NCBI GenBank assembly: GCA_964579415.1
Contig: CAZOGW010000002.1
Location: forward strand, 14,612-78,611
Source of the DNA: an uncultured Acidimicrobiaceae bacterium
GTDB taxonomy: Bacteria; Actinomycetota; Acidimicrobiia; Spongiisociales; UBA5794
DNA: 64,000 nucleotides
Direction of reading: 5' to 3'
The position numbers and the translations under genes were made by a program. Numbering within the stretch: position 1 is the stretch's first letter; each line of letters begins with the position of its first letter. Below are positions 1-64,000 of this stretch, one piece after another. The notes below the pieces were generated by a model. The model was not told where the DNA came from, did not search any database, and saw only the letters and a program-made list of their open reading frames with translations.

Positions 1-135
1 TTCGTCCTGGGCGATCAGCGGGCCCGCTCCGCCGACGACAGCCGCCACCTCGGCCCCGTGCCCACAGCCGGCATGTGGCGCGGCGTGGCCCGCTACTGGC
101 CGCCAGGACGTGTGGGACTCCTCTGAAGAACGGGA

Positions 136-163
136 GTACTTGGTACTTGGTACTTGGTACTTG
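136..163. repeat. Tandem heptamer array (GTACTTG)x4, followed by GGGGTGG; left arm of an inverted pair whose partner is at 819-846
   Basis: Read directly: gtacttggtacttggtacttggtacttggggg. The reverse complement occurs at 819-846. Confidence 0.9.
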
Positions 164-174
164 GGGGTGGAGAC

Positions 175-828
175 TCAATGGGATGATGCGTCGAGAAGGA
201 CGTCGATGGCGTGATGGGTCTCGCCCTCGAGCTGCACAGGGCGGGCGACTCGTTCCAGGCGGTCGATGTGGAGAGAGGCGAAGTCGGTGCGGAGTTGCTC
301 CTCGTCGTAGAGCACCTCGGGGATCTGGGGACCCCCCACACCCTCGGTGAGGTTGTCGCGGTGGTGAGCGACGAGGAACAGCCGGCCGCCGGGCGCGACT
401 GCCGCGGCGGCGCCCCGGTGGACCGACTCGCGTTGCGCCGGGACGAGTTGCAGGTACGACAGCAGCACCAGGTCGAAGGCCGCCGGCTGGGGTACCCACT
501 CCAGCAGGTCGGCGGCGACGGCATCGACGCGGAGACCGTTCTCGGTGGCGAGCCCACGCAGTCGGTCGATGGCCACGTCGGACAGATCGACGGCCGTGAC
601 GTCGTGGCCCTGCGCCGCCAGCCACAGCGAATTCCGGCCCTGTCCGGCCCCCAGGTCGAGCACCCGCCGCGGCTCGAGTCCGGACAGGCTCCCGGCGACG
701 AAGCGGTTCGGTTCCATGCCGAAAACGCTCACATCTTCGGAGTACCGCTCGTTCCAGTAGGCCCGCCGCTCGCCCGGCGTAGGCATCGTCCAACTCACCA
801 ACGAAGTATCCCACCCACCAAGTACCAA
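175..828 (-). CDS. Class I SAM-dependent methyltransferase, small stand-alone; the true start is probably internal near 784 (MPTPGERRAYWNERY)
   Basis: Motif VLDLGAGQGRNSLWLAAQGHDVTAVDLS (SAM-binding motif I with acidic residue after beta2) and a GGRLFL post-II motif. The ORF is bracketed by the inverted heptamer arrays. Confidence 0.75.
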   Translation of the reverse strand: MVLGGWDTSLVSWTMPTPGERRAYWNERYSEDVSVFGMEPNRFVAGSLSGLEPRRVLDLGAGQGRNSLWLAAQGHDVTAVDLSDVAIDRLRGLATENGLRVDAVAADLLEWVPQPAAFDLVLLSYLQLVPAQRESVHRGAAAAVAPGGRLFLVAHHRDNLTEGVGGPQIPEVLYDEEQLRTDFASLHIDRLERVARPVQLEGETHHAIDVLLDASSH

Positions 829-846
829 GTACCAAGTACCAAGTAC
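819..846. repeat. Tandem heptamer array (CAAGTAC)x4, the reverse complement of the 136-163 array; right arm of an inverted repeat flanking the methyltransferase gene
   Basis: Read directly: ccaccc-aagtaccaagtaccaagtaccaagtacc-tcc. Both arms carry a G/C-rich cap (GGGGTGG or CCACCC) on the inner side. Confidence 0.9.
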
Positions 847-966
847 CTCCCCATGTGACGATGCCTTGCCCTCCTGATGGAACCCACCCCCACCCCCATG
901 CGTCTCGCTTGTGGGTCTTCGCTACGAGTCCGGCGTCGTGAGCAACCACGGCACCACTAGCCTCCG

Positions 967-1521
967 GTGAAGCCCTTGGAAGGTGTAGGTGTGGACCGGG
1001 AAGTGACCGGTGCCCAGGCCACGGATAGTCGTGGCGGCCCGGCGGTGCAGAAGATCCGCGAGCTTTCGTTCGAGGACTACTACCGCAACCACCGGGACCG
1101 CATGTTCCGGGCGCTGGCGCTGACACTCGGTGACGTCGACCTCGCCGCCGACGCGGCGGACGAGGCGATGGTGCGGACGTACCAGCACTGGCGCAAGGTT
1201 CGGGACTACGGCAATCCGACGGGTTGGACTTACCGGGTGGGCCTCAACTGGGCACGTTCCCGGCTGAGGAAGGCGAAGAGGGAGCAGCTCGGCATCGTGC
1301 CGGAGACCGCCCGTCTCGATCCGGAAGGATCGGACCCGGTCCTGGTGGCGAAGGTGGCGGAGCTGCCGCTTCCCGCCCGCTCGGTGGTGGTCATGAGGTT
1401 TTACCTGCAGTGGTCCCATGAAGAGATCGCAGAGGCGTTGGACATACCGATCGGCACGGTGAAGAGCCGCCTTCACCGGGCCGTTGCCGACCTGCGGGGC
1501 AAGCTGGAGGTGGCGGAGTGA
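967..1521 (+). CDS. ECF-family RNA polymerase sigma-70 factor
   Basis: Region 2 (FEDYYRNHRDRMFRAL...YQHWRK) and region 4 HTH (VVVMRFYLQWSHEEIAEALDIPIGTVKSRLHRA). A 4-nt GTGA overlap joins it to the next gene. Confidence 0.85.
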   Translation: MKPLEGVGVDREVTGAQATDSRGGPAVQKIRELSFEDYYRNHRDRMFRALALTLGDVDLAADAADEAMVRTYQHWRKVRDYGNPTGWTYRVGLNWARSRLRKAKREQLGIVPETARLDPEGSDPVLVAKVAELPLPARSVVVMRFYLQWSHEEIAEALDIPIGTVKSRLHRAVADLRGKLEVAE

Positions 1522-3182
1522 GCATCGAGGAACTGCTCCAGAGCGAGCTGGAGCACGCCGCCGCCCGCATCGACGCGCCGTCGAGCAGGCTGGAGGACGT
1601 GATGGCACGCGGCGGGCGCCGCCGAGCCGGTCGCCTCGTCGCTCTCGCCGGGACCGGTGTGGCGTGCCTCGCCGTCGCCGTGGGCGTCACCGCCCTGGTC
1701 GCCGGCTCCCGGGCACCGGTCACACCGGTGGCGACACCCACGCCGACCACGATCCAACCGACGGCCGCTCGAGGTGTGGTGGAGACCGTCGAGGGCGACA
1801 TCGTCGTCGACGGCCACGGCCTGGCGGTGCGTCCCGCCGCCGGCGGAGCTCCCCAGCCCATCATGGAGGCACACACCCTGCAACTGGGCGGGCGCCCCAG
1901 CTTCGGGCCGGCGCTGTCGGACGGTGCCGGAGGGTTCGTCTACTCGGTGGCGGAGGTCACCAGGTCCGCCACCGGCGTCTCCGGCCATGTGTTGTGGGTG
2001 CCTGCCGGTGAGACCACACCCCGCATCGTGGCGGTAGAACCACTGGTCGGCGTCGGAGAGGTGATCGGCGTCGTCGACGGGCCCGACGCCCGCGAGGTCG
2101 TGTATACGACCGCGGCGGGGCGCACCGCAGTGGTGCGCATGGCCCCCCTCAAGCGCGGCGCGGCACGCACCGTTGCCGAGGGAGTCCACGCCGTGGGGGC
2201 CTCGGGACGCCACATCATCGCCACCAGCCACGCCGGGGGCTGCACCCAGCTCAGGATCTTCACCACCCAAGCGACGGAGAGGCCCCTCTCCGAACTGCCG
2301 GGGACCACGTGCAAGGACATCCGCGGCACGGTGCTGTCACCGGACGGTACCGGCGCCGCCTTCCTGGATTTCACCGGTGGCGAGGCCACCCTCACCGTGA
2401 TCGACGCCACCAGCGGAAGGCCCGTCGCCGAGTGGACGGTGGGCGAGGGCCGGCTCGTCGACTTCGACGGGGAGTACGCCTACCTGGACGGCCGCCGCCG
2501 CGTCGCCATCGCCACCGGGGTGGTCGAATCGAACAGCTCCGCTCCCGGCGACGTGTTCCAGATCAACGACCGCCTCGTGCTGCAGGCGCCGGGGAACGCC
2601 AGCGTCTCCTACGAGGAGGCGGCCGGGGCTGCGCCCCAGCGAACCAGCGAGGACACCACCTCGACGGGAGGCACCGGGGGCGACTGGCGGGTGCTGGTTC
2701 GCTCGCAGTCGGTCGATCCCCCGGTCGATCTCGACGTGTTCGGCGTCACCACCACCGGGCTGGGGCCCTACGTCCTCGGTGCCCGCGTCCAGGCCGTCGC
2801 CGACGCTTCGGGACACGACCTGCTCGCCCCGGAGGGAGGGATCGGGTACTGCGGAACCGTGGCCCCGGGCCGTGCCGCCGCCGTGAGCCGCGGCGACCTC
2901 ACCGTCACCGTCGTCAACGATCGGGTGGTCCGCTTCGACTTCTCCACCCCCCGGTTCACCTTCGACGGGCTCGGTGTCGGCTCCAGTATCGACGACATCA
3001 TCCGGCGCTACCCGGCGGCCGAGGTCGTCCCGGTCGACACCGTCTTCGACCGGGAGCGGGTGACATTGTCGCCGGTGGACGACGACGGCATCGAGGTGGT
3101 GTTCGAGGTGGCAGGCGACATGGTGACCCGCTACCGCGTCGGCATCCCCCGCCATCTCGAACCGCCGGTGCCCTGCCGATGA
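1518..3182 (+). CDS. Putative anti-sigma factor-like membrane protein: short cytoplasmic N-terminus, one transmembrane helix, large extracytoplasmic domain
   Basis: Translationally coupled to the ECF sigma gene. One hydrophobic helix (LVALAGTGVACLAVAVGVTALVAG) after about 40 residues. No recognisable catalytic motif. Confidence 0.55.
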   Translation: MSIEELLQSELEHAAARIDAPSSRLEDVMARGGRRRAGRLVALAGTGVACLAVAVGVTALVAGSRAPVTPVATPTPTTIQPTAARGVVETVEGDIVVDGHGLAVRPAAGGAPQPIMEAHTLQLGGRPSFGPALSDGAGGFVYSVAEVTRSATGVSGHVLWVPAGETTPRIVAVEPLVGVGEVIGVVDGPDAREVVYTTAAGRTAVVRMAPLKRGAARTVAEGVHAVGASGRHIIATSHAGGCTQLRIFTTQATERPLSELPGTTCKDIRGTVLSPDGTGAAFLDFTGGEATLTVIDATSGRPVAEWTVGEGRLVDFDGEYAYLDGRRRVAIATGVVESNSSAPGDVFQINDRLVLQAPGNASVSYEEAAGAAPQRTSEDTTSTGGTGGDWRVLVRSQSVDPPVDLDVFGVTTTGLGPYVLGARVQAVADASGHDLLAPEGGIGYCGTVAPGRAAAVSRGDLTVTVVNDRVVRFDFSTPRFTFDGLGVGSSIDDIIRRYPAAEVVPVDTVFDRERVTLSPVDDDGIEVVFEVAGDMVTRYRVGIPRHLEPPVPCR

Positions 3183-3221
3183 TCACCGGTTAGACACCGG
3201 CCCCTCCTACACTCCGCCGCC

Positions 3222-4370
3222 GTGAACGCCTTCAACAAACTCATCGCCGCGCTCAAAGAGCTCCCGCCCGCCCGCCGCAACCTCCTCATCGGGCTCGGTG
3301 CCCTGGTGGTCGTGGTGCTCTTCGCCATCGTCTTCGCCCTCTGCAGCGGAGGGGACGACGCTCCCCCGACCACGACCACCACCACCGGTGCTCCCGTCAC
3401 CACGACGACCGCGGCCCCCACCACCACCGCAGAGAGCACGACATCCACCTCCACCACGGTCGCCGCCGGACCGGTGTCACAGCTCAACGGCCTCCCCACC
3501 GGGGAGGACACCGACCTGGATCGCAGGGTTGTTGCGGTGAAGGTCGACAACCACCCCGATGCCCGCCCCCAGTCCGGGCTGCAGGAGGCCGACGCCGTCA
3601 TGGAGCTCATCGTCGAAGGCGGGTTGTCACGGTTCATCGCCCTCTTCCACGAATCCGACAGCGAGTACGTCGGTCCGGTGCGGTCGGTGCGGCCCACCGA
3701 CCCCACGCTGGTACGCCCCCTCGACGCCGTCCTCCAGATCTCGGGCGGCCAGCCGTGGGTCCAGAACATCGTCAGCGGCGCCGGCGTCAACTTCCTCAGC
3801 GAGTCGGCCTCGAGCACCTTCCGCATCTCCGGCCGCAGCGCCCCCCACAACCTCTACGCCAGCACCCCCGCCATCCGCGAGCTGGCCGACGAGCGGGGTT
3901 GGCCCGACGAGCCGCCCGCCGACGGGGCATGGTTCACCTTCGGGACCCCGCCACCGGCCGACGCCACCGCCGAGACCGTGACCCTCGACTGGTCGTCGCA
4001 GCAGCCGGTGCCCGTGGTATGGCGCTGGGACGGCGAGCAGTACCTGCGCTCCTACGGCGAGACGCCTCACGAATGGGTCGATGCCGAGGGAGAGCGGGGC
4101 CAGATCGCCACCGACACCCTGGTGGTGCTCACCACCCCCCTCTACACCGCCTCCGGTAGCTCGGGCTCCTCGGTCCCGGCCCTGGAGACCACCGGCACCG
4201 GCACCGCCTACGTGTTCGTCGACGGGTCGGTCATCGAGGGCACCTGGCAGCGTGACGAGATCACCGAGGCGTTCTCGCTGACCACAGCCGACGGCGCCAC
4301 CATCGAGCTTCCCGCCGGCCGCCTCTGGGTCAGCGTGTTCCCCGACAGCCGGCCCGTCACCTGGGAATGA
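3222..4370 (+). CDS. DUF3048-family (YerB-like) membrane-anchored or lipoprotein with Thr/Pro-rich linker
   Basis: N-terminal TM or signal anchor with Cys (ALCSGG), a poly-Thr/Pro linker, then VVAVKVDNHPDARPQSGLQEADAVMELIVEGGLSRFIALFH, typical of DUF3048. Confidence 0.7.
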   Translation: MNAFNKLIAALKELPPARRNLLIGLGALVVVVLFAIVFALCSGGDDAPPTTTTTTGAPVTTTTAAPTTTAESTTSTSTTVAAGPVSQLNGLPTGEDTDLDRRVVAVKVDNHPDARPQSGLQEADAVMELIVEGGLSRFIALFHESDSEYVGPVRSVRPTDPTLVRPLDAVLQISGGQPWVQNIVSGAGVNFLSESASSTFRISGRSAPHNLYASTPAIRELADERGWPDEPPADGAWFTFGTPPPADATAETVTLDWSSQQPVPVVWRWDGEQYLRSYGETPHEWVDAEGERGQIATDTLVVLTTPLYTASGSSGSSVPALETTGTGTAYVFVDGSVIEGTWQRDEITEAFSLTTADGATIELPAGRLWVSVFPDSRPVTWE

Positions 4371-5773
4371 CCGCAGGCCGTCCCCGACCGGATGGCCTCG
4401 CCGCGCTGGCGGCAGCCGTCCGCCGCGGGGAGCGCTCCGCCGCCGACATCGCCGCCACCTACCTGGGACGGATCGAGAGCGCCGGGGCCTCGATCAACGC
4501 CTTCACCGCCCCACCGGACGGCACCGCCCTCACCGCCGCTGCCGCCGTCGACGCCGCGGTGGCAGCCGGAGCGGATCCGGGCCCGCTCGCCGGAATCCCG
4601 GTCGCCATCAAGGACATCATCGACGAGGCCGGTGTCCCCAACACTCGGGGCACGTCCTTCGCTCCCCCGGTGCCCGAGACGTCGGCGCCGGTCGTCGACC
4701 GCCTCGACGCCGCCGGGGCGGTGCGTTTCGGCCGCACCGTGCTGCACGAGTTCGCCTTCGGCTACAGCTCGGAGAACCACTGGTTCGGCCCGGTGCGCAA
4801 CCCGTGGGACACCGCCACCTCCTGCGGAGGCTCGTCCGGCGGTTCGGCGGCGGCTGTCGCCGCCGGATTCGCCCCCGCCGCCCTCGGCACCGACACCGGC
4901 GGTTCGGTGCGGGTCCCCGCCGCCATGTGCGGCATCGTCGGTCTCAAGGTGACCCACGGCCGCATCCCCATCACCGGGGTCTACCCGCTGGGACCGTCGC
5001 TGGACACGGTGGGCCCGCTAACGCGCAGCGTCGACGACGCCGCCTCGCTGTACCTGGCACTGGCCGGCCACCACCCCGGCGACATCTGGTCACGGAACGT
5101 CCCCGTCACCGCGCCGGGCACGCCCCCGCCCGCCGGGGACATCCGCCTCGGCATCCCCCACCCGTGGGTCGAGACGCCGCTCGACGGCGCCGTGGCGGAG
5201 GGATGGGCGTGGTTCCATGACCGCTGCCGGAAGCTGGGGATCGAGGTGGTGTCACTGCACCTGCCCGAGATCGACTTCCCCGGACGGGTGCTGGAGTCGA
5301 TCTACCCGGAGGTGGCCGAGATCCACCGGGAGCGGTTCGCCGCCCACCCCGAGGGCTACGGCCCGGAGGTGCGCCGGCGCGTCGAGGCCGCCATGGGCTA
5401 CACCATGGCCCACTACCTCGAGGGTCTGGCGTGGCGGAACCGGATCGGTGACGCCCTCTCCAGGGCGTTGCGCGACTGCGACGCCGTGGTCACCCCCACG
5501 GTCCCCACGATCCGCAAGGTCATCGGCGAGGACAGCGTCGCCCTCGGCGGCGAGGACTTCCACTACCGGGCGGCACTGAGCCGCTTCGCGGCGCTGGTCA
5601 ACCACGCCGGGGTACCCGCCCTGTCGCTCCCGCTGGCGATCGACGGCGCCCCTCCCCCCAGCGTCCAGCTCATCGGGCCTATGTGGGGCGAGCATCGCCT
5701 CCTCGAGCTGGGCGGCCTCCTCGAAGCCGAGGGCGTGGCCGGGGCACGCCCGCCCGCCGGATTCGATTGGTAG
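4367..5773 (+). CDS. Amidase-signature family enzyme (GatA-like amidase)
   Basis: GIPVAIKDIID...NTRGTS and the amidase signature GGSSGGSAAAVAAGFAPAALGTDTGGSVRVPAAMCGIVGLKVTHGRI (Ser-cisSer-Lys triad). Confidence 0.85.
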   Translation: MTAGRPRPDGLAALAAAVRRGERSAADIAATYLGRIESAGASINAFTAPPDGTALTAAAAVDAAVAAGADPGPLAGIPVAIKDIIDEAGVPNTRGTSFAPPVPETSAPVVDRLDAAGAVRFGRTVLHEFAFGYSSENHWFGPVRNPWDTATSCGGSSGGSAAAVAAGFAPAALGTDTGGSVRVPAAMCGIVGLKVTHGRIPITGVYPLGPSLDTVGPLTRSVDDAASLYLALAGHHPGDIWSRNVPVTAPGTPPPAGDIRLGIPHPWVETPLDGAVAEGWAWFHDRCRKLGIEVVSLHLPEIDFPGRVLESIYPEVAEIHRERFAAHPEGYGPEVRRRVEAAMGYTMAHYLEGLAWRNRIGDALSRALRDCDAVVTPTVPTIRKVIGEDSVALGGEDFHYRAALSRFAALVNHAGVPALSLPLAIDGAPPPSVQLIGPMWGEHRLLELGGLLEAEGVAGARPPAGFDW

Positions 5774-5960
5774 CGGCGCCGCTCCGGGTTCCGGGGACAA
5801 AGGGACGAAAGTCCCACTCGGAAGGTTCCACCTCCGGATCACTCGCGCATAGACTGCAAGCTCGGGTGGGGGCGTTGCGACACCCTACCTGGTGCGCCCT
5901 GGCGGGCACATCAACCAGAACTAAGAGGCCGCTCCCACGCGGCCACCAAGGAAGGCCACC

Positions 5961-7831
5961 GTGGCGGAAGACACCCTTACCAAGCCCATCGATCGCGAGA
6001 AGCTCGACCGGGTCGTAATTCGATTCGCCGGCGACTCCGGTGACGGCATGCAGCTCGCCGGGACCCGCTTCACCGACGCGTCCGCCCTGTTCGGCAACGA
6101 CCTGGCGACTCTCCCCAACTTCCCCGCCGAGATCCGGGCCCCCGCCGGCACGCTACCCGGCGTGTCGTCGTTCCAGGTCCACATCGCCGACTGGGACATC
6201 CTCACCCCGGGCGACGAGCCCGACGTGCTGGTCGCCATGAACCCGGCGGCCCTCAAGGCGAACCTGGGCGATCTGCGCAAGGGCGGGCTGCTCCTGGTGA
6301 ACAGCGACGCCTTCGACGAGCGCAACCTCACCAAGGCCGGGTTCACCGGCAACCCCCTCGAGGACGGATCGCTGGAGGGCTACCACGTGCTCACCGCCCC
6401 GATGGAGGAGCTGACCAAGCTGGCGGTCGCCACCACCGGCCTCACCGGGCGGGGAGTGCTCCGCTCCAAGAACTTCTTCGCCCTCGGCCTGGTGTCGTGG
6501 ATGTTCAACCGCCCCACCGACACGGTGTTCGCCTGGCTCGACGAGAAGTTCGGTCCCGACGACGCGGTGGCCAAGGGCAACGCCGCCGCCTTCCGCGCCG
6601 GCTACAACTTCGGCATCACCACCGAGGAGTTCCACCACACCTACGAGGTGGAACCGGCCCGGCTCCCCGCCGGCGAGTACACCAACGTCACCGGCAACCA
6701 GGCGCTGGCGTGGGGCCTCATCGCCGCCGCCTCCTCGGTCCGGTTGCCGCTGTTCTATGGCTCGTACCCGATCACCCCGGCGTCGGGCATCCTCGAGGAA
6801 CTGGCCCGCCACAAGAACTTCGGGGTTCGCACCCTGCAGGTGGAGGACGAGATCGCCGCCGTCGGCGTCGCTCTGGGATCGTCGTTCGCCGGCCACCTCG
6901 GTGTCACCGGCACCAGCGGTCCCGGGGTCGCCCTCAAGTCGGAGACGATCAGCCTGGCGTTCCAGACCGAGCTGCCGCTCATCGTGGTCGACGTCCAGCG
7001 CGCCGGACCGTCGACCGGCATGCCCACCAAGGTGGAACAGGCCGACCTGCTGCTGGCGCTCTACGGCCGGCATGGCGAGGCGCCGCTCCCCGTGATCGCG
7101 GTATCGTCACCCAGCGACGCCTTCGAGACCGCCATCGAGGCGGTCCGCATCGCCGTCAACTTCATGACCCCGGTGATCCTGCTCTCCGACGGCTACATCG
7201 CCAACAGCTCGGAGCCGTGGAGCCTCCCCGACGTGGAGGCGATCCCCGACCACTCGGTGGCTTTCGCCGCAGCGGTCGAGGGCAGCGAGTTCCTCCCCTA
7301 CCGGCGTGACCCCGAGACGCTGGCCCGCCCCTGGGCCGTCCCGGGGACACCGGGCCTGGAGCACCGTGTCGGCGGTCTCGAGCACGAGGACGGCACCGGC
7401 AACGTGTCGTACGAGCCGCTGAACCACGAGGCGATGACCATCGTGCGCGAGAACAAGATGCGGGCGGTGGCCCGTTCCCTGCCGCCGCTCGAAGTATGGG
7501 ACCCAGACGGAGACGCCGACCTGCTGGTGGTGGGCTGGGGTTCGACCTTCGGCGCCATCCGCGCCGGCGTGCGTAACACCGCCAAGGCGGGCTACAGCGC
7601 CGCCCACCTGCACCTGCGCCACCTGTGCCCCCTGCCCGACGACCTGGGCGACGTCCTGGCCCGCTACGACCAGGTGCTGGTGCCCGAGCTGAATCGAGGT
7701 CAGCTGGTCAAAGTGCTGCGGGCGGAGTACCTGGTTCCCGCCATCGGCTACGGGAAGGTCCAGGGGCTGCCCTTCAAGGCGGCCGAGATCAGCCGCAAGA
7801 TCATGGAGCTCATCGACCACAAGGACGCACG

Positions 7832-7835
<4 letters not shown>
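5961..7835 (+). CDS. korA: 2-oxoglutarate/2-oxoacid:ferredoxin oxidoreductase subunit alpha (KorA-type fused alpha/gamma)
   Basis: Length (624 aa), N-terminus RFAGDSGDGMQLAG, the POR catalytic domain, and a 4-nt ATGA overlap with a TPP-binding beta subunit gene. Confidence 0.85.
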
Positions 7836-8839
<1,004 letters not shown>

Positions 8840-8861
8840 CCGGTCGCCGGAGACCGAGCCC

Positions 8862-9848
8862 GTGACGGCGGCGCCGCCGGTGTCGTGTGTCATCCCGGTG
8901 CGCAACGAGGCGCACAGCATCGCCGCCGCGGTGGAGAGCTGCCTGGATCAGACCTATCCCGGCCCCCTCGAGGTGGTGGTGGCGGACGCCATGAGCACCG
9001 ACGGCACCCGCGACGTGGTCACCCGGCTCGCCGGTGCCGACGCCCGGGTGCGCCTGGTGGACAACCCGACACGGGTCACCCCCGCCGGACTCAACGCCGC
9101 CATAGCCGTCGCCGGCGGTGAGGTGGTGGCCCGCTGCGACGCCCACGCCGTGCTGCCCTCCGACTACGTCGCCACTGCAGTGCGGCTCCTCGACGAGACC
9201 GGCGCCGCCTGCGTGGGAGGGGTGCAGCGGGCGGTGGGCGTGACGCCGGTACAGCGCGCCATCGCAGCCGCCATGTCGACGCCGATCGGCGTCGGTGACG
9301 CCCGCTTCCACTACGGCGGCGACCCGGGGCCGGTGGACACCGTGTACCTGGGAGTGTTCCGCCGGACCGCCCTCGACACCGTCGGCGGGTTCGACGAGCA
9401 CCTGCGACGCAACCAGGACTACGAGCTCAACCACAGGCTCCGCCTCGCCCAGGGGCCGGACGCGGTGTGGTTCGACCCCTCCCTCGGTGTCGAGTACCGG
9501 CCCCGTGCATCTCTGCGGGCACTGTGGAAGCAGTACTTCGACTACGGTATCGGCAAGCGGGTCATGCTGCGCCGCCATCCCCGCTCTCTGCGTTGGCGCC
9601 AGCTCGTCGCCCCTGCGTTCGTGGTGTCGCTGGCGGCGTCCGTCGTCGCCCTCGCCGTGGGCTGGACCGCACTGGGGCTGGTTGTCCCGCTGGCGTACGC
9701 CGCGGTGCTGGCGTTCGGCACCGTCGTAGAGCTGTGGCGCCGTCGCGACGCCGCCATGCTGGCGCTCCCCGCCGCCCTCGCCTCGATGCACACCGCCTGG
9801 GGCCTCGGCTTCTTGGGCGCCTCGCTCGATTCCCGATCCCGGCGGTGA
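8862..9848 (+). CDS. Family 2 glycosyltransferase (GT-A) with C-terminal transmembrane helices
   Basis: SCVIPVRNEAHSIAAAVESCLDQTY...EVVVADAMSTDGT (GT2 DxD context). Two or three hydrophobic helices at the C-terminus. Confidence 0.8.
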   Translation: MTAAPPVSCVIPVRNEAHSIAAAVESCLDQTYPGPLEVVVADAMSTDGTRDVVTRLAGADARVRLVDNPTRVTPAGLNAAIAVAGGEVVARCDAHAVLPSDYVATAVRLLDETGAACVGGVQRAVGVTPVQRAIAAAMSTPIGVGDARFHYGGDPGPVDTVYLGVFRRTALDTVGGFDEHLRRNQDYELNHRLRLAQGPDAVWFDPSLGVEYRPRASLRALWKQYFDYGIGKRVMLRRHPRSLRWRQLVAPAFVVSLAASVVALAVGWTALGLVVPLAYAAVLAFGTVVELWRRRDAAMLALPAALASMHTAWGLGFLGASLDSRSRR

Positions 9849-9972
9849 CCTCGGCCCCGAGCGGCCTCCTTGCCGAAACACCGGACAGCACGGATCCGTG
9901 TGCCGGATCAGGGTTGGGGTTGCTTTCCAGCACCGGTACGGTGTCCATACCGATCGGGAGGACGATCGAAGC

Positions 9973-11154
9973 ATGGATGTCCCCAAGGTGACAGCACGAA
10001 GCCGGACGCCGCGACACCTGCGGAGCCCCGTCGTGGCGGTGGGGCTGACGCTGGTCCTGGTGACGGCGATGTCGCTGGTGCGGGTGGCGCCGACGTTGGC
10101 GGCCGACTCGATCGCCACCCCGGACAGCGCCGGCGCATCCATCTCGCCGGCAGGCCGCGCTGCGCCGCCGCCGACCTGCAACGGCGTACCGGCAACGATC
10201 CTGGGCACGTCCGACAGCGAGTGGATCATCGGCACACCCGGCGACGATGTGATCCATGCCGGGGCAGGCGACGACTTCGTTTCCGGCGGAGGCGGCGACG
10301 ACATCATCTGCGGGGGCGCCGGCAACGACAACCTCCAGGGCGGCGAAGGTGAGGACGAGCTCCACGGTGGGGCCGGCAGCGACATCCTCCGAGGCGGCCC
10401 CGGCGCCGACAAACTGTGGGGCGGCGCCGGCGACGACAACATGTGGGGTCACCAGGACGACGACAGCATGTGGGGCGGCGCCGGCAACGACAACCTCCGA
10501 GGCGGGACCGGGGACAACCAGATCCACGGCGGTTCCGGCAACGACACCCTCAACAGTGGCTGGGGCAACGACGTGCTCTGGGGCGATTCCGGTAATGACC
10601 TCCTCAACGGCGGCGGCGGCAACGATTCCCTCCACGGCCAGGCGGGTGCCGACAGGCTCATCGGAGGCTCCGGCGACGACACACTCAGCGGAGGCGCCGG
10701 CGACGACAAGCTGTGGGGCCGCTCCGGAGACGACACCCTCAGCGGTGGCGCCGGTAACGACCTGCTCTACGGCGAGGAGGACACCGACACGCTCGACGGC
10801 GGGCGCGGTGACGACAAGCTGCGGGGCGGGCCAGGCAATGACGACCTCCGTGGCGGCATCGGCAACGACAAGCTGTGGGGTGATTCCGGCAACGACGAGC
10901 TCCGGGGCGGCAAGGGCAACGACATCCTCAGAGGCGGTACCGGGCACGACAAGCTGTGGGGCGGCGCCGGCAACGACACCCTCAACGGCTTCGCCGGCAA
11001 TGATCAGCTCTACGGAGAACCCGGCAACGACACCCTCAACGGCGGCGGCGACGACGACCGGCTTCGGGGAGGCCCGGGCAGGGACATCTGCAACGGCAAC
11101 CACGGCATCGACACCGCCGACAGCACCTGCGAGACGAAGACCGGCGTCCCCTGA
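9973..11154 (+). CDS. Secreted RTX (hemolysin-type Ca2+-binding nonapeptide) beta-roll repeat protein with no other recognised domain
   Basis: Good SD (gggagga) 13 nt upstream of the ATG and a Sec-type signal peptide (RHLRSPVVAVGLTLVLVTAMSLVRVAPTLAADS). About 30 GGxGxDxLx repeats, a CxxxxATIxGTxxDxxI N-cap and a C-terminal CNGNHGIDTADSTCETKTGVP cap. Confidence 0.85.
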   Translation: MDVPKVTARSRTPRHLRSPVVAVGLTLVLVTAMSLVRVAPTLAADSIATPDSAGASISPAGRAAPPPTCNGVPATILGTSDSEWIIGTPGDDVIHAGAGDDFVSGGGGDDIICGGAGNDNLQGGEGEDELHGGAGSDILRGGPGADKLWGGAGDDNMWGHQDDDSMWGGAGNDNLRGGTGDNQIHGGSGNDTLNSGWGNDVLWGDSGNDLLNGGGGNDSLHGQAGADRLIGGSGDDTLSGGAGDDKLWGRSGDDTLSGGAGNDLLYGEEDTDTLDGGRGDDKLRGGPGNDDLRGGIGNDKLWGDSGNDELRGGKGNDILRGGTGHDKLWGGAGNDTLNGFAGNDQLYGEPGNDTLNGGGDDDRLRGGPGRDICNGNHGIDTADSTCETKTGVP

Positions 11155-11156
11155 CG

Positions 11157-11180
11157 TGGAGACGCCATAGACGTCTCCGC
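11157..11180. terminator. Possible bidirectional hairpin terminator between convergent genes
   Basis: GGAGACG-ccataga-CGTCTCC stem-loop sits between the stop of the RTX gene (+) and the stop of the LicD gene (-). No clear U-tract, as is usual for high-GC genomes. Confidence 0.4.
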
Positions 11181-11188
11181 CGGCAGGC

Positions 11189-13249
11189 TCAGCGGGCACC
11201 GCCGTTGTGCATGGCGAACGAACCGATCTCGACGCCCTGGCGGCGGGCGACTTCGTTGGCCTCGAGAAGAAGCCGGGCCTCCGAGGGCGCCAGATACGTG
11301 CTCTTGAGCACGTTCATGATCTGTTTGGACCGGTAGTACCGGAAGCCCGGGTTGGGTGTCCGCCAGTCCGGCCCGTAGGTGCCGGCGAGCAGGAGATCGG
11401 GGTCTCTCGGGACCAGGATCTCGGTGCCCAGCATCTCCCGGCGCTGCACCGGTAGGTAATCGGCCGGGGTGGCAGGGATGGCGTCGTAACCCCAGGCGCG
11501 CCCGTCACGGAACCAGATCGGGTACACGTCGATGTCGATGTCGCCGATCCACACCTTGAACAGGCCGCCGCCGTGGCGGGTGGTCACGTCGAGCCCGGCC
11601 CGCAGCACCGTGTCCACCACCTGGAGAGCCTGCGCCTTGACCTGGACCGGGTCGGTGCAGGCGGTGAGGTATCCCACGTCGAGATCGTCGTCGCCGGGAA
11701 TGAACCGACCGTCCCGATGGCAACCCAGCAGTGTCCCGTACAGCACGAAGAGCTCGACCTCGAGCTCCGTCGCGAACACCTCGCGGACGGCCGTGTAGGC
11801 CCCGAGCAGCTCCTCGGGGGAACGGCCCACCGAGTCCGGCGACACCAGGGCGCCCTTCTTGGTGAACAGCTCACCACGGTCGAGCCGGTCGAACAGGAGA
11901 CCGTCGCCGTGGGGAACGGACACGGTGAGTTCGACCCCACCGAGATCGGCTGCCAGCGGTGCAGGCCCGGCCGTCACCGAGATACGAGAGGAGGCGGGGA
12001 AGGTGGCCAGCGCAGAGTGGCGCACGGTGAACGTGAAGGCGGGGTGCGAGAACTGCCGGTTGAGATCGACCTGCTTGATGGGCCGCCCGTCGACGGCCAC
12101 GGTGACGGTGGGCACCGATCGATCGGCGGCCCGGCCACGGATCCGGAGACCGAGGTGGGTGACGTCCACGGAGAACTCACCTGCGGGGTCGCGGTCGATG
12201 CCGACGCCCCCGGCGGCGGGCAGGACGTCCACGGCCAGAGACGGCTCGACTCGATCGGGGGAACCGATGCGGCACCGGCAGTAGGCGCGGCGGAACTCCC
12301 ACTCCAGGGAGGCGAAGTGCGTCCAAGGTTCGTCGATCGCCGCCAGAACGCCCAGCGCGGTGTCGTAGACCTCCACCGCCTCGGCGAAGCGCCCGAGATG
12401 CTCCAGGGCCTCCCCGTGATGGAACAGCCAGCTCGGCGGAGCCGGACGGCGTCGCAGGGTGATCGCAAGCGGCCAGCGCCGCACCGCCGCCCGCCAGTCG
12501 CGACGGTCGCTGGCGACCCGAGCCGATGCGGCGTGGATGACGCTGGAACGGGGATAGACCTCCCAGCCGGCCTGCACCGCCGCCTCGGCACCCTCCAGGT
12601 CACCCTGTTTGCGCAGGGCTTCGGCCAGGTCGGAATACGCACCCGAGGGACCCGTACCGAACGCCTGCAGGGCGGCGTCGAGCATCTCAGCCGCCTCGGG
12701 ATACGATCCGCCGGCGGCGAACGCCCTTCCCGCCCTCCACATGGTGGTGGGATGCGACGTGAGCCGGGCCCGGCGCCGGTACGCCTCGGCGGCGACGTCC
12801 CAGTCCCCGTGCACCGTCGCCGCGCCGCCGAGACGACGCAGCAGGGAAGGACTTCCGGCGAGGGCGAAGGCGCGGTCGATCTCCGCCGACGACGCCTCGA
12901 CCCGGGCGAGGTGGGCGTGGGCGCGGGCGAGCTCGTAGTGCCACACCGGGTCGCCGCGGCCGGTTCGCTCCAGTGACAGGCGCCACGCTTCAGCCGCCTC
13001 TTCCCACCTTCCGGAGGCCGCGGCCCATCGTGCCTCGCAGATCGAACCGAAGGCCGACGGGGCGGCGAAACGCCCCAACCGGTAGGACTGGGCTTCCGCC
13101 CTCCCGGTGACGGAGCGGAGCCGCCGGCCCGGGGCGGAGCGGCGGAAGACGTCACGGGCGACTGCGGTGAATCCGTGGCGGCGAGCCAGCATGGAGCGCA
13201 GGCGGCGGTCCAGCGGGATGCGAAGAATCTCTGGGTCGGCCATCGCCAT
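11189..13249 (-). CDS. TPR-repeat N-terminal domain fused to a LicD-family (LicD/fukutin-type) phosphotransferase domain
   Basis: The C-terminal half carries LFVLYGTLLGCHRDGRFIPGDDDLDVGY...GGLFKVWIGDIDIDVYP (LicD nucleotidyltransferase-fold DxD motifs). The N-terminal approximately 400 aa are Ala/Arg-rich helical repeats (TPR-like). Start chosen at MAMADPEIL; the ORF is open upstream to 13303. Confidence 0.75.
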   Translation of the reverse strand: MAMADPEILRIPLDRRLRSMLARRHGFTAVARDVFRRSAPGRRLRSVTGRAEAQSYRLGRFAAPSAFGSICEARWAAASGRWEEAAEAWRLSLERTGRGDPVWHYELARAHAHLARVEASSAEIDRAFALAGSPSLLRRLGGAATVHGDWDVAAEAYRRRARLTSHPTTMWRAGRAFAAGGSYPEAAEMLDAALQAFGTGPSGAYSDLAEALRKQGDLEGAEAAVQAGWEVYPRSSVIHAASARVASDRRDWRAAVRRWPLAITLRRRPAPPSWLFHHGEALEHLGRFAEAVEVYDTALGVLAAIDEPWTHFASLEWEFRRAYCRCRIGSPDRVEPSLAVDVLPAAGGVGIDRDPAGEFSVDVTHLGLRIRGRAADRSVPTVTVAVDGRPIKQVDLNRQFSHPAFTFTVRHSALATFPASSRISVTAGPAPLAADLGGVELTVSVPHGDGLLFDRLDRGELFTKKGALVSPDSVGRSPEELLGAYTAVREVFATELEVELFVLYGTLLGCHRDGRFIPGDDDLDVGYLTACTDPVQVKAQALQVVDTVLRAGLDVTTRHGGGLFKVWIGDIDIDVYPIWFRDGRAWGYDAIPATPADYLPVQRREMLGTEILVPRDPDLLLAGTYGPDWRTPNPGFRYYRSKQIMNVLKSTYLAPSEARLLLEANEVARRQGVEIGSFAMHNGGAR

Positions 13250-13410
13250 TTTCCGAATCCCCGTCCGTTCCCGGTAGGCCCCACCGCCCGTCGATGGCCG
13301 CATCCTATCGACGGGCCGTTCCGCGGTCGAGGCTCACACGCGCCACCGGCGAACCCGCTCATCCTCCGGCGACCCCGCCCGCAGGCAGGTGCCGGCGCCG
13401 ACCATGGCGC

Positions 13411-14472
13411 CTACCGGGGAAGGCGGCTCTGATAGAAGCGGCGGACCTCATCGGTGGGCCAGCGGAAGCGGCGCGCCACCTGCGGAGCCAGGGCGACGGC
13501 GGCGGCGGTGGGCGCGGCGTCGGCGAGGGCATGGCGGATGCCGGTTCCGAGAGCTTTGTGGTCGCCGGGCAGCACCCAGGTGACGGCGTCGCCGGCGTCG
13601 AGCATGACGCGGCTGCCGGGCAGGTCGCTGGCGACCACGGGGACACCCGCCGCCAGGTACTCGTAGAGCTTGGTGGGTTGGGAGTGGCGGTAGTTGGGAA
13701 GGTCCCGCAGCGGGACCACCGCCACCGCGTGGCGGGCCACCAGGGGCAGGGCCTGGTCGTGGGCGAGGAACCCGGTCATGTGCAGGTCCACACCGGAGTC
13801 CTGCGCCTGGGACTCGAGATGCAGGCGCAGGTCGGCCGAGCAACGGCCGATGAGGGTGAGGCGCGGGGGCGGCGACAGGTCGGCCACGGCGGCGACGAGG
13901 ACGTCGGCTCCGCGGTCGCGGGTGATGTCGCCCAGGTACACGACGCCATCTCGCTGGGCTGCGGGTACCACCGGGATCTGGGGGCCGGTGAGCAGGTTGG
14001 GGAACACCGGGTGGGGGCGGCGGAAGAACCGCCGGTATCCCTCCTCGGCCAGTGTCACCTCACCGGTGCGCTCGGCGAGGCGGAGCAGCCAGCGGGCCAC
14101 GGTGGCGGCGACCGGCCTGAGCGGGCGCGGGACGACCTGTTTGTGAGCCATCTGCGATGCCAGGTTCTCGTGGAGGTCGAACACCACCCGCCGCCTCAGC
14201 AGGCCCGCCAGGATCGTCGCCGGCAGCAGTTCCGGGTCGTGGACCGACGCCACGTCGTAGTCGCCGGCGAGTATCCGCCACGAAGCCCGCAGCGAGCGGG
14301 AGAGCCGCCCCCCGGGAAGCAGTTCCACGGTGATCCCCTGCGACGATTCCGGGCCCGGCGCCCGCACCGCGTAGCGGACGTCGGCGACGGTACGCAGCGA
14401 CTCGATCAGCTTGAGGCGGATGCGGGGGTCGTCGGGCGGGTGGACCGAGGTGACGACCAGGATGCGTTTCAC
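13411..14472 (-). CDS. GT4-family (GT-B) glycosyltransferase
   Basis: The C-terminal E-x7-E region (KLYEYLAAGVPVVASDLPGSRVML). A GTG start at 14472 avoids overlap with the dehydrogenase; a longer in-frame extension to 14589 is unlikely because it lies inside the upstream gene. Confidence 0.7.
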   Translation of the reverse strand: MKRILVVTSVHPPDDPRIRLKLIESLRTVADVRYAVRAPGPESSQGITVELLPGGRLSRSLRASWRILAGDYDVASVHDPELLPATILAGLLRRRVVFDLHENLASQMAHKQVVPRPLRPVAATVARWLLRLAERTGEVTLAEEGYRRFFRRPHPVFPNLLTGPQIPVVPAAQRDGVVYLGDITRDRGADVLVAAVADLSPPPRLTLIGRCSADLRLHLESQAQDSGVDLHMTGFLAHDQALPLVARHAVAVVPLRDLPNYRHSQPTKLYEYLAAGVPVVASDLPGSRVMLDAGDAVTWVLPGDHKALGTGIRHALADAAPTAAAVALAPQVARRFRWPTDEVRRFYQSRLPR

Positions 14473-14479
14473 CGGAGGC

Positions 14480-15772
14480 TCATAAGGCGAAGACGTTGTC
14501 CCGGTCGAGGCGGTTGCGTCGATAGGCGCCGCGGGTGTCGAGCACGGTGGGGACCGCATCGGCGATGGCCCCGAGATCGAGCGAGGCATGATCGGTGAGG
14601 ATCACCGCCAGCTGGTACCCGCCGAGGGCATCCCCGCCGGCGGGGGTGAAGCCGTGGGCGGCGATGCGCTCTTCACCCACCAGCGGATCGAGGACCCCGA
14701 TCTCGGCCCCGCGGTCCGCCAGCAGCCGCAGCACGTCGATCGACGCCGATTCGCGGTCGTCGGCGACGTTGGGTTTGTAGGCGATCCCGACGCCGAGTAT
14801 CCGGGTGCCGGCGATCGGTAGGCGACGCTCGTTGAGCAGCGCGGCGACGCGTTCGACGGTGTAGGTGGGCATCGCCTTGTTCACCTGCTCGGCGAGGTCG
14901 ATGAACCTGGTGGCGACGTTGGCCTCCTTGGCCCGCCATGCCAGGTACTGCGGGTCGAGCGGTATGCAGTGCCCGCCGACTCCGGGGCCCGGATAGAACG
15001 CCTGGAAGCCGAAAGGCTTGGTGGCGGCCGCGTCGACCACCTCCCAGATGTCGATGTCCAGCTCGTGGGCCAGTTGCGCCATCTCGTTGATCAGCGCGAT
15101 GTTGACGGAGCGGTAGGTGTTCTCCAGGAGCTTGGCCATCTCGGCGATGCGCGCCGACGACACCGGATGCACCGAGGACACGACGCGGCGATAGGCGGCT
15201 GCGGCCACCTCGGTGGAGACGGGAGAAACGCCGCCGACCACCTTGGGTATGTCCCCCGTAGAGATGTCCCGACCCGGGTCGACCCGCTCCGGCGAGAAGG
15301 CGACGAACACGTCCTCGTCAAGGACCAGCCCGCCGGAGGTGGCTGCCTCCACCATCACCTCCTCGGTGGTCCCCGGGTATGTCGTCGACTCGAGCGACAC
15401 CAGTGTTCCCGGCTTCACCACGGCGGCGACGGTCTCCGCGGCCGAGTGGATGTAGGAGAGGTCGGGTTCGCGGTGGCGGCCCAGCGGGCTGGGGACGCAG
15501 ACGAAGATCGCGTCCGCTGCAGTGAGCACGGCAGGGTGGGTGGACACGGTCAGCCCTGCGTCGAGGGCGTCGCGCAGCGTAGCCCCGGGCACGTCGCCGA
15601 TCGTCGAGCGCCCCGAGGCCAGCCGCTCCACATGCTCCTCGGACACGTCGAAACCGAGGACGCCCAACCCCTTCTGTGTCATGCCGACCGCCAGCGGCAA
15701 TCCGACATAGCCGAGACCGATCACCCCGGCTGTCCAGGGCTCCTCGGCGAAGAATCGGGCGCGATCGTGCAT
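14480..15772 (-). CDS. UDP-glucose/GDP-mannose dehydrogenase family nucleotide-sugar 6-dehydrogenase
   Basis: N-terminal Rossmann motif VIGLGYVGLPLAV and catalytic-Cys region GGHCIPLDP; 430 aa. Confidence 0.85.
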   Translation of the reverse strand: MHDRARFFAEEPWTAGVIGLGYVGLPLAVGMTQKGLGVLGFDVSEEHVERLASGRSTIGDVPGATLRDALDAGLTVSTHPAVLTAADAIFVCVPSPLGRHREPDLSYIHSAAETVAAVVKPGTLVSLESTTYPGTTEEVMVEAATSGGLVLDEDVFVAFSPERVDPGRDISTGDIPKVVGGVSPVSTEVAAAAYRRVVSSVHPVSSARIAEMAKLLENTYRSVNIALINEMAQLAHELDIDIWEVVDAAATKPFGFQAFYPGPGVGGHCIPLDPQYLAWRAKEANVATRFIDLAEQVNKAMPTYTVERVAALLNERRLPIAGTRILGVGIAYKPNVADDRESASIDVLRLLADRGAEIGVLDPLVGEERIAAHGFTPAGGDALGGYQLAVILTDHASLDLGAIADAVPTVLDTRGAYRRNRLDRDNVFAL

Positions 15773-15836
15773 TGAATATCCCTGGGTCGGGGTGCGGCGA
15801 TTCTAGGAGGAGCTTCCCGCCTACGACACGTCAGCC

Positions 15837-17963
15837 TCAGGGTCCGATGCGAGTGAGCGTTCGGTCACCGGGGTCGCCATCGACGAGGAGGATGTCGATC
15901 TGGTTGCTGCCACTCACCAGGCTGCTCGGAGGCAGGAGGACATCGAACAGCTCTGGGTCGTCCGCCGACTGGTGAGATCTCGTCACCGCCACCACGACCC
16001 CGTTGACGCCCACTGCGAGCAGCGCGGGATCCGACCCTACCTCTGGACGTTCCAGGGTGCCCCTGATCATGATGGGGAGGACCGCGGCGGAGATATCGAC
16101 GTCGGCGAGCGCCTGGGCGCCCTCCGCCGACGCCACCAGCGGAGAGGTTCCGGAGGGGAACTGGTCGACGGCGACACCGAGAAGGTCGGCGGTGCCGTCC
16201 GGGACCAGGTCGTACGGAGTGCCGCCACGGAAGATCTCCACCTTGCGAGCGGCGGCGGCCAGCTTCTCCTCGCCACCGGCCCCGAAGTCGACCGTCCCAC
16301 CGCCGACGATGGTGCTCCCGCTTCGCTCCGGCCGGTCTGTGGCGAGGAGGGATGTCCCCTCCACTTCCCAGGGGAGGGCGAGGCCGATGGCGTCCGCCAT
16401 GGTGGGAAGGATGTCGTGGATCTCGGCGCGGTAGTCGTCGATGCCGCCGGTTTCCTGACGAGGGGTCTTGATGAACAGCGGGATGGCGGCGATCTCGCCG
16501 ACGCTGTCCTCGGTGGCGGCGCGCCGGTTCTCCACGTCGGGGCGGAACACGATGCCGTGGTCGGCGGCGACTACGAGCAGGGTCTCGTCGTAGATACCGA
16601 GAGCCTCGAGCCGGGCGATGAGCCGCCCGATCAGGGTGTCGACGAACTGGACCTGGAGGAGGTGACGCTGGTACACCTGGTTCACCGGCCACGGGTCGCT
16701 GAGCCACGTGTTCCCGTCAGCGCCGAGTTGGGGTCGCGGCGGCACGAAACTCTGCCCGTCGGGCAGGTACTCCCAGCGGCCATGGGGGAGCATCACGTGG
16801 ATGAAGTCGAGCGTCGGACGCTCACCGCGCACATCGATGCCGTCGACGAACCCCTCGAACGTCGCCTTGCGACCGGCGCGGACCGCTTCGTTGAAGAGCG
16901 CCCGCACCGCGTCCGGATCCGAGAACCCGGCAACGGGTTCCGCCGGCACATCAGCGACCTCTGCGAACGCCCCCCATGCCTGGTCGATGGGGGGAAGGGA
17001 CCGGGTGAGGTCCTCGGGAAGGAGCATGTGGGCGGCCACAACCCGCAGATCCGCGGCCATGGCCCGCCATCTCTCCCGATTCGGGACAGGATCGAGCGGG
17101 GACTCCTCGCACACCAGCGGGGGGCACAAGGCGGTGATCGGCTCCATGGCGTCCACGTCGTAGACGCCGCCGAGAAGCGTGAACAGGTTGCGGGGATGGT
17201 CGAAGGCGGTGGGGGTCTCCTCCAGGTCGGGCGTATAGCCGGTCAGTGCCGCCGGGACAGCCCACTGCGTCAGCCGCGCCGTGGTGACGGCGTTGCGGTA
17301 CCAAGTGGCGTCGCCGGCAAGGCGGGCGAAGGCGGGATAGAGGTCGGACTGCAGCTCGCCCTCACCGTCGATGAGTGAGGCCACCGGGAACTCGTCGAAC
17401 ATCACCATCACGATGGGTGGGGGATCGGCGACGACTACGCCCGCCACGGCCACCGTGTCGGAGGCGGTGACGAGACGGGAGGCGGGAGAGAGAAAGAGAA
17501 AGAACGCCGGTACCGCCAGGACGGCCACCGACCCGAACACGAGCAGGGATCTCACCGGCTCGAACCTGAAGTAGGCCACCGCCGAGACCAGCCCGAGGAG
17601 GAACGCCAGCAACAGCTGCACCGGCCCCGGGAGCGAGCCCAGCGGAGTATGCCTCAGGATCACGGCGGCAAGCACCCCGGCGAGGACGGTGAGCACCGCT
17701 CCGTGAAACAGGCGGCCCGCCGTGCCGTTCAGCGAGTATGCACACAGGACGACGAGGCCCACCAGGATGGGCAGGAGGATCCCGGCGACAAGCGCCAGCA
17801 GGACCACCTCGGCTCGGGTGGCGTCAGCGGCCACGAAGAATTCGGGGTTGTCCCCCAGCAGGTTGAGGACGGGCTGCACAATGCCCAACACGAGCAAGGT
17901 GGCACAGGAGGTGATGATCTCGACAGGCCCGATGTCTCGCCCCGCCGGAGGGGCCTCAGCCAT
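15837..17963 (-). CDS. Polytopic membrane protein with an extracytoplasmic alkaline-phosphatase-superfamily (LtaS/sulfatase-like) domain
   Basis: Five or six N-terminal TM helices, then MVMFDEFPV...VVAADHGIVF, typical of LTA-synthase/phosphoethanolamine-transferase-like enzymes. Start taken at MAEAPPAG; an alternative ATG lies at 17990. Confidence 0.6.
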   Translation of the reverse strand: MAEAPPAGRDIGPVEIITSCATLLVLGIVQPVLNLLGDNPEFFVAADATRAEVVLLALVAGILLPILVGLVVLCAYSLNGTAGRLFHGAVLTVLAGVLAAVILRHTPLGSLPGPVQLLLAFLLGLVSAVAYFRFEPVRSLLVFGSVAVLAVPAFFLFLSPASRLVTASDTVAVAGVVVADPPPIVMVMFDEFPVASLIDGEGELQSDLYPAFARLAGDATWYRNAVTTARLTQWAVPAALTGYTPDLEETPTAFDHPRNLFTLLGGVYDVDAMEPITALCPPLVCEESPLDPVPNRERWRAMAADLRVVAAHMLLPEDLTRSLPPIDQAWGAFAEVADVPAEPVAGFSDPDAVRALFNEAVRAGRKATFEGFVDGIDVRGERPTLDFIHVMLPHGRWEYLPDGQSFVPPRPQLGADGNTWLSDPWPVNQVYQRHLLQVQFVDTLIGRLIARLEALGIYDETLLVVAADHGIVFRPDVENRRAATEDSVGEIAAIPLFIKTPRQETGGIDDYRAEIHDILPTMADAIGLALPWEVEGTSLLATDRPERSGSTIVGGGTVDFGAGGEEKLAAAARKVEIFRGGTPYDLVPDGTADLLGVAVDQFPSGTSPLVASAEGAQALADVDISAAVLPIMIRGTLERPEVGSDPALLAVGVNGVVVAVTRSHQSADDPELFDVLLPPSSLVSGSNQIDILLVDGDPGDRTLTRIGP

Positions 17964-20961
17964 ATGTGTTGCCGTCGCAGTCCATGGCACGACCAGCCAG
18001 CAGGGGGCGCAGCAGGTCGGAGATCTGCTGTGCCCGGTGAGCGAAGGTGTGGTGCCCGAGAACCAGATCGCGGCCCCGGCGGGCGCGTTCGGTCCGCGAC
18101 CAATCGTTGCCGAGGAGGTCGCCTACGAGGCCGGCGAGGTCGTCGGTGCCGGAGTAGGTGTCCACCACGCCGTCGAACAGAGCACCGAGACCCTCCACGA
18201 GGTCGGACACCACGACGGCGCCGCTGGCCAACGCGTCGAAGACCGCGGGGGCCACGATGCCGTGCTCCGCCAGCTCCGGCAAGTGACGGTGAACGACGAC
18301 GCCCGCCGAGGCGTACATCTCGGCGAGTCGGCCCTCCCAGGCCGGTGGCTCGACGTCCTCGACGGCGTCGCCGTCCTCGCTGGTGACCGGCTCTCCGGCG
18401 GCAGGCGCCTGCTCTGTGGATATCGAAGCCCCGGTGACGTAGACGACCTCTGCGGTAAGGCCCGGATCGGGCTCGGCGCTACCGAACTGCGTGCCGTCGG
18501 CGGCGAACGGCAGGTGGACGACAGGCACGCTCGCCTCCGCCGCCAGTCGCTCCGCGGCGCGTGCCGACGCGACACAGACAAGGTCGTACCTCTCACACTC
18601 CTGAGGGGTGACCTCGCCGGCGTGGCTGGTGATCCAGAGCACGTTGACCTGGGCGCTCTTGGGTGTGTACCGGACCGCTCCGCGGAGGTGGACGACCACG
18701 TCGACATCCTGCCGGTCTTCCCTGTCCCAGTCGGGGAGGAAGTGGATCTCACCGGCGAACCCCTGCGTTTCCATCGCCCGCAACAGACTGCGGGCGACGT
18801 GGTGGTCGTTCGAGCCGGCCGCCTCCTCAGCATCGATGGCGGCCACCTTGGCCGCCACGCGGGGCCGCTCCACCGTGGCCATGGCCAGCTCGGCGAACTC
18901 GCGGGCGCGCTGGCCGTAGGTGTGACGCTCGAGGACCGTGGCGCGCAGCTTGTCCGCCAGTTCGCGACGCGCCGCCTCGTCGCCGAGGTAGCGGTCGAGA
19001 AGTTCCCGCAGCTCCCGCCCGTCACGGTAGGTGGGTAACAGCCCTCCGAACAGCTCCGCGGATCCGATCGGGTTGTTGGACACGACGAGGGTGCCGCAGG
19101 CGAGGGCATCGAAGACCCTGCTGTTGACGAACCCGTGCGGGAGGGTGTGGTGGGCGGTGTCGTCGAGCAGAATGTCGACCGACCGGTACACGTCCGGCAG
19201 GAGTTCGTAGGGAAGGTGCCCTCGCCAGTAGCGGAGCGCCAGCGGTTCCTCCCGCCAGTTCTTGCCGAAGAGGAGGAATCGCTCCCCGGTACGGACGTCG
19301 AGGTCGCCCAGGACGCTCCGACCGAAGCCCCAGTTGTTGCCGGTGAACGCGTAGTCGGCACGAAACGTAACCGAAGCCGCTCCGGGCTGGAAACGCTCCG
19401 GGTTCGTGGCGAGGGGTAGCACCGGGGGCTCACGCAGGGCGAACCTTGCCAGTGCCTCGGCGGCGAGGTGGCTCGACGCGACCACCTGGTCGTAGGCGTC
19501 GAACCATGGGTGAGACATCCAGCGCTCCACCCAGTTACGCACCCAGGCGATGGTTACAGCTCCTGTCGGTGCTCGCCTTACGTCGAACGAGTCGAGCAAC
19601 CCGATGACGACGTCCACGTCGTCGGGCAACTCGTACCAGCGGTGCCCGCGCCGCTCGGCGTACACGACCTCCCAGCCCTGGGCGGCGAAAGCGTCGCCGA
19701 GTTCGTGGGCCGTGTACCAGTCGCCCCAGCCCTTGGTGACATCGTCCTCGGTGATTGTGATGGCGACCTTGGGGGGCGAGCCGCCGGCCCACACACCCTG
19801 CCCGCCGAGGCGGGCCCTCCTCACCGAGCGGGACACCAGGGGTCCCCACGTCTCGGCATACTGTCGCCAGTTGCCCATGTGGTTGATGCGGGCTACATCC
19901 CGGGCGAGGCCGCGCCTGGTAGAAGACTCGGCGTGGAACAGCACCGCCTCTCCGGCCAGGGCGATGCGGCCGTGGCGCCGCAGCTTGAGACAGAGGTCCA
20001 GGTCCTCGCACCCGTACACGTAGCCCGGAGTGAATCCTCCCACCGCCTCGAAGCCGCTCCGGGTCACCAGGAGTGCCGCCCCGGTGGCCGCCGCCACCTC
20101 GATCGTCTCAACGAGTGCCGGGTCGGTGGGGTCGGACCATTCGATGTTGGTGGCGTGAGGGGCTCCCTCGCGGAAACCGAAGCGGATCCCGCGGTGTTGA
20201 ACGGTGCAGGCGGTTCCTCCCTGGCCGGTTTCACGATGCACCATGAGCGCCCCCACGGCCACCCATCCCCCGCCGCCGCCGAGGGTGGCCACCATCGCTC
20301 CCAGCCAGTCGTCGGTGATCGGCTCGACGTCGTTGTTGAGGAACAGGAGCAGGTCCCCCCCTGCCAGTTCCGCCGCCTGGTTGTTGCCCTCGGAGAACGA
20401 AGCGTTCTCCTGGTTCCTCACCACTCGCAGCGGGAAACTCCAGTCGCTACCGAGGACATCGGCGGTGTCGTCACCGGACGCGTTGTCCACGACGACGACC
20501 TCAAAGGAGCGGTACCGGGTGGCATCGAGCGCCGGGAGCAGCCGTCGCAGGTGGTGGGCACCGTCGCGGGTGAGGATGATGATGGTCACCAGCGGGCCTG
20601 ACACCGGGTGGCGCGCCGGGCGCAACTCGGCGATCCGCCCGGCCACGTCCTCCCGGGACTTCCTGGCCGGGACCGCTCTTGTCATCGCGGGCGCGGGGAC
20701 CGGATCGGCGGCAACGGGCTTCTTCCGCCCTCGCGCCAGATCAAAGAGGGGACGGAGCGGGCGGGTCAGTGCGAGCGACAGCCGTACGATGCGCCGCCCG
20801 GCAAGACGCTCGTAGGAGCGCTGCGCCGCCTCGGCGACGCGCTCCGCCGACCGGGCCTGCGCCGCCAGGTCGGCGAGCTCCTCCTTCAGTCTGATGTTCT
20901 CGCGCTGCAGCGCCTCCGGGGGCGGCGTAGCACCGGTCGGCAGGGGGTGATCGTCGGGCAT
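17956..20961 (-). CDS. Giant multidomain glycosyltransferase: N-terminal coiled coil, a GT2 domain, then two GT-B (GT4-like) domains
   Basis: GT2 domain: IIILTRDGAHHLRRLLPAL...FEVVVVDNASGDDT...LLFLNNDVEP. GT4-like domain: HTLPHGFVNSRVFDALACGTLVVSNN...LLDRYL. The coiled coil ends in the RRIVRLSLALTRPLRPLFDLARG motif. Confidence 0.75.
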   Translation of the reverse strand: MPDDHPLPTGATPPPEALQRENIRLKEELADLAAQARSAERVAEAAQRSYERLAGRRIVRLSLALTRPLRPLFDLARGRKKPVAADPVPAPAMTRAVPARKSREDVAGRIAELRPARHPVSGPLVTIIILTRDGAHHLRRLLPALDATRYRSFEVVVVDNASGDDTADVLGSDWSFPLRVVRNQENASFSEGNNQAAELAGGDLLLFLNNDVEPITDDWLGAMVATLGGGGGWVAVGALMVHRETGQGGTACTVQHRGIRFGFREGAPHATNIEWSDPTDPALVETIEVAAATGAALLVTRSGFEAVGGFTPGYVYGCEDLDLCLKLRRHGRIALAGEAVLFHAESSTRRGLARDVARINHMGNWRQYAETWGPLVSRSVRRARLGGQGVWAGGSPPKVAITITEDDVTKGWGDWYTAHELGDAFAAQGWEVVYAERRGHRWYELPDDVDVVIGLLDSFDVRRAPTGAVTIAWVRNWVERWMSHPWFDAYDQVVASSHLAAEALARFALREPPVLPLATNPERFQPGAASVTFRADYAFTGNNWGFGRSVLGDLDVRTGERFLLFGKNWREEPLALRYWRGHLPYELLPDVYRSVDILLDDTAHHTLPHGFVNSRVFDALACGTLVVSNNPIGSAELFGGLLPTYRDGRELRELLDRYLGDEAARRELADKLRATVLERHTYGQRAREFAELAMATVERPRVAAKVAAIDAEEAAGSNDHHVARSLLRAMETQGFAGEIHFLPDWDREDRQDVDVVVHLRGAVRYTPKSAQVNVLWITSHAGEVTPQECERYDLVCVASARAAERLAAEASVPVVHLPFAADGTQFGSAEPDPGLTAEVVYVTGASISTEQAPAAGEPVTSEDGDAVEDVEPPAWEGRLAEMYASAGVVVHRHLPELAEHGIVAPAVFDALASGAVVVSDLVEGLGALFDGVVDTYSGTDDLAGLVGDLLGNDWSRTERARRGRDLVLGHHTFAHRAQQISDLLRPLLAGRAMDCDGNTYG

Positions 20962-21029
20962 GCCGGGGAGTCTAAGTGGGCCGGAGCGACCGGCCCATCG
21001 CCACGGTGTGCCGTGTCGGGCCGATCACA

Positions 21030-21100
21030 CCTACGGTCGAGCGCTCTTCGGCGAGGAATCGGGCGCCATCATGCGCGGGATATCTCCATGGGACAGGACA
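21030..21100. other. Degenerate duplicate of the 5' end and leader of the nucleotide-sugar dehydrogenase gene (gene-start remnant)
   Basis: 21041-21090 (gctcttcggcgaggaatcgggcgccatcatgcgcgggatatctccatggg) aligns at about 80% to 15729-15780, which holds the ATG and first 11 codons of the dehydrogenase plus the upstream ccc[a]ggatat motif. The remnant reading frame terminates after 13 codons. Confidence 0.6.
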
Positions 21101-21123
21101 CGAATGAAGGGGCCACCACCGTG

Positions 21124-23520
21124 TCAGGGGATGCTCACCTTCACCTCGCATCTCGTCGCCGTGTCCGTGCCGGAGCCGCCGTGGCAGGTGTCGGTGTTGC
21201 CGCCTCCGCGGAGGTCGTCGGCGCCGCTGCCGCCGTACAGGGCGTCGGCGCCGGCTCCACCCCGGATCAGATCGGGACCGGCGTTCCCGTAGAGCGTGTC
21301 GTTCCCTGCCCCGCCGTCGACGGTGTCGCTGCCGTCGCCACCGCGCAGTATGTCGCCCCCGGCCTCCCCGTGAAGGGTGTCGTTACCCTTGCCTCCGTAC
21401 AGAAGGTCGTCGCCGGTGCCGCCGAGGATCAAGTCGTTCCCGGTGTTTCCCCAGAGGCGGTCATGCCCTCCCCCGCCGTGCAGGTAGTCGCTGTCGCTGC
21501 CGCCGCGCAACCGGTCGTCCCCTCCGGCACCACGGAGCGTGTCGCGACCTGTGCCGCCCCCCAGCTTGTCGTTCCCGGGACCCCCGTAGAGCAGGTCGGC
21601 GTCGGAGCCGCCGCTGATCTCGTCGTCGCCCCGCTGGCCGTAGAGCCGGTCGACCCCGCCCTCACCGTAGAGGCGGTCCTTGCCGGTGCCGCCGAGGATC
21701 AGGTCGTCGCCGACCCCGCCATGGATCGTGTCGGCTCCGCTCCCCCCGAAGACCACGTCGTTGCCGGGACCGGCGTAGACGCGGTCGTTGCCGGAGCCTC
21801 CGCAGATCACGTCGTTACCGCCGCGGCCGTGGATCACATCGTGACCCCGCCCCGCCCAGATGATGTCATTCCCCTTGGTGCCGTAGATGACGTCGTTGCC
21901 CGAGGTGCCCAGGATGGTGGCCCGCTCTCTGGTACACCACCACGCCTCGTTGTCGGCGGTGGCCGTATCGCACTTCCACCCGGCGGGGACGAACCACGAT
22001 GTCGGCGAGGCGCCAGGGATCGCCGTGTTGCCCAGGTACACGTCGAGGACGCCGTTGGTGCGGAGCAGGAACAGGTCGTCACGGCCGTCGCCGTCGAAGT
22101 CGTTGGCGAGGACGTCCGCCCAGGCGCCGGAGGCGGGCAGCGTCCTCGTCTCGTTGACTGTGCCATAGCCGTTGAGCAGGATGCGAACCTTGGCCCGGTC
22201 GATCGCATACAGGTCGGGCAGGTCGTCGACGTTGCGGTCGCCGAGGGTGAACTGCCACGAGCGAGTGTCGCCGAGCGGGGTTGCGGTGTCGGCGAGCTTG
22301 GACTTGTAGCCTCCCTTGCCGTTCCACACCTCGACCCGGGTGGCGGTCGCCGAACGGCGGATGACGAACAGGTCCTGCACGCCGTCGCGGTTGTGGTCTC
22401 CCAGCAGGTAGGCGGCGCCGGCCGAAGGCTTGACCGCGGTCGACAACTTCACGGTCTTCTTGAACTCCTTGGAGCGTAGAGCCACCTCCATCGCCACCGT
22501 GGAGCCTTTGCTGTCGATGAACCAGATGTCGGTGCGGCCGTGGCGCTCGTAGTCGGCGTAGGCGACCAGGCGACCACGCCGCGTCACCGCCGGCACCACG
22601 AACGACGAGGCGGCGCAGGCCCGGTGCAGTTGGTGGGTGCGGGAGAACTCCACCAGGAGGGAGGTGCCGGCGTCGCCCACCTCTACGACATCGGCGAGGC
22701 CGTTGCCGGTGAAGTCGGCCAACGCCTGCGGCTTGCCCGCCTCCGTGGGACCGATGGCGGCGACGTCGTAGGTGGCGGCGAGGGTGGTGAAGTTGGCCGG
22801 GCTGGTGGTGGGCGGGTACGGCTTGGGGACGGTGCCGTAACCCGGGGTGGCGTTGGGGCCCATCCAACTGAAGTGCATGGTGTCCTTGATGTCCATCCAG
22901 TCGCCGCCCCAGCAGAACCCGGCGTCGCGCCACGCCTGGACGAACCAGTCCGGCATGTCGGTGATCTTCGTGTTGTCGGAGCGGTAGGGGTTGGTGGTCC
23001 AGTTGATGTCGATGGTGGCGCCGAAGGTGTGGTTGGAGATGCTGAAGGAGCCACCCACCGTGCGCGGCACGTAGGTGGCGGTATCGCCGCTGCGGATGCG
23101 GTAAGGCTTACCGGGATTGGCGGCGGCAGCGGCGACGAGGTTGGCGCCTGCCTTCTGGAACGCCGGGAGCGCCCGCTCGTGGACCCTCACCACCTTGCCG
23201 CCGCTCAGCGGCACGGTCCAGTTGACCAGTTCGCTCGAGAGCTGGCCGATGGTGCGCCCGAAGAAGTCGCCGCGGTACCCGCGTATCCGGTCCGGCGACG
23301 ACAGCGGGCCGGAGCGGGTATGGAGCGGGTTCGACGTCGACGGGGGGCCGCAGCCCGCCGACTCGTTGAAGGAGGGGAACCCGCCACCTTCCCCGGCGAG
23401 TCCTTCCCCCAGCCCGTCGCCATGCGCCGGGTGATAACCCTCATGCTCGGGGGGGATCGGGTCGTCCGCAGGCTGGGACCAGGCCGGAGGCGCCGTCATC
23501 GTCACCAGGCCGAGCGCCAT
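21124..23520 (-). CDS. Secreted three-part protein: LAS/M15-like (VanY-type) D,D-peptidase domain, FG-GAP/VCBS repeats, then C-terminal RTX beta-roll
   Basis: Signal-peptide-like MALGLVTMTAPPAWSQP; the ORF is open further upstream, so the start is uncertain. Peptidase-like region SGDTATYVP...HTFGATIDINW...DTMHFSW. FG-GAP motifs (DFTGNGLADVV, GDHNRDGVQDLFVI, NDFDGDGRDDLFLL). About 25 GGxGxD repeats and a terminal CHGGSGTDTATRCEVKVSIP cap. Confidence 0.7.
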   Translation of the reverse strand: MALGLVTMTAPPAWSQPADDPIPPEHEGYHPAHGDGLGEGLAGEGGGFPSFNESAGCGPPSTSNPLHTRSGPLSSPDRIRGYRGDFFGRTIGQLSSELVNWTVPLSGGKVVRVHERALPAFQKAGANLVAAAAANPGKPYRIRSGDTATYVPRTVGGSFSISNHTFGATIDINWTTNPYRSDNTKITDMPDWFVQAWRDAGFCWGGDWMDIKDTMHFSWMGPNATPGYGTVPKPYPPTTSPANFTTLAATYDVAAIGPTEAGKPQALADFTGNGLADVVEVGDAGTSLLVEFSRTHQLHRACAASSFVVPAVTRRGRLVAYADYERHGRTDIWFIDSKGSTVAMEVALRSKEFKKTVKLSTAVKPSAGAAYLLGDHNRDGVQDLFVIRRSATATRVEVWNGKGGYKSKLADTATPLGDTRSWQFTLGDRNVDDLPDLYAIDRAKVRILLNGYGTVNETRTLPASGAWADVLANDFDGDGRDDLFLLRTNGVLDVYLGNTAIPGASPTSWFVPAGWKCDTATADNEAWWCTRERATILGTSGNDVIYGTKGNDIIWAGRGHDVIHGRGGNDVICGGSGNDRVYAGPGNDVVFGGSGADTIHGGVGDDLILGGTGKDRLYGEGGVDRLYGQRGDDEISGGSDADLLYGGPGNDKLGGGTGRDTLRGAGGDDRLRGGSDSDYLHGGGGHDRLWGNTGNDLILGGTGDDLLYGGKGNDTLHGEAGGDILRGGDGSDTVDGGAGNDTLYGNAGPDLIRGGAGADALYGGSGADDLRGGGNTDTCHGGSGTDTATRCEVKVSIP

Positions 23521-23720
23521 GGCAATCCCCACTACCCGCCGGCCACCACGGCGCAGTCCTTGATGAAGCTGTCGGCTCGTCACCCAGGCGAGGCTAACCC
23601 AGGTGGCGATATAGGCGACTTCCTCGCGGGCAGGCCCGTGCCCGGAAGCGGTTACTCCACGATGCCCTCCCCTGCCACTACAATCCACCCGCCGCCGCCG
23701 GGCCATCCCCCGGGAGAACG

Positions 23721-26700
23721 ATGCACCGTTTCTTCAAACCTGCCATCCGCCCACTTCTGGAGGCGACGAAGCCTTCTCTGGTGGTGGAGATCGGCAGCGA
23801 CTGGGGCCACGGCACCGAACTGCTCGCCACCTGGTGCCACGCCAACGGGGCTGCCCTGCACATCGTGGACCCGCTCCCCAAGTACGACGTGGACGAGTGG
23901 GCGCAGCGATGGCCGGGATCCGTCACCTTCCACCTGGACTTGTCGCTCAACGCACTGGTCGATCTCGACGCCCCCGACATGGTGTGCATCGACGGAGACC
24001 ACAACTGGTACACGGTGTACCACGAGTTGGAGCTCCTGGCACGCTCGGCCAGCGAGGCGGGGCGCCCCTTCCCGCTGACGCTGTTCCACGACGTGGCATG
24101 GCCCTACGGCCGCCGCGACCTCTACTACGACCCGGCCACGATCCCCGAGGCTCACCGCCATCCCTACCGCAAGGGAGGGCTGGTCCCCGGCCAGCGAGCG
24201 CTGACGGAGAGCGGCTTCAACGACCATCTCGACAACGCCCTCCACGAGGGGACGCTCCGCAACGGGGTTCGCACCGCCGTCGAGGACTTCGTCGCCGACC
24301 GCCCGCACCTGGCGCTCCACGTCGTTCCCGGCCTGCATGGACTCGGCATCGTCGTCGACGACGCCGCCGATGCGGCCGTGCACGAGGCCATCGCCGACGT
24401 CACCGGCCCAAGCGGGCTGATGCGGGTGATCGAAGCCGTCGAGGAGGACCGGCTGGCACGGCTGCAGAGGCTGTCCGAGATGCAGAAGGAACTCGTGCAG
24501 GAACGGGAGCGCGCCGGGCGGACCCGGGCCGAGGCTGCGCACCACGCCGAGCGGGCAGAGGCGCTGGCGGCACAGGTGAGTGCGCTCGGCGAGAACCTCG
24601 CCGAGGCGCGGGCACAGGCCGCGGAACTGGAGACCCTCCTCACACGGACCCGGCTCCGGGTCAGGAAGGAGAAGCGGCTGGCGGCGAGACGGCAGCGAGC
24701 ACTCGACAAGAAGGTCCGGGCGCTCGACAGGTCCCAGCGGTCGCTCGCCACCGTCCGCAGCAGGCTCGATGCCGCCGAGGCGGAGTCACGTGCCCTCAAG
24801 CGTCGGCTCGGGGCTGCCGAGGCCGACTACTCGCGGCTCCGCAACCGGCGCTCGGTGCGCCTCACGTTGCGGATGGCCTCCCTGTTCCGCCCGCTCTTCC
24901 GGCTTCGCCGCGGCCAGGGGTCCCGCAAGACGTCGACGCCGGCGACGTCGGCACGGGACGACGGCGCCAAGGAGGGCAAGCCAGGTAGCCGACCGCCCGC
25001 CGGGGCGACCGCGCCCGCCGACCCGGCGCCCGTAAGGCTGACGCCGTCGACCGCCGCAGCAGCACAGCCATCGCCGGAGGCCGCCGGCCGGCGCCGTCCA
25101 CGACGGATCAGGTCGCCCCGGGCAGCCCGCGCCGGCCGGGCTCTCTGGGCGGGCTTCGGCGGCATCGCCTCCGCCGAACTGGACAAGCTGGTGCAGGCAC
25201 GGCACGACTCCCCCGCCGAGGCTTCCCGTGCCGCCCTGGAACTGGCCAGGTGGTGGCGCTACCACGGCGACCTCGACAGGGCGCTGGACCTGGCTCGCCT
25301 GAGCCGGGCGGCACGGCCTGACGCCCCCTGGTCACGGGACGGGCAGTTCCTCGAAGCAGACGTCCTCCACGAATTGGGGCTTGCCGAAGAGGGCCGGTAC
25401 CTGCTCGACCACATGCTGGAGGGGGCACCCGACGACCCGCACCTGTTGTTGCGCCTTGCCAACACCTTCGCCTCACCGGCGGGGCCTGCCGGCGATCGGG
25501 ACGACCTGACCCGGCTCGCCATCATCAATCAGGTCCTCGCCAACGCCGGGCTGTCTTCCCTCCGTCTCGCCGACGCCGGCAGGGGTTTGCGCATCGACAA
25601 CCTCGCCGGGACCGGCCCCGAGCCGGTGCCGCACCAGGGCCCGGAGCCGCTGGTGTCGGTGGTCGTCCCGGCGTTCAACGCCTCCGACTGGTTGGCGACC
25701 TCGGTCGGTTCCATCCTGGCTCAGACTTGGCCGCGGATCGAGGTCGTCATCGTCGACGACGCCAGCAGCGACGGGACCGTCGAGGTGGCGCAGGAACTGG
25801 CAGCCCGGGATCGGCGGGTCCGGGTGCTCCGGCAATCGACCAACCGGGGCGCCTACGCGGCACGCAACCGGGGGGTGGCGTCGGCAACAGGCGACTTCGT
25901 CACCGTCAACGACTCCGACGACTGGTCCCACCCGGAGCGCATCGCCCGCGAGGTGCGGGCCCTGGTGGACGATCCCGACATCGTGGGTGTGATGCCCCAC
26001 CGCAGCCGCGTCACCGCCGATCTGGTGTTCATCGAGCCCACGGTGCGGTCCCGCCCCGAACGGGTCATCCCCGACATCTCGTCGCTGATGGTGCGCCGCG
26101 CCACCCTCGAAGAGGTGGGGCCGTGGGACGAGGTCCGCGCCGCCGGCGACCACGAGTTCGGCAAGCGGCTCGAGGCGTACTACGGCCCGGAGGCGGTGTT
26201 ACGTATCCATCCCGAGGCGCCGATGTCGCTCTCCCTGCGCCTCCCCGAGTCGATCTCGGCGGCGGGAGCGACCTCCATCCTCTCCCGGCATCACGTCATC
26301 GGGGCTCGGCGTCTCTACCACCAGGCGCTGGCACACTGGCACGACTCGCCGTCGTTCCGGGAGTCGCTGCCGTTCCGACCGGGAGAACCGCGACCCTTCC
26401 CCGCGCCGCGACCGATCACCGACGGGGATCCGGGCGGCACCCGAACCCGTCCCGACCTGGTGTTCCTCTCCGACTTCACCCCGTCCGGGGCCACCGCCGC
26501 CGCCGTCGAGGAGCTGGCGGCACAGTCGTCGGCCGGGCTTACGACGGCGCTCGTCCACAACCCGTCCTACCACGGGCGCTTCCTCGACCCCATCAGCGCC
26601 CGGGTCTGGGACGCCGCCGGCAGCACCGCCCTGCTGCTCGGCAAGGACGAGCGGATCGACACCGATCTCCTCGTCATCCGGGATCCCTGGATCGCCGAGC

Positions 26701-27482
26701 ACTTCGTCGACGGCCTTCCCACCGTCACCGCCGCCCGCACCATCGTGGTCATCAACCGCCCACCGCACCGGTCGTCCGGGCGACCGGTCCCCGACCTGGA
26801 CACGGTGATACGCAACGTGCGAGCTCGCTACGGTGACCAGGTCGTGTGGTACCCCGGCGATCCGTCGCTACGGCGGTCCCTGGAGGAGCTACGAACCGGC
26901 GCCGCGGGCGGCATCCGCCTCGCCGCCGAGGATTGGGCCGACGTCATCGACGTCGACGCGTGGCGGGGACCGCTGCGCCGGGTCGACGGCCCCACGGTCC
27001 GGGTCGGCCTGAGCCGCCGAGGCGCCCAACCGGAAAGGCAGGTCGGCCTCCCGGATCTCTCGGCCCATCTGCACCACGGCGACGTCACCATCCACACTCT
27101 CGGAGAAGCCGAGTTCGGTGGCGGATCCCTGCCGGGTGCCGGGCCCGTCGATGACGCGGACCCGGTGAGGGACTTCCTCGACGGTCTCGACATCTACGTC
27201 CACCTCGACGCCTCCACCGGGACAACCGATCGGACCTTGCTCGCCGCCCTCGCCGTGGGTATCCCGATCGTGACCGGCACCGGCCTCGCTCCGCTGCTGG
27301 GCCCGGCGGCCGTCTACGCCGCGCCCGAGGATGTGCTCGACGCCATCTTCGACCTCCGTGACGACCCGCGACGGTACGAAGCGCAGGTCCGCAGCGGCTG
27401 GCGCCTCGTCGAGGAACGATTCAGCCACCAGGCCCACATCGAGCGCCTCGGCGAGCTACGCGCCGGAATCACCCTGCTCTGA
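23721..27482 (+). CDS. 1253-aa multidomain protein: class I SAM-methyltransferase-like N-domain, long coiled coil, GT2 glycosyltransferase domain, and a C-terminal GT-B-like domain
   Basis: N-domain: LVVEIGSDWGHGT...IDGDHNWYTVY (Methyltransf_24-like DGDH). Coiled coil: 260-400, ending in RSVRLTLRMASLFRPLFRLRRGQG. GT2 domain: LVSVVVPAFNASDWLATSVGSILAQTWPRIEVVIVDDASSDGT...DSDD. C-terminus: LDIYVHLDAS...LAALAVGIPIVTG. Confidence 0.7.
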   Translation: MHRFFKPAIRPLLEATKPSLVVEIGSDWGHGTELLATWCHANGAALHIVDPLPKYDVDEWAQRWPGSVTFHLDLSLNALVDLDAPDMVCIDGDHNWYTVYHELELLARSASEAGRPFPLTLFHDVAWPYGRRDLYYDPATIPEAHRHPYRKGGLVPGQRALTESGFNDHLDNALHEGTLRNGVRTAVEDFVADRPHLALHVVPGLHGLGIVVDDAADAAVHEAIADVTGPSGLMRVIEAVEEDRLARLQRLSEMQKELVQERERAGRTRAEAAHHAERAEALAAQVSALGENLAEARAQAAELETLLTRTRLRVRKEKRLAARRQRALDKKVRALDRSQRSLATVRSRLDAAEAESRALKRRLGAAEADYSRLRNRRSVRLTLRMASLFRPLFRLRRGQGSRKTSTPATSARDDGAKEGKPGSRPPAGATAPADPAPVRLTPSTAAAAQPSPEAAGRRRPRRIRSPRAARAGRALWAGFGGIASAELDKLVQARHDSPAEASRAALELARWWRYHGDLDRALDLARLSRAARPDAPWSRDGQFLEADVLHELGLAEEGRYLLDHMLEGAPDDPHLLLRLANTFASPAGPAGDRDDLTRLAIINQVLANAGLSSLRLADAGRGLRIDNLAGTGPEPVPHQGPEPLVSVVVPAFNASDWLATSVGSILAQTWPRIEVVIVDDASSDGTVEVAQELAARDRRVRVLRQSTNRGAYAARNRGVASATGDFVTVNDSDDWSHPERIAREVRALVDDPDIVGVMPHRSRVTADLVFIEPTVRSRPERVIPDISSLMVRRATLEEVGPWDEVRAAGDHEFGKRLEAYYGPEAVLRIHPEAPMSLSLRLPESISAAGATSILSRHHVIGARRLYHQALAHWHDSPSFRESLPFRPGEPRPFPAPRPITDGDPGGTRTRPDLVFLSDFTPSGATAAAVEELAAQSSAGLTTALVHNPSYHGRFLDPISARVWDAAGSTALLLGKDERIDTDLLVIRDPWIAEHFVDGLPTVTAARTIVVINRPPHRSSGRPVPDLDTVIRNVRARYGDQVVWYPGDPSLRRSLEELRTGAAGGIRLAAEDWADVIDVDAWRGPLRRVDGPTVRVGLSRRGAQPERQVGLPDLSAHLHHGDVTIHTLGEAEFGGGSLPGAGPVDDADPVRDFLDGLDIYVHLDASTGTTDRTLLAALAVGIPIVTGTGLAPLLGPAAVYAAPEDVLDAIFDLRDDPRRYEAQVRSGWRLVEERFSHQAHIERLGELRAGITLL

Positions 27483-27529
27483 CCGGTCCGTTCAGATCCG
27501 GACGCCCATGCACGCACGGCTCTACCGGC

Positions 27530-27553
27530 CACTGGCTACTGGCTACTGGCTAC
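27530..27553. repeat. Tandem heptamer array (ACTGGCT / GGCTACT)x3 in a convergent intergenic region
   Basis: Read directly: ccactggctactggctactggctacgcc. Confidence 0.85.
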
Positions 27554-27597
27554 GCCGCCGGCCACCAGGAACGTCGCCGAAATTGACGCGGCGGCCC

Positions 27598-29208
27598 TCA
27601 GGCGCCCTCGTCCCCGGCCACAAGAGACACTTCCTCCGCGGTGAGCGTCGAGCGCCACACATCCAGGGCACGGCCCATCCCCGCCCACATCGGATCGACC
27701 AGCGTGACGTCGCCGGATCCCCACTCCGGCAGTGGACCGTCGAGCACGTAACGTGACCGGAAGTCGTGCCCGTCGACGATGAACTCGTCGAACAACCTCA
27801 CGTTGTCTGCCCGGACCGCGCCCATCAAGGCGCGGCGGCCGTCCTCGGTGAGGAGCCGCGGTCGACCGGTACGGAGCGTGCCCTGTGACTTCTGCAGGTT
27901 GCGTCGTACCGCCTCCCGCTCCTCGACTTCGAGCAGCGGTGCCAGCACCAGGGCGACGAGCAGCTCGCGTTCGGAGAAGCTCACATTGTGGACCGGGGGT
28001 TTGTCGACCCTCAGTTCGACGCCGAGTCTGGAGGTCATGGCGTCGATGACCCCGGTGGGACCGCGGGCGGCGAGATGCTCGTAGGGGACGACGGTGAGGG
28101 AGCGGTCGAGGCGATCTCGGAGCAACTCGAGCACCGGCGTCCAGGTGAGCTGCGACGCGTCGACCCTGTCGAGGAAGGCATCGAAGGTCTTGGAGCCCCC
28201 CGCCTGCACCGACTGCACGTAGTAGGACTCGAGGAAGTCGGCCTGGTTGCGTACCGCGAACACAACGGACACGTCGGTGCCCGCCAGCGCCTCGGCGAGG
28301 ATGTCGACTCGCCGCGGTGCGTTCTGATAGAGAGGTCCGTCGAGCCGTGGCGAGGGGGCGCCGATGAGGGACTCGTCCGACACGAACACCGCGGCCGACT
28401 CCCGGACACTGCCCAGGTCGGCTGCCAGCGCCCGCGCCGCTTCCGCCCGGGCGCCCTCGTCTCCTTTCGAAGCCGTCCTCACCAGCTTGAGGGCTTCGGT
28501 GAGCGGGCCACTGCTGCGAATCTGGCACACCCACCCCTGCAGCGCCAGCTCGTCGCCGTGCCTGCGGAAGAACCGCTGTAGCGAGGTGGTGCCCGTCTTC
28601 GAGGCGCCCAGGTGAAGCACGACCCGGCGGCGATGATTCCCGTCACCTGCGTCGGATTCTCGACGGGTCCGGACCCAGACCGACGTCAGGGCGGCCCGGC
28701 TCTCCGCATCGACCCCGGAGCCGGGGTGGAAGTCCTGGCGGTGGTAGTCCCCGGCATCGAGCTGCCCGACGAGGGCCGTCACCGCGTCGGCCGGCGAACC
28801 GACGTGGTGCACCAGCACGACCTTCGGCTGGTGGCGGGCGACGGCGGCGGCAACCTGGGCGCCTCCATCCGGGTGGGAGACGGCGTCGAAGAACACCGCG
28901 TCGACACGCTCGGCAAGGTGGAACGGCTCGTGTTCCGCACCGACGACATGGAGGCGCCAGCGGTCCATCAGCTCGGGACTGCGGCGCATCGCGTCGAGGA
29001 CGACCAGGGCCCAGCCGGGATCGGATTCGACGGTATGGAGAACGGCTACCTTGTCACACCAGTACGGGGTCGCGGCACCGCCGCCCCATTCCAATCCGGT
29101 CATCCCGGGATCCAGCTGGGAAGCGGCGAACCCGGCCGCCCCCCCGGCGAGTTGCGGCGAGGCGTCACGGAACCGGCGCGCCTCGGCCGCCTCCAACGGT
29201 GACACCAT
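27598..29208 (-). CDS. PAPS-dependent sulfotransferase-domain protein with an N-terminal Rossmann-like extension
   Basis: 5'-PSB P-loop RRVVLHLGASKTGTTSLQRFF and 3'-PB motif VVFAVRNQADFLESYY. Start assigned to ATG 29208; in-frame GTG codons up to about 29340 are alternatives. The annotated 1041-aa ORF (to 30723) is rejected upstream of about 29340 as the shadow of the opposite-strand gene. Confidence 0.65.
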   Translation of the reverse strand: MVSPLEAAEARRFRDASPQLAGGAAGFAASQLDPGMTGLEWGGGAATPYWCDKVAVLHTVESDPGWALVVLDAMRRSPELMDRWRLHVVGAEHEPFHLAERVDAVFFDAVSHPDGGAQVAAAVARHQPKVVLVHHVGSPADAVTALVGQLDAGDYHRQDFHPGSGVDAESRAALTSVWVRTRRESDAGDGNHRRRVVLHLGASKTGTTSLQRFFRRHGDELALQGWVCQIRSSGPLTEALKLVRTASKGDEGARAEAARALAADLGSVRESAAVFVSDESLIGAPSPRLDGPLYQNAPRRVDILAEALAGTDVSVVFAVRNQADFLESYYVQSVQAGGSKTFDAFLDRVDASQLTWTPVLELLRDRLDRSLTVVPYEHLAARGPTGVIDAMTSRLGVELRVDKPPVHNVSFSERELLVALVLAPLLEVEEREAVRRNLQKSQGTLRTGRPRLLTEDGRRALMGAVRADNVRLFDEFIVDGHDFRSRYVLDGPLPEWGSGDVTLVDPMWAGMGRALDVWRSTLTAEEVSLVAGDEGA

Positions 29209-29466
29209 CGCCTGGCGAGCCGTGACCTCGGTCTCGAGCCGGTCGATGCGACCGAGGACGTCCGCGGTGGACTGCTTCACCACCGCGTCGCCCCTGAGAC
29301 GCTTCCATAGCTCGCTCACGTTACGCGCCTTCCCGTCACACACCGCGATCCGGTACCCGGCCGAAACCCGGCCATCGGTGTAAGACGGCACCTTAGGACG
29401 TACGCGGATCGCGGTGACCCTAAAATGCCGGTCGCTCTTCTTCCCCCACCAGCGAGGTGCCGGTTC

Positions 29467-32400
29467 ATGACCGTCGGGTTTGTCGTCTGGAACCCGTTCC
29501 AGGTGTTCCACATGGGACCCATCGCCGAACACCTCGACGACGTCGTGTTCCTGGTCGTCAACCGGTGGGGCCTGGAAGAGTTGCGCGCCGGTTTCGGGGG
29601 CAGCGTCGGCGCCTTCATCGACCGTCCCCACCAGATCGTCACCACGCGTCAGCTCACGGCGCTCGACGGGAAGCTGGACGCCCTGGTCTGCCCGAACCCG
29701 TTTCCCGGGATGAACGCCCTGGCGGCGACCCGCCGCGTCGGGATCCAGTACTCGATGACCAAGGAGAGCTACCAGTACGGCACCTGGCGGTCGCAGTTCG
29801 ACGTGAACCTGGCCTACGGCGACTACACCGTGGGCAAGCTGCTCCGCTACGGCCCCGCCGTCGCCGTGGGGAACCCCCGGTTCGCTCCCTGGTTCAAGGG
29901 CGCTGACGAGCCGGCGCCGCCTTCGCCGCGCAAGACGGTCATCTACCTCCCCACCTGGGGCGAGTTCTCGTCGGTGCCCCGGTTCCTCCCCGCCATCGAG
30001 GCGCTGCAGGCCGACTACGAGGTCATCGTCAAGCTCCACCACAAGATCCACCTCACCGAACCGGACAAGACGGCGCAGCTGCAGTCGTCGGGCATCAAGA
30101 GCTCCTTCCTCCCCCACGACGATCTGCTGCCGCAGCTGCGCCGCGCCGACCTCGTCATCAGCGACTACAGCGGAGCGATCTTCGACGCCATCTACGTGCG
30201 GAAGCCGGTGCTGCTTCTCCAGGAGGACCCGGCGAGCCTCATCGGTGACAAGTTCACCTTCGACAGCATCGAGTACTCCCGGCGCGACGACATCGGCCCC
30301 GTGGTGGCGTCTCCCGCGCAACTGGCCGACACCGTCGCCGCCGTCCTGAATGGCTCGATCGACTACCGGGACGCCAACGAACGGCTCCGGGCCGAATGCT
30401 TCGCCGAAGACGTGCACGCCGCCGAACGGTGCGCCGAGGTGATCGACACCGTGGCGCACCAGCGCACGAACCCCCTCTCCCCCCGGTCCCACAGCAACAG
30501 ACCTGTGGTGGCGCCGGAGCGACCAGTGGAGCAACGCATCCTCCGCCTCGAGCAACAGCGCGCCGCCGGCGCCGGAACCTCGACCCCGGCCGGGGATGCA
30601 CAGGAGCACCTGCGGGCCCGGATGCGCCAGTCGGTCAGGGCGGCAGCGGGCGCCGCCGGCGCCGGCACGTTGCTGCCCGCCCTGGCGGCGGCACCCGGCC
30701 CTCACGGGAAAACGACCCGCCACCTGGCGGTCCGCACCGCACTGCGCGTCTCCGCCGACCCGTCCGTGGCCATCCGATCACTGGAGGCGTTGCAGCGTCG
30801 GGACCGGCTCGATACCGGGCAGCGGCTGTGGCTCGCCGACCTACTGTTCGTCACCGGCCGCGGCGACGAGGCGGCGCGGCTGGTCGAGGGGACAACCGGC
30901 ACCTCCGCCCCCGATCTCCTCAAGACGCTGGCCCGGGCCTACGAAACCCTGTCCGGCCCGGCGGCGAGTTGGAACACCCTCACCGGGTTGGTCTCGCCGG
31001 CGCCGGTTCCCGCCTCCAACAACGGGCTGCTGGCATCGACTCCCCTCTCCGTGGACGACATCCTGCGACGGGTGACTACCAACGCGGCGTCGATCGCCAC
31101 CGACTGCACCGAGTTCGAAACGGCGGCCGAGCTGTACGCCGAGTTGCTCAAGCTGGACGACGACGTGGCCGACCTCCACCACGGGTACGGAAAGGCGCTG
31201 GGCGGCGCCTTCCGGCTCGACGAGGCACGGCAGGCCTACGCCGAGGCGTTGCGGCGTGGCCCCTTCGTGGACACCTACCAGCGTTCCTACGCTTCCTCGT
31301 GCTCCAAGGCGGAGGACTGGGAGGGTGCACACCACGCCTGGCTGCGACCGCGCCGCGATCAGGTGCTGGACGCCAGCGCCGCCCTCGGCGCCGTGCGCCG
31401 GGAACGCACCGCCTTCGACACCCTCGATGCCGCCTTCACCGACCCTGTCGTGGTCTCCTCGCCGGCGTTCCGTGATGCTCTGGAGGACAGCGCCGCAGTG
31501 GCGCCGCTGCGCCCCGCCGAACAGTGGATGGCGCTGCACTGGCGGCTGATCCGGCTCGGAGCCTTCTCCGCCGCCTACCGGGTCAAGGACCTGGCGGCGT
31601 GGAGTCTCCTCGGCGACCTGTCACGCAGCAACGGCAACGATCCCCGCAGCACGGTGCGCCTGTCGCGGGCGCTCGTCACCGTGGGAGAGCACGACGAGGC
31701 GCGCCGGCTGCTCTCGTTGTGGCTCGCCGCCTCCACCGATGAGCCGGAAGGGCGCGCCGCCGTCACCAAGGCGCTGGCGGACCTCGACCTCCTCCAGGGG
31801 GAGACGTCGTCGATCGTGCGCTGGTTCGCCGCAGCCGCGGTCGATCGCTTCCCCCAGGACGAGGGCCGCCGCATCGCCCGGGACGTCTTCGAGGGGCGCC
31901 GCGTCGCCATCGTGGGCCCGGGTCGGCCGCCCGAGGGAGCCTCCCCCGACCGATTCGACGCCTACGACGTGGTGGTCCGACCCAACCTGTTCCTCGACGC
32001 CGCAACCGCCGCCGCCACCGGCTCGGAGCGCACCGACGTCGCCTACTTCAACAGCGGCATCACCCGGCTCGGACTGGACGACCTGCTCGACGTCGCTGCC
32101 GGCCAGGGGGTACGTCAGGTGGTGCTGAGGCGACCCCGCGACCTGGGCCTGCTCGCTCCCCGCCTGCGCTCGGGCAAGGTCCGTTTCGTCGACATCGAGC
32201 CGTCGTGCCACCTGTTCGCCTCCTCCTTCGGCATCCAGCGGATGTTGTACGACATCAACCTCTACCGGCCCCGCACCATCGACGTGTTCAACGTCGATTT
32301 CTTCGCCGGGGCGGTCGAGTACGTCGACGGCTACAAGATCGACAACGCCGACATCAGCTTCCGCGGGTACACCCATGACTTCCGTGGCGACTTCATCCTC

Positions 32401-32514
32401 TCGCGGAACCTGCGCGCCAGCGGTGCCGTCGGGTTCGACCCGGTGGCCGACGCCATCCTCGACCTCGACGTCGCCGCCTACCTGGAACTCCTCGACGCCA
32501 AGCCGTCGGAGTGA
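29467..32514 (+). CDS. 1015-aa fusion: N-terminal TagF/TagB-like CDP-glycerol glycerophosphotransferase-family domain, a helical repeat (TPR-like) middle, and a C-terminal domain with a sialyltransferase motif-L-like signature
   Basis: RBS gaggtg upstream. TagF-family: RKTVIYLPTWGEFSS (compare YAPTWR) and ...ADLVISDYSGAIFDA. C-terminal domain: RRVAIVGPGRPPEGASPDRFDAYDVVVRPN, resembling sialylmotif L / Cst-type GNGPSL...DVxRxN. See findings. Confidence 0.65.
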   Translation: MTVGFVVWNPFQVFHMGPIAEHLDDVVFLVVNRWGLEELRAGFGGSVGAFIDRPHQIVTTRQLTALDGKLDALVCPNPFPGMNALAATRRVGIQYSMTKESYQYGTWRSQFDVNLAYGDYTVGKLLRYGPAVAVGNPRFAPWFKGADEPAPPSPRKTVIYLPTWGEFSSVPRFLPAIEALQADYEVIVKLHHKIHLTEPDKTAQLQSSGIKSSFLPHDDLLPQLRRADLVISDYSGAIFDAIYVRKPVLLLQEDPASLIGDKFTFDSIEYSRRDDIGPVVASPAQLADTVAAVLNGSIDYRDANERLRAECFAEDVHAAERCAEVIDTVAHQRTNPLSPRSHSNRPVVAPERPVEQRILRLEQQRAAGAGTSTPAGDAQEHLRARMRQSVRAAAGAAGAGTLLPALAAAPGPHGKTTRHLAVRTALRVSADPSVAIRSLEALQRRDRLDTGQRLWLADLLFVTGRGDEAARLVEGTTGTSAPDLLKTLARAYETLSGPAASWNTLTGLVSPAPVPASNNGLLASTPLSVDDILRRVTTNAASIATDCTEFETAAELYAELLKLDDDVADLHHGYGKALGGAFRLDEARQAYAEALRRGPFVDTYQRSYASSCSKAEDWEGAHHAWLRPRRDQVLDASAALGAVRRERTAFDTLDAAFTDPVVVSSPAFRDALEDSAAVAPLRPAEQWMALHWRLIRLGAFSAAYRVKDLAAWSLLGDLSRSNGNDPRSTVRLSRALVTVGEHDEARRLLSLWLAASTDEPEGRAAVTKALADLDLLQGETSSIVRWFAAAAVDRFPQDEGRRIARDVFEGRRVAIVGPGRPPEGASPDRFDAYDVVVRPNLFLDAATAAATGSERTDVAYFNSGITRLGLDDLLDVAAGQGVRQVVLRRPRDLGLLAPRLRSGKVRFVDIEPSCHLFASSFGIQRMLYDINLYRPRTIDVFNVDFFAGAVEYVDGYKIDNADISFRGYTHDFRGDFILSRNLRASGAVGFDPVADAILDLDVAAYLELLDAKPSE

Positions 32515-32519
32515 CCCAC

Positions 32520-33707
32520 ATGGCGGTGTTGTGCGTCATACCTGCCCGCGGCGGATCCAAAGGTATCCCCGGGAAGAACCTGCGCCGGGTCGGTGGGTTG
32601 ACGCTGGTGGAGCGAGCGGTCCGGTCGGCGCTGGCGGCCGAGCGGGTCGACAGGGTGGTGGTCAGCACCGACGACACCGAGATCGCCGCCGCGGCTCGGC
32701 GCAGCGGGGCCGGGGTGGTGCACCGACCTGCCGATCTGGCCGCGGATACCTCCACCAGCGAGTCCGCCCTGGTCCACGCCGTCGGATCGGTGCTCGGCGA
32801 GCCGGGTGACGGCGACGTGCTGGTCTTCTTGCAGTGCACCAGCCCCCTCATCGATCCGGCGGACATCGACCGGGCTGTCGCCATGGTCACCGAGGGGGGC
32901 TACGACTCCGTCTTCTCGGCGGTTCGGTCCCATGCCTTCGTGTGGCGAGAGGAGGATGGCGGCGCCGTCGGGGTGAACCACGACTGGCGGGTGCGCCTGC
33001 GCCGCCAGGATCTGCCTGCGGAGTACCGCGAGACCGGTGCGGTCTACGTGATGCGTATCGCCGGCTTCCTCGAGAGCGGGCACCGGTTCTTCGGGCGTGT
33101 CGGCATCTGCGTCGTGTCCGCCACCCACGGTATCGACATCGACGCCGCCGAGGACCTGGAGATGGCTCGCTTCGTAGCCCGGCGGGCGGACCCGGGCCCC
33201 CTCGCCGGCCTGGACCCGTCGCGGGTGACGGCGATGATCACCGACTTCGACGGGGTCCACACCGACGATCGCGCCTGGGTGGCCCAGGACGGGCAGGAGG
33301 CGGTCAGGGTGAGCCGGTCCGACGGTCTCGGGTTGGCTGCGCTGCGTGACTCCGGGCTGGCCCTGCTCATCCTCTCCAAGGAGCGGAACCCGGTGGTGCG
33401 GGCGCGGGCCGGCAAGCTCGGGATCGAATGTTTGCAGGGGATCGACGATAAACTGGCGGCTCTCCGCCGGTGGGCCGAGGGCAGGGGTATCGACCCGGCA
33501 GGGATCGTGTTCGTCGGCAACGACAGCAACGACGTGCCGTGCCTCGAGTTCGTCGGATGGCCGGTGGTGGTCGCGGATGCCCACCACTCGGCCCACGCCA
33601 CCGGGGCGATGACGACGCGGCGGCGCGGCGGCGCCGGCGCGCTGCGGGAGATCGCAGACCGGCTGCTGGCCGGCCCGGGCCCCTACGGATGGCAGATCGA
33701 ACAGTGA
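32520..33707 (+). CDS. neuA: Acylneuraminate (nonulosonate) cytidylyltransferase fused to a C-terminal HAD-IIIA (KdsC-type) sugar-phosphate phosphatase
   Basis: N-terminal CMP-sugar synthetase motifs (VIPARGGSKGIPGKN...FLQCTSPL). C-terminal HAD motifs (DFDGVHTDD..., VGNDSNDVPCL). GTG 32511 is an alternative start overlapping the upstream stop. Confidence 0.8.
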   Translation: MAVLCVIPARGGSKGIPGKNLRRVGGLTLVERAVRSALAAERVDRVVVSTDDTEIAAAARRSGAGVVHRPADLAADTSTSESALVHAVGSVLGEPGDGDVLVFLQCTSPLIDPADIDRAVAMVTEGGYDSVFSAVRSHAFVWREEDGGAVGVNHDWRVRLRRQDLPAEYRETGAVYVMRIAGFLESGHRFFGRVGICVVSATHGIDIDAAEDLEMARFVARRADPGPLAGLDPSRVTAMITDFDGVHTDDRAWVAQDGQEAVRVSRSDGLGLAALRDSGLALLILSKERNPVVRARAGKLGIECLQGIDDKLAALRRWAEGRGIDPAGIVFVGNDSNDVPCLEFVGWPVVVADAHHSAHATGAMTTRRRGGAGALREIADRLLAGPGPYGWQIEQ

Positions 33708-33709
33708 GG

Positions 33710-34582
33710 ATGCAGATGAGCGTGATCGATGTCGGAGGACGCCCGGTCGGCGACGGTGAGCCTGTCTACGTCATCGCCGAGATCGGGATCAACCACAACG
33801 GCGACGTCGAGATCGCCAAGCAACTCATCGACGTCGCGGTGGAGGCCGGGTGCGACGCGGTGAAGTTCCAGAAGCGCACCCCCGAGATCTGCGTGCCGCT
33901 CGACCAGCGGGACAAGATGCGGGAGACGCCCTGGGGCGATATGACGTACCTGGCCTACAAGGAGCGCACCGAGTTCTGGGAGTCGGAGTACCGGCAGATC
34001 GACGAGCACGCCGCCGGCCTCGGTATCCAGTGGTTCGCCTCGCCGTGGGACGTGCCCTCGGTCGACTTCCTCGAAGGGTTCGGCGTACCCACCCACAAGG
34101 TGGCGTCGGCCAGCCTCACCGACGAGGCGCTACTCAAGGCGCTGGCGGCGACCGGCAAACCTCTCATCGTCTCCACCGGCATGTCGACGATCGACGAGAT
34201 CGACCGCGCCATGGAGTTGCTGGCGGGGTCGGATGTGGTCCTTCTCCACTCGACGTCGACGTACCCGTGCCCCCCCGAGGAATCCAACCTGAGGACCATC
34301 ACCACCCTCCGGGAGCGTTACCGCGTCCCGGTCGGCTACTCGGGCCACGAACGCGGGTTGCAGGTCACCCTGGGAGCGGTGGCGCTGGGAGCCGTCGCCG
34401 TCGAGCGCCACATCACCCTCGACCGGACCATGTGGGGATCGGACCATGCGGCCAGCGTCGAACCGCAGGGTTTGCGCCATCTGGTCCGCGACATCCGCAT
34501 CATCGAGACGGCGTTGGGTGACGGGGTCAAGCGGGTCTTCCCCGGCGAGGAGGAGCCGCGGCGGCGCCTCCGCTCGGCGTGA
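33710..34582 (+). CDS. neuB: NeuB-family nonulosonic acid synthase (TIM-barrel only, short form lacking the C-terminal SAF domain)
   Basis: VYVIAEIGINHNGD...AKxAG.DAVKFQKRT...LxSTGMSTIDEIDRAM...HSTSTYPCP. Start ATG 33710 is preceded by the gagga RBS, and its TGA overlaps the neuA stop. Confidence 0.85.
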   Translation: MQMSVIDVGGRPVGDGEPVYVIAEIGINHNGDVEIAKQLIDVAVEAGCDAVKFQKRTPEICVPLDQRDKMRETPWGDMTYLAYKERTEFWESEYRQIDEHAAGLGIQWFASPWDVPSVDFLEGFGVPTHKVASASLTDEALLKALAATGKPLIVSTGMSTIDEIDRAMELLAGSDVVLLHSTSTYPCPPEESNLRTITTLRERYRVPVGYSGHERGLQVTLGAVALGAVAVERHITLDRTMWGSDHAASVEPQGLRHLVRDIRIIETALGDGVKRVFPGEEEPRRRLRSA

Positions 34583-34592
34583 CGGTCGGCGC

Positions 34593-35327
34593 TCAGGAGA
34601 CCCGACGGAACATGAAGCTGGCGTAGTTGACGTCGGGGCGGATGTTGCGCACCTGCAACGGCTCGAACCCGGCCTCCCCGAGAAGCTGCCAGAACTCGTC
34701 GATGGCGTACGACGTGGCCGTGATGTAGTGAGATGCGTAGTCCCCGCTCTTGGGCAGGAACCGGGGATTGCCGTTGTCGTACCTGATCTGGATCAGGCCG
34801 AGCCCACCCGGCTTGGCGGCGCCGGAGAGGGCGTGCAGCACGGCCACGCCGTATTCCTTGCTGGGGAAGTGCTGGAAGACGGCGGTGCTCAACACGATGT
34901 CGAAGCTCTCCCGGTAGGGGGCCATGGCGTCGGCGGGAGCGCCGGTGAGGTGCACCCCGGTGAAGTCCCCGAAGCCGGCCTGCTCCGCCTGGGTGCGGCA
35001 CTCGTCGAGGTTCGGTCCCGAGATGTCGACGCCGACGTAGCGACGGGAGACGGGTGCCAGCGCCACCACGTTGCTACCCCCGCCGGGGCCCCACTCCAGG
35101 ACGGCCAGTCCCGCACCGGGAGCCAGGGGCGGTTGGGCGAGGCTGCGGCGGAACACGTCGAGTTCCCGCCTGACCCGGGTCCCGATGGCCAGCCAGGCGC
35201 GGTCGTCGGCGTAGCGCCCGAAGCCGCGCCAGTGGGAATGCTCCCGCTTCTTGTCGTCATGGGAGCTGCAGGCCCACACGTCGGCGGCGAGGCGCTGTTG
35301 TGCGATGAGGTCCGATTCCGATGTCAT
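34593..35327 (-). CDS. Class I SAM-dependent methyltransferase
   Basis: Motif I LAVLEWGPGGGSN and the later GGLGLIQI. About 244 aa; sits at the end of a minus-strand operon. Confidence 0.7.
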   Translation of the reverse strand: MTSESDLIAQQRLAADVWACSSHDDKKREHSHWRGFGRYADDRAWLAIGTRVRRELDVFRRSLAQPPLAPGAGLAVLEWGPGGGSNVVALAPVSRRYVGVDISGPNLDECRTQAEQAGFGDFTGVHLTGAPADAMAPYRESFDIVLSTAVFQHFPSKEYGVAVLHALSGAAKPGGLGLIQIRYDNGNPRFLPKSGDYASHYITATSYAIDEFWQLLGEAGFEPLQVRNIRPDVNYASFMFRRVS

Positions 35328-35346
35328 GCGCGCTGCTCCACCTCGA

Positions 35347-36210
35347 TCAGGTCGGGGGTACCGCCGACGAGAACCTGTTGGCGACCAGGGCCGCCATCTG
35401 CTCGTCGGGGAGATACCGCCGCGCCGCCTGGTGCCACAGCCCCTCCACCTTGGTGAGACGCCTGTCGTTGGCGGTGCGGGGGCGGGTCCACGGCTTCGAT
35501 CCGACGTAGTGGAGGAACCGGACGTCCCATCGCTCGATCTCCCCCTCCACCGATTCGAGCCTGTCGGGGAACATGCGCTTGGTGCTGTTGTAGCGGATCG
35601 GCAGCCAACGCACCCGGTAGGGGTAGAAGTAGAGGTTGAGTACCGCCTGGTCGGCCTTGCCGGTGTGGGGCCGGGCGTCGGCGAGCCGGGTCCGCGCCGT
35701 CAGGTCGTGGTAGGTGGCGCCGCCGAGGTAGCGCCGGCCCACCCGGAAGACGCCGGAGTTGAAGAACGGGAGCGGCTGCTGACCGCGGCGGGAAGCGGCC
35801 CGCACCGCGGCGAAACCGTCGTGGCCATCCGCCGGGTGCAGCAGCTCGGAGATGTCGCCCAGACACAACATGTCGGCGTCGAGGCACAACACCCGGTCGA
35901 ACTCGGTGAACCGGAACGCCTCAAGAATGAGGAACGCCGCCACCAGGTGTTGTGGCGTATCGAGGGCGGCGCGGCCCTGGGCCTGGAGGTGGGCCAGCGA
36001 CGGCGGCGATCCCTCGACGATGCGGAGTGACGGGTACCGGCGTCGCAGCAGGTCGGCGTTGGCCGCGGAGAGCCCGTTGTCGGGCGTGAGAACCAGCCAG
36101 GGTTCCTCGAGCCACGGGTTGTGCTCCAGCACCGTGGAGAGGAAGACGACGAAAGCGGGAACGAAATCGTCGGTGACCACGGTGACGATCGCCGCGCCCG
36201 GCGCCGTCAT
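35347..36210 (-). CDS. GT8-family (LgtC/glycogenin-like) retaining glycosyltransferase
   Basis: VTVVTDDFVPAFVVF... DxD context VLCLDADMLCLGDISELL; FNSGVFR; and the HYVGSKPW tail. Start at MTAPGAAIV with a 4-nt overlap with the upstream gene. Confidence 0.75.
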   Translation of the reverse strand: MTAPGAAIVTVVTDDFVPAFVVFLSTVLEHNPWLEEPWLVLTPDNGLSAANADLLRRRYPSLRIVEGSPPSLAHLQAQGRAALDTPQHLVAAFLILEAFRFTEFDRVLCLDADMLCLGDISELLHPADGHDGFAAVRAASRRGQQPLPFFNSGVFRVGRRYLGGATYHDLTARTRLADARPHTGKADQAVLNLYFYPYRVRWLPIRYNSTKRMFPDRLESVEGEIERWDVRFLHYVGSKPWTRPRTANDRRLTKVEGLWHQAARRYLPDEQMAALVANRFSSAVPPT

Positions 36211-36971
36211 GCGACCAGCTCTTCGAACACGGCCCGCTCGAACACCCCAGGGCCGCCTCCGGCAGTGGCGTCGAGCAGCCGGATCCCCTCGGTCTCCATC
36301 TCGGACTTCACCACCCGGTAGCTCTGCAGCAGCGGCGCATCGTCGCCGGCGCCATCGCACCCGAGGAGCACGATCTCACCGAAGCCCATCAGGCGGGCCA
36401 GCACCAGGGCGAAGGTCGTCACGGTGTCGTGGGCGTCATCGAGCGGCTGTGCCGGGTCGAGGTTCATCGTCCCCCGCTCCTCGACCCGGAGTCTGGGATC
36501 GTCGAAGAGAAGGAAACGCACCTCGGAGAGGGGGAAGAGACTCTCGGCGTGCAGCAGCGAACGGAACCGGAAGGGAAAGAACTTGGTCACGCCGCCGGTC
36601 CGCTCCCCCAACAGCGTCGCCAGCTCGGCATCGAGTCGGGGTTCGGGGTTCCCCCAGCCCCCGAACAGCTCGTGGCCGGCGCCGCAGTAATAGGTGGGCT
36701 TCCATCGATCGAGTGCCGGGTGGCGGACCACCCAATCGGTGCCGAAGGCGGGCGTGTCCCCGATGAGCGACAGGTCCTGGGTCAGCAGCGACGGCCCGCC
36801 GGCGATGACGAAACACCGCTCACCGGCATGGCTGTTGCGGAGCTGCTCGATGCGGTCCAGCTCACCGCTCTCCCCGTAGGCGCGGCTGAGCCGGCGGCGC
36901 TGCAGCATCTGGCGATCCGACAGGCCCTGGAGGGAGTCTGCGAGCGCGGGCATGCCGGAGGGTGAGGTCAC
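36207..36971 (-). CDS. DUF115 / MptE-like (Maf, motility-accessory-factor-like) protein; candidate nonulosonic-acid transferase
   Basis: CFVIAGGPSL motif (compare Cst-II VIIAGNGPSL) followed by LLGCDGAGDD. Translationally coupled to the GT8 gene. Confidence 0.55.
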   Translation of the reverse strand: MTSPSGMPALADSLQGLSDRQMLQRRRLSRAYGESGELDRIEQLRNSHAGERCFVIAGGPSLLTQDLSLIGDTPAFGTDWVVRHPALDRWKPTYYCGAGHELFGGWGNPEPRLDAELATLLGERTGGVTKFFPFRFRSLLHAESLFPLSEVRFLLFDDPRLRVEERGTMNLDPAQPLDDAHDTVTTFALVLARLMGFGEIVLLGCDGAGDDAPLLQSYRVVKSEMETEGIRLLDATAGGGPGVFERAVFEELVA

Positions 36972-37495
36972 CGCCGTCCCCGGGCGCCACCCCTGCGGAG
37001 GCGCCGGGGGACGTCGAGGATGCGCGCCATCCGCCGGCCGAGCCGGTAGCTCCGGGAGGCACGGATGGCGTCGAGCTCGGACTGACGTAGTCGCGCCTGC
37101 TCCCGGGCCTGGCGCAGGCGGCGGCGTGAGCGGGCGAGTTGCTGCGTCAGCTCCTCGGTCTGGATGCGTGCCTCGTCTTCGATCTCGTCGATGCGCGCCC
37201 AGAAGAGGTCGACGTGCCCTTCCAGTCGCAAGACTTCGCCTTCGACGGCGCCCAGCGTCCGTGCCGAGGCCTCCAGCTTCGCCTCGAGCTCCGCATTGGC
37301 GGCGGTCAGCTCAGTCACCCGCCGCGCAGCGGCTTCGCCGGCCTCGATGAGTTCAGCGATCTGCCGACGCAGGTCCCGGATCTCCCGTTCCGCCTCGGCA
37401 GCTGCGGCGACGTCCGCCGCCGTCGCCACGTGGACCCTCTCTTCGGGACCGTCGTCATGAGCCATCGCAGCCGTTCTGTCGTGTGGTAGCGCCAC
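36968..37495 (-). CDS. Small coiled-coil protein (hypothetical)
   Basis: Continuous heptad-like Ala/Glu/Arg-rich helix (EREIRDLRRQIAELIEAGEAAARRVTELTAANAELEAKLE...); no enzymatic motifs. A 4-nt overlap with the downstream gene supports expression. Confidence 0.45.
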   Translation of the reverse strand: MALPHDRTAAMAHDDGPEERVHVATAADVAAAAEAEREIRDLRRQIAELIEAGEAAARRVTELTAANAELEAKLEASARTLGAVEGEVLRLEGHVDLFWARIDEIEDEARIQTEELTQQLARSRRRLRQAREQARLRQSELDAIRASRSYRLGRRMARILDVPRRLRRGGARGRR

Positions 37496-37512
37496 ATCGG
37501 GGAGGATACAGG

Positions 37513-37542
37513 GTTGGGATCGTTGGGATCGTTGAGATCGGC
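37513..37542. repeat. Short tandem 9-mer repeat (GGGATCGTT x2 plus a GAGATCGG variant) in a divergent promoter region
   Basis: Read directly: ggttgggatcgttgggatcgttgagatcgg, between 37495 (start of a minus-strand gene) and 37664 (start of a plus-strand gene). Candidate operator. Confidence 0.6.
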
Positions 37543-37663
37543 TTCCCGGTGCCAGCCACGGGACTCACCGACGTCACGGCAGGAGGATCGGTTGCCGAGG
37601 CGACGCGTGATACCGTCGCTCTGTGACATCCGGTACCGGCCACGACCAGGACATCCGCCGAGC

Positions 37664-38599
37664 ATGATGCGGTGCCCGGTATGTGGCCGGTTGACCCGCT
37701 CGCGGAGCTATCCCTTCCTCAACGTGGGCCGGCACCGGCATCCGACCTTCGACGGCCGGCACCTGTCGGCCTGCTCCCGGTGCGACTCGATGTGGTGCAC
37801 CGACGCGCCCACCAACGGCGAGCTGGGCGACTACTACGCCACCAGCTACGTCCCGGCGAGAATGGGCGAGGCCGACAAGGACACCTGGCCCATCTGGGAT
37901 ACCCGGGCGTACTCGCAGATCATGCTGGCTCGCCTCTTCGTCGACTGGGCACCGGGAGACCTGTTCGTCGACGTGGGCCCGGGCAACGGTGCCGCCCTCT
38001 CCGTGGCGCCGCTGCTGCTGCGGGACGCCCACCTCGGATGTGTCGAGTTCAATCCCCACGCCATCGAGTTCTTCCGCCGCCACGTTCCCGACATCACGGT
38101 CACCGAGTCGATCGAGGAGTTCGCCCCGGGTTCGGCCAAGATGGTCTACAGCGCCCACAGCCTCGAGCACTACCGCCCCGGCGACGCCTTCGACGGTCTG
38201 CGCGGCATCGCCCGGGCCCTGGCGCCGGGCGGTGTCCTGGCGCTGGAGGTGCCGTGGGCCCCATCGGCCCGTACCATCGCCGCCGGACGCCACACCCCCC
38301 ATCTGTTGTTCTTCTCGCCCCAGGGCCTGCAGCGCCTGCTCACACGTGCCGGTTTCGAGGTGGTGTTGTGGTTCACCTCGCGGGGACGGCGCGGCAACCG
38401 TGACGCGGTGGCGGACCACCCGGTTCCCCCGGACCTCGGTCGTGGCCTCGCCGCCCGCCTCTCCACCTTTGTCACCGGCGACCTGATGGCCTCGGTCCCC
38501 CGCGACGGCCAGCCCATCAAAGGTGTCATCAAGGTCGTGGCCGTCAACGGCGGGCGCCGCCTGATCGGCGGTCAGGCAGATGCCAGCAGGATGCGGTAG
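37664..38599 (+). CDS. Class I SAM-dependent methyltransferase with an N-terminal Cys4 zinc-ribbon
   Basis: CPVCG...CSRCDSMWC zinc ribbon; motif I LFVDVGPGNGAAL; post-II GGVLALEVP. Its 3' end overlaps the convergent ADH gene by 28 nt. Confidence 0.7.
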   Translation: MMRCPVCGRLTRSRSYPFLNVGRHRHPTFDGRHLSACSRCDSMWCTDAPTNGELGDYYATSYVPARMGEADKDTWPIWDTRAYSQIMLARLFVDWAPGDLFVDVGPGNGAALSVAPLLLRDAHLGCVEFNPHAIEFFRRHVPDITVTESIEEFAPGSAKMVYSAHSLEHYRPGDAFDGLRGIARALAPGGVLALEVPWAPSARTIAAGRHTPHLLFFSPQGLQRLLTRAGFEVVLWFTSRGRRGNRDAVADHPVPPDLGRGLAARLSTFVTGDLMASVPRDGQPIKGVIKVVAVNGGRRLIGGQADASRMR

Positions 38600-39726
38600 A
38601 GGGCATCGTCCCCGTAGCGGACAGGGTTGTTGCCGAGGCGCTCGACGTTGACCGACTCCGCCAGCCTGCGCAGGCCGGGCTCGTCGCCGATACCCACCTC
38701 TCCCAGCGACGCCGGAAGGTCGATCTCCCGCAGCAGGGCGTTGAATCGTTCCCGGGCGGTGCCTTCCGCAGCGGCTCCAAGCCGGGACCTGATCTCCTCC
38801 ATCACGGAGAGGTGGGTGGCCCGATCGACGGTGGCCTGGAGATCGGCGGGGTCGGCAGCGGAGTGGGCGTCGATGAAGGCGCCCAGCGTCAGTGCCACCG
38901 CGCTGCCATGGTTGACGCCGTAGCCCTTGGTGATGGCGTACGACAGGGCGTGGGCCGCCGTGGTCCTCGACACGTCGATGGCCTTGCCGGCGAGGTGGCT
39001 GCCGATGCTCATGGCGCGCGCCGAGTCGATGTCGGGTCGGTTAACAAAGGTCTCGATGGCGGGGAGGAGCAGGTCGAGGGCACGCCGGGCGCGGCGGCGG
39101 CTCCACGGCGAAGCGGCCGCCGCCCACAGGCTCTCGACCGCCTGGCACACTGCGTCGATGCCGGAGGTGGCCCGCTGGTGCGCCGAGCCGCTCATGGCGA
39201 GCCGGGGGTCGAGGACGATGTGGTCGGCGTACATCCCCGGCCCGGCGATGGAGAACTTCTCCTCACCGGAGTAGACGACGGCGAAGTGGGTGGCCTCGCT
39301 CCCCGAGCCGCTCGTGGTCGGCACCAGCACCAGCGAGCGGTCGCGGGAGGCGATCGTGCCACCTTCCCGGATGGTCGCTTCGAGCCGGTGCGTCGCCGTG
39401 GATCCGTAACCACACAGCAGCTTGGCCATGTCCATGGCGCTGCCTCCGCCGACACCCAGCACCAGGTCCGGCTCCCACTCGGCGGCCAGGGCCAGCCCCA
39501 CTGCCAGGTCGGCGGCGTCGGTGTTGGGGGCGAAGTCGCTCCAGCGGTGCACCTCGGCGACCGCCTCCAGCCCGGGCAACATGGCGGCGGCGCCGCTGGC
39601 CTCGAACGAGCGTCGCCCGCACACCAGCATGATCCGCCGTGCCTGCAGCGCCCGGGCGATCCCGGGAACATCGCCGGCGGCGCCGTCGCCGTAACTGGTT
39701 GGCACCTTGCGGGCCGGTTCCTTCAC
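38572..39726 (-). CDS. Iron-containing (group III) alcohol dehydrogenase; predicted phosphonoacetaldehyde reductase (PhpC/FomC-like)
   Basis: Fe-ADH family motifs (GGGSAMDMAK, GxxHxxxH-type metal region AHALSYAITKGYGVNHG). Translationally coupled (ATGA-type overlap) to the phosphonopyruvate decarboxylase gene. Confidence 0.7.
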   Translation of the reverse strand: MKEPARKVPTSYGDGAAGDVPGIARALQARRIMLVCGRRSFEASGAAAMLPGLEAVAEVHRWSDFAPNTDAADLAVGLALAAEWEPDLVLGVGGGSAMDMAKLLCGYGSTATHRLEATIREGGTIASRDRSLVLVPTTSGSGSEATHFAVVYSGEEKFSIAGPGMYADHIVLDPRLAMSGSAHQRATSGIDAVCQAVESLWAAAASPWSRRRARRALDLLLPAIETFVNRPDIDSARAMSIGSHLAGKAIDVSRTTAAHALSYAITKGYGVNHGSAVALTLGAFIDAHSAADPADLQATVDRATHLSVMEEIRSRLGAAAEGTARERFNALLREIDLPASLGEVGIGDEPGLRRLAESVNVERLGNNPVRYGDDALYRILLASA

Positions 39727-40859
39727 GGCGCCGGCTCGGCGAGCGCCTTCATGAAGGCTGCCTTGGAGTCGGCGGGTGAGCGGGTGGGGCGGCCCAGGTC
39801 GGAACGATGCCCGGGGCGGACCACCAGTTCCAGGAGGCTCGGCCCGCCACCGCGGCGCATCTCCGCCACGTTGCGTTCCAGGTCCGTCACCCCGGTCAGC
39901 GACCGCGCCCAGCGGTACCCGGCGGCGATGCCGAGCGCGGGCACGTCCACGACGTCGATCGACGTCGGCTGGCCGCCGACGCTGTCATGGACCCCGTTGT
40001 TGAACACGACGTGGAAGTAGTTGGCCGGGGCGTGATCTGCGATGACGGCGAGGCTGCCCATGTGCATGAGCAGCGCACCATCGCCGTCGAGGCACCACAC
40101 CTCGCGGTCCGGTTCGTCGAGGGCGACGCCGAGGGCGATCGAGGAGGCGTGGCCCATGCCGCCGACGGTGAGGAAGTCGAGAGCGCGGTCCTCCCCGGCG
40201 CCGCTGCGCAGCTCGAACAGCTCCCGGCTCAGCATCCCGGTGGTGGACACGATGACGGCATCGTCGCCCAACAACCCGACCAGAGCGCCCAGCGCCTCCT
40301 CCCGGGTGGGTACCGCGGCGTCGGGCGACGGGTCGACGGGCACGACCGGTGCGAAGGTCCCCTTCTCCACCAGGAGGACGAAGGGCCCGCTGCGCTCCTC
40401 GGCGAGCCGGACCGCTTCGGCCACGACCTGGGCCGCATCCTCCGGCTCCCGGGGCAGCACCGACCACGGCAGGTCCATGCCGTCCAGCATCGACGTCATG
40501 ACCCGTCCCTGCTTGACGTGCTGCGGCTCGTCCTTGACGCCGGGCTGGCCCCGCCAGCCGATCACCAGGAGCATGGGGACGCCGTAGACGTCGGGGTCGG
40601 CCAGCGACAGCAGCGGGTTCACCGTGTTCCCGGTCCCCGAGTTCTGCAGGTAGACGGCGGCAGGGCGGCCGGTGCGCAGGTAGTGGCCGATGGCGATGCC
40701 GACCGAGCCGCCCTCGTTGGCGGCGATGACGTGTCGCGAGCGGGGTAGCTCCGCCATGACGTGCCGCCCCAGTTCCTTGAGCAGGCTGTCGGGCACCCCG
40801 GTGAAGAACGTGATCCCCTGCGCTTCGAGCCAGGCGACGAAGTCCTCCGCTCGGATCAT
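39723..40859 (-). CDS. ppd: Phosphonopyruvate decarboxylase (TPP-dependent)
   Basis: 378 aa with a TPP pyrimidine-binding N-domain and a C-domain carrying the GDG(X)n NN-like motif ([17 protein letters not shown]...FNNG). Start [12 protein letters not shown] at 40859 overlaps the ppm stop by 4 nt. The annotated upstream extension to 41825 is a shadow frame. Confidence 0.8.
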
Positions 40860-42166
40860 GTGGCGTTCTCCGGGACGATGGTGAGCACCTCGGAGATGGG
40901 GGCGATCATCTGGTCGGCTTCGAGGGAGCGGCCGTGGGTGAGAACGCTCTCGGCGACGCGTCGCATCTGCGGGTAGGCGGCACGGAGCATGTGGTTGGCG
41001 TAGATCACGATGCGCACGCCGGCATCGGCCAGCTCGGCCTCGGTGACCTGGTTGTACGACGTGGGCACGGCGACGATGGGGACCTGCTTGGCGAACTTGG
41101 CGGCATGGGCGCAGAACTCGAACACCTCTTCGGGATCCCTGCGCCGGCTGTGGATCATGATCCCGTCGGCGCCGGCATCGACGTAGGCTTCGGCCCGCTC
41201 GACGGCGTCGTCGACTCCCTTGTCGAGGATCAGGCTCTCGATACGGGCGATCACCATGAAGTCGGAGGTGATCTGCGACTGCTTGCCGATGGCGATGCGG
41301 CCGCAGAAGTCCTCGATGGAGGACTGGGTCTGGGTGACGTCGGTACCGAAGAGCGAGTTGCGCTTGAGGCCTTCCTTGTCCTCGATGATCACCGCCGACA
41401 CTCCGAGGCGCTCCAGGGAGCGCACCGTGAAGGCGAAGTGCTCCGGCTTGCCGCCGGTGTCGCCGTCGAAGATGAGGGGCTTGGTGGTGACCTCGAACAA
41501 TTCGTTCACCATCTGCAGCCGGGAGCTGATGTCCACCGCCTCGATGTCGGGTTTGCCCCGGGAGGTGGAATCGGTCAGCGAGCTGGACCACATCCCGTCG
41601 AATTCGACGGTCCTCCCGTCGCGCTCCACCTGGGCGTTCTCGACGATGAGCCCGGACAGCCCGCTGTGGGCCTCCATGATGCGCACCACCGGCTTGTTGG
41701 CCAGCAGGCGCCCCAGGCGCGCCAGGCGGACGTTGGGTGTGGTCCCCACCTGTTTGATGGCGGCGTTGAGCTGGGTCGAGGAGATGCCCTCCGTGTAGGG
41801 GACCTCCACCAACTCCCCTCCCCACTCCGCCAGGGCGTCGATGACCCGCTGGCGGGTGTCCCGCTGCACGCCGCTGCGCCAGTCGTCTCCGTGCACCACG
41901 AAGTCGGGGCGGAGGCGCTGCAGGTTGGGGACGTAGTCCAGAGTCTCCTGGGCCACCACCACGGTCACGCCCTTGAGGTTCTCCACCACCGCCCGGCGCT
42001 GCTCGTAGGTCATGTGCGGCAGCCGCTTGTAGCCGGAGATGGCCCGGTCGGTGAGCAGGCCGACGGTGACGTCGCCGATCTCGGCGGCGCGTCGGAGGAT
42101 GTTGATGTGGCCGGGGTGGATGAGGTCGGCGCTCATGCCCACGTACACGCTGGGGCGGGTTGACAT
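40856..42166 (-). CDS. ppm: Bifunctional phosphonate cytidylyltransferase (PntC-like HxGH nucleotidyltransferase) fused to phosphoenolpyruvate phosphomutase (Ppm)
   Basis: N-terminal approximately 140 aa: [15 protein letters not shown] (HxGH) plus an RISSTQ-like region [10 protein letters not shown], i.e. the GlpT/TagD-type cytidylyltransferase fold. C-terminal PEP mutase: [16 protein letters not shown]...VIIEDK...IARIES. Start at ATG 42166 ([10 protein letters not shown]); the 746-aa annotated ORF upstream of this is a shadow frame. Confidence 0.85.
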
Positions 42167-42195
42167 GTCGGGTGCTCCGTTTCGGGGTTGGGTAT

Positions 42196-44964
42196 TCAGG
42201 TGATCTCGAACGGGGAGGGGATCGGGTAGAGGGAATCGAGGAGCGAACGAACCACCGCCGCCTGGCGGGCGTGGTCGATGTCGGTGTGGAGGGTGGCGTT
42301 GAGGCAGAAGTACGTCGGCCGCCGCGACACGATGTCGTGGACTCGCCGCGCCATGTCGGCCCGACCGGTGTCGAGATACACGTAGGCGCCGGACGGCTGC
42401 GGCCACTCCACCGCGGCGCCGGTGGCGACGCCGTAGAAGTGGGCGAACATGCTGGGGATGGCCAGGTCGGTGGCCGACCTGAACCGGGCGGCCCTGGTGC
42501 GGGTGTACTCCTCCGGGTAGCGGCGTTCCATCTCCTCCAGCACGGAGCGGCGCAGGGCGTGGGGGATGTGCTGGACCTTGCGGTCGAAGCGGATGCCGAA
42601 GTCCCGGGCGATGATGTCGGAGGCGTTGTAGGCGGCCCAGTCGGTGGGGATCGCGTCGGGACCCGGTCGCCCCTCGTAGATGTACTGGGTGGGGGCGAAC
42701 CGCACCTTGCTCAACCCGGCACGGGTGAAGAAGTCGTCGACGGTCACCTCCCGGCCCAGGAACACGTCGTCGTTGAAGTAGAGGAAGTGCTCTGCGACGC
42801 CGGGTACCCGGTGCAGGTTGGCCTCGATGGCCTGCGAGTTGAAGGTGGGCAGCACCGACGGGTCGGGGAAGACGTCCCGGTGGGATACCACCGAGATGCG
42901 CTCGTCGGAGGTGTCCAGCCAGGCCGGCACCTGGTCGGCGGTCACCAGGTGGATGTGGCGGACGAACGGGGCGTACATCCACACCGACCGCAGCGAGTAG
43001 CGCAGCTCGTCGCGGTCGATGAAACGCTCGGCGTTGTCGGCGCTGGTGAGCGAGGTTCCACCCGCACCGCTGTGGGCGGCATGGGCGCGGCGCCATTCCG
43101 GGTCGGCCGGGTCGACCCAGGTGTAGACGACGTCGACCTCGCCGACGGTGTGGTGGCGGCCGACGGAGCTCACCGGCCGGGTCGGGGGCGGTGCCCCCTC
43201 CAGCAGCTCGGGGAACTCTGCCGTCCAGTCGACTCGGGCGGCGCGTGGCTCCACTGTGATGACCCGCTGCTTGGCGGGAACCGGCGCCACGAACATCACC
43301 CCGAGGCCCTGCACGCGGGCGGCGCCCTGCGGGAGACCGCCCGGGGCCGGCCCGACGGCGATCGATCGGGCCGGGAAGAGGTCCTCGAAGGTGACGGTGC
43401 CCATACCGACCATGCGGGACCTGCGGTCGCCCCCCGCCAGGTGAACCACCAGCCCCGGGTAGTCCCGGCCCACCGCCACCAACACGTCACCGAGCATGCG
43501 CTTGTCCCGCTCGGCCACGGCGCACAGCGGCCTGCCGTCGACCTCGGCGACGGCAAAGGCGAGCCCGGCCTCTTTGGCCGCCGTGGCGAGGACGGCGGCC
43601 AGCGCACGGCGTTGCCGGTCCGGGGTGGCGCCGAGGGCCTTCACCACGGGAGGCACGGCGGGCGGCCTCGGAGAGGCGGCGCCGTCCGCCGCGGTGCCGG
43701 CTGCGGGCGTGCCGTCCGCCAGCTCGTCGACCTCCCGCTTGCGGGCCACCTGCAGGATGTCGTGCCACGTCTTGAGCAGCCGCGCCTCGATGCGGGGGTA
43801 GCGAGTCATGGTAAGGCGGGCGCGCTGCTTGGCGCGAAGGGTGACGTCGCCGATGCCTTTGGGCCGGCCGGCACGGAGGCGGCTGTTCTGCCGGGAGAGG
43901 TGGCGATTCTCCGTCTCGAGGCGGCGGTTGCGCCCCATCAGCTCCCTGGTGCGTGCCCGCACCTGCCAGCGGGCGAAGTCGTAGGGTTCGCCGTTGTCGA
44001 TCAGATCGACGATGGCGTCGGCGCACGCTCTCCCTGCCGTCCCGTGGTTGACGAAGAAGCGGTCGACGAAGCCGCGGTAGGCGGCGTCATCGGCGAGCCG
44101 GCTGCGGGCCTCGGCGACGGCATCGTCGAGGGGGCGGCCCGACTCCCACACCACGCCGAGGCCGGCCAGGTGGGAACGGTCGATGTCGGCGGCGGAGAGC
44201 CGGTGGTAGTCCTCCGCCTCGGGATCGGCGTCGCCCACCAGGACCAGCGGCCGCCGGGCGTAGAGGGCATCGAAGGCGGCGCCGGAGAAGTCGGTGATGA
44301 CGAAGTCGGCGGCGCCGATCAGTTCGGCGGGCGAACGGTCGGCGCCGACCAGGCTGCAGTTGGGGGGAAGGATTCCGGCGGCGCGGGGGTCTTCGGCGTG
44401 GTGGAGTTTCACGCTGATCTCGACGGGGAGGCCGGAGAGGCGGCGGCCCACCGCCTCCAGCGAGGACAGCGACCCGTAGGTGGGCAGGTAGAGGCCCTTC
44501 GCCGATCCGCCCTGTGGCGCAGGCGGCAGTCCCCCGGCGAGAAGCTCGTCGAACAGGGGGTTGCCCACGGCCCGGGCGTGGGCGAACCCGGCAACCCGGT
44601 CCACCGAGTACGGCCCGTACATGAGATTGGCGTTGGCCAGGGAGCGCCACACGCCGTACTGGTAGGTCTCCTTGCCCAGGCTGTACTGCTGCGCAACCAC
44701 CAGCGACCGCTCCAGGAGGGCGTTGGGGAGGACCGGCGTCTGGCACACGATCACATCGAAACGGCCGTCGAGGGTCCGCAGATGCTGCTTGGGGACCCAT
44801 TCCACGGTGGCGGCGGGCAGGTGTGCCCGGATGAAGGCCTCATCGACCTCGAAGTCACGGTCGCGCGTCTCAATGACGAACGTCGACGCCCCCAGCGCGG
44901 CCGCGATGGGTCGGTAATGGTGGACCTGATACCGGTTGGTGATGAGGAATGCGATACGTGTCAT
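42196..44964 (-). CDS. Fusion of a TagF-like glycerophosphotransferase-family domain, a coiled-coil linker, and a C-terminal Stealth (CR1-CR4) hexose-1-phosphotransferase domain
   Basis: TagF-like: [13 protein letters not shown]...[14 protein letters not shown]. Stealth CR1-CR4: [46 protein letters not shown]...[32 protein letters not shown]. Confidence 0.8.
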
Positions 44965-45075
44965 CGTCCGCTGCGCGAGTCGAACCGGCGGCCAGACCAG
45001 GGGGATCCACCGGGGGAAACCCCGAGTTTACCTCAGCGTCATTTCCAAGGCATCATCATGCGGCGTCCGCTCACG

Positions 45076-46785
45076 TCAACGCTCCCAGGGCGACGCCACC
45101 GGGAAGTACTCGCCGAGGAAAGCTCCGAGCCGGGCCGCCGCCGCGGGCGGATCGGTCTCCCATCGTTCGGTGGCGTTGATGCACACGACGTCGAGGTCCC
45201 GGCCCAGCGAAACCCGGCGCAGGAAGGTGCCGAGGCGGCGGCTCCCCAGGTTCTGGTAGGCGATGCGCAGCTCGCCGGGCACGGCGCGCCCCGTGCTGAA
45301 TGCGTAGTGGTGGGCAAAGGCCGAGGCCACCGACAGGTCGTCGCTGCTGCGGAAGCGGTGGCGCGCCGTGGCCTCCATGGCCTCGGGGAAGCGCTCCTCG
45401 ATCTCGAAGAGGACGCTGCGCAGCAGCGGGTACGGGGCATGGTGCAGCTTGCGTCCCACCACCGAGCCGAACTCGCCCTCGATGAGTCGGCGCCCGGTGC
45501 GTGCCGCCGCGTCGGCGGCGAGCGCCTCGCCTGCGCCCCCGGCGGGAAGTGGGATGCGGGCCTCGCTCTCGAAGAACCGGCTCAGGCCGTTGGCGGTGAA
45601 GAAGGCCTCGGGGGTGAGCGGGCGACCCAGCAGCATGTCGTCGTTGAAGTACACGAAGTGCTCGGCGAGCCCCTCGATGTGGTGGAGCCGGGCCTCGATG
45701 GCGTGCGAGTTGAACGTGGGCAGCCAGTCGCCGGGGAAGATGTCGCGATGTGACACCACGGTGAGCCCGTCGTCGGGCGCCAGCCAGGCGGGGACCTGGT
45801 CGGCGGTGACCAGGTAGATGTGGCGCACCCACCCGGCGTTGAGCCACAGCGACCTCAACGAGTAGCGCAGCTCGTCGAAGGAGGCGAACCGGGAAGGATC
45901 CACGGCGTCGGCGGCGCGTGCGCTCCCCTGGGCCGGGGACCAGCGGTCGAACCGGTCCCGCCAGGTGGGATCGGAGCTGTCGACCCAGGTGTAGACCACG
46001 TCGATCGGGTCGCGGAACTGCAGCAGGCCGCGCCCCACCGGGAATGCCGTCAGGCCCGGGTAGTCGTTCCCCGCCACCGACTCGGTGGTGGGCTCGGCGG
46101 ACCGCTCGAAGCGGTTGAGGCCGCGGTGGCCGAGTCGCTCCATCCGGTCACCCGAAGCCGTCCAGAAGCTGATCAGGATTCCGTCGTCCGGGCCCACCAC
46201 CGCGTCGGGACCGATGCTCAGGCAGCGAAAGAGCACCCAGGACTCGGCGCGCCGGGCACGGCGGCGGGTGCCCCGCGCCCGCAGCAGCCCGGTGTGGTGG
46301 CGACCGCCCCGCCGCCACCGGAGGTACCAGGCCTCGGTGGGATCGGCCCCGCTCAGGGCGCCCAGGGCGGCAGCGCGGTCGCCGGCAGGGAGCCCGAAGT
46401 GGAGTCGGCCGCCGTCGGTGTCGACGAGGAAGGGATGCAGGCCGGCCCGCTCCAGGCGGGGCAGCAACGATCCTGCGAACCCGTGGGGCAACTCGGACCG
46501 GGGTCGGTCGATGGTGCCGGTTGCCACCCAGCGCCGCCACTCGCCGGTGGCGGCAACGGTGCGACCACGCCATGCCCGCGGCCCGCCGTTAGGTGGCAGC
46601 AGGCGGGCCGTCACCCGCTGCAGCGCGGCCCTCAGCTCGAGCCGCCACCTCTCGCCCAGCAGTCCCACCACCGGCTCGGGGAAGCGCCCGTCGAGGCGGC
46701 GCAACGCCAGCGCCCGGCGCAGCCGGCCGGCGACGGTGCGGAGCCGTGCGGTGAAGACGCCGGCTCCCTCACTCTTGGGAGTCAT
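45076..46785 (-). CDS. Stealth-family hexose-1-phosphotransferase (second paralog, no TagF domain)
   Basis: [46 protein letters not shown]...PTFNSHAIEARLHHIEGLAEHFVYFNDDMLLG. Confidence 0.8.
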   Translation of the reverse strand: MTPKSEGAGVFTARLRTVAGRLRRALALRRLDGRFPEPVVGLLGERWRLELRAALQRVTARLLPPNGGPRAWRGRTVAATGEWRRWVATGTIDRPRSELPHGFAGSLLPRLERAGLHPFLVDTDGGRLHFGLPAGDRAAALGALSGADPTEAWYLRWRRGGRHHTGLLRARGTRRRARRAESWVLFRCLSIGPDAVVGPDDGILISFWTASGDRMERLGHRGLNRFERSAEPTTESVAGNDYPGLTAFPVGRGLLQFRDPIDVVYTWVDSSDPTWRDRFDRWSPAQGSARAADAVDPSRFASFDELRYSLRSLWLNAGWVRHIYLVTADQVPAWLAPDDGLTVVSHRDIFPGDWLPTFNSHAIEARLHHIEGLAEHFVYFNDDMLLGRPLTPEAFFTANGLSRFFESEARIPLPAGGAGEALAADAAARTGRRLIEGEFGSVVGRKLHHAPYPLLRSVLFEIEERFPEAMEATARHRFRSSDDLSVASAFAHHYAFSTGRAVPGELRIAYQNLGSRRLGTFLRRVSLGRDLDVVCINATERWETDPPAAAARLGAFLGEYFPVASPWER

Positions 46786-47539
46786 ACGCTGCGAGCACCT
46801 CGTCCACCGTCCCGTCGAGATGGATCTTCCCCTGCTCGAGCCACATGGCGCGGCTGCACGTGGCCCGAATCTCGTTCATGTTGTGCGTCACCATGACGAT
46901 GGAGCCGGCGTTGGCCTGCAGGTCCCGGATCCGAGCCATGCTCTTGCGTTTGAAGGTACGGTCACCCACCGCCAGCGCCTCGTCGATGAACAGCAGCTCG
47001 GGTTGCTGCAGCGTGGCGATGGCGAACGCCAGCCGCGCCCTCATCCCCGACGAGTAGGTGCGCAGCGGCCGCCTCAGGGCCTCGCCCAGCTCGGTGAAAT
47101 CGGCGACTTCCTCGATGCTCTCGCGGATCTCGCTCATCGGCATTCCCATGGCGAGGCAGCCGATTGTGATGTTGCGGTAGCCGGACAGCTCCGGCTTGAG
47201 GGCTGCCCGCACCGTGAGCAGCACCGGCTCGGAGCGGACCAGGACCGACCCCGATGTCGGTTGCAACAGGCCGGCGAGGGCACGCAGCAGCGTGCTCTTG
47301 CCCGACCCGTTGGAGCCGACGATGCCGACCACCTCGCCGACGTCGATCTGGAACGTCACTCCCTTGACCGCGTGCACCTCGTCGGAGACGCGGCTGCGGA
47401 AGCCCCCGCTCATCATCCGGCGCAGGGTGAACGATTGCTCCTCGTAGACCTTGAACCGCACGTGGATGTCGTCCGCCACGATGGCCGGTGTCCCGGTGGC
47501 GATGCTCCGCTCGGTGACGACGGCGCGCTCAACTGCCAT
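46769..47539 (-). CDS. ABC transporter ATP-binding protein of the polysaccharide/teichoic-acid exporter type (TagH/KpsT/Wzt-like, no C-terminal carbohydrate-binding extension)
   Basis: Walker A GIVGSNGSGKST, signature YSSGMRARLAFA, Walker B LLFIDEA, and the H-loop. Overlaps the permease gene by 11 nt. Confidence 0.85.
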   Translation of the reverse strand: MAVERAVVTERSIATGTPAIVADDIHVRFKVYEEQSFTLRRMMSGGFRSRVSDEVHAVKGVTFQIDVGEVVGIVGSNGSGKSTLLRALAGLLQPTSGSVLVRSEPVLLTVRAALKPELSGYRNITIGCLAMGMPMSEIRESIEEVADFTELGEALRRPLRTYSSGMRARLAFAIATLQQPELLFIDEALAVGDRTFKRKSMARIRDLQANAGSIVMVTHNMNEIRATCSRAMWLEQGKIHLDGTVDEVLAAYDSQE

Positions 47540-48371
47540 ATCTGGCCTCCCCCCGGCGGAACCAGATGATGCCCCCCAGGCCCAGCACCAGCGTCCACAG
47601 CACCGCGGCGGCGGCTTCGACCCAGAGGACCTCCATTCCCAGCACCGCCCAGCGGTACAGCGCCAGGTAGTCGAACACAGGGTTGGCGATGAACAGCCAC
47701 CGCAGCGACTCGTGCTCGAGGTAGGCGTAGACGTAGAAGATCACACCCGAGCCGTAGAAGAGCAGCCGGAACAGGAACGGCAACAGGTTCTCGATGTCCC
47801 GGTAGGCATGGTTGGCCCGAGCCGCGATCAGGGCGCAGCCGGTGTTGAATACCACCTGGAAGGCGATGAGCGGGATCAACACCAGCCAGGTGAGGCGTAC
47901 CGGCTCGTCGGTGAGCACGGCGACGGCGAGGAACACCAGGACGCCGGGCAGGAACGCCATCGCCTCGGTGACGACGGCCGTTATCGGGACCATGGCGCGA
48001 GGGAAGCTGATCGACCGCATCAACCCCTGGTTCTGGATCAGGCTCTTCGCCCCTGCCATGGTGCTCTTCTGTGTGAAGCGGAAGACGAACACACCGACCG
48101 CCAGGAAAGCGATGAAGTTGTCCACGCCGCGGGTGACCTCGAGGAGCACGCCGAAGACCAGGTAGTAGACGGCGACGCCGAGGATGGGGTTGAGCAGGTG
48201 CCACAGATTGCCCAGCACCGTGTTCATGTTCTGGGAGCGCAGCTCGTTGCGCGGCACATGGAACATGTACTCCCGGCAGGCCCACAGGCGTTGGAGGTAC
48301 GCTCTCCAAGACGAGTAGGTGCCAGGAGGATGGAGCTGACTCGACGCAGCCCGCGTCGTCATGACTGACAC
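47529..48371 (-). CDS. ABC-2-type exporter permease (TagG/KpsM/Wzm-like)
   Basis: Six TM helices. The N-terminal ELRSQNMNTVLGNLWHLLNPI is typical of Wzm/TagG. Confidence 0.8.
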   Translation of the reverse strand: MSVMTTRAASSQLHPPGTYSSWRAYLQRLWACREYMFHVPRNELRSQNMNTVLGNLWHLLNPILGVAVYYLVFGVLLEVTRGVDNFIAFLAVGVFVFRFTQKSTMAGAKSLIQNQGLMRSISFPRAMVPITAVVTEAMAFLPGVLVFLAVAVLTDEPVRLTWLVLIPLIAFQVVFNTGCALIAARANHAYRDIENLLPFLFRLLFYGSGVIFYVYAYLEHESLRWLFIANPVFDYLALYRWAVLGMEVLWVEAAAAVLWTLVLGLGGIIWFRRGEARYGS

Positions 48372-48633
48372 GCGAACAGCTTAGCGAGAGCCGATCTGTA
48401 GCCCTGATCTCCTGCGGGGAGGTGGCTGGGACGGTGGAGGTCTCTGTGGGTATCGGGCGGTGGACATCCGGCGTGTCGCCGGGGCCGTGGGCGGTACACC
48501 GCCCGCCCCCCAGGGCCCGAGGGACACGACCATGATCGTAGTGAAGGGAGATCGGAGGAGATGGTGACGGCATACGGTTGCCCGGTCCGCGGTCGCATCC
48601 ACCACGGACGAGCTATGCACCCGTGGGCGTGAC

Positions 48634-49929
48634 ATGAGGCTCCTGGCGATTGCCCTTTCGGTGCTGGTGGCGCTGACAGGGCTCGGCGGCTCCGTCGCGT
48701 CCGCCGCACAGGGGGACGACGAGCGTCGGCGCATCGGATATCTGGCGGGTGACGAGGGGAAGGATTGGCACCTGAAGCACTTCCCGGTGCCGCACCGCAA
48801 GGTGGTCGGCTCGGAGTCGTACTACCTCACCTTCGACGACGCCCAGACCGAGAACACGGTCGCGCTTCTCGATGGGCTGAAGGCATGGCCGGACGTCAAG
48901 ATCACGTTCTTCGTCAACTGCTACGAGATGAGCCCCGGCGTCTACCAGCGCATCCTCGACGAGGGCCATGCGATCGGGAATCACACCTGCAACCACGTCC
49001 CTCTCACCGAGCTCGGCAAGCAGGGACGCACCGAACAGTTCGACAAGCTGCGTCGCTTCGTGATGGCGCGTGTGGATCCCGACAAGGCCATTGGCTGTTA
49101 TCGGCCCCCGTTCGGGCTCACCAGCGACTCGGTGCGCGATCACGCCTGGAACTCGCTGGATCTTTACGAATGGGGATGGAACGTCAATACCGAGGACTAC
49201 GAGTACCCCGGGACCGCAGCCATCCAGCATGACCTCGACACCATGCGCGCCGGCGATATCGCTCTCATGCACACGTCGAGAGGCAAGTCGGCGACGGTGC
49301 AGGCGACGTTGAGCCACCTGGCCCGGTATGCCGGGATGCGGTCGTACGAGGTCCTTCCCGGGTGCGCCACGTATGCGCCGCCTCTCTGCCAGGGCAGGCC
49401 TGCCACCATCGTGGGGACGCCGAAAGGGGACCGGATCAAAGGCACGTCCGGCGACGATGTGATCTGGGCCGGTCCCGGCGACGACGTCGTCCATGCCCTG
49501 GCCGGTGATGACATCGTCTGCGGCGGCGGGGGTTCCGACGTCATCCACGGCGGGCCCGGAGACGACGTGCTGTCGGGGGAGAAGGGGAAGGACGTTCTGC
49601 GGGGCGGTCCCGGTAGCGACCTGTTGGATGGTGACACCGGCGCCGACCGGCTCTACGGAGGAAGGGGCAGCGACACGCTGCGCGGCCGTACCGGCTCCGA
49701 CCGGCTCTGGGGCGGTCCCGGAGCGGACCACCTGTACGGCGGCAAGGGAGCCGACCACCTGCGCGGCAACGCCGGCGACGACCGGCTGGTGGGAGGACCC
49801 GGAAGCGACCACCTCCGCGGCGGCAAGGGAGCCGACATATTGCGCGGTGGCGCAGGCACCGACATCTGTATCGGTGGACCGGGAGCGGATGCCGGACATC
49901 TCTGCGAGACGACGGTATCCATCCTCTGA
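48634..49929 (+). CDS. Secreted CE4 (NodB-homology) polysaccharide deacetylase fused to a C-terminal RTX beta-roll
   Basis: Signal peptide MRLLAIALSVLVALTGLGGSVASA; CE4 motifs TFDDA and GNHTCNH; N-cap CQGRPATIVGTPKGD; about 18 GGxGxD repeats; terminal CIGGPGADAGHLCETTVSIL. Confidence 0.8.
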   Translation: MRLLAIALSVLVALTGLGGSVASAAQGDDERRRIGYLAGDEGKDWHLKHFPVPHRKVVGSESYYLTFDDAQTENTVALLDGLKAWPDVKITFFVNCYEMSPGVYQRILDEGHAIGNHTCNHVPLTELGKQGRTEQFDKLRRFVMARVDPDKAIGCYRPPFGLTSDSVRDHAWNSLDLYEWGWNVNTEDYEYPGTAAIQHDLDTMRAGDIALMHTSRGKSATVQATLSHLARYAGMRSYEVLPGCATYAPPLCQGRPATIVGTPKGDRIKGTSGDDVIWAGPGDDVVHALAGDDIVCGGGGSDVIHGGPGDDVLSGEKGKDVLRGGPGSDLLDGDTGADRLYGGRGSDTLRGRTGSDRLWGGPGADHLYGGKGADHLRGNAGDDRLVGGPGSDHLRGGKGADILRGGAGTDICIGGPGADAGHLCETTVSIL

Positions 49930-50067
49930 GCGCCGCAGCGCCGAGGCACTGCGGACCTAGGTGACTGCTCAAAGACGAGTACGGCAGCTCGATGGCATGG
50001 GAGTTGCCGACAACTTACGGCATCGTAAGTAGCTGCCCGAGCTACCTGCCGACCTTTCAGCAGCCTC

Positions 50068-51270
50068 CTAGAGCATCGCCACCTCGGGGTGGCGACCGTC
50101 GGCCACCCTGTGGAGGCCTTCGAGATAGTCGGCTCCCGGGTTCCAGGTGTGCTCGCCGTTGCGGACCTGGACATAGTTGAAGCGGTCGGCTGCAAACGAC
50201 AGGTGGCCGGCGCGTTCGCAGCGGCGGATGAAGAGGCGGTCCTCGCCGAGGGTGCGGTCGGGGAACCGGATCGAGCCGGTGCGGTGGCGGTCGATAACCA
50301 GGGTTCCCCCGGCGAGGTAAGACGTGTATTCGAACTCACGGCCGGGGAAGCGCACCGCGGTGACGTCCTCGGCGGCGACGGTCACGAAATGGCTGTGTTT
50401 GCCCACGACGGCGGCGTCGGCGTACGAATGCGCCAGCAGGAGGTCGGAGAGAAAGTGTTCCCCGTACTCGTCGTCGTCGTCGAACTTGGCCATGTAGCGG
50501 GTTCCCACCCGCTCCAGGGCGACGTTGAGGCAGGCGCCCAGCGTGAGGCTCTCGTCGGTCTCCACCACCGCGGCACCGGGGACAGCGCCGAGGCGGTCCC
50601 GCACCGCGGCGATGTCGAAGCCGGACGAGTTGGTCACCACCAGGAGTGCCTGGGCGCTGTCACCCTGCTTGGCGTAGTTGGCGATCAGATGCTCGAGCCG
50701 GTGAGGGCGGTTGGTGACACAGACCACGGTGCAGCCGCCGGCGGCTGTGTGTTCCCGTCCCACCCGGCCCAGGGCAGCCGCCAGCTCATGGCGGCTGGTG
50801 TACCCCAGAGCCGTCCGGTAGGGGCCATGGGCCGCCGCGGTCGCCGCCAGCCACCGATCCACCTCCGCCCCGCCGGCGGAGCGGGAGAGGACAGGTACGC
50901 CGCGGCGTGCTGCAGCGGCGGCCAGGGAGCGCCACTCCTCAGGGAGGCCGGCGGAATGGTGCAGCGGCCGGGTCGGGTCAGCCTGCGCCGCCGCTACGAA
51001 AGGCCGCCCCGACCAGGCGACGACGCCGCTCCCCTCCGATACGGCGGCCTCCGCCCCGGGACCGGCGAGGATGACTTCGGGCCTGGCGGTGGTGGCGACG
51101 ATCCGCGCCTCGCCCTCGAACAGGGCGGCGAACCACGCCGGGCCGATCACAGCCAGGCGTGGGGCGTGGCGGCGGCGGGAGGCCCGGCGCATCGCCGTCG
51201 AGAGGCGAGCCCAGCCGCGCAGCACCCGGTTGGCGGAGCCTCGCAGGAACCTACCGGCGGCGCCGCTCAC
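50068..51270 (-). CDS. Putative glycosyltransferase (GT-A-like C-terminal domain) with an N-terminal domain of unknown function
   Basis: TVVCVTNRPHRLEHLIANYAKQ...VTNSSGFD...MAKFDDDDEY, a GT2-like DxD arrangement. Weaker than the other calls. Confidence 0.45.
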   Translation of the reverse strand: MSGAAGRFLRGSANRVLRGWARLSTAMRRASRRRHAPRLAVIGPAWFAALFEGEARIVATTARPEVILAGPGAEAAVSEGSGVVAWSGRPFVAAAQADPTRPLHHSAGLPEEWRSLAAAAARRGVPVLSRSAGGAEVDRWLAATAAAHGPYRTALGYTSRHELAAALGRVGREHTAAGGCTVVCVTNRPHRLEHLIANYAKQGDSAQALLVVTNSSGFDIAAVRDRLGAVPGAAVVETDESLTLGACLNVALERVGTRYMAKFDDDDEYGEHFLSDLLLAHSYADAAVVGKHSHFVTVAAEDVTAVRFPGREFEYTSYLAGGTLVIDRHRTGSIRFPDRTLGEDRLFIRRCERAGHLSFAADRFNYVQVRNGEHTWNPGADYLEGLHRVADGRHPEVAML

Positions 51271-51307
51271 CCCGGACGCCCCGCACAGACCGGCGCCGCG
51301 GCTGCCG

Positions 51308-52600
51308 TCACTTGGCTCCGAACCCCGAGACCATCGTCCACACCGATCGCCCCAGGATCTCCAGATCGAGCCATGGCGACATGTGCTTGACGTAGTACAG
51401 GTCGTAGGTGAGCTTGTCGAAGGTCTGCGCCTCGTCGTCGGCGTACCCGTAGTTCACCTGGGCCCAACCGGTGAGGCCGGGGCGAACCACGTGGCGGTAC
51501 CCGTAGAAGGGTATGGAACGCTCGAACTGCTCGGTGAACACCGGGCGCTCCGGGCGGGGTCCCACCAGACTGACGTCGCCGCGCAGCACATTCCACAGTT
51601 GCGGGACCTCGTCGAGGCGGGTGCGGCGCAGCCAGCGGCCCGACCGGGTGAACCGGACATCGTCGGACCGGGCGAACTGCGGACCGTCGGTCTCGGCGTC
51701 GACCACCATGCTGCGGAACTTGTAGAGCGTGAAGGGACGGCCGTTCCATCCCACCCGCTCCTGGCGGTAGATGACGCCGCGGCCGGCATCGAGGAGCACC
51801 GTCACCGCGATGACGGCGCCGAGCACCAGCCACAGCGGCAGCGTCACCAGGATGAGAGCGGTGTCGCCGGCGCGCTTGAAGCCGGCGTAGCGGTTGCGGT
51901 CGAGCGGGGCGGAGAGCTCCCAGCCCTCATCGAGGTGCACCAGAGGGAAGCGGCCGGTGTGCTGCTCGTAGATCGTCGACAGCGGCACCACGGAGCGCCC
52001 GGCGAGGTGCCAGGAGAACACGAACTTGGCCATCTCCTCCGACAGCACCGGGCGCAGGTCGAGGACGAGGAGCAGGCCGTCGTCGAGACCGTTGTCCGGG
52101 GCGGCCCCGGCAGGGTCGTGGACGGCGACCACGTCGGCGTGGCCCGAGGTACGCAGGTCGTCCACCAACCCCTTCTCGTAGGTGATGACGATCATCCGCT
52201 CCGACCACGGCATCCGGCGCCGGACCCCGCGGTGGATCAGCGCCCCGGCCAGCCACACGGCGATGGTGCCGGCGAACACCGCGTTGGAGTAGTAGGGCCG
52301 ACCCACGGCGACACCGAGGGCGGTGACCATCACCATGATCCCGGCGATGGCGAAGGCGCGCCCGTAGGACGGCCGGGGCGTCGCGGTCCCCCGCGCACGG
52401 AAGGTGACGAAGGTACCGATGAGCAACCCGGCGGTGAGCAGGCCGGCGAAGGGCCACACGGTGGCTCCGGCCGCCGCGCCGCGCAGCTCCACCCTCCAGG
52501 GGAGGGGGGAACCGAGGACCACCCACGCCGAGAACGCGAAAGCCAGTCCGAGAATGGCCAGGTCGCCGGCGAGAACGGAGAGAACGAACCGCCTACGCAT
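51308..52600 (-). CDS. Polyprenyl-phosphate glycosyl-1-phosphate transferase (WbaP/CpsE-like 'bacterial sugar transferase'); candidate priming enzyme
   Basis: Four N-terminal TM helices. C-terminal catalytic domain VIYRQERVGWNGRPFTLYKFRSM...LDEVPQLWNVLRGDVSLVGPRP. Start at ATG 52600; the upstream annotated extension to 52981 is a shadow frame. Confidence 0.8.
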   Translation of the reverse strand: MRRRFVLSVLAGDLAILGLAFAFSAWVVLGSPLPWRVELRGAAAGATVWPFAGLLTAGLLIGTFVTFRARGTATPRPSYGRAFAIAGIMVMVTALGVAVGRPYYSNAVFAGTIAVWLAGALIHRGVRRRMPWSERMIVITYEKGLVDDLRTSGHADVVAVHDPAGAAPDNGLDDGLLLVLDLRPVLSEEMAKFVFSWHLAGRSVVPLSTIYEQHTGRFPLVHLDEGWELSAPLDRNRYAGFKRAGDTALILVTLPLWLVLGAVIAVTVLLDAGRGVIYRQERVGWNGRPFTLYKFRSMVVDAETDGPQFARSDDVRFTRSGRWLRRTRLDEVPQLWNVLRGDVSLVGPRPERPVFTEQFERSIPFYGYRHVVRPGLTGWAQVNYGYADDEAQTFDKLTYDLYYVKHMSPWLDLEILGRSVWTMVSGFGAK

Positions 52601-52653
52601 CCTCACGATTCTACCGGGGGCTGCGCGAAGCCCGAGCTTTGTGCAACGCGGGG

Positions 52654-52716
52654 AGGTACTTGGTACTTGGTACTTGGTAAGGCACGGATACCAAGTACCA
52701 AGTACCAAGTACCTCC
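52654..52716. repeat. Perfect palindrome: (GTACTTG)x3-containing 27-bp stem, 9-nt loop (aggcacgga), then reverse-complement arm
   Basis: Read directly: gaggtacttggtacttggtacttggta-aggcacgga-taccaagtaccaagtaccaagtacctc. It lies between the rmlD stop (52758, minus) and the PGT start (52600, minus). Confidence 0.9.
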
Positions 52717-52757
52717 GCGCGACAAGACAAGATTGCTGGACCTCAAACACCCCTGGC

Positions 52758-53594
52758 TCAACCTCGGGCGATCTGCGACGCCACCACTTCGGGGAGGGAG
52801 TCCTTCCAGTGGGGGAGGTCGGGGAGGCCCAGCGGGGCGCGGCGCTCCGAGGCGAGGACGGAGTAGGCGGGGCGGGGAGCGGGACGGGGGAACTCCTCTG
52901 TGGCGCAGGGGACCACCAGGGTCGGGTCGAGGCCGGCCAACCGGACCGACTCGGCGGCGAGCCCGTGCCAGGTGGTGACACCTTGGTTGGTCAGGTGCAG
53001 GATCCCGGAGACGCCGGCGTCCAGCGCCGCCAGGGTGGTGGCGGCGAGGTCGTCGGCGACGGTGGGGCACCCGTGCTGGTCGTCGACAACCCGCAGCCCG
53101 CCCGATCGCGCCAAGCGGAGCATGGTGGCGACGAAGTTGGGGTGGGTTCCTGAGATCACCCACGAGCTGCGCACCACCAGTGCCCCCGGGTGTGCCGCCA
53201 GGGCACGCCGCTCCCCATCCCGCTTGGTGCGGCCGTAAGCGTTCAGCGGCGCGGTGACGTCGCCCTCGACGTAGGGCCCACCCTTGGTGCCGTCGAACAC
53301 GTAGTCGGTGGAGAAGGTGACCAGCGGAATGCCGAGGCGGGCGCACACCTGTGCCATCTCCTCGACGGCCTCGGCGTTGACCAGGTGGGCGGTCTCCTCG
53401 TCGGTCTCGGCGGCGTCCACCGCGGTGTAGGCGGCGCAGTTGATCACGGCCTCGGCGCCGGAGTCCTCCACCCAGGGACCGATGGCGGCCGTGTCGACGA
53501 GATCGAGCTCGGAACGGTTGGGGAAGCGGGCCCCGGGGAGCAGGCCCCGAAAGGCGGTGCCGAGCTGGCCGCTGCCCCCGGTGACGACGATCAA
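52758..53594 (-). CDS. rmlD: dTDP-4-dehydrorhamnose reductase
   Basis: [12 protein letters not shown]...YxxxK (YGRTK) short-chain reductase of the RmlD type. A 4-nt overlap with rmlA. Confidence 0.85.
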
Positions 53595-54466
53595 AGCCCC
53601 TCCCGCTCCTCGGCGACGATCTCCTCGAGGTAGGCGCGGTAGGCCGACCCGGGCATGGCGTCCACCAACTCGCCCAGATCGTCGAGGCTCACATAGCCGC
53701 AGCGGAAGGCGATCTCCTCCAGGCAGGCGATCTTGCTGCCCTGCCGGTGCTCGACGGTGGCGATGAAGTTGGCGGCGTCGAGGAGGCTGTCATGGGTACC
53801 GCTGTCGAGCCAGGCGATGCCGCGGCCGAGGCGCTGCACCCGCAGGGCTCCACGTTCCAGGTAGTGCCGGTTGAGGTCGGTGATCTCCAGTTCCCCGCGG
53901 CCCGACGGCTCCAGGCTGCGGGTCGTCTCCACCACTTCGGCGTCGTAGAGGTACAGGCCGGGGACGGCGTAGCGGGATCGGGGCTGGCGGGGTTTCTCCT
54001 CGAGCGATATGGCCCGCCCCTCGGCGTCGAACTCGACGACTCCGTAGCGCTCGGGGTCCCGCACCGGGTAGGCGAAGACCAGCGCCCCGCTGGTGAAGGT
54101 GCGCGCCGCCTCGGCGAGCCCCATGGTGCCGTAGAAGATGTTGTCCCCGAGGATGAGGGTGACCGGCTCCCCGCCGATGAAGTCGGCGCCGATGAGGAAC
54201 GCCTCGGCGATGCCGGCGGGCCGGTCCTGGGTGGCGTACGAGAAGGTGACGCCCCACTGCGACCCGTCGCCCAGCAGCGATCGGAACCGCGCCTGGTCGA
54301 CCGGTGTCGTGATCATGAGGATGTCGGTGATCCCGGCCAGCATCAGCGTCGACAGCGGGTAGTAGATCATCGGCTTGTCGTACACCGGCTGGAGTTGCTT
54401 GGAGGCGACCCGCGTCATCGGGTCGAGCCGGCTCCCGGCGCCTCCGGCGAGGACGATGCCCTTCAT
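53591..54466 (-). CDS. rmlA: Glucose-1-phosphate thymidylyltransferase
   Basis: [18 protein letters not shown]...[17 protein letters not shown]...ILGDNIFYG. Confidence 0.9.
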
Positions 54467-54526
54467 CGCCGAACCGTCCCTTCAAGTTGCGATCCCATGT
54501 GCGGGTCCTCCCGGAGCGCGATGCGG

Positions 54527-55075
54527 TTAGTCGAAGATCACGGCGTCGGCCAGCGCCGGAGCGGCGCCGTCCTTCGCCGACAGGACGGGGTCGATGCCTT
54601 CGAGCGGCCAGGTCACGCCGATTGCGGGATCGTCCCAGCGGATGGAGCGGTCGGCCTCGGCGTCGTAATAGTCGGTGACCTTGTAGAGCACCTCGCTGCC
54701 GTCTTCGAGGGCGACGAAGCCGTGGGCGAAGCCGGGCGGCACCCAGAGCTGACGCTTGTTCGTCGCACTCAGCTCGAGGCCCACCCACCGGGTGAAGGTC
54801 GGCGAGGAAGCACGGATGTCCACCGCGACGTCCCATACCGCCCCGGCAACCACCCGCACCAGCTTCCCCTGGGGGCGGGGTAGCTGGTAGTGCAACCCAC
54901 GCAGCACCCCACGCGCCGAGCGGGAATGGTTGTCCTGAACGAACTCGGCGGAGATCCCCGCTATCTCGGCCACCTTGGCCCGGTGGTACGCCTCGAAGAA
55001 GAACCCGCGTTCGTCGCCGAACACGGCCGGCTCGATGACCAGCACCTCGGGTATCTCGGTTTCGGTCACCTTCAT
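54527..55075 (-). CDS. rmlC: dTDP-4-dehydrorhamnose 3,5-epimerase
   Basis: FGDERGFFFEAY...RGLHYQ...QGKLVRVVAGAVWDVAVDIR...VPPGFAHGF. Confidence 0.9.
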   Translation of the reverse strand: MKVTETEIPEVLVIEPAVFGDERGFFFEAYHRAKVAEIAGISAEFVQDNHSRSARGVLRGLHYQLPRPQGKLVRVVAGAVWDVAVDIRASSPTFTRWVGLELSATNKRQLWVPPGFAHGFVALEDGSEVLYKVTDYYDAEADRSIRWDDPAIGVTWPLEGIDPVLSAKDGAAPALADAVIFD

Positions 55076-55241
55076 GGCGGTCGGTCTTCCTGGTTGAGAG
55101 CGGGGCCGCGGCGGGTGGGCACGGCAGCGAGGATGCGCCTGTCGGAGTCCGGGAGCGTGGCGATTCTAACGTTTCTGAGGGCCCTCTCCGGATGCCGGCC
55201 GCGGGCCCCATACCGCGGTACAGTGGCATCGGCGCAACAAG

Positions 55242-57191
55242 GTGTCTGGCGCAGTGGAACCTGCGTGTGTCACCGGGGTCGATGCTGGAGGCCGGATGCC
55301 TGAATCGAGAGTCAAGGCGTATCTGCCGCCGGGGATCGGCGACAATCGCCTCCTCATCGACGGCACCGATGGCAATCAGCGGCCGTTGGATCCCGACATC
55401 CCCGACGGATTGGCCATCATCGGTCCCTACTGGACCCGTGCCACGTGGTCCAACGGCAAGTACAACGACATCTCCTGGCTCGGCCATCGCATGAAGCAAC
55501 TCCCCGAGGACATCGTGATGCTCCAGGAGGTCTTCTGGGAGGTTCGCCCCCACGTCGTGGTCGAGACCGGCGTCGCCGATGGCGGCAGCTCGGTCTTCTG
55601 GGCATCGCTGCTCGCCGTGAGCGGTGGGCGGGAGGTCGTGGCGATTGACATCACCATCCCCGAGAGCGTGAGGGAAGCGATCGCGGCTCACCCGCTTGCG
55701 GGACTGATCCACCTCGTTGAGGGAGACTCGGTGGATACGAGCGTCATCCACGCCGCCCGCGCCCGCGTCCGGGCCGACGATCGGGTGATGGTGGTGCTGG
55801 ACAGCAACCACACCGAAGCCCACGTCCTGGGCGAACTCGACGCCTACGCCAGCCTGGTCACCGCCGGCTCGTACATCGTGGTCACCGACGGTGTGATGCA
55901 GGTACTCTCGGACGCCCCCAAGGGTCGGCCCGAGTGGGAAGGCGACAACCCGCTCACGGCCATAGAGCGGTGGCTGCCCCAGCACGCCGAGTTCGTCCGC
56001 GACCTGCACCGGGAACACCTCGGGGCCACCTACTTCCCGGGCGGGTGGCTGAGGAGAGTCGGCGACCCACCCGCGACCGAGGATCCGGCGACTCCGTGGG
56101 GCGAGCCATTGCAGCACCTCCATCAGGGACGCGAGGAATGGAGGGTGAACGCTTTCGAGACGGAACGGCGTCGCCAGCAGGCAGAAGCGGAGAGGGACGG
56201 TGCAATGGGAATAGCCTCTGCACTGCTCGACTCCACCTCGTGGAGGGTGGGCCATGCCTTGGTGGGACCGTTGGGCAAGGCCCTCCGCCGACTGCGAGGA
56301 CAGCCCGCCGCAGTCGACCCGAGAGATCGACTAATACGGGAGAATCCAGAGCGACTGGAGCTCACCAACCTTGCCCGACGACACCTCGATTTGCTCAAAC
56401 GGTCGCTCACCGACTCGTTGCGTGGAGATCCGTACCGTCCATACGCACCCGACCGCGGCACCGAGGCGGACGATGCCTGGGTCCGGCTGCGCGGCCTGCT
56501 GGACCGCGGCGACGTGGAACTGGTTCGCCGCGTCGGGTACGACCCGGAGCGACGCGCAGTGGGAGGCGATTGGCCGTTCCTCGGGGAGACGATGGTGGGC
56601 ATGGCGCGCCTCGACAACCTCCAGGATTGCGTCGAGGCGGTCCATCTCGCCGGCGTCCCCGGCGATCTCGTCGAAACCGGTGTATGGCGGGGCGGCGCCT
56701 GCATCCTGATGCGTGCGGTCCTCGCCGAACTAGGAGACAGGTCTCGCCAGGTGTGGGCCTGCGATAGTTTCGAGGGCCTACCCCCACCCGATGAGGCCAC
56801 CTATCCCGCCGACACTGGCGATCGGCATTGGAGGCGGGGTGAGCTGGCGGTTTCGTTGGCCGAGGTCAAGCAGAACTTCGCCCGGTATGGGCTCCTCGAC
56901 GACCAGGTTCGCTTCGCCAAAGGATGGTTCGAGGACACTCTCTCCCAGCTGCCCACCGAGACGATCGCCGTGCTCCGCCTCGACGGCGACATGTACGGGT
57001 CGACGATGGTGGCTCTCGAGTCCCTCGAGCCGAAAGTGCCGCCGGGCGGCTTCGTCGTCGTCGACGACTACGGCGCCATACCTGCCTGCCGTCTGGCAGT
57101 TGACGACTACCGACGGGACCAGGGGATCGATGATCCCATCGAGCCGGTGGACTGGACTGGTGTCTTCTGGCGCAAACGGCGAACCCGATAG
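55242..57191 (+). CDS. Didomain sugar O-methyltransferase: N-terminal CmcI/rhamnosyl-O-MT-like domain plus a C-terminal TylF/MycF (macrocin O-MT)-like domain
   Basis: N-domain: ISWLGHRMKQLPEDIVMLQEVFWEVRPHVVVETGVADGGSSVFWA (CmcI-family). C-domain: LVETGVWRGGACILM...WACDSFEGLPPP...AVLRLDGDMYGSTMVALESLEPKVPPGGFVVVDDYG (TylF-family). The start could be the downstream M at 55296. Confidence 0.75.
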   Translation: MSGAVEPACVTGVDAGGRMPESRVKAYLPPGIGDNRLLIDGTDGNQRPLDPDIPDGLAIIGPYWTRATWSNGKYNDISWLGHRMKQLPEDIVMLQEVFWEVRPHVVVETGVADGGSSVFWASLLAVSGGREVVAIDITIPESVREAIAAHPLAGLIHLVEGDSVDTSVIHAARARVRADDRVMVVLDSNHTEAHVLGELDAYASLVTAGSYIVVTDGVMQVLSDAPKGRPEWEGDNPLTAIERWLPQHAEFVRDLHREHLGATYFPGGWLRRVGDPPATEDPATPWGEPLQHLHQGREEWRVNAFETERRRQQAEAERDGAMGIASALLDSTSWRVGHALVGPLGKALRRLRGQPAAVDPRDRLIRENPERLELTNLARRHLDLLKRSLTDSLRGDPYRPYAPDRGTEADDAWVRLRGLLDRGDVELVRRVGYDPERRAVGGDWPFLGETMVGMARLDNLQDCVEAVHLAGVPGDLVETGVWRGGACILMRAVLAELGDRSRQVWACDSFEGLPPPDEATYPADTGDRHWRRGELAVSLAEVKQNFARYGLLDDQVRFAKGWFEDTLSQLPTETIAVLRLDGDMYGSTMVALESLEPKVPPGGFVVVDDYGAIPACRLAVDDYRRDQGIDDPIEPVDWTGVFWRKRRTR

Positions 57192-57210
57192 AGCCAGGGC
57201 CACCCAGATC

Positions 57211-58860
57211 TCAGGGGGCGCACACCACGGCACCGATGATCAGGTAGCCGGTGGCGGTGACCGCGTAGGGGTTGGCGGCGCGGACCTTCGGGTACTGCGA
57301 CGCCGGGAGCCCGAGGCGGACGGTCACCGACGCCCAGCCCTCCCCCTTCTTCACGCTGACGCAGGGTCGGTCGGTGACTCGCGCCTTCAACGTGAAGTAG
57401 GCCGACTTGAGGCCGAAGGTGGAGCGTACCCAGGCGCCGGAGCGCTCCACGGTGGCGGGCTTGCCGTCCTTGTAACCGGAGAACTCCACGGTCTTCGCCG
57501 AACCGCCGGCGGTGCGCGCCTTCACCTTCACCGACCCGACCTCGTCGAGACCGGTGGCCTTCTCCACGTCGGCGACTGCCACCGAAGCCCGCCACGAGGC
57601 GTTGGGGTTGGGGACGCTGCCGTCGACGGCCCAGACGTCGTTCACCGACTTGTAGTAGGGCACGGGCGGGGAGACCCGGACGTCCTGGATGCTTTCGGTG
57701 CGGCCGCCGGTCGACGAGCTGTAGTAGGCGCGCACTATCCCCTGCTGGGGAGCCTTCGGGTGGGTGACGACGACATCGGCGGTGGACGACACCGCCTCGG
57801 CCCAGTTCGCCTGGAGGTGACCGTAGCCGACGTAGCGCTGGTCCCAGGTGGTGTCACGCACGTGGCAGAAGGCGTCACAGACGTTGGTGGAGAGCTTTCC
57901 CCGGGTTAGCTGGAGCTCTCTGGCGTAGGACCGGGCGGCGACCGCCTGCGCCCGTAGCGCCGCCATCCCCTTCCCCGAGCCCCAGTGATAGGGCATCTCG
58001 GAGATGCCGAGCAGGTAGTCCTCGAGGCGCAGACGAACCGAGAGGTCCAGGCCGCCGGGACCGGACCTGAGATGGAGCTTGCCGTGGGCGTAGCGGCACC
58101 CGCGCGACACCGAGGGGATGACGTTCCAGTCGGTGTTGGTGCAGCCGATGACGGCGACGGCGGTCTTCGGCTTGGCGCCGGCTCGGTTCCACCGGTACCA
58201 GGAGAAGTCGAAGTTGCACGGCCCTGAGGAGATCTCGGTCTTCTTCCCGCTCGGCCCGGTGATGGTGAGGGCACATGTGCTCGACCCCCTGATGGTGATG
58301 GTGCTGCCCGGCGGCGCCGACCACTCGTCGTCGCCCCGGGTGATGACCACCGGCTTGCCTTCACCCGAGATGGCGTCGACGCGCAGCTTCTTCGACGTGA
58401 AGTCCTGCTCCAGGTTCACCACGATGGGCGAGGTGGCGTCGCGGCGGCCGGTCCCCAGCTTTCGCGTCTTCGATGCGGCGTAGTAGTGCCCCAGGATCAC
58501 CCGGTAGCTCTTGCCCTTGAGCGCCATGGCATAGGCGCCCCACTGCGACATGCCGAGGCCGTGGCCCCACCCCTTGCCGTCGAAGTCGAGGGCACGCATC
58601 ACCTTCCTCTCGACCGGCTGCCCGCCCGTTCCGTCGGGCTGTGCCACCACCCCGATTGCGGGCAGCAGCAGAGCCACCACGACCATCACGATCAGCACGG
58701 CACGGCGTCCCACCGCAGGCAACCTAGTGGTCCGTCGCCCATATGACGATCGGGCGCGGCATCCCGGGGACGGATCGGCACCCAGCCCGCGGGGTTCGGA
58801 CCTCCACGGCGCCCCGGCGAGGAATGGGTCGGCCGCACCGGTGTGCCCGGCGGTTCCCAT
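57211..58860 (-). CDS. SpoIID/LytB-domain protein (amidase enhancer-like) with one C-terminal Cys-framed LysM-like domain
   Basis: SpoIID core (GKGWGHGLGMSQWGAYAMA...RAYYSSSTGGRTE). C-terminal CVSVKKGEGWASVTVRLGLPASQYPKVRAANPYAVTATGYLIIGAVVCAP. One TM or signal anchor; the start may be the internal GTG near 58713. Confidence 0.7.
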   Translation of the reverse strand: MGTAGHTGAADPFLAGAPWRSEPRGLGADPSPGCRARSSYGRRTTRLPAVGRRAVLIVMVVVALLLPAIGVVAQPDGTGGQPVERKVMRALDFDGKGWGHGLGMSQWGAYAMALKGKSYRVILGHYYAASKTRKLGTGRRDATSPIVVNLEQDFTSKKLRVDAISGEGKPVVITRGDDEWSAPPGSTITIRGSSTCALTITGPSGKKTEISSGPCNFDFSWYRWNRAGAKPKTAVAVIGCTNTDWNVIPSVSRGCRYAHGKLHLRSGPGGLDLSVRLRLEDYLLGISEMPYHWGSGKGMAALRAQAVAARSYARELQLTRGKLSTNVCDAFCHVRDTTWDQRYVGYGHLQANWAEAVSSTADVVVTHPKAPQQGIVRAYYSSSTGGRTESIQDVRVSPPVPYYKSVNDVWAVDGSVPNPNASWRASVAVADVEKATGLDEVGSVKVKARTAGGSAKTVEFSGYKDGKPATVERSGAWVRSTFGLKSAYFTLKARVTDRPCVSVKKGEGWASVTVRLGLPASQYPKVRAANPYAVTATGYLIIGAVVCAP

Positions 58861-58919
58861 CGGTACTCTCCTCGACGACGCAGCGGGGAGGGGCTCGCTG
58901 CGACACGAAGGGGTCCCGC

Positions 58920-60371
58920 ATGTCTCGCATTGCCCAGACGACCGGCCGCGATACGCGGCGGCGTCGCAACCGTCGCGTCCTGATCGTCACCGTGGCGCTG
59001 TGGGCCTTGCTGCCGGTGCATGCCGGCGGCGCCTCCGCTGGTGGTCACCAGCCGGAGGACGCCACGGTGGGTTCGGCGGCCGAACCCGAGGATCTCACCC
59101 GACCGCTCGCCGCCCCACAATCGGGCCCGGCTTCCACCGGCGGCAGGGCCGTGGTGTACTTCGGCATCGACGACGGGCCTTCCTGCTCCGACAAGGTGAC
59201 CTGGGGAATGCTCGACCTCTTCGCCCGCCACGGCGCAAGGGCCACCTGGTTCGTCACCGGCAATGTCAACTGCAACTCTGACGCTCTCCGGGCCATCGTG
59301 ACCGGCGGTCACGCGGTGGGAAGTCACACCTACGGCCACGACAACCTGACACGGCTCTCCCACGGGGCTCGCCTGGCCACCTTCGACAAGCTGCAGTCGG
59401 CTGTCACCCGGCACGGCGGCCCCAAGATGACCTGCTACCGGCCGCCCTACGGAGCCACCAACAGCTCGGTGCGGGCCTCGGCGGCCCAGCGTGGGATGGT
59501 GGAATGGCTGTGGAACGTCGACCCGCGCGACTGGAGCGACCCGGGCGTCTCCAAGATCCTCGCCAGCTTCAACCGGCTCGAGGACGGTGACGTGGTGGTG
59601 ATCCACGACGGCAACAGCAACCAGCAGACTCTCGACGCCCTGCGCATCTGGCTGCCCGCCAACGCCTCCCGGTTCGCGCTGAGGCCGCTCCCGGGGTGTG
59701 CCGCCGCAGAACCGCTGCGGTGCCAAGGCGAGCCGGCGACCATCATCGGGACCGACGGCGACGACATCCTTCAGGGCACACCGGGTAGGGACGTGATCTG
59801 GGGTGGGGAAGGCGACGACACCATCCGTGCGGGAGCGGGCGACGACGTCGTCTGCGGCGGGCCCGGCGACGACAAGATCTACGGCGAAGCCGGCAAGGAC
59901 ATACTGGCGGGAGGGCCGGGGAAGGATGATCTCATCGGCGGGCAAAACGCCGACACCCTCAAGGGAGGGCCGGGAGCGGACCGGCTGTGGGGCGGGAAGG
60001 GCGCCGACACGCTCAGCGGTGGTCCGGGCGCAGATGAGCTCTACGGCGGTCCCGGACCCGACACCCTCCGCGGCGGGTCCGGTGCCGACCAGTTGCGAGG
60101 AGGCAGTGGCGCCGACAGGATGTGGGGAAGCACCGGGCAGGACCTCCTGTCGGGTGGCTCCGGCGCCGACAGGATATGGGGGAACGCCGGGCGGGACCTC
60201 CTGTCGGGGGGACCCGGCGCCGACGTCTTAGCCGGGGGGGACGGGCACGACACGCTGGTGGGGGGCCGCGGGCCTGACGTCCTCAGAGGCGGGCCGGGCC
60301 GTGACACCTGCCGCGGCGGGCCGGGCATCGACAAGGCCACATCGTGCTCGACGGTGAGCAGCGTGCCCTGA
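58920..60371 (+). CDS. Secreted CE4 polysaccharide deacetylase fused to a C-terminal RTX beta-roll (paralog of 48634-49929)
   Basis: Signal peptide RRRRNRRVLIVTVALWALLPVHAGGASA; CE4 motifs (GIDDGP, GSHTYGHDN); N-cap CQGEPATIIGTDGDD; about 22 GGxGxD repeats; terminal CRGGPGIDKATSCSTVSSVP. Confidence 0.8.
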   Translation: MSRIAQTTGRDTRRRRNRRVLIVTVALWALLPVHAGGASAGGHQPEDATVGSAAEPEDLTRPLAAPQSGPASTGGRAVVYFGIDDGPSCSDKVTWGMLDLFARHGARATWFVTGNVNCNSDALRAIVTGGHAVGSHTYGHDNLTRLSHGARLATFDKLQSAVTRHGGPKMTCYRPPYGATNSSVRASAAQRGMVEWLWNVDPRDWSDPGVSKILASFNRLEDGDVVVIHDGNSNQQTLDALRIWLPANASRFALRPLPGCAAAEPLRCQGEPATIIGTDGDDILQGTPGRDVIWGGEGDDTIRAGAGDDVVCGGPGDDKIYGEAGKDILAGGPGKDDLIGGQNADTLKGGPGADRLWGGKGADTLSGGPGADELYGGPGPDTLRGGSGADQLRGGSGADRMWGSTGQDLLSGGSGADRIWGNAGRDLLSGGPGADVLAGGDGHDTLVGGRGPDVLRGGPGRDTCRGGPGIDKATSCSTVSSVP

Positions 60372-60406
60372 CCGGGCCGCGGCCTGGCGCGCTACGCTGC
60401 GGGCCC

Positions 60407-60835
60407 ATGCCGTCCGCTCGCTTCGTCCACGCCGCTATGTCCCCGCGCTCTCCTCGCGAGGTGTGGGACGGGCTCCAGGATGCGTCCACCTGGGCCAACA
60501 TCGGCCCGGTGGAGCAGGTGTGGGAACCAGTCCACGCCTCGGAGGCGCTGGTGTCCTTCAAGTGGCGGACCACCGTAGGCCCCACCCGCTATGACGGTGT
60601 CGCCAAGGTCGTCACTTCCGACCCCCTCCAGGCGATGGAGCTGAGCCTCGACGCCGGTGAAGTGACCGGATCGCTGCGCACCGACCTTGCCCCGGAGGCC
60701 ACGGGCACCCTCATCACGGTGACGCTGGTGGTGGTGTCCCGGGGACTGCTGTCGACGATGTTCTTCCCGGTCATCTCCGAGGCGGTGGGGAAAGGTCTCG
60801 CCGCCCAGGTGGAGCACTTCGCCGCGACGCTTTGA
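60407..60835 (+). CDS. SRPBCC (START/Bet v1/polyketide-cyclase-like) small protein
   Basis: 142 aa. The N-terminal RFVHAAMSPRSPREVWDGLQD pattern matches the SRPBCC beta1-alpha1 signature; it has a helix-grip-length C-terminal helix. Confidence 0.5.
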   Translation: MPSARFVHAAMSPRSPREVWDGLQDASTWANIGPVEQVWEPVHASEALVSFKWRTTVGPTRYDGVAKVVTSDPLQAMELSLDAGEVTGSLRTDLAPEATGTLITVTLVVVSRGLLSTMFFPVISEAVGKGLAAQVEHFAATL

Positions 60836-60836
60836 G

Positions 60837-60865
60837 AGGTACTAGGTACTAGGTACTAGGTAGGT
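60837..60865. repeat. Tandem heptamer array (GTACTAG)x3, a one-base variant of the GTACTTG arrays
   Basis: Read directly: gaggtactaggtactaggtactaggtagg, between two convergent stops (60835 and 60856). Confidence 0.85.
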
Positions 60866-63012
60866 GGGCATACCTTGGCGCCGGGTTTGAGGTGGCCGGC
60901 GGTATTTACCGCCTTGGGGTTGGCTGCCCGCACGTCGGGGTAGCGGTCCCACTTCAGCCCGAGCCGGATGGTGACGGCGACCCAGCCCTCACCGCTCTCG
61001 ACGGTGAGACATCTGTCCTTCTTGGGTGGGTTCGTCGGCTTGTCGTCGGTGGACGATCCGGGGGCGCAGACCTTGGCGCCCAGTTTGAGGAAGCCGGCGG
61101 AGTTGGCAGCCTTGGGGTTGGCCGTCCGCACCTCGGGGTAGCGGTCCCACTTCAGCCCGAGGCGCATCGTCACCGCAACCCAGCCCTCACCCTTCTTGAC
61201 CTTGACGCACTTGGCGTTCTTCGGGGGATCCTTGGGCTTGTCATCGGTCTTGTCGTCGTCGGTCGACGACCCGGGGGCGCACACCTTGGCCCCGATCTTG
61301 AGGTAGCCGGCGGCGTTCACCGCCTTCGGGTTGGCCTCACGCACCGCAGGAAGGTCCGAAGCAGGCAACCCCAGCCGGGCAACCACCTTCGACCAACCCT
61401 CGCCCTTCTTCACCTTGACGCACTTCTTGGGCGGGTCCTTGGGTTTGTCGTCTGTCGACGATCCGGGGGCGCATACCTTGGCCCCGATCTTGAGATGGCC
61501 GGCGGGGTTCACCGCCTTCGGGTTGGCCGCCCGCACCGCGGCGATATCCGAAGCAGGCAAGCCGAGCCGGGCAACCACCTTCGACCAACCCTCGCCCTTC
61601 TTCACCTTGACGCACTTGGTCGGGTCGGTGCCGTCCCCGTCGGGTGAGCTGCCGTAGGACACCGAGAAGTGGGTCGACTTGAGGTCGAAGGCCGAACGAA
61701 CCCAGGTGCCCTGACGCTCCACGGTCACAACCGCCCCGCCGCGGGTGCCGGTGAAGGCCACTGTGTGGGCGGAACCGCCGGCGGTGCGCCGGGTCACCTG
61801 CACCCCGTCAAGCCTGTCGAGCCCTGCGAGCCGGGCCACGGTCGACGCCGACGGTGAGGCGGTCCACGACCTGTGCGGGTTGCCAACGGTGCCGTCGATA
61901 GCCCACGAGTCGTTGACCGACTGCAGGTAGGGGATCGACGACCCGCCCCGGATCTCGTGGTACGCCTCGGTACGCCCGCCGGACGATGAGCTGAAGTAGG
62001 CGCGGACCACGGTCTGGTGCGGGGCCTTGGGATGCGAGACCACCAGTCCGGCGGTCGAGCGCACCGCATCGGTCCACGAGTCCTGGCCGTGACCGTAGCC
62101 CACGTAGCGCTGGTCCCAGGTGCTGTCGCGGACGTGGCAGTAGGCGGCACAGGCGTTGTCGCCCGCCGGGCCCCGGTAGATCATCAACTCCCTGGCATAG
62201 GAGCGGGCGGCGACCGCCTGGGCCTGGAGGGCGGCCATGCCCTTGCCCTTGCCCCAGTAGTAGGGCATCTCCGAGATCCCCAGCAGGTAGTCCTCGAGGC
62301 TGAGCTGGACGGAGAGATCGAGGCCGCCGGGCCCGGAGCGGAGGTGCAGCATGCCACGGGCGTAGCGGCACTCACGGGCCTTGGTGGGGCTGACGTTCCA
62401 GTCGCTGTTGGTGCAGCCGGCGATAGCCACCGCCGACCTGGGGTTCGCCTTGGGACTCTTCCAGTCGTACCAGACCAGGTCGAAGGCACACTTGCCCGAC
62501 GGGATCGTGGTGCTCTTTCCCTTGGGAGGCTTGATGACCAGGGAACACTCGCTGCCGCCGTCGATGGTGATGGTGCTGCCCGGCGGCGCCTTCCACGTCT
62601 TGTCCCCGCGGACGATCTTGACGGTGTCGCCGCTCCCGGAGATGGGGTCGACTCGGAGTGTCCTGGATCGGAAGTCCTGTTCCAGGTTGACCACGATCGG
62701 GGGCGACGCCTTGCGGCTCCCGGTACCCAGGGCGGCCACGGTGGAGCCGGTGAAGTAGTGCTCGACGATCTTGCGGAAGTCGGACCCCTTCATCGCCATG
62801 GCGTAGGCACCCCATTGCGACAGGCCGATGCCGTGGCCCCACCCGCTGCCCTTGAAGGCGACGGAGGCGGACGCCTGGGAGGCGGTGTCGGAGGTCCCCC
62901 CTTCCTCGGCTCGGGCACCCGGCGAAGGCGCTAGCAACATGAGCATGGCGGCCACCACGGCAACGACGAACGGGCGCACCGACCAAGACTCTCCCAATCT
63001 CATGGGAGTCAC
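60856..63012 (-). CDS. SpoIID/LytB-domain protein with four C-terminal Cys-framed LysM-like repeats separated by SSTDDKPKDPPK linkers
   Basis: Signal peptide (VVAVVAAMLMLLAPSPGARA) and SpoIID core (GSGWGHGIGLSQWGAYAMA...RAYFSSSSGGRTE). Four copies of C[VL][KT]V[KE][KS]GEGW..V..RLGL.....[AV]R.ANPKA.N.AG.LK.GAKVC.P. Confidence 0.75.
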   Translation of the reverse strand: MTPMRLGESWSVRPFVVAVVAAMLMLLAPSPGARAEEGGTSDTASQASASVAFKGSGWGHGIGLSQWGAYAMAMKGSDFRKIVEHYFTGSTVAALGTGSRKASPPIVVNLEQDFRSRTLRVDPISGSGDTVKIVRGDKTWKAPPGSTITIDGGSECSLVIKPPKGKSTTIPSGKCAFDLVWYDWKSPKANPRSAVAIAGCTNSDWNVSPTKARECRYARGMLHLRSGPGGLDLSVQLSLEDYLLGISEMPYYWGKGKGMAALQAQAVAARSYARELMIYRGPAGDNACAAYCHVRDSTWDQRYVGYGHGQDSWTDAVRSTAGLVVSHPKAPHQTVVRAYFSSSSGGRTEAYHEIRGGSSIPYLQSVNDSWAIDGTVGNPHRSWTASPSASTVARLAGLDRLDGVQVTRRTAGGSAHTVAFTGTRGGAVVTVERQGTWVRSAFDLKSTHFSVSYGSSPDGDGTDPTKCVKVKKGEGWSKVVARLGLPASDIAAVRAANPKAVNPAGHLKIGAKVCAPGSSTDDKPKDPPKKCVKVKKGEGWSKVVARLGLPASDLPAVREANPKAVNAAGYLKIGAKVCAPGSSTDDDKTDDKPKDPPKNAKCVKVKKGEGWVAVTMRLGLKWDRYPEVRTANPKAANSAGFLKLGAKVCAPGSSTDDKPTNPPKKDRCLTVESGEGWVAVTIRLGLKWDRYPDVRAANPKAVNTAGHLKPGAKVCPPT
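60900..61650. repeat. Four near-identical coding tandem repeats (about 160-185 nt unit) inside the SpoIID gene, encoding the LysM-like modules
   Basis: Long identical runs (e.g. ggtagcggtcccacttcagcccgag...; ccttcttcaccttgacgcacttg... recur). Conservation at the nucleotide level is higher than amino-acid constraint would need. Confidence 0.8.
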
Positions 63013-63044
63013 ATCGGCAACTAGCCGTCCGACCTTGAGTCATT

Positions 63045-63630
63045 CCTGACCGCCGAAGCCGCGGGAGGGACGAAGCTTCTTCATCTCCCCCCGGGCTTTG
63101 ACGGGGGGAGTGGCCCGCCCGCAGGCTTTGCGGAGGGCGGGTCGAGGGGGGTCTTCATCGCTCACCCTCCCCCGGCTCGCAGCCAGCTCAACACGGACCT
63201 GGGACGAAGACCCCCTCCGTCCGATCGGATCGGAACGAGACTGCGGACGCGATGAGGTCTGATCGCGCCAGGTCAGCCGATCGGACACCTCCCCCGCCGA
63301 AGCGGCGGGGGAGGATGAAACCCGACCCCACGAAGCGGCGGGGGAGGACGAAGCTTCTTCATCTCCCCCCGGGCTTTGACGGGGGGAGTGGCCCGCCCGC
63401 AGGCTTTGCGGAGGGCGGGTCGAGGGGGGTCTTCATCGCTCACCCTCCCCCGGCTCGCAGCCAGCTCAACACGGACCTGGGACGAAGACCCCCTCCGTCC
63501 GATCGGCCTACGGCAAGACTGCACCACGCCATCAGGCGTCACTACGCCAGGCGAGCCGATCGGACACCTCCCCCGCCGAAGCGGCGGGGGAGGATGACAC
63601 CCGGCCCCACGAAGCGGCGGGGGAGGACGA
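63045..63630. repeat. About 280-bp direct repeat, roughly 2 copies, rich in nested perfect hairpins; non-coding, upstream of the SpoIID gene and downstream of atpC
   Basis: Unit 'gacgaagcttcttcatctccccccgggctttgacggggggagtggcccgcccgcaggctttgcggagggcgggtcgaggggggtc...ccgatcgg...tcggacacctcccccgccgaagcggcgggggaggatga' occurs at about 63066-63345 and 63346-63625. Hairpins: CCCCCCG/CGGGGGG, CCCGCCC/GGGCGGG, CCTCCCCCGCC-gaa-GCGGCGGGGGAGG (x4), and the GAAGCTTC palindrome. Confidence 0.85.
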
Positions 63631-63650
63631 AGACGACCGCAGCGCGCCTG

Positions 63651-63941
63651 TTATCGGTCAGTCGGTGGCGCGGTGCTGTCTTCGATGAGGGCGCGGTCGG
63701 TGATGAGGGTGACCTGATTGGCGAGGACCTGGAGGAAGCCGCCCTCGACGTCTACCTTGGTGCGGGCGCCGTCGGCGCCGTCGACGTGGACGATGCCGGG
63801 AACGAGAGCGGCCATCACCGGCTCGTGGTCGGCCATGATGCCGATCTCGCCGTCGGGGGTGCGCGCCACCACGAAGGTGGCATCACCGGACCATGCCAGG
63901 CCGTCGGGTGAGACGATGTCGACGCGGAACTCCTTCGCCAT
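63651..63941 (-). CDS. atpC: F0F1 ATP synthase subunit epsilon
   Basis: 96 aa. VDIVSPDGLAWSGDATFVVARTPDGEIGIMADHEPVMAAL...GGFLQV is the canonical epsilon beta-sandwich. Confidence 0.85.
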   Translation of the reverse strand: MAKEFRVDIVSPDGLAWSGDATFVVARTPDGEIGIMADHEPVMAALVPGIVHVDGADGARTKVDVEGGFLQVLANQVTLITDRALIEDSTAPPTDR

Positions 63942-63943
63942 CA

Positions 63944-64000
63944 GGCGGCGGCACCTTCCTTGGCCATCTCTCCGGCCTTGCGCTCGACGTCTTCGGCGCC
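63944..64000 (-). CDS. atpD: 3' end (C-terminus) of ATP synthase subunit beta, truncated by the window edge
   Basis: The reverse-complement frame reads ...GAEDVERKAGEMAKEGAAA-stop immediately upstream of atpC, the usual atpD-atpC order. Only 19 codons are visible. Confidence 0.5.

Follow-up and report, generated by a model that had tools for sequence, protein, structure and literature searches.

Tandem heptanucleotides have been known since 1990 and 2007 to be over-represented in bacterial intergenic DNA. We know of no origin or function that has been accepted for these repeats. As a class, heptameric SSRs are over-represented between genes and little studied; three such heptamers were described in Calothrix, and pairs of heptamer arrays in inverted orientation were already noted (PMC4692102, PMC4679880). 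The GGGAATC repeats of Xanthomonas differ between close relatives and occasionally form inverted pairs (PMC4692102). In Beggiatoaceae, cyanobacteria and Bacteroidetes, TAACTGA repeats mostly share one orientation and lie just 5' of start codons, and roles in translational regulation and in rearrangement were proposed for them (PMC4679880). The heptamer repeats at Nostoc recF/recO alter reporter expression via an unknown partner (bioRxiv 10.1101/2022.06.06.494920), and RNase III cleaves a hairpin transcribed from the (ATCTTTC)n SSR of Haemophilus influenzae hmw1A (PMC12721329).

We studied heptamer arrays in a 64-kb stretch of DNA (the window, i.e., the whole stretch analysed) with a G+C content of ~70%, whose proteins had their best named homologs in Acidimicrobiia MAGs. 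Pfam and ORF analysis showed a large surface-glycan region containing rmlC, rmlA, rmlD, a phosphoglycosyltransferase gene (PGT, Bac_transf) and many glycosyltransferase genes, together with genes for Stealth proteins, phosphonate genes, NeuB and RTX-repeat proteins; the same analysis revealed no transposase, integrase, invertase, recombinase or RAYT among the window genes. TRF found six arrays of period 7 with 3.6-4.6 copies each and 88-100% matches, all of them thus made of at least three tandem heptamers. Five were perfect (136-164, 817-847, 52655-52679, 52689-52713 and 60837-60862), and that at 27522-27553 showed an 88% match. A search with the 14-mer GTACTTGGTACTTG allowing up to two mismatches gave 12 matches in the window versus 0.03 expected from shuffled sequences, and a looser search of the window revealed no additional copies. 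The coordinates of the features are given in Table 1.

Table 1 Repeat features of the window and the gene bracketed by one inverted pair
Feature	Coordinates	Strand	Description
Palindrome	52647..52721	.	GGAG(GTACTTG)3GTA, 9-nt loop, exact reverse complement
Left arm	132..169	+	GGGA(GTACTTG)4GGGGGTG
Right arm	812..851	-	GGGAG(GTACTTG)4GTGGGTG on minus strand
Class I SAM-dependent methyltransferase gene	175..786	-	Bracketed by both arms
(GTACTAG)3.7 array	60837..60862	+	Fills the 20-nt gap between convergent genes
(CTACTGG) array	27522..27553	+	3.3 perfect copies, or 4.6 at 88%

A GT2 gene (stop at 27482) and a sulfotransferase-like gene (stop at 27598) converge on the array that the first-pass annotation had described, as 27530-27553, as a different heptamer. 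Its unit CTACTGG differs from GTACTGG by one base, and the array therefore belongs to the same repeat family as the others. The core of the repeat in the window is (G/C)TACTNG, with the AT-rich TACT present in all six arrays despite the 70% GC of the surrounding DNA. A 5' flank of GGAG or GAGAG was common to the five GTACTWG arrays and a GGTGGG-like 3' flank was found in three, which argues that the copies derived from one another and not from independent slippage. No target-site duplication was observed at any copy in the window. Taken singly, the window arrays showed no significant fold (z from -1.6 to +1.5), and the candidate reading of single arrays as local hairpins was rejected for this reason; since they do not fold, the family at large cannot serve in termination.

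All the arrays lay in spacers between genes, six in 64 kb versus one in 357 kb of unselected related metagenome loci, where the only perfect heptamer array was of the TACTGGT type; in these terms the repeat is genome-specific. That control array (L146, 4540-4590; GCTACTG/GTTACTG units, like the window array at 27522) was located on an unrelated high-GC metagenome contig. In the window the sites comprised three convergent gene ends, one pair of divergent gene starts and one co-directional spacer, that of the palindrome. The statement that every site is an operon boundary thus applied to four of the five, i.e., the three convergent and the one divergent; the spacer of the hairpin, which has co-directional neighbours, is at most a putative operon boundary. 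Arrays occupied 3 of 8 convergent junctions versus 1 of 29 co-directional ones (p = 0.026). The (GTACTAG) array was indeed located at a convergent junction as first annotated, but not exactly between the two stop codons: the SpoIID-like gene on the minus strand has its TAG stop (60856-60858) within the array.

The window arrays are members of an already described class, the intergenic tandem heptanucleotide repeats. The first-pass annotation had not recognised this class, which includes the STRR of cyanobacteria, TAACTGA of Beggiatoaceae and GGGAATC of Xanthomonas. Like the STRR of heterocystous cyanobacteria (e.g., CCCCAGT), they have 7-nt units in short tandem arrays at many intergenic loci, with several related units per genome, and neither group has an established function. 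Unlike the STRR, the window unit is (G/C)TACT(T/A/G)G in DNA of 70% GC from a probable Acidimicrobiia genome; STRR1-3 themselves (CCCCAGT, TTGGTCA and CAACAGT, of cyanobacterial hosts) were absent from the window, which places the arrays beside STRR1-3 proper and not among them. The TAACTGA repeats (MacGregor 2015, PMC4679880) also form arrays of 2-6 copies, mostly intergenic and patchily distributed across phyla, and include 'split' sets with related 7-mers for which a rearrangement role was suggested. They are, however, strongly 'forward' and end 1 nt 5' of start codons, whereas GTACTNG arrays had no strand bias (see below) and favoured sites after stop codons and between convergent genes. 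A further likeness is with GGGAATC and GGGGA(T/C)T, which in Xanthomonas and Nostoc (Rehm 2015, PMC4692102) are intergenic heptameric SSRs variable in length and sequence between close relatives, some of them in plus/minus-strand pairs able to form stem-loops or cruciforms; their units are G-rich and form G-quadruplexes, which GTACTNG cannot.

Two other systems were also compared. REP, BIME and REPIN sequences are likewise intergenic, often at gene 3' ends, with a genome-specific distribution, and their inverted doublets are long hairpins able to block 3' exonucleases. A REP arm is itself an imperfect palindrome, contains a conserved 5' GTAG and relies on a RAYT (Y1 transposase), whereas the window arms are tandem heptamers with a GGAG flank, carry no GTAG and have no RAYT in the window, and we do not assign them to this group. 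The hmw1A (ATCTTTC)n tract (PMC12721329) shares the 7-nt unit and the hairpin, whose RNase III cleavage modulates expression. In hmw1A, a phase-variable contingency locus, at least 11 copies in the 5'-UTR pair with a G-rich region; in the window, the pairing is between two inverted arrays that have 3-4 copies each. No copy-number variation was observed here, the single same-species sequence (L313) being identical. A text search of the literature consulted found no relevant paper on GTACTNG dimers.

The palindrome occupies part of the 151 nt that separate rmlD (stop at 52758) from the PGT gene (start at 52606), two co-directional genes of the minus strand; it lies 41 nt past the rmlD stop, with the PGT start 45 nt downstream. 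It had been described as a 63-nt hairpin, and its site, perfection and 9-nt loop (52680-52688) were as reported, whereas the perfect stem proved to be of 28 bp (52652-52679 with 52689-52716) and not 27. Outward of the stem, one unpaired base on each side is followed by four further pairs (52647-52650 with 52718-52721). Its expected strength as an RNA hairpin or a cruciform was supported: predicted folding gave a dG of -60.9 kcal/mol as RNA (z -11.4 versus dinucleotide shuffles) and -40.5 kcal/mol as DNA (z -11.9). The proposed role as a terminator fared worse. A canonical intrinsic (Rho-independent) terminator consists of a G+C-rich stem-loop followed by a U-tract, and the palindrome lacked a T-run 3' of the stem on either strand; consensus scans gave 0 terminator sites and no promoter. 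Rfam gave 0 matches over the whole window at gathering thresholds, and at E-value thresholds the hairpin had just sub-threshold matches to animal miRNA precursors. The nearest rmlD genes were 63-67% identical and provided no usable ortholog of the hairpin site, and the PGT orthologs (at most 62% identical) had other upstream neighbours and no hairpin upstream.

Directly downstream of the hairpin (52607-52625, minus strand) a TAGAAT hexamer was found 7 nt 5' of the PGT ATG. Given what actinobacterial promoters look like in general, it could be the -10 box of a leaderless transcript, with the PGT gene possibly transcribed from a promoter of its own. Other readings of the palindrome were rejected. 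An attC site, a protelomerase site or an HUH origin did not fit, with the GTTRRRY core absent, the palindrome not continuous across its centre and no Rep, integrase or resolvase gene nearby. A CRISPR array, already dismissed in the first-pass annotation, has repeats of 23-50 nt and unique spacers of similar length, whereas these units are of 7 nt, contiguous and without spacers.

The second inverted pair brackets the methyltransferase gene, and its reported presence at 136-846 was confirmed by TRF. The left arm lies in the convergent spacer between the stop of an S26 peptidase gene (plus strand, 126-128) and the methyltransferase stop (minus strand, 175-177), and the right arm ~30 nt upstream of the methyltransferase start, also upstream of a divergent ECF sigma gene. 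The two arms, ~38 bp each, match outside the heptamers too; when a minus-strand transcript that includes both arms was folded, they paired in the MFE structure and contributed ~53 kcal/mol. There was no direct duplication at the outer ends of the pair.

Comparison with relatives pointed to a recent addition of the arrays at gene ends in this lineage. In L121, whose methyltransferase is 78% identical, the sigma upstream region, the methyltransferase gene and the convergent S26 gene have the same order and orientation as in the window, with zero arrays, and the S26-methyltransferase spacer is of 9 nt versus 46 nt in the window. The more distant L118-L120 (66% identical) had the same convergent arrangement and zero arrays. 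The methyltransferase gene therefore stands at its ancestral syntenic position, and the possibility that it was cargo of a composite transposon or MITE was discarded. In L117 (GCA_046128415.1; methyltransferase 77% identical) the order is S26 (+), methyltransferase (+), array, sigma gene. This array, the only one in L117, is orthologous to that at 817-847 and has the same orientation relative to the sigma gene, but different units: GTACTTG twice, GTACTAG twice and a degenerate unit. L117 was colinear with the window only after reverse-complementing the methyltransferase segment, a difference that amounts to a single-gene inversion, and the breakpoints were within a few nt of the array edges. 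The first-pass suggestion that the arrays are recombination sites gains support from this array-bracketed gene found inverted in a relative. Given that one inversion was seen and that L117 keeps one array, recombination between arrays is not the only path to the inverted state.

A contig of the same genome as L117 (L314) had, at the SRPBCC/SpoIID-like convergent junction, an unrelated 21-nt spacer and no array. In total, at orthologous spacers, three window arrays were missing and the fourth was kept in one relative; relatives differed both in the presence of arrays (missing in L121 and L314) and in their units (L117). This showed that arrays were added to or lost from spacers on a time scale of ~75% protein identity. 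Some library preparations yield perfect palindromes and the source is a metagenome-derived contig. It is therefore conceivable in principle that the palindrome is chimeric or that a repeat has collapsed, as artefacts of sequencing or assembly. The independent Logan assembly L313 (SRR16798009) was 100% identical over 3185 bp (window 58218-61402) including the 60837 array, an orthologous array occurs in another genome (L117), the flanking genes are intact and arrays of the same kind occur in more than 100 unrelated assemblies, all of which makes an artefact extremely improbable. Judged from these alignments, the arrays are lineage-specific additions to spacers and not products of the assembler.

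L314 also differed in gene order from window positions 57217-61137, with the deacetylase-RTX gene on the opposite side of the SpoIID paralog; the window junctions involved carry no arrays.

In a scan of species-representative genomes, arrays of three GTACTNG units were present at no fewer than 116 loci (at least 116), with a chance expectation of at most ~17 over the whole collection. The matches listed came from Acidobacteriota, Gemmatimonadales, Planctomycetota, Chloroflexia, cyanobacteria (Nostoc), Acidimicrobiia, Streptomyces, Bacteroidota and others, and among them GTACTNG loci also held other heptamer arrays, including the STRR1-like GGGACTG, which is STRR1 read as its reverse complement; GGGACTG and GGTACTG units were fused within one array in L058, L038, L061 and L079. 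Gene context was obtained, for loci with a GC content of at least 0.52, with a simple GC3-based caller made for this analysis and checked on the window; the gene-context statistics thus rest on a crude caller and on loci chosen through the pattern itself. Among the matches listed, 13 of 123 arrays overlapped a gene (~90% intergenic), and the genes flanking arrays were convergent in 19 cases, divergent in 6 and co-directional in 44, versus 64, 73 and 310 among control spacers. Convergent spacers were enriched (p = 0.008), and arrays in divergent spacers were fewer than expected (6 versus ~10.6), not significantly so (p = 0.11). In co-directional spacers, 23 of the arrays listed were sense and 21 antisense, i.e., there was no strand bias, and ~40% of the arrays listed started at most 15 nt from an upstream stop codon. 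The arrays were shown to lie almost only in spacers, preferentially convergent ones, with no strand preference.

A uniquely privileged status of GTACTNG was not supported: permuted units were equally common in viral contigs (GCTATNG 29, ATCGTNG 10 and GTCATNG 54 loci versus 18 for GTACTNG). In the cross-phylum set, positions 3-5 were conserved at 94-98% in non-seed units and variation was found mostly at positions 6-7. The N position was heterogeneous in 59 of 138 GTACTNG arrays (among the genome matches listed) versus 12 of 31 arrays of the control unit GCTATNG; a specific hypervariability of position 6 is no more than suggested by these numbers, since the search pattern let only position 6 vary and the control unit varies too.

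The reading that we consider somewhat better than evenly probable is that the arrays are STRR-like heptanucleotide repeats that evolve fast, are tolerated at transcript ends and are copied with a few flanking bases. They would be largely neutral or selfish repeat DNA, growing by slipped-strand mispairing, copied to new spacers along with those bases, and persisting where they do the least harm, i.e., at the ends of transcripts. The 28+4-bp hairpin would form in the rml transcript, where it may act as a barrier to 3' exonucleases, as a terminator without U-tract or as an RNase III cleavage site and would separate rmlCAD from the PGT gene; the palindrome DNA could extrude as a cruciform. The 38-bp inverted repeats around the methyltransferase gene would be a substrate for its inversion, a proposal consistent with the inverted state in L117. 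Two observations run against this repeat-DNA reading: the shared TACT core in DNA of 70% GC fits copying or selection better than slippage of an arbitrary heptamer, and selection, not recency, could be the reason why both inverted pairs are perfectly identical.

The main alternatives assign the arrays a selected or mechanistic role. The hairpin might be a selected cis-regulatory RNA, i.e., a U-tract-less ('I-shaped') terminator or an RNase III site that uncouples rmlCAD from the PGT and glycosyltransferase genes, while pairing of the arrays 5' and 3' of the methyltransferase gene would stabilise or gate its mRNA. The folding energy of the hairpin, its site shortly past the rmlD stop with a -10-like box before the PGT ATG, the pairing of the methyltransferase arms in the MFE fold and the RNase III cut of the H. 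influenzae heptamer hairpin (PMC12721329) all agree with such a role; it is nonetheless unlikely, with the T-run absent and the terminator scan negative, no hairpin upstream of PGT orthologs, the single arrays of the family unstructured, no strand bias in the family and only sub-threshold miRNA-precursor matches in Rfam. A protein that reads 7-nt or 7-bp repeats, either a nucleoid-associated or regulatory DNA-binding protein or a single-strand binder of the cold-shock-domain or HutP-like kind, would account for the TACT core of all window arrays and for the pattern of conserved positions 3-5 and variable positions 6-7 across phyla, and heptamer-binding partners were speculated upon in Nostoc and Beggiatoaceae (bioRxiv 10.1101/2022.06.06.494920; PMC4679880). 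Against it, part of the position-6 variability comes from ascertainment, as in GCTATNG, permuted heptamers had from 10 to 54 viral-contig matches versus 18, arrays were not kept at orthologous sites, and convergent stops were enriched while divergent promoter spacers held few arrays (not significantly so); the even sense to antisense ratio opposes in particular a reader specific to one RNA strand. We consider such a reader, which the first-pass annotation had suggested as a repeat-recognising regulator, very doubtful.

A third alternative takes GGAG-(GTACTWG)n for a very small non-autonomous element, either mobile or used in site-specific recombination. The methyltransferase pair would then be a programmed invertible switch operated by a recombinase from another locus, and the hairpin would be two such ends forming an 'empty' pair. 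At the methyltransferase locus we observed 38-bp inverted repeats and, between genomes, both orientations of the segment; no recombinase gene was found in the window. The sequence shared by the arms outside the heptamers, the arrays that look like insertions into very short spacers, the L117 breakpoints near array edges and the Acidobacteriota arrays flanking a conserved 48-nt core in a REP/MITE-like module (see below) point in this direction. Opposed to it are the lack of transposase, integrase and invertase genes in the window and of a target-site duplication at any copy, the ancestral position of the methyltransferase gene, which was not cargo, and the presence of one array only in L117; moreover, a gene-preserving inversion of any kind must break in these two spacers. 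Taken together, these points leave us giving little credence to the element. A related proposal treats GGAG-(GTACTWG)n as a recombinogenic or mobile module of minimal size and not as passive slippage DNA. It would be copied into short spacers, often in inverted form, and would drive single-gene inversions; its cross-phylum core GTACT-N-G, with a single free position, would be recognised by a widespread enzyme or binding protein, and the palindrome would be element ends with nothing between them. This strikes us as rather improbable.

On present evidence the GTACTNG array remains an ordinary repeat. The window adds an actinobacterial (probably Acidimicrobiia) case to the described heptamer repeats, of a unit family that recurs in many phyla, with direct comparative evidence of arrays arising de novo in spacers of as little as 9 nt and one example of a segment between inverted arrays that a relative has in the flipped state. 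Should arrays indeed favour inversions on the gene scale, or make strong RNA hairpins within surface-glycan operons, they would provide structural and regulatory variation at little cost.

At 12 non-window loci among the matches listed (L018, L023, L044, L051, L052, L057, L062, L066, L072, L084, L110 and L111), two arrays in inverted orientation were separated by less than 450 nt. All 12 pairs had the polarity (CNAGTAC)n...(GTACTNG)n, while both window pairs and the Acidimicrobiia locus L075 had the opposite one (binomial p = 0.035, uncorrected for relatedness). In Sulfotelmatobacter and other Terriglobales, arrays flank a conserved core of ~48 nt with GTCATTCC...GGAGGAATC in the order CNAGTAC-core-GTACTNG. 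Two copies of the resulting 89-nt module, inverted and 187 nt apart, were present in an orthologous intergenic region (L001, 4462-4550 and 4738-4826; also L016, L020 and L052); the motif was also found in L057, L076 and L116. The module looks like a REP/MITE-like carrier of arrays. An apparent location of Sulfotelmatobacter arrays at shuffled recombination junctions was dismissed, as the loci are colinear and the shuffling was produced by the internal 89-nt inverted repeat.

Further observations concern the gene content of the window. At 38572-46785, genes for a PEP mutase-cytidylyltransferase fusion, a TPP decarboxylase and an Fe-ADH adjoin those for two Stealth (CR1-CR4) proteins, which suggests that the product of the glycan cluster is a surface polymer decorated with phosphonate or sugar phosphate. 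RTX calcium-binding nonapeptide repeats were present in four proteins (9898-11154, 21124-23532, 48634-49929 and 59151-60371), fused to polysaccharide deacetylase, peptidase M15 or FG-GAP domains, and these repeats explain the DNA periodicities of 27, 54 and 81 nt seen by TRF. The SpoIID-domain protein (60856-63012, minus strand) has four tandem C-terminal repeats of ~64 aa, with DNA repeats of 198/192 nt that are 79-91% identical; its last codons and TAG stop are supplied by the heptamer array, and its L314 counterpart ends in GAKVCAP* without an array. The 637-nt spacer after this gene (63063-63632) contains two tandem copies of a ~279-nt unit, 99% identical over a 166-nt part and 89% over a 107-nt part. 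The unit is dense in G/C-rich hairpins such as CCTCCCCCGCCGAAGCGGCGGGGGAGG, and CGGCGGGGGAGG occurs six times at 63063-63632. Rfam matches in this spacer were sub-threshold only, and it presents a GGGGAGG motif like the 5' flank of the heptamer arrays.

Follow-up and report, generated by a model that had tools for sequence, protein, structure and literature searches.

Two genes in DNA from an uncultured Acidimicrobiaceae bacterium encode SpoIID/LytB-domain proteins that end in a LysM-like module with two conserved Cys residues, carried once by the product of gene A and four times by the product of gene B. The locus raises the question of what this module is, what it does for the enzyme to which it is attached, and whether the four-copy array is a repeat whose number can change, as the initial annotation had suggested, or a settled part of the protein. 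The window, that is, the whole stretch of 64,000 nucleotides that was analyzed, contains the following features of the two genes.

57211..58860, minus strand: gene A, SpoIID/LytB paralogue of gene B with an identically permuted core (ORF, PF08486, TIGR02669)
57214..57363, minus strand: module A1, LysM-type, single, at the C terminus of gene A (repeat alignment, HMM scan)
60856..63012, minus strand: gene B, predicted secreted SpoIID/LytB-family protein with four C-terminal Cys-framed LysM modules (ORF, PF08486, TIGR02669)
62908..63003, minus strand: predicted Sec signal peptide of gene B, MRLGESWSVRPFVVAVVAAMLMLLAPSPGARA (by eye)
62728..62883, minus strand: GxGWGHGxGxSQWGA...HYF segment, residues 44-95 (phmmer to PDB chains)
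62308..62727, minus strand: beta-rich insert of about 140 aa, residues 96-235 (outside the PDB alignments)
61651..62307, minus strand: SpoIID catalytic core, residues 236-454 (alignment to 4rwr_A 66-248 and 5i1t_A 63-281)
61465..61614, minus strand: module B1, LysM-type (repeat alignment, HMM scan, model)
61423..61464, minus strand: linker 1, GSSTDDKPKDPPKK, between B1 and B2
61273..61422, minus strand: module B2, LysM-type (91% DNA identity to B1, dS 0.24)
61210..61272, minus strand: linker 2, GSSTDDDKTDDKPKDPPKNAK, between B2 and B3
61060..61209, minus strand: module B3, LysM-type (repeat alignment, HMM scan)
61012..61059, minus strand: linker 3, GSSTDDKPTNPPKKDR, between B3 and B4
60862..61011, minus strand: module B4, LysM-type (81% DNA identity to B3, dS 0.53)

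Both SpoIID/LytB open reading frames do end in the module, with one copy in gene A and four in gene B, and the coordinates were verified. Every module spans exactly 50 aa from its first Cys to its final Pro (Cys...Cys-x-Pro), and those of gene B are joined by linkers of 14-21 aa made of Ser, Thr, Asp, Lys and Pro. An HMM scan of the six-frame translation found these five modules (B1 to B4 and A1) and none further in the window, and Tandem Repeats Finder, together with a second repeat search, gave array periods of 192, 198 and 213 nt. The product of gene B, whose GC3 is 0.88, has 718 aa, or 715 aa if the ATG at 63003 is used. With its basic N-region, hydrophobic core and A-x-A end, its N terminus has the appearance of a Sec signal. 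The protein of gene A is 59% identical to that of gene B over 70% of its length. The true start of gene A probably lies downstream of its first ATG, because the orthologue P0151 begins at the hydrophobic signal segment, and the mature protein would begin at about Q74.

The likeness of the module to LysM was borne out by profile homology and predicted fold. A direct search of the module against the Pfam LysM model, PF01476, stayed at 14-16 bits (14.2 bits for B1, E=0.044; 15.9 bits for the four-module region), short of the cut-off of 20.9 bits, and modules B3, B4 and A1 gave no Pfam match whatever. The sub-threshold Pfam matches of the modules are all of LysM type (LysM, LysM_OapA and NMB0315_dom_I). 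When the five-module profile was compared with 1.84 billion representatives, it matched Pfam-positive LysM proteins at E values from 3.5e-10 to 1e-4, and these matches fall on the LysM-domain coordinates of P0125 (E=3.5e-10), P0128, P0130, P0131 and P0133. Alignment by hhalign of 12 Cys-framed modules with 8 domains that pass PF01476 gave a probability of 98.5% and an E value of 2e-15. A profile of the Cys-framed modules only, run against PDB sequences, found no significant solved LysM (best E=0.032).

The AlphaFold model of B1 (pLDDT 92.7; all five models exceed 90), whose input alignment included genuine LysM sequences that may bias it toward the LysM fold, has a beta-alpha-alpha-beta arrangement, with strands at residues 3-5 and 48-50 and helices at residues 12-18 and 23-32. 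The best Foldseek matches obtained with the module model are nearly all LysM (probability 0.9-1.0, TM 0.55-0.66), and the closest relatives in sequence are bacterial LysM of the YxVxxGDSW...AANPxAV type. The modules share the beta-alpha-alpha-beta fold, over about 45-50 aa, with the six-module LysM array of Enterococcus faecalis AtlA (PF01476/CBM50), and they also have the G-[DE]-x-[WL] loop and the conserved Asn of AtlA-type bacterial LysM. Unlike AtlA-type LysM, they score below the Pfam cut-off, carry a three-residue insertion between the two helices, have a Gly in the loop and are framed by a Cys pair. The G, D/E and W of the ligand loop and the Asn of helix 2 are conserved, and the Thr/Ser position of the loop is an invariant Gly (G-[DE]-G-W); GDGW is also found in some genuine LysM, such as the second ones in P0130 and P0131. 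Judged by these comparisons and models, the module belongs to LysM as a genuine, though divergent, member. The Cys-framed LysM subfamily escapes standard domain models, and annotation pipelines leave such C termini unlabelled.

With regard to the enzyme part, gene A and gene B both match PF08486 (E=5e-11; 43.5 bits against a cut-off of 23) and TIGR02669 (134.3 bits for gene A and 143.9 bits for gene B against a cut-off of 83.3), and their scores with the sporulation equivalog TIGR02870 (116.9 and 116.7 bits) lie below its cut-off of 234.75. On this sequence evidence, the two proteins are members of the SpoIID family and not sporulation orthologues; a SpoIID homologue is reported to work outside sporulation (PMC6635528). 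With the SpoIID proteins of Bacillus anthracis (4rwr) and Clostridioides difficile (5i1t, 5txu), gene B shares the (S/A)EMP Glu, SSSGG(R/A)TE and GHGxGxSQxGA. Residues 237-422 of gene B align to 4rwr_A 66-248, and the catalytic Glu, located in ISEMP, is E248 (62269-62271), which is invariant in 98 sequences; the catalytic glutamate of C. difficile SpoIID is E101 (PMC6221140). The core carries a C-x3-C-H, with Cys and His, where C. difficile SpoIID binds zinc. The full-length model of gene A (pLDDT 90.2) has 5i1t as its sole significant Foldseek match.

The order of the parts is different. By phmmer, residues 44-95 of gene B match 4rwr_A 269-320, and residues 52-92 match 5i1t_A 286-326. Since the equivalent of residues 44-95 is C-terminal in crystallized SpoIID, the gene B protein is circularly permuted, with the GHG...HYY segment at the N-terminal rather than the C-terminal side. 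The same segment order is present in 64 of the 64 homologues that could be scored, and the family models align as two stretches. Gene B further differs from crystallized SpoIID in its insert of about 140 aa with four Cys, and in having a wall anchor in place of the N-terminal membrane anchor. The four Cys of the insert are conserved (three are invariant and one is present in at least 90% of sequences), and the equivalent region is all-beta in the gene A model, where the blocks have pLDDT values of 87-98. Nothing equivalent to the insert exists in the solved structures of SpoIID, and a Foldseek search with the gene A model gave no reliable match for it.

The initial annotation held that SpoIID-like proteins activate cell wall amidases, which is imprecise: the established activity is that of a lytic transglycosylase, which cuts glycan strands once the amidase has removed the peptides (PMC6221140). 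The enzymes of gene A and gene B would be circularly permuted SpoIID/LytB lytic transglycosylases, an activity that we infer from their sequences. The CE4 deacetylases and the M15 peptidase that had been placed in the neighborhood were located by an ORF scan of the window, and a large set of wall glycopolymer genes lies there as well.

4256-5773: PF01425 amidase-signature enzyme, not a wall amidase
21124-23733: M15 peptidase
48568-49929: CE4 deacetylase
58743-60371: CE4 deacetylase

A scan of about 40 ORFs of the window found no domain of a peptidoglycan amidase (a SpoIIP-type partner). Glycopolymer genes occupy about 9-57 kb of the window and include those for Stealth phosphotransferases, rhamnose synthesis, NeuB, a glycerophosphotransferase, an ABC transporter and methyltransferases.

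It is probable, in our judgement, that gene A and gene B encode secreted, permuted SpoIID/LytB lytic transglycosylases that are held in the wall by C-terminal Cys-framed LysM. Gene B is like AtlA-type arrays in combining C-terminal tandem copies, low-complexity linkers and a glycan-cleaving enzyme. Carried on disordered linkers of Ser, Thr, Asp, Lys and Pro, its modules are probably independent beads, as in other bacterial LysM arrays, and their binding to a GlcNAc-containing glycan would add up over the copies; the LysM copies of AtlA, which share 65-100% similarity, bind additively (PMC4083421). Given such additive binding, gene B with four modules would be more firmly held than gene A with one, or would have a longer reach. 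Because LysM prefers glycan without peptide stems, the anchor would also suit the substrate of SpoIID, denuded glycan strands.

In AtlA, the T13A exchange lowers GlcNAc5 binding 60-fold, and since the equivalent of T13 is an invariant Gly in the modules, their ligand and affinity cannot be assumed. They may, instead of peptidoglycan, recognize the secondary glycopolymer that the surrounding cluster produces, or a different polymer with GlcNAc, and would then place the enzymes at the site where the polymer is attached. Such a ligand would fit the position of gene A and gene B within the large stretch of glycopolymer genes, the change from Thr/Ser to an invariant Gly at a loop position that is important for binding by AtlA, and the presence in many orthologues of SLH or CWB2 at the anchor position, as SLH and CWB2 anchors bind secondary polymers. 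However, gene clustering by itself is no proof of a ligand, G-D-G-W is present in genuine LysM (the second LysM of P0130 and P0131), other orthologues carry the peptidoglycan binders PG_binding_1 or LysM_OapA, and the LysM studied so far recognize GlcNAc-X-GlcNAc in peptidoglycan or chitin (PMC4083421). A polymer other than peptidoglycan is an unlikely ligand. It is improbable that the Cys frame forms a redox-sensitive clasp, which would allow wall binding only in an oxidizing extracytoplasmic space, or that the Gly loop has retargeted the modules to the glycopolymer of the cluster. If either were true, the modules would represent a functionally new class of bacterial LysM on a structurally undescribed, permuted and insert-bearing SpoIID subfamily.

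The two conserved Cys residues noticed in each module, C3 and C50, proved to be invariant in 12 of the 12 complete modules known. In the B1 model, C3 opens strand 1 and C50 closes strand 2, so that they occupy facing positions on two paired strands, and the Cys counts of the mature proteins are even (six in the core plus two per module). As the two residues face each other across the paired strands, an intradomain C3-C50 disulfide is likely from the model, and in an exported protein it would tie the two ends of the LysM module together. Eukaryotic LysM are reported to have internal disulfides between conserved Cys for stability, and prokaryotic LysM are described as being without them (PMC13027065). 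Disulfide-bearing LysM of eukaryotes, from chitinases and effectors of plants, algae and fungi (Volvox carteri 5k2l, Ecp6, CEBiP), are among the best structural matches of the module; they differ from it in being chitin binders with 15-24% identity to it. If the disulfide is real, the modules would be a bacterial counterpart of the Cys-stabilized eukaryotic LysM, and would provide a compact and possibly very stable glycan-binding tag.

That the Cys residues instead bind metal, or bridge between modules or proteins and so make the enzyme part of a larger complex bound to the wall, is very doubtful. Metal binding by Cys does occur in the family, as indicated by the C-x3-C-H motif at the zinc-site position of C. 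difficile SpoIID. Nevertheless, the confident model places both Cys of the module as cross-strand neighbors, each module has exactly two, including those of single-module proteins, two thiols alone make a poor metal site, and the disulfides reported for eukaryotic LysM are internal (PMC13027065).

As for the array, the four copies had been described as nearly identical in nucleotide sequence, which they are not. B1 and B2 are 91.3% identical in DNA, with a longest exact run of 50-53 nt, B3 and B4 are 80.7% identical, with a longest exact run of 29 nt, and the cross pairs are 62-69% identical, with exact runs of 8-12 nt at most. The dS values are 0.24 for B1/B2, 0.53 for B3/B4 and 0.6-1.3 for the remaining module pairs; for gene A and the orthologous gene of another organism, dS is 0.52. 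The dN/dS of the modules is about 0.2-0.4, which indicates purifying selection on each copy. Divergence of the kind seen between organisms, purifying selection and in-frame units together leave the proposed recent expansion and slipped-strand variability unsupported. Phase variation in the sense of on/off switching finds no footing either, since the units of 192, 198 and 213 nt are all multiples of 3 and a change in copy number would alter only the size of the protein.

We give little credence to the remaining idea that the array varies in size within populations through recombination or replication slippage between copies. The identical run of 50-53 nt and the 91% identity of B1 and B2 could permit unequal recombination on rare occasions, every unit preserves the reading frame, and family members vary in their number of modules (1, 3, at least 3, and 4), with three copies in P0122, the positional orthologue of gene B, versus four in gene B. 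B1/B2, however, is the sole similar pair, the identity of the others being 62-81% and their exact runs 8-29 nt long, and even the closest pairs (dS 0.24-0.53) are as far apart as genes of different organisms, with purifying selection acting on every copy. The three copies of P0122 are only 38-48% identical to each other in amino acids and hence more diverged than those of gene B; such arrays therefore persist without homogenization. Trees of the modules group them by lineage, which argues that the differences were built up over long times. No second allele of the gene B product was found in 5.8 billion protein clusters, where its own cluster has one member. Scans of genome contigs and metagenome contigs yielded no close relative, and the sole match in the genome contigs was an unrelated SpoIID from Oscillospiraceae. 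A duplicated stretch that lies upstream of gene B corresponds to no Rfam family. An assembly artefact was rejected, as 9-38% of positions differ between copies and all of them retain an open frame under purifying selection.

The array is composed of old, diverged duplicates and is most probably no contingency locus, and the copy-number differences in the family appear to be on an evolutionary scale only. It would have grown by single-unit tandem duplications long ago, with purifying selection retaining every copy. With copies that are old and diverged and no switchable repeat, the Cys-framed LysM would be a conventional wall anchor that has taken an uncommon form.

This form is rare. Among 1.84 billion representatives, Cys-framed LysM are confined to four clusters at 50% identity, and in every protein that is complete enough to judge they follow the SpoIID core. 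Two long repetitive proteins were rejected as family members, each with a partial match in many stretches: P0123, which has no LysM, and P0127, which has no module. At the equivalent C-terminal position, proteins homologous to the catalytic part have SLH, FG-GAP/VCBS, PG_binding_1, CWB2 or LysM_OapA. The permuted, Cys-rich subfamily comes mainly from Acidimicrobiia-type metagenome genomes. Its SpoIID/LytB proteins P0004-P0120 have an identically permuted catalytic part (40-55% identity) with six Cys that are conserved with gene A and gene B, of which five are invariant and one is present in at least 90% of sequences. Like gene A and gene B, they combine the enzyme with a C-terminal wall anchor; the type of anchor differs (SLH, FG-GAP/VCBS, PG_binding_1 or CWB2).

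These results correct the idea that the locus encodes a wall-binding protein subject to phase or size variation, and the current understanding stands. They also reveal circular permutation and free swapping of wall anchors in a large group of SpoIID/LytB proteins whose actinobacterial lineages do not sporulate. Knowledge of this permutation and anchor swapping is useful in annotating and modeling the wall-remodeling enzymes of uncultured bacteria.

Genes A and B encode paralogous SpoIID/LytB proteins in open reading frames of coding-type composition (GC3 0.88-0.89). A pattern search located five Cys-framed modules, four of them in gene B and the fifth in gene A, each exactly 50 residues long counting from its opening Cys through its closing Pro:

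60856-63012, minus strand, gene B, 718 aa
61465-61614, minus strand, module B1
61273-61422, minus strand, module B2
61060-61209, minus strand, module B3
60862-61011, minus strand, module B4
57211-58860, minus strand, gene A, 549 aa
57214-57363, minus strand, module A1

The linkers between the modules of gene B are GSSTDDKPKDPPKK, GSSTDDDKTDDKPKDPPKNAK, and GSSTDDKPTNPPKKDR. The initial annotation described these protein repeats correctly, because an HMM of the known Cys-framed modules, run over the six-frame translation of the 64 kb, returned exactly these five domains and none besides. It also took the four copies to be near-identical at the DNA level, whereas their identities are considerably lower and uneven.

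Divergence between module copies
B1/B2: DNA identity 91.3%; longest exact run 50-53 nt; dS 0.24
B3/B4: DNA identity 80.7%; longest exact run 29 nt; dS 0.53
Cross pairs inside gene B: DNA identity 62-69%; longest exact run 8-12 nt; dS 0.8-1.3
Gene B modules versus A1: DNA identity 66-73%; longest exact run 10-13 nt; dS 0.6-0.9

Gene A and its orthologue on contig L002 of another assembly (GCA_046128585.1) are 81% identical, with a dS of 0.52 over 1386 nt. Judged against this value, the younger duplication (B1/B2) is about half the age of the split between the window and L002 organisms, and the older one (B3/B4) is as old as that split. The dN/dS ratio is ~0.2-0.4 for every pair compared; each module copy is maintained by selection. 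Each repeat period (192, 198, and 213 nt) is divisible by three, and unequal exchange could therefore alter protein length only.

In the HMM search of 1.84 billion representatives, the Cys-framed form was limited to four clusters at 50% identity, and a SpoIID core precedes the module wherever enough sequence is present:

Cluster 1: gene B, gene A, and the database proteins P0002 and P0151 (the gene A orthologue)
Cluster 2: P0122, 607 aa, SpoIID plus three modules
Cluster 3: P0121, a 188-aa fragment with two complete modules and part of a third (at least three)
Cluster 4: P0124, a 165-aa fragment with the end of the SpoIID core and one module

The P0122 gene lies on a 4.16-Mb contig downstream of an ATP synthase operon, with a Polyketide_cyc2-like gene beside it and a sugar transferase after it; gene B likewise follows atpC (63651-63941) and has a Polyketide_cyc2-like neighbor (60344-60835). 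Gene B, with four modules, and P0122, with three, are probably positional orthologues. The three modules of P0122 are only 38-48% identical to one another, and a neighbor-joining tree groups the window-lineage modules together, apart from those of P0122, P0121, and P0124. Module copy number therefore shifts over evolutionary time, and the arrays then diverge without homogenization. Together with the dS range of 0.24-1.3 and the selection on each copy, this leaves the proposed recent expansion or slipped-strand variability unsupported; no second allele of gene B was found in the collections searched.

Two other repeats flank gene B. Between atpC and the gene B start (63063-63632) lies a tandem duplication with a unit of ~279 bp; unit identity is 99% across a 166-nt stretch and 89% across 107 nt, far closer than any LysM module pair. 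Each holds a perfect 12-bp GC hairpin, CCTCCCCCGCCG-CTT-CGGCGGGGGAGG (63288-63314 and 63567-63593), and the fold of one unit is far more stable than that of shuffled sequence (z = -4.5). Rfam gave no match for the unit; the rest of the window lacks further copies, and contigs L002 and L003 lack a counterpart. Possible identities are a structured leader, a repeat element bearing a terminator, and a recent duplication within the 5' region of gene B. A perfect 7-nt repeat at 60837-60862 (plus strand AGGTACT x3.7, minus strand ACCTAGT) occupies the 20-nt gap between the convergent stops of the Polyketide_cyc2-like gene and gene B and takes in the last codon and TAG stop of gene B. Because TAG is present in every unit on both strands, slippage here would leave both proteins unchanged.

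The initial annotation called the modules LysM-like and proposed a check against PF01476. That check failed: B1, the only copy to give any match, scored 14.2 bits against a threshold of 20.9, with further sub-threshold matches to NMB0315_dom_I and LysM_OapA, and B3, B4, and A1 had no match at all in a direct Pfam scan. The LysM-like reading is nevertheless right, as judged by profile homology and predicted fold. An HMM of the five window modules, run against the 1.84 billion cluster representatives with no word filter, returned 31 proteins. Each of the six matches sampled beyond the close family (P0125, P0126, P0128, P0130, P0131, and P0133; E=3.5e-10 to 3e-6) passes Pfam LysM, and in four (P0125, P0130, P0131, and P0133) the best-matched stretch is also the best Pfam LysM stretch (for P0125, 137-181 versus 135-180). 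When the 12 known Cys-framed modules were compared as a profile with eight PF01476-passing domains, the match had 98.5% probability (E=2e-15) over 48 columns, the sole gap being a three-residue insertion between the helices of the Cys-framed modules; the profile of these modules alone matched no solved LysM significantly by sequence. An AlphaFold2 module model (pLDDT 92.7, all five models >90), built from a 21-sequence alignment that included true LysM sequences, has a strand (3-5), two helices (12-18 and 23-32), and a second strand (48-50). Foldseek against the PDB matched this model almost only to LysM domains (probabilities 0.9-1.0, TM scores 0.55-0.66), among them those of Volvox, Equisetum, and Pteris chitinases, T. 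thermophilus NlpC/P60, YkuD, MltD, CEBiP, Ecp6, SleL, and CtCBM50. Taken together, the HMM search, profile-profile comparison, and predicted fold settle the predicted identity of the module as LysM.

The two Cys residues, already described as conserved, are invariant in 12 of 12 complete modules from six proteins. Compared with ordinary LysM, the first lies one residue ahead of the usual Y-x-V aromatic and the second occupies the x of L-x-I-P. In the model, strand 1 begins with the first Cys and strand 2 ends with the second; because the only two strands must pair together, the two Cys are cross-strand neighbors. The proteins have predicted signal peptides, and Cys counts are even (gene B, 14; gene A orthologue, 8; P0122, 12; a relative without modules, 6). 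The most economical reading would be an internal disulfide joining both ends of each module. The Cys frame is genuine and rare, and is best explained as a disulfide staple. A recent review describes prokaryotic LysM domains as without the conserved disulfide-forming Cys typical of eukaryotic ones (PMC13027065), which makes this subtype unusual for a bacterium. An ordinary Pfam-positive LysM in P0133 (~31-83) has a Cys at the matching C-terminal position (L-C-L-P) and another five residues ahead of the strand 1 start; this domain may represent an independent, or else an intermediate, form of Cys-framed bacterial LysM.

Both genes match Pfam SpoIID (E=5e-11) and exceed the cut-off of NCBIfam TIGR02669 (SpoIID/LytB domain), and both proteins fall well below that of the sporulation equivalog TIGR02870; they are predicted to be SpoIID-family enzymes, not sporulation SpoIID. 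Gene B aligns with solved SpoIID in two blocks of reversed order (237-422 with 4rwr 66-248, 44-95 with 4rwr 269-320), and NCBIfam models likewise match genes A and B in two stretches. Canonical SpoIID ends with GxGHGxGxSQxGA...HYY, whereas in genes A and B this segment sits N-terminally; next come an all-beta insert (~140 aa, four conserved Cys) and the core, whose catalytic Glu (ISEMP) is invariant across 98 sequences. The permuted order was found in 64 of 64 homologues with both motifs scorable, so this circular permutation relative to all crystallized SpoIID is a trait of the subfamily. The permuted core spans 61651-62883 in gene B, with a corresponding stretch in gene A. A literature search found no paper linking SpoIID with circular permutation. 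In a PDB search, the full-length model of mature gene A (pLDDT 90.2) had one real match, C. difficile SpoIID (probability 1.0, E=1.4e-6), and the ~140-aa insert had none that was reliable. A C-x3-C-H motif (gene B residues 288-292, C-A-A-Y-C, then H293; ~62137-62151), with both Cys invariant among 98 homologues, aligns with C140/H145 of the zinc-binding turn, which had been regarded as unique to C. difficile SpoIID. The match points to a metal site or a disulfide here in the subfamily.

Amidase activation, assigned earlier to SpoIID-like proteins, is not their core activity: SpoIID is a lytic transglycosylase that requires glycan strands already freed of peptides by an amidase (PMC6221140). 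A homologue in a non-sporulating bacterium is reported to cleave glycan strands at the division septum (PMC6635528).

Relatives with 40-55% identity in the catalytic part align to only ~55-63% of gene B and carry SLH, FG-GAP/VCBS, PG_binding_1, CWB2, or LysM_OapA at the C terminus in place of Cys-framed modules. These differing domains indicate that the C terminus is an exchangeable slot, presumably for wall retention. By analogy with other bacterial LysM arrays, four-module gene B would be held more strongly than one-module gene A. The T13A change in AtlA, the Enterococcus faecalis peptidoglycan hydrolase with a six-module LysM array, lowered binding 60-fold; the equivalent residue in Cys-framed modules is an invariant Gly, and the ligand therefore cannot be assumed. 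A secondary wall polymer is a reasonable rival ligand, given that genes A and B sit among Stealth, rhamnose, NeuB, glycerophosphotransferase, ABC transporter, and methyltransferase genes. A module preference for stem-free glycan, for its part, would match the SpoIID substrate.

Among the neighboring genes, two adjacent Stealth-family proteins (42196-46875; 943 and 599 aa, CR1-CR4 complete) beside an ABC transporter ATPase, and a NeuB-like synthase, cytidylyltransferase, and glycerophosphotransferase-TPR protein (29311-34582), point to a sugar-phosphate-linked polymer. A 649-aa open reading frame (55242-57191) fuses rhamnosyl O-methyltransferase/CmcI and TylF macrocin-O-methyltransferase domains and adjoins the dTDP-rhamnose genes RmlA, RmlC, and RmlD (52758-55165), pointing to a doubly O-methylated rhamnose-containing wall polymer. 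Long RTX calcium-binding nonapeptide arrays occur in four proteins (9730-11154, 21124-23733, 48568-49929, and 58743-60371; HemolysinCabind E=1e-59 to 1e-107), and three of these proteins have the arrays fused to a wall-modifying domain (CE4 deacetylase in two, M15 peptidase with FG-GAP in one); the fourth has RTX repeats only. Such a set of RTX-tagged cell-wall enzymes is unusual for a high-GC actinobacterial-type genome, and the tags may mark a common secretion or calcium-dependent wall-association route.

The Cys-framed module is a variant of a known wall-binding module on a known kind of enzyme. Its interest is modest and lies mainly in annotation and in the question of disulfide-stabilized LysM domains in bacteria.
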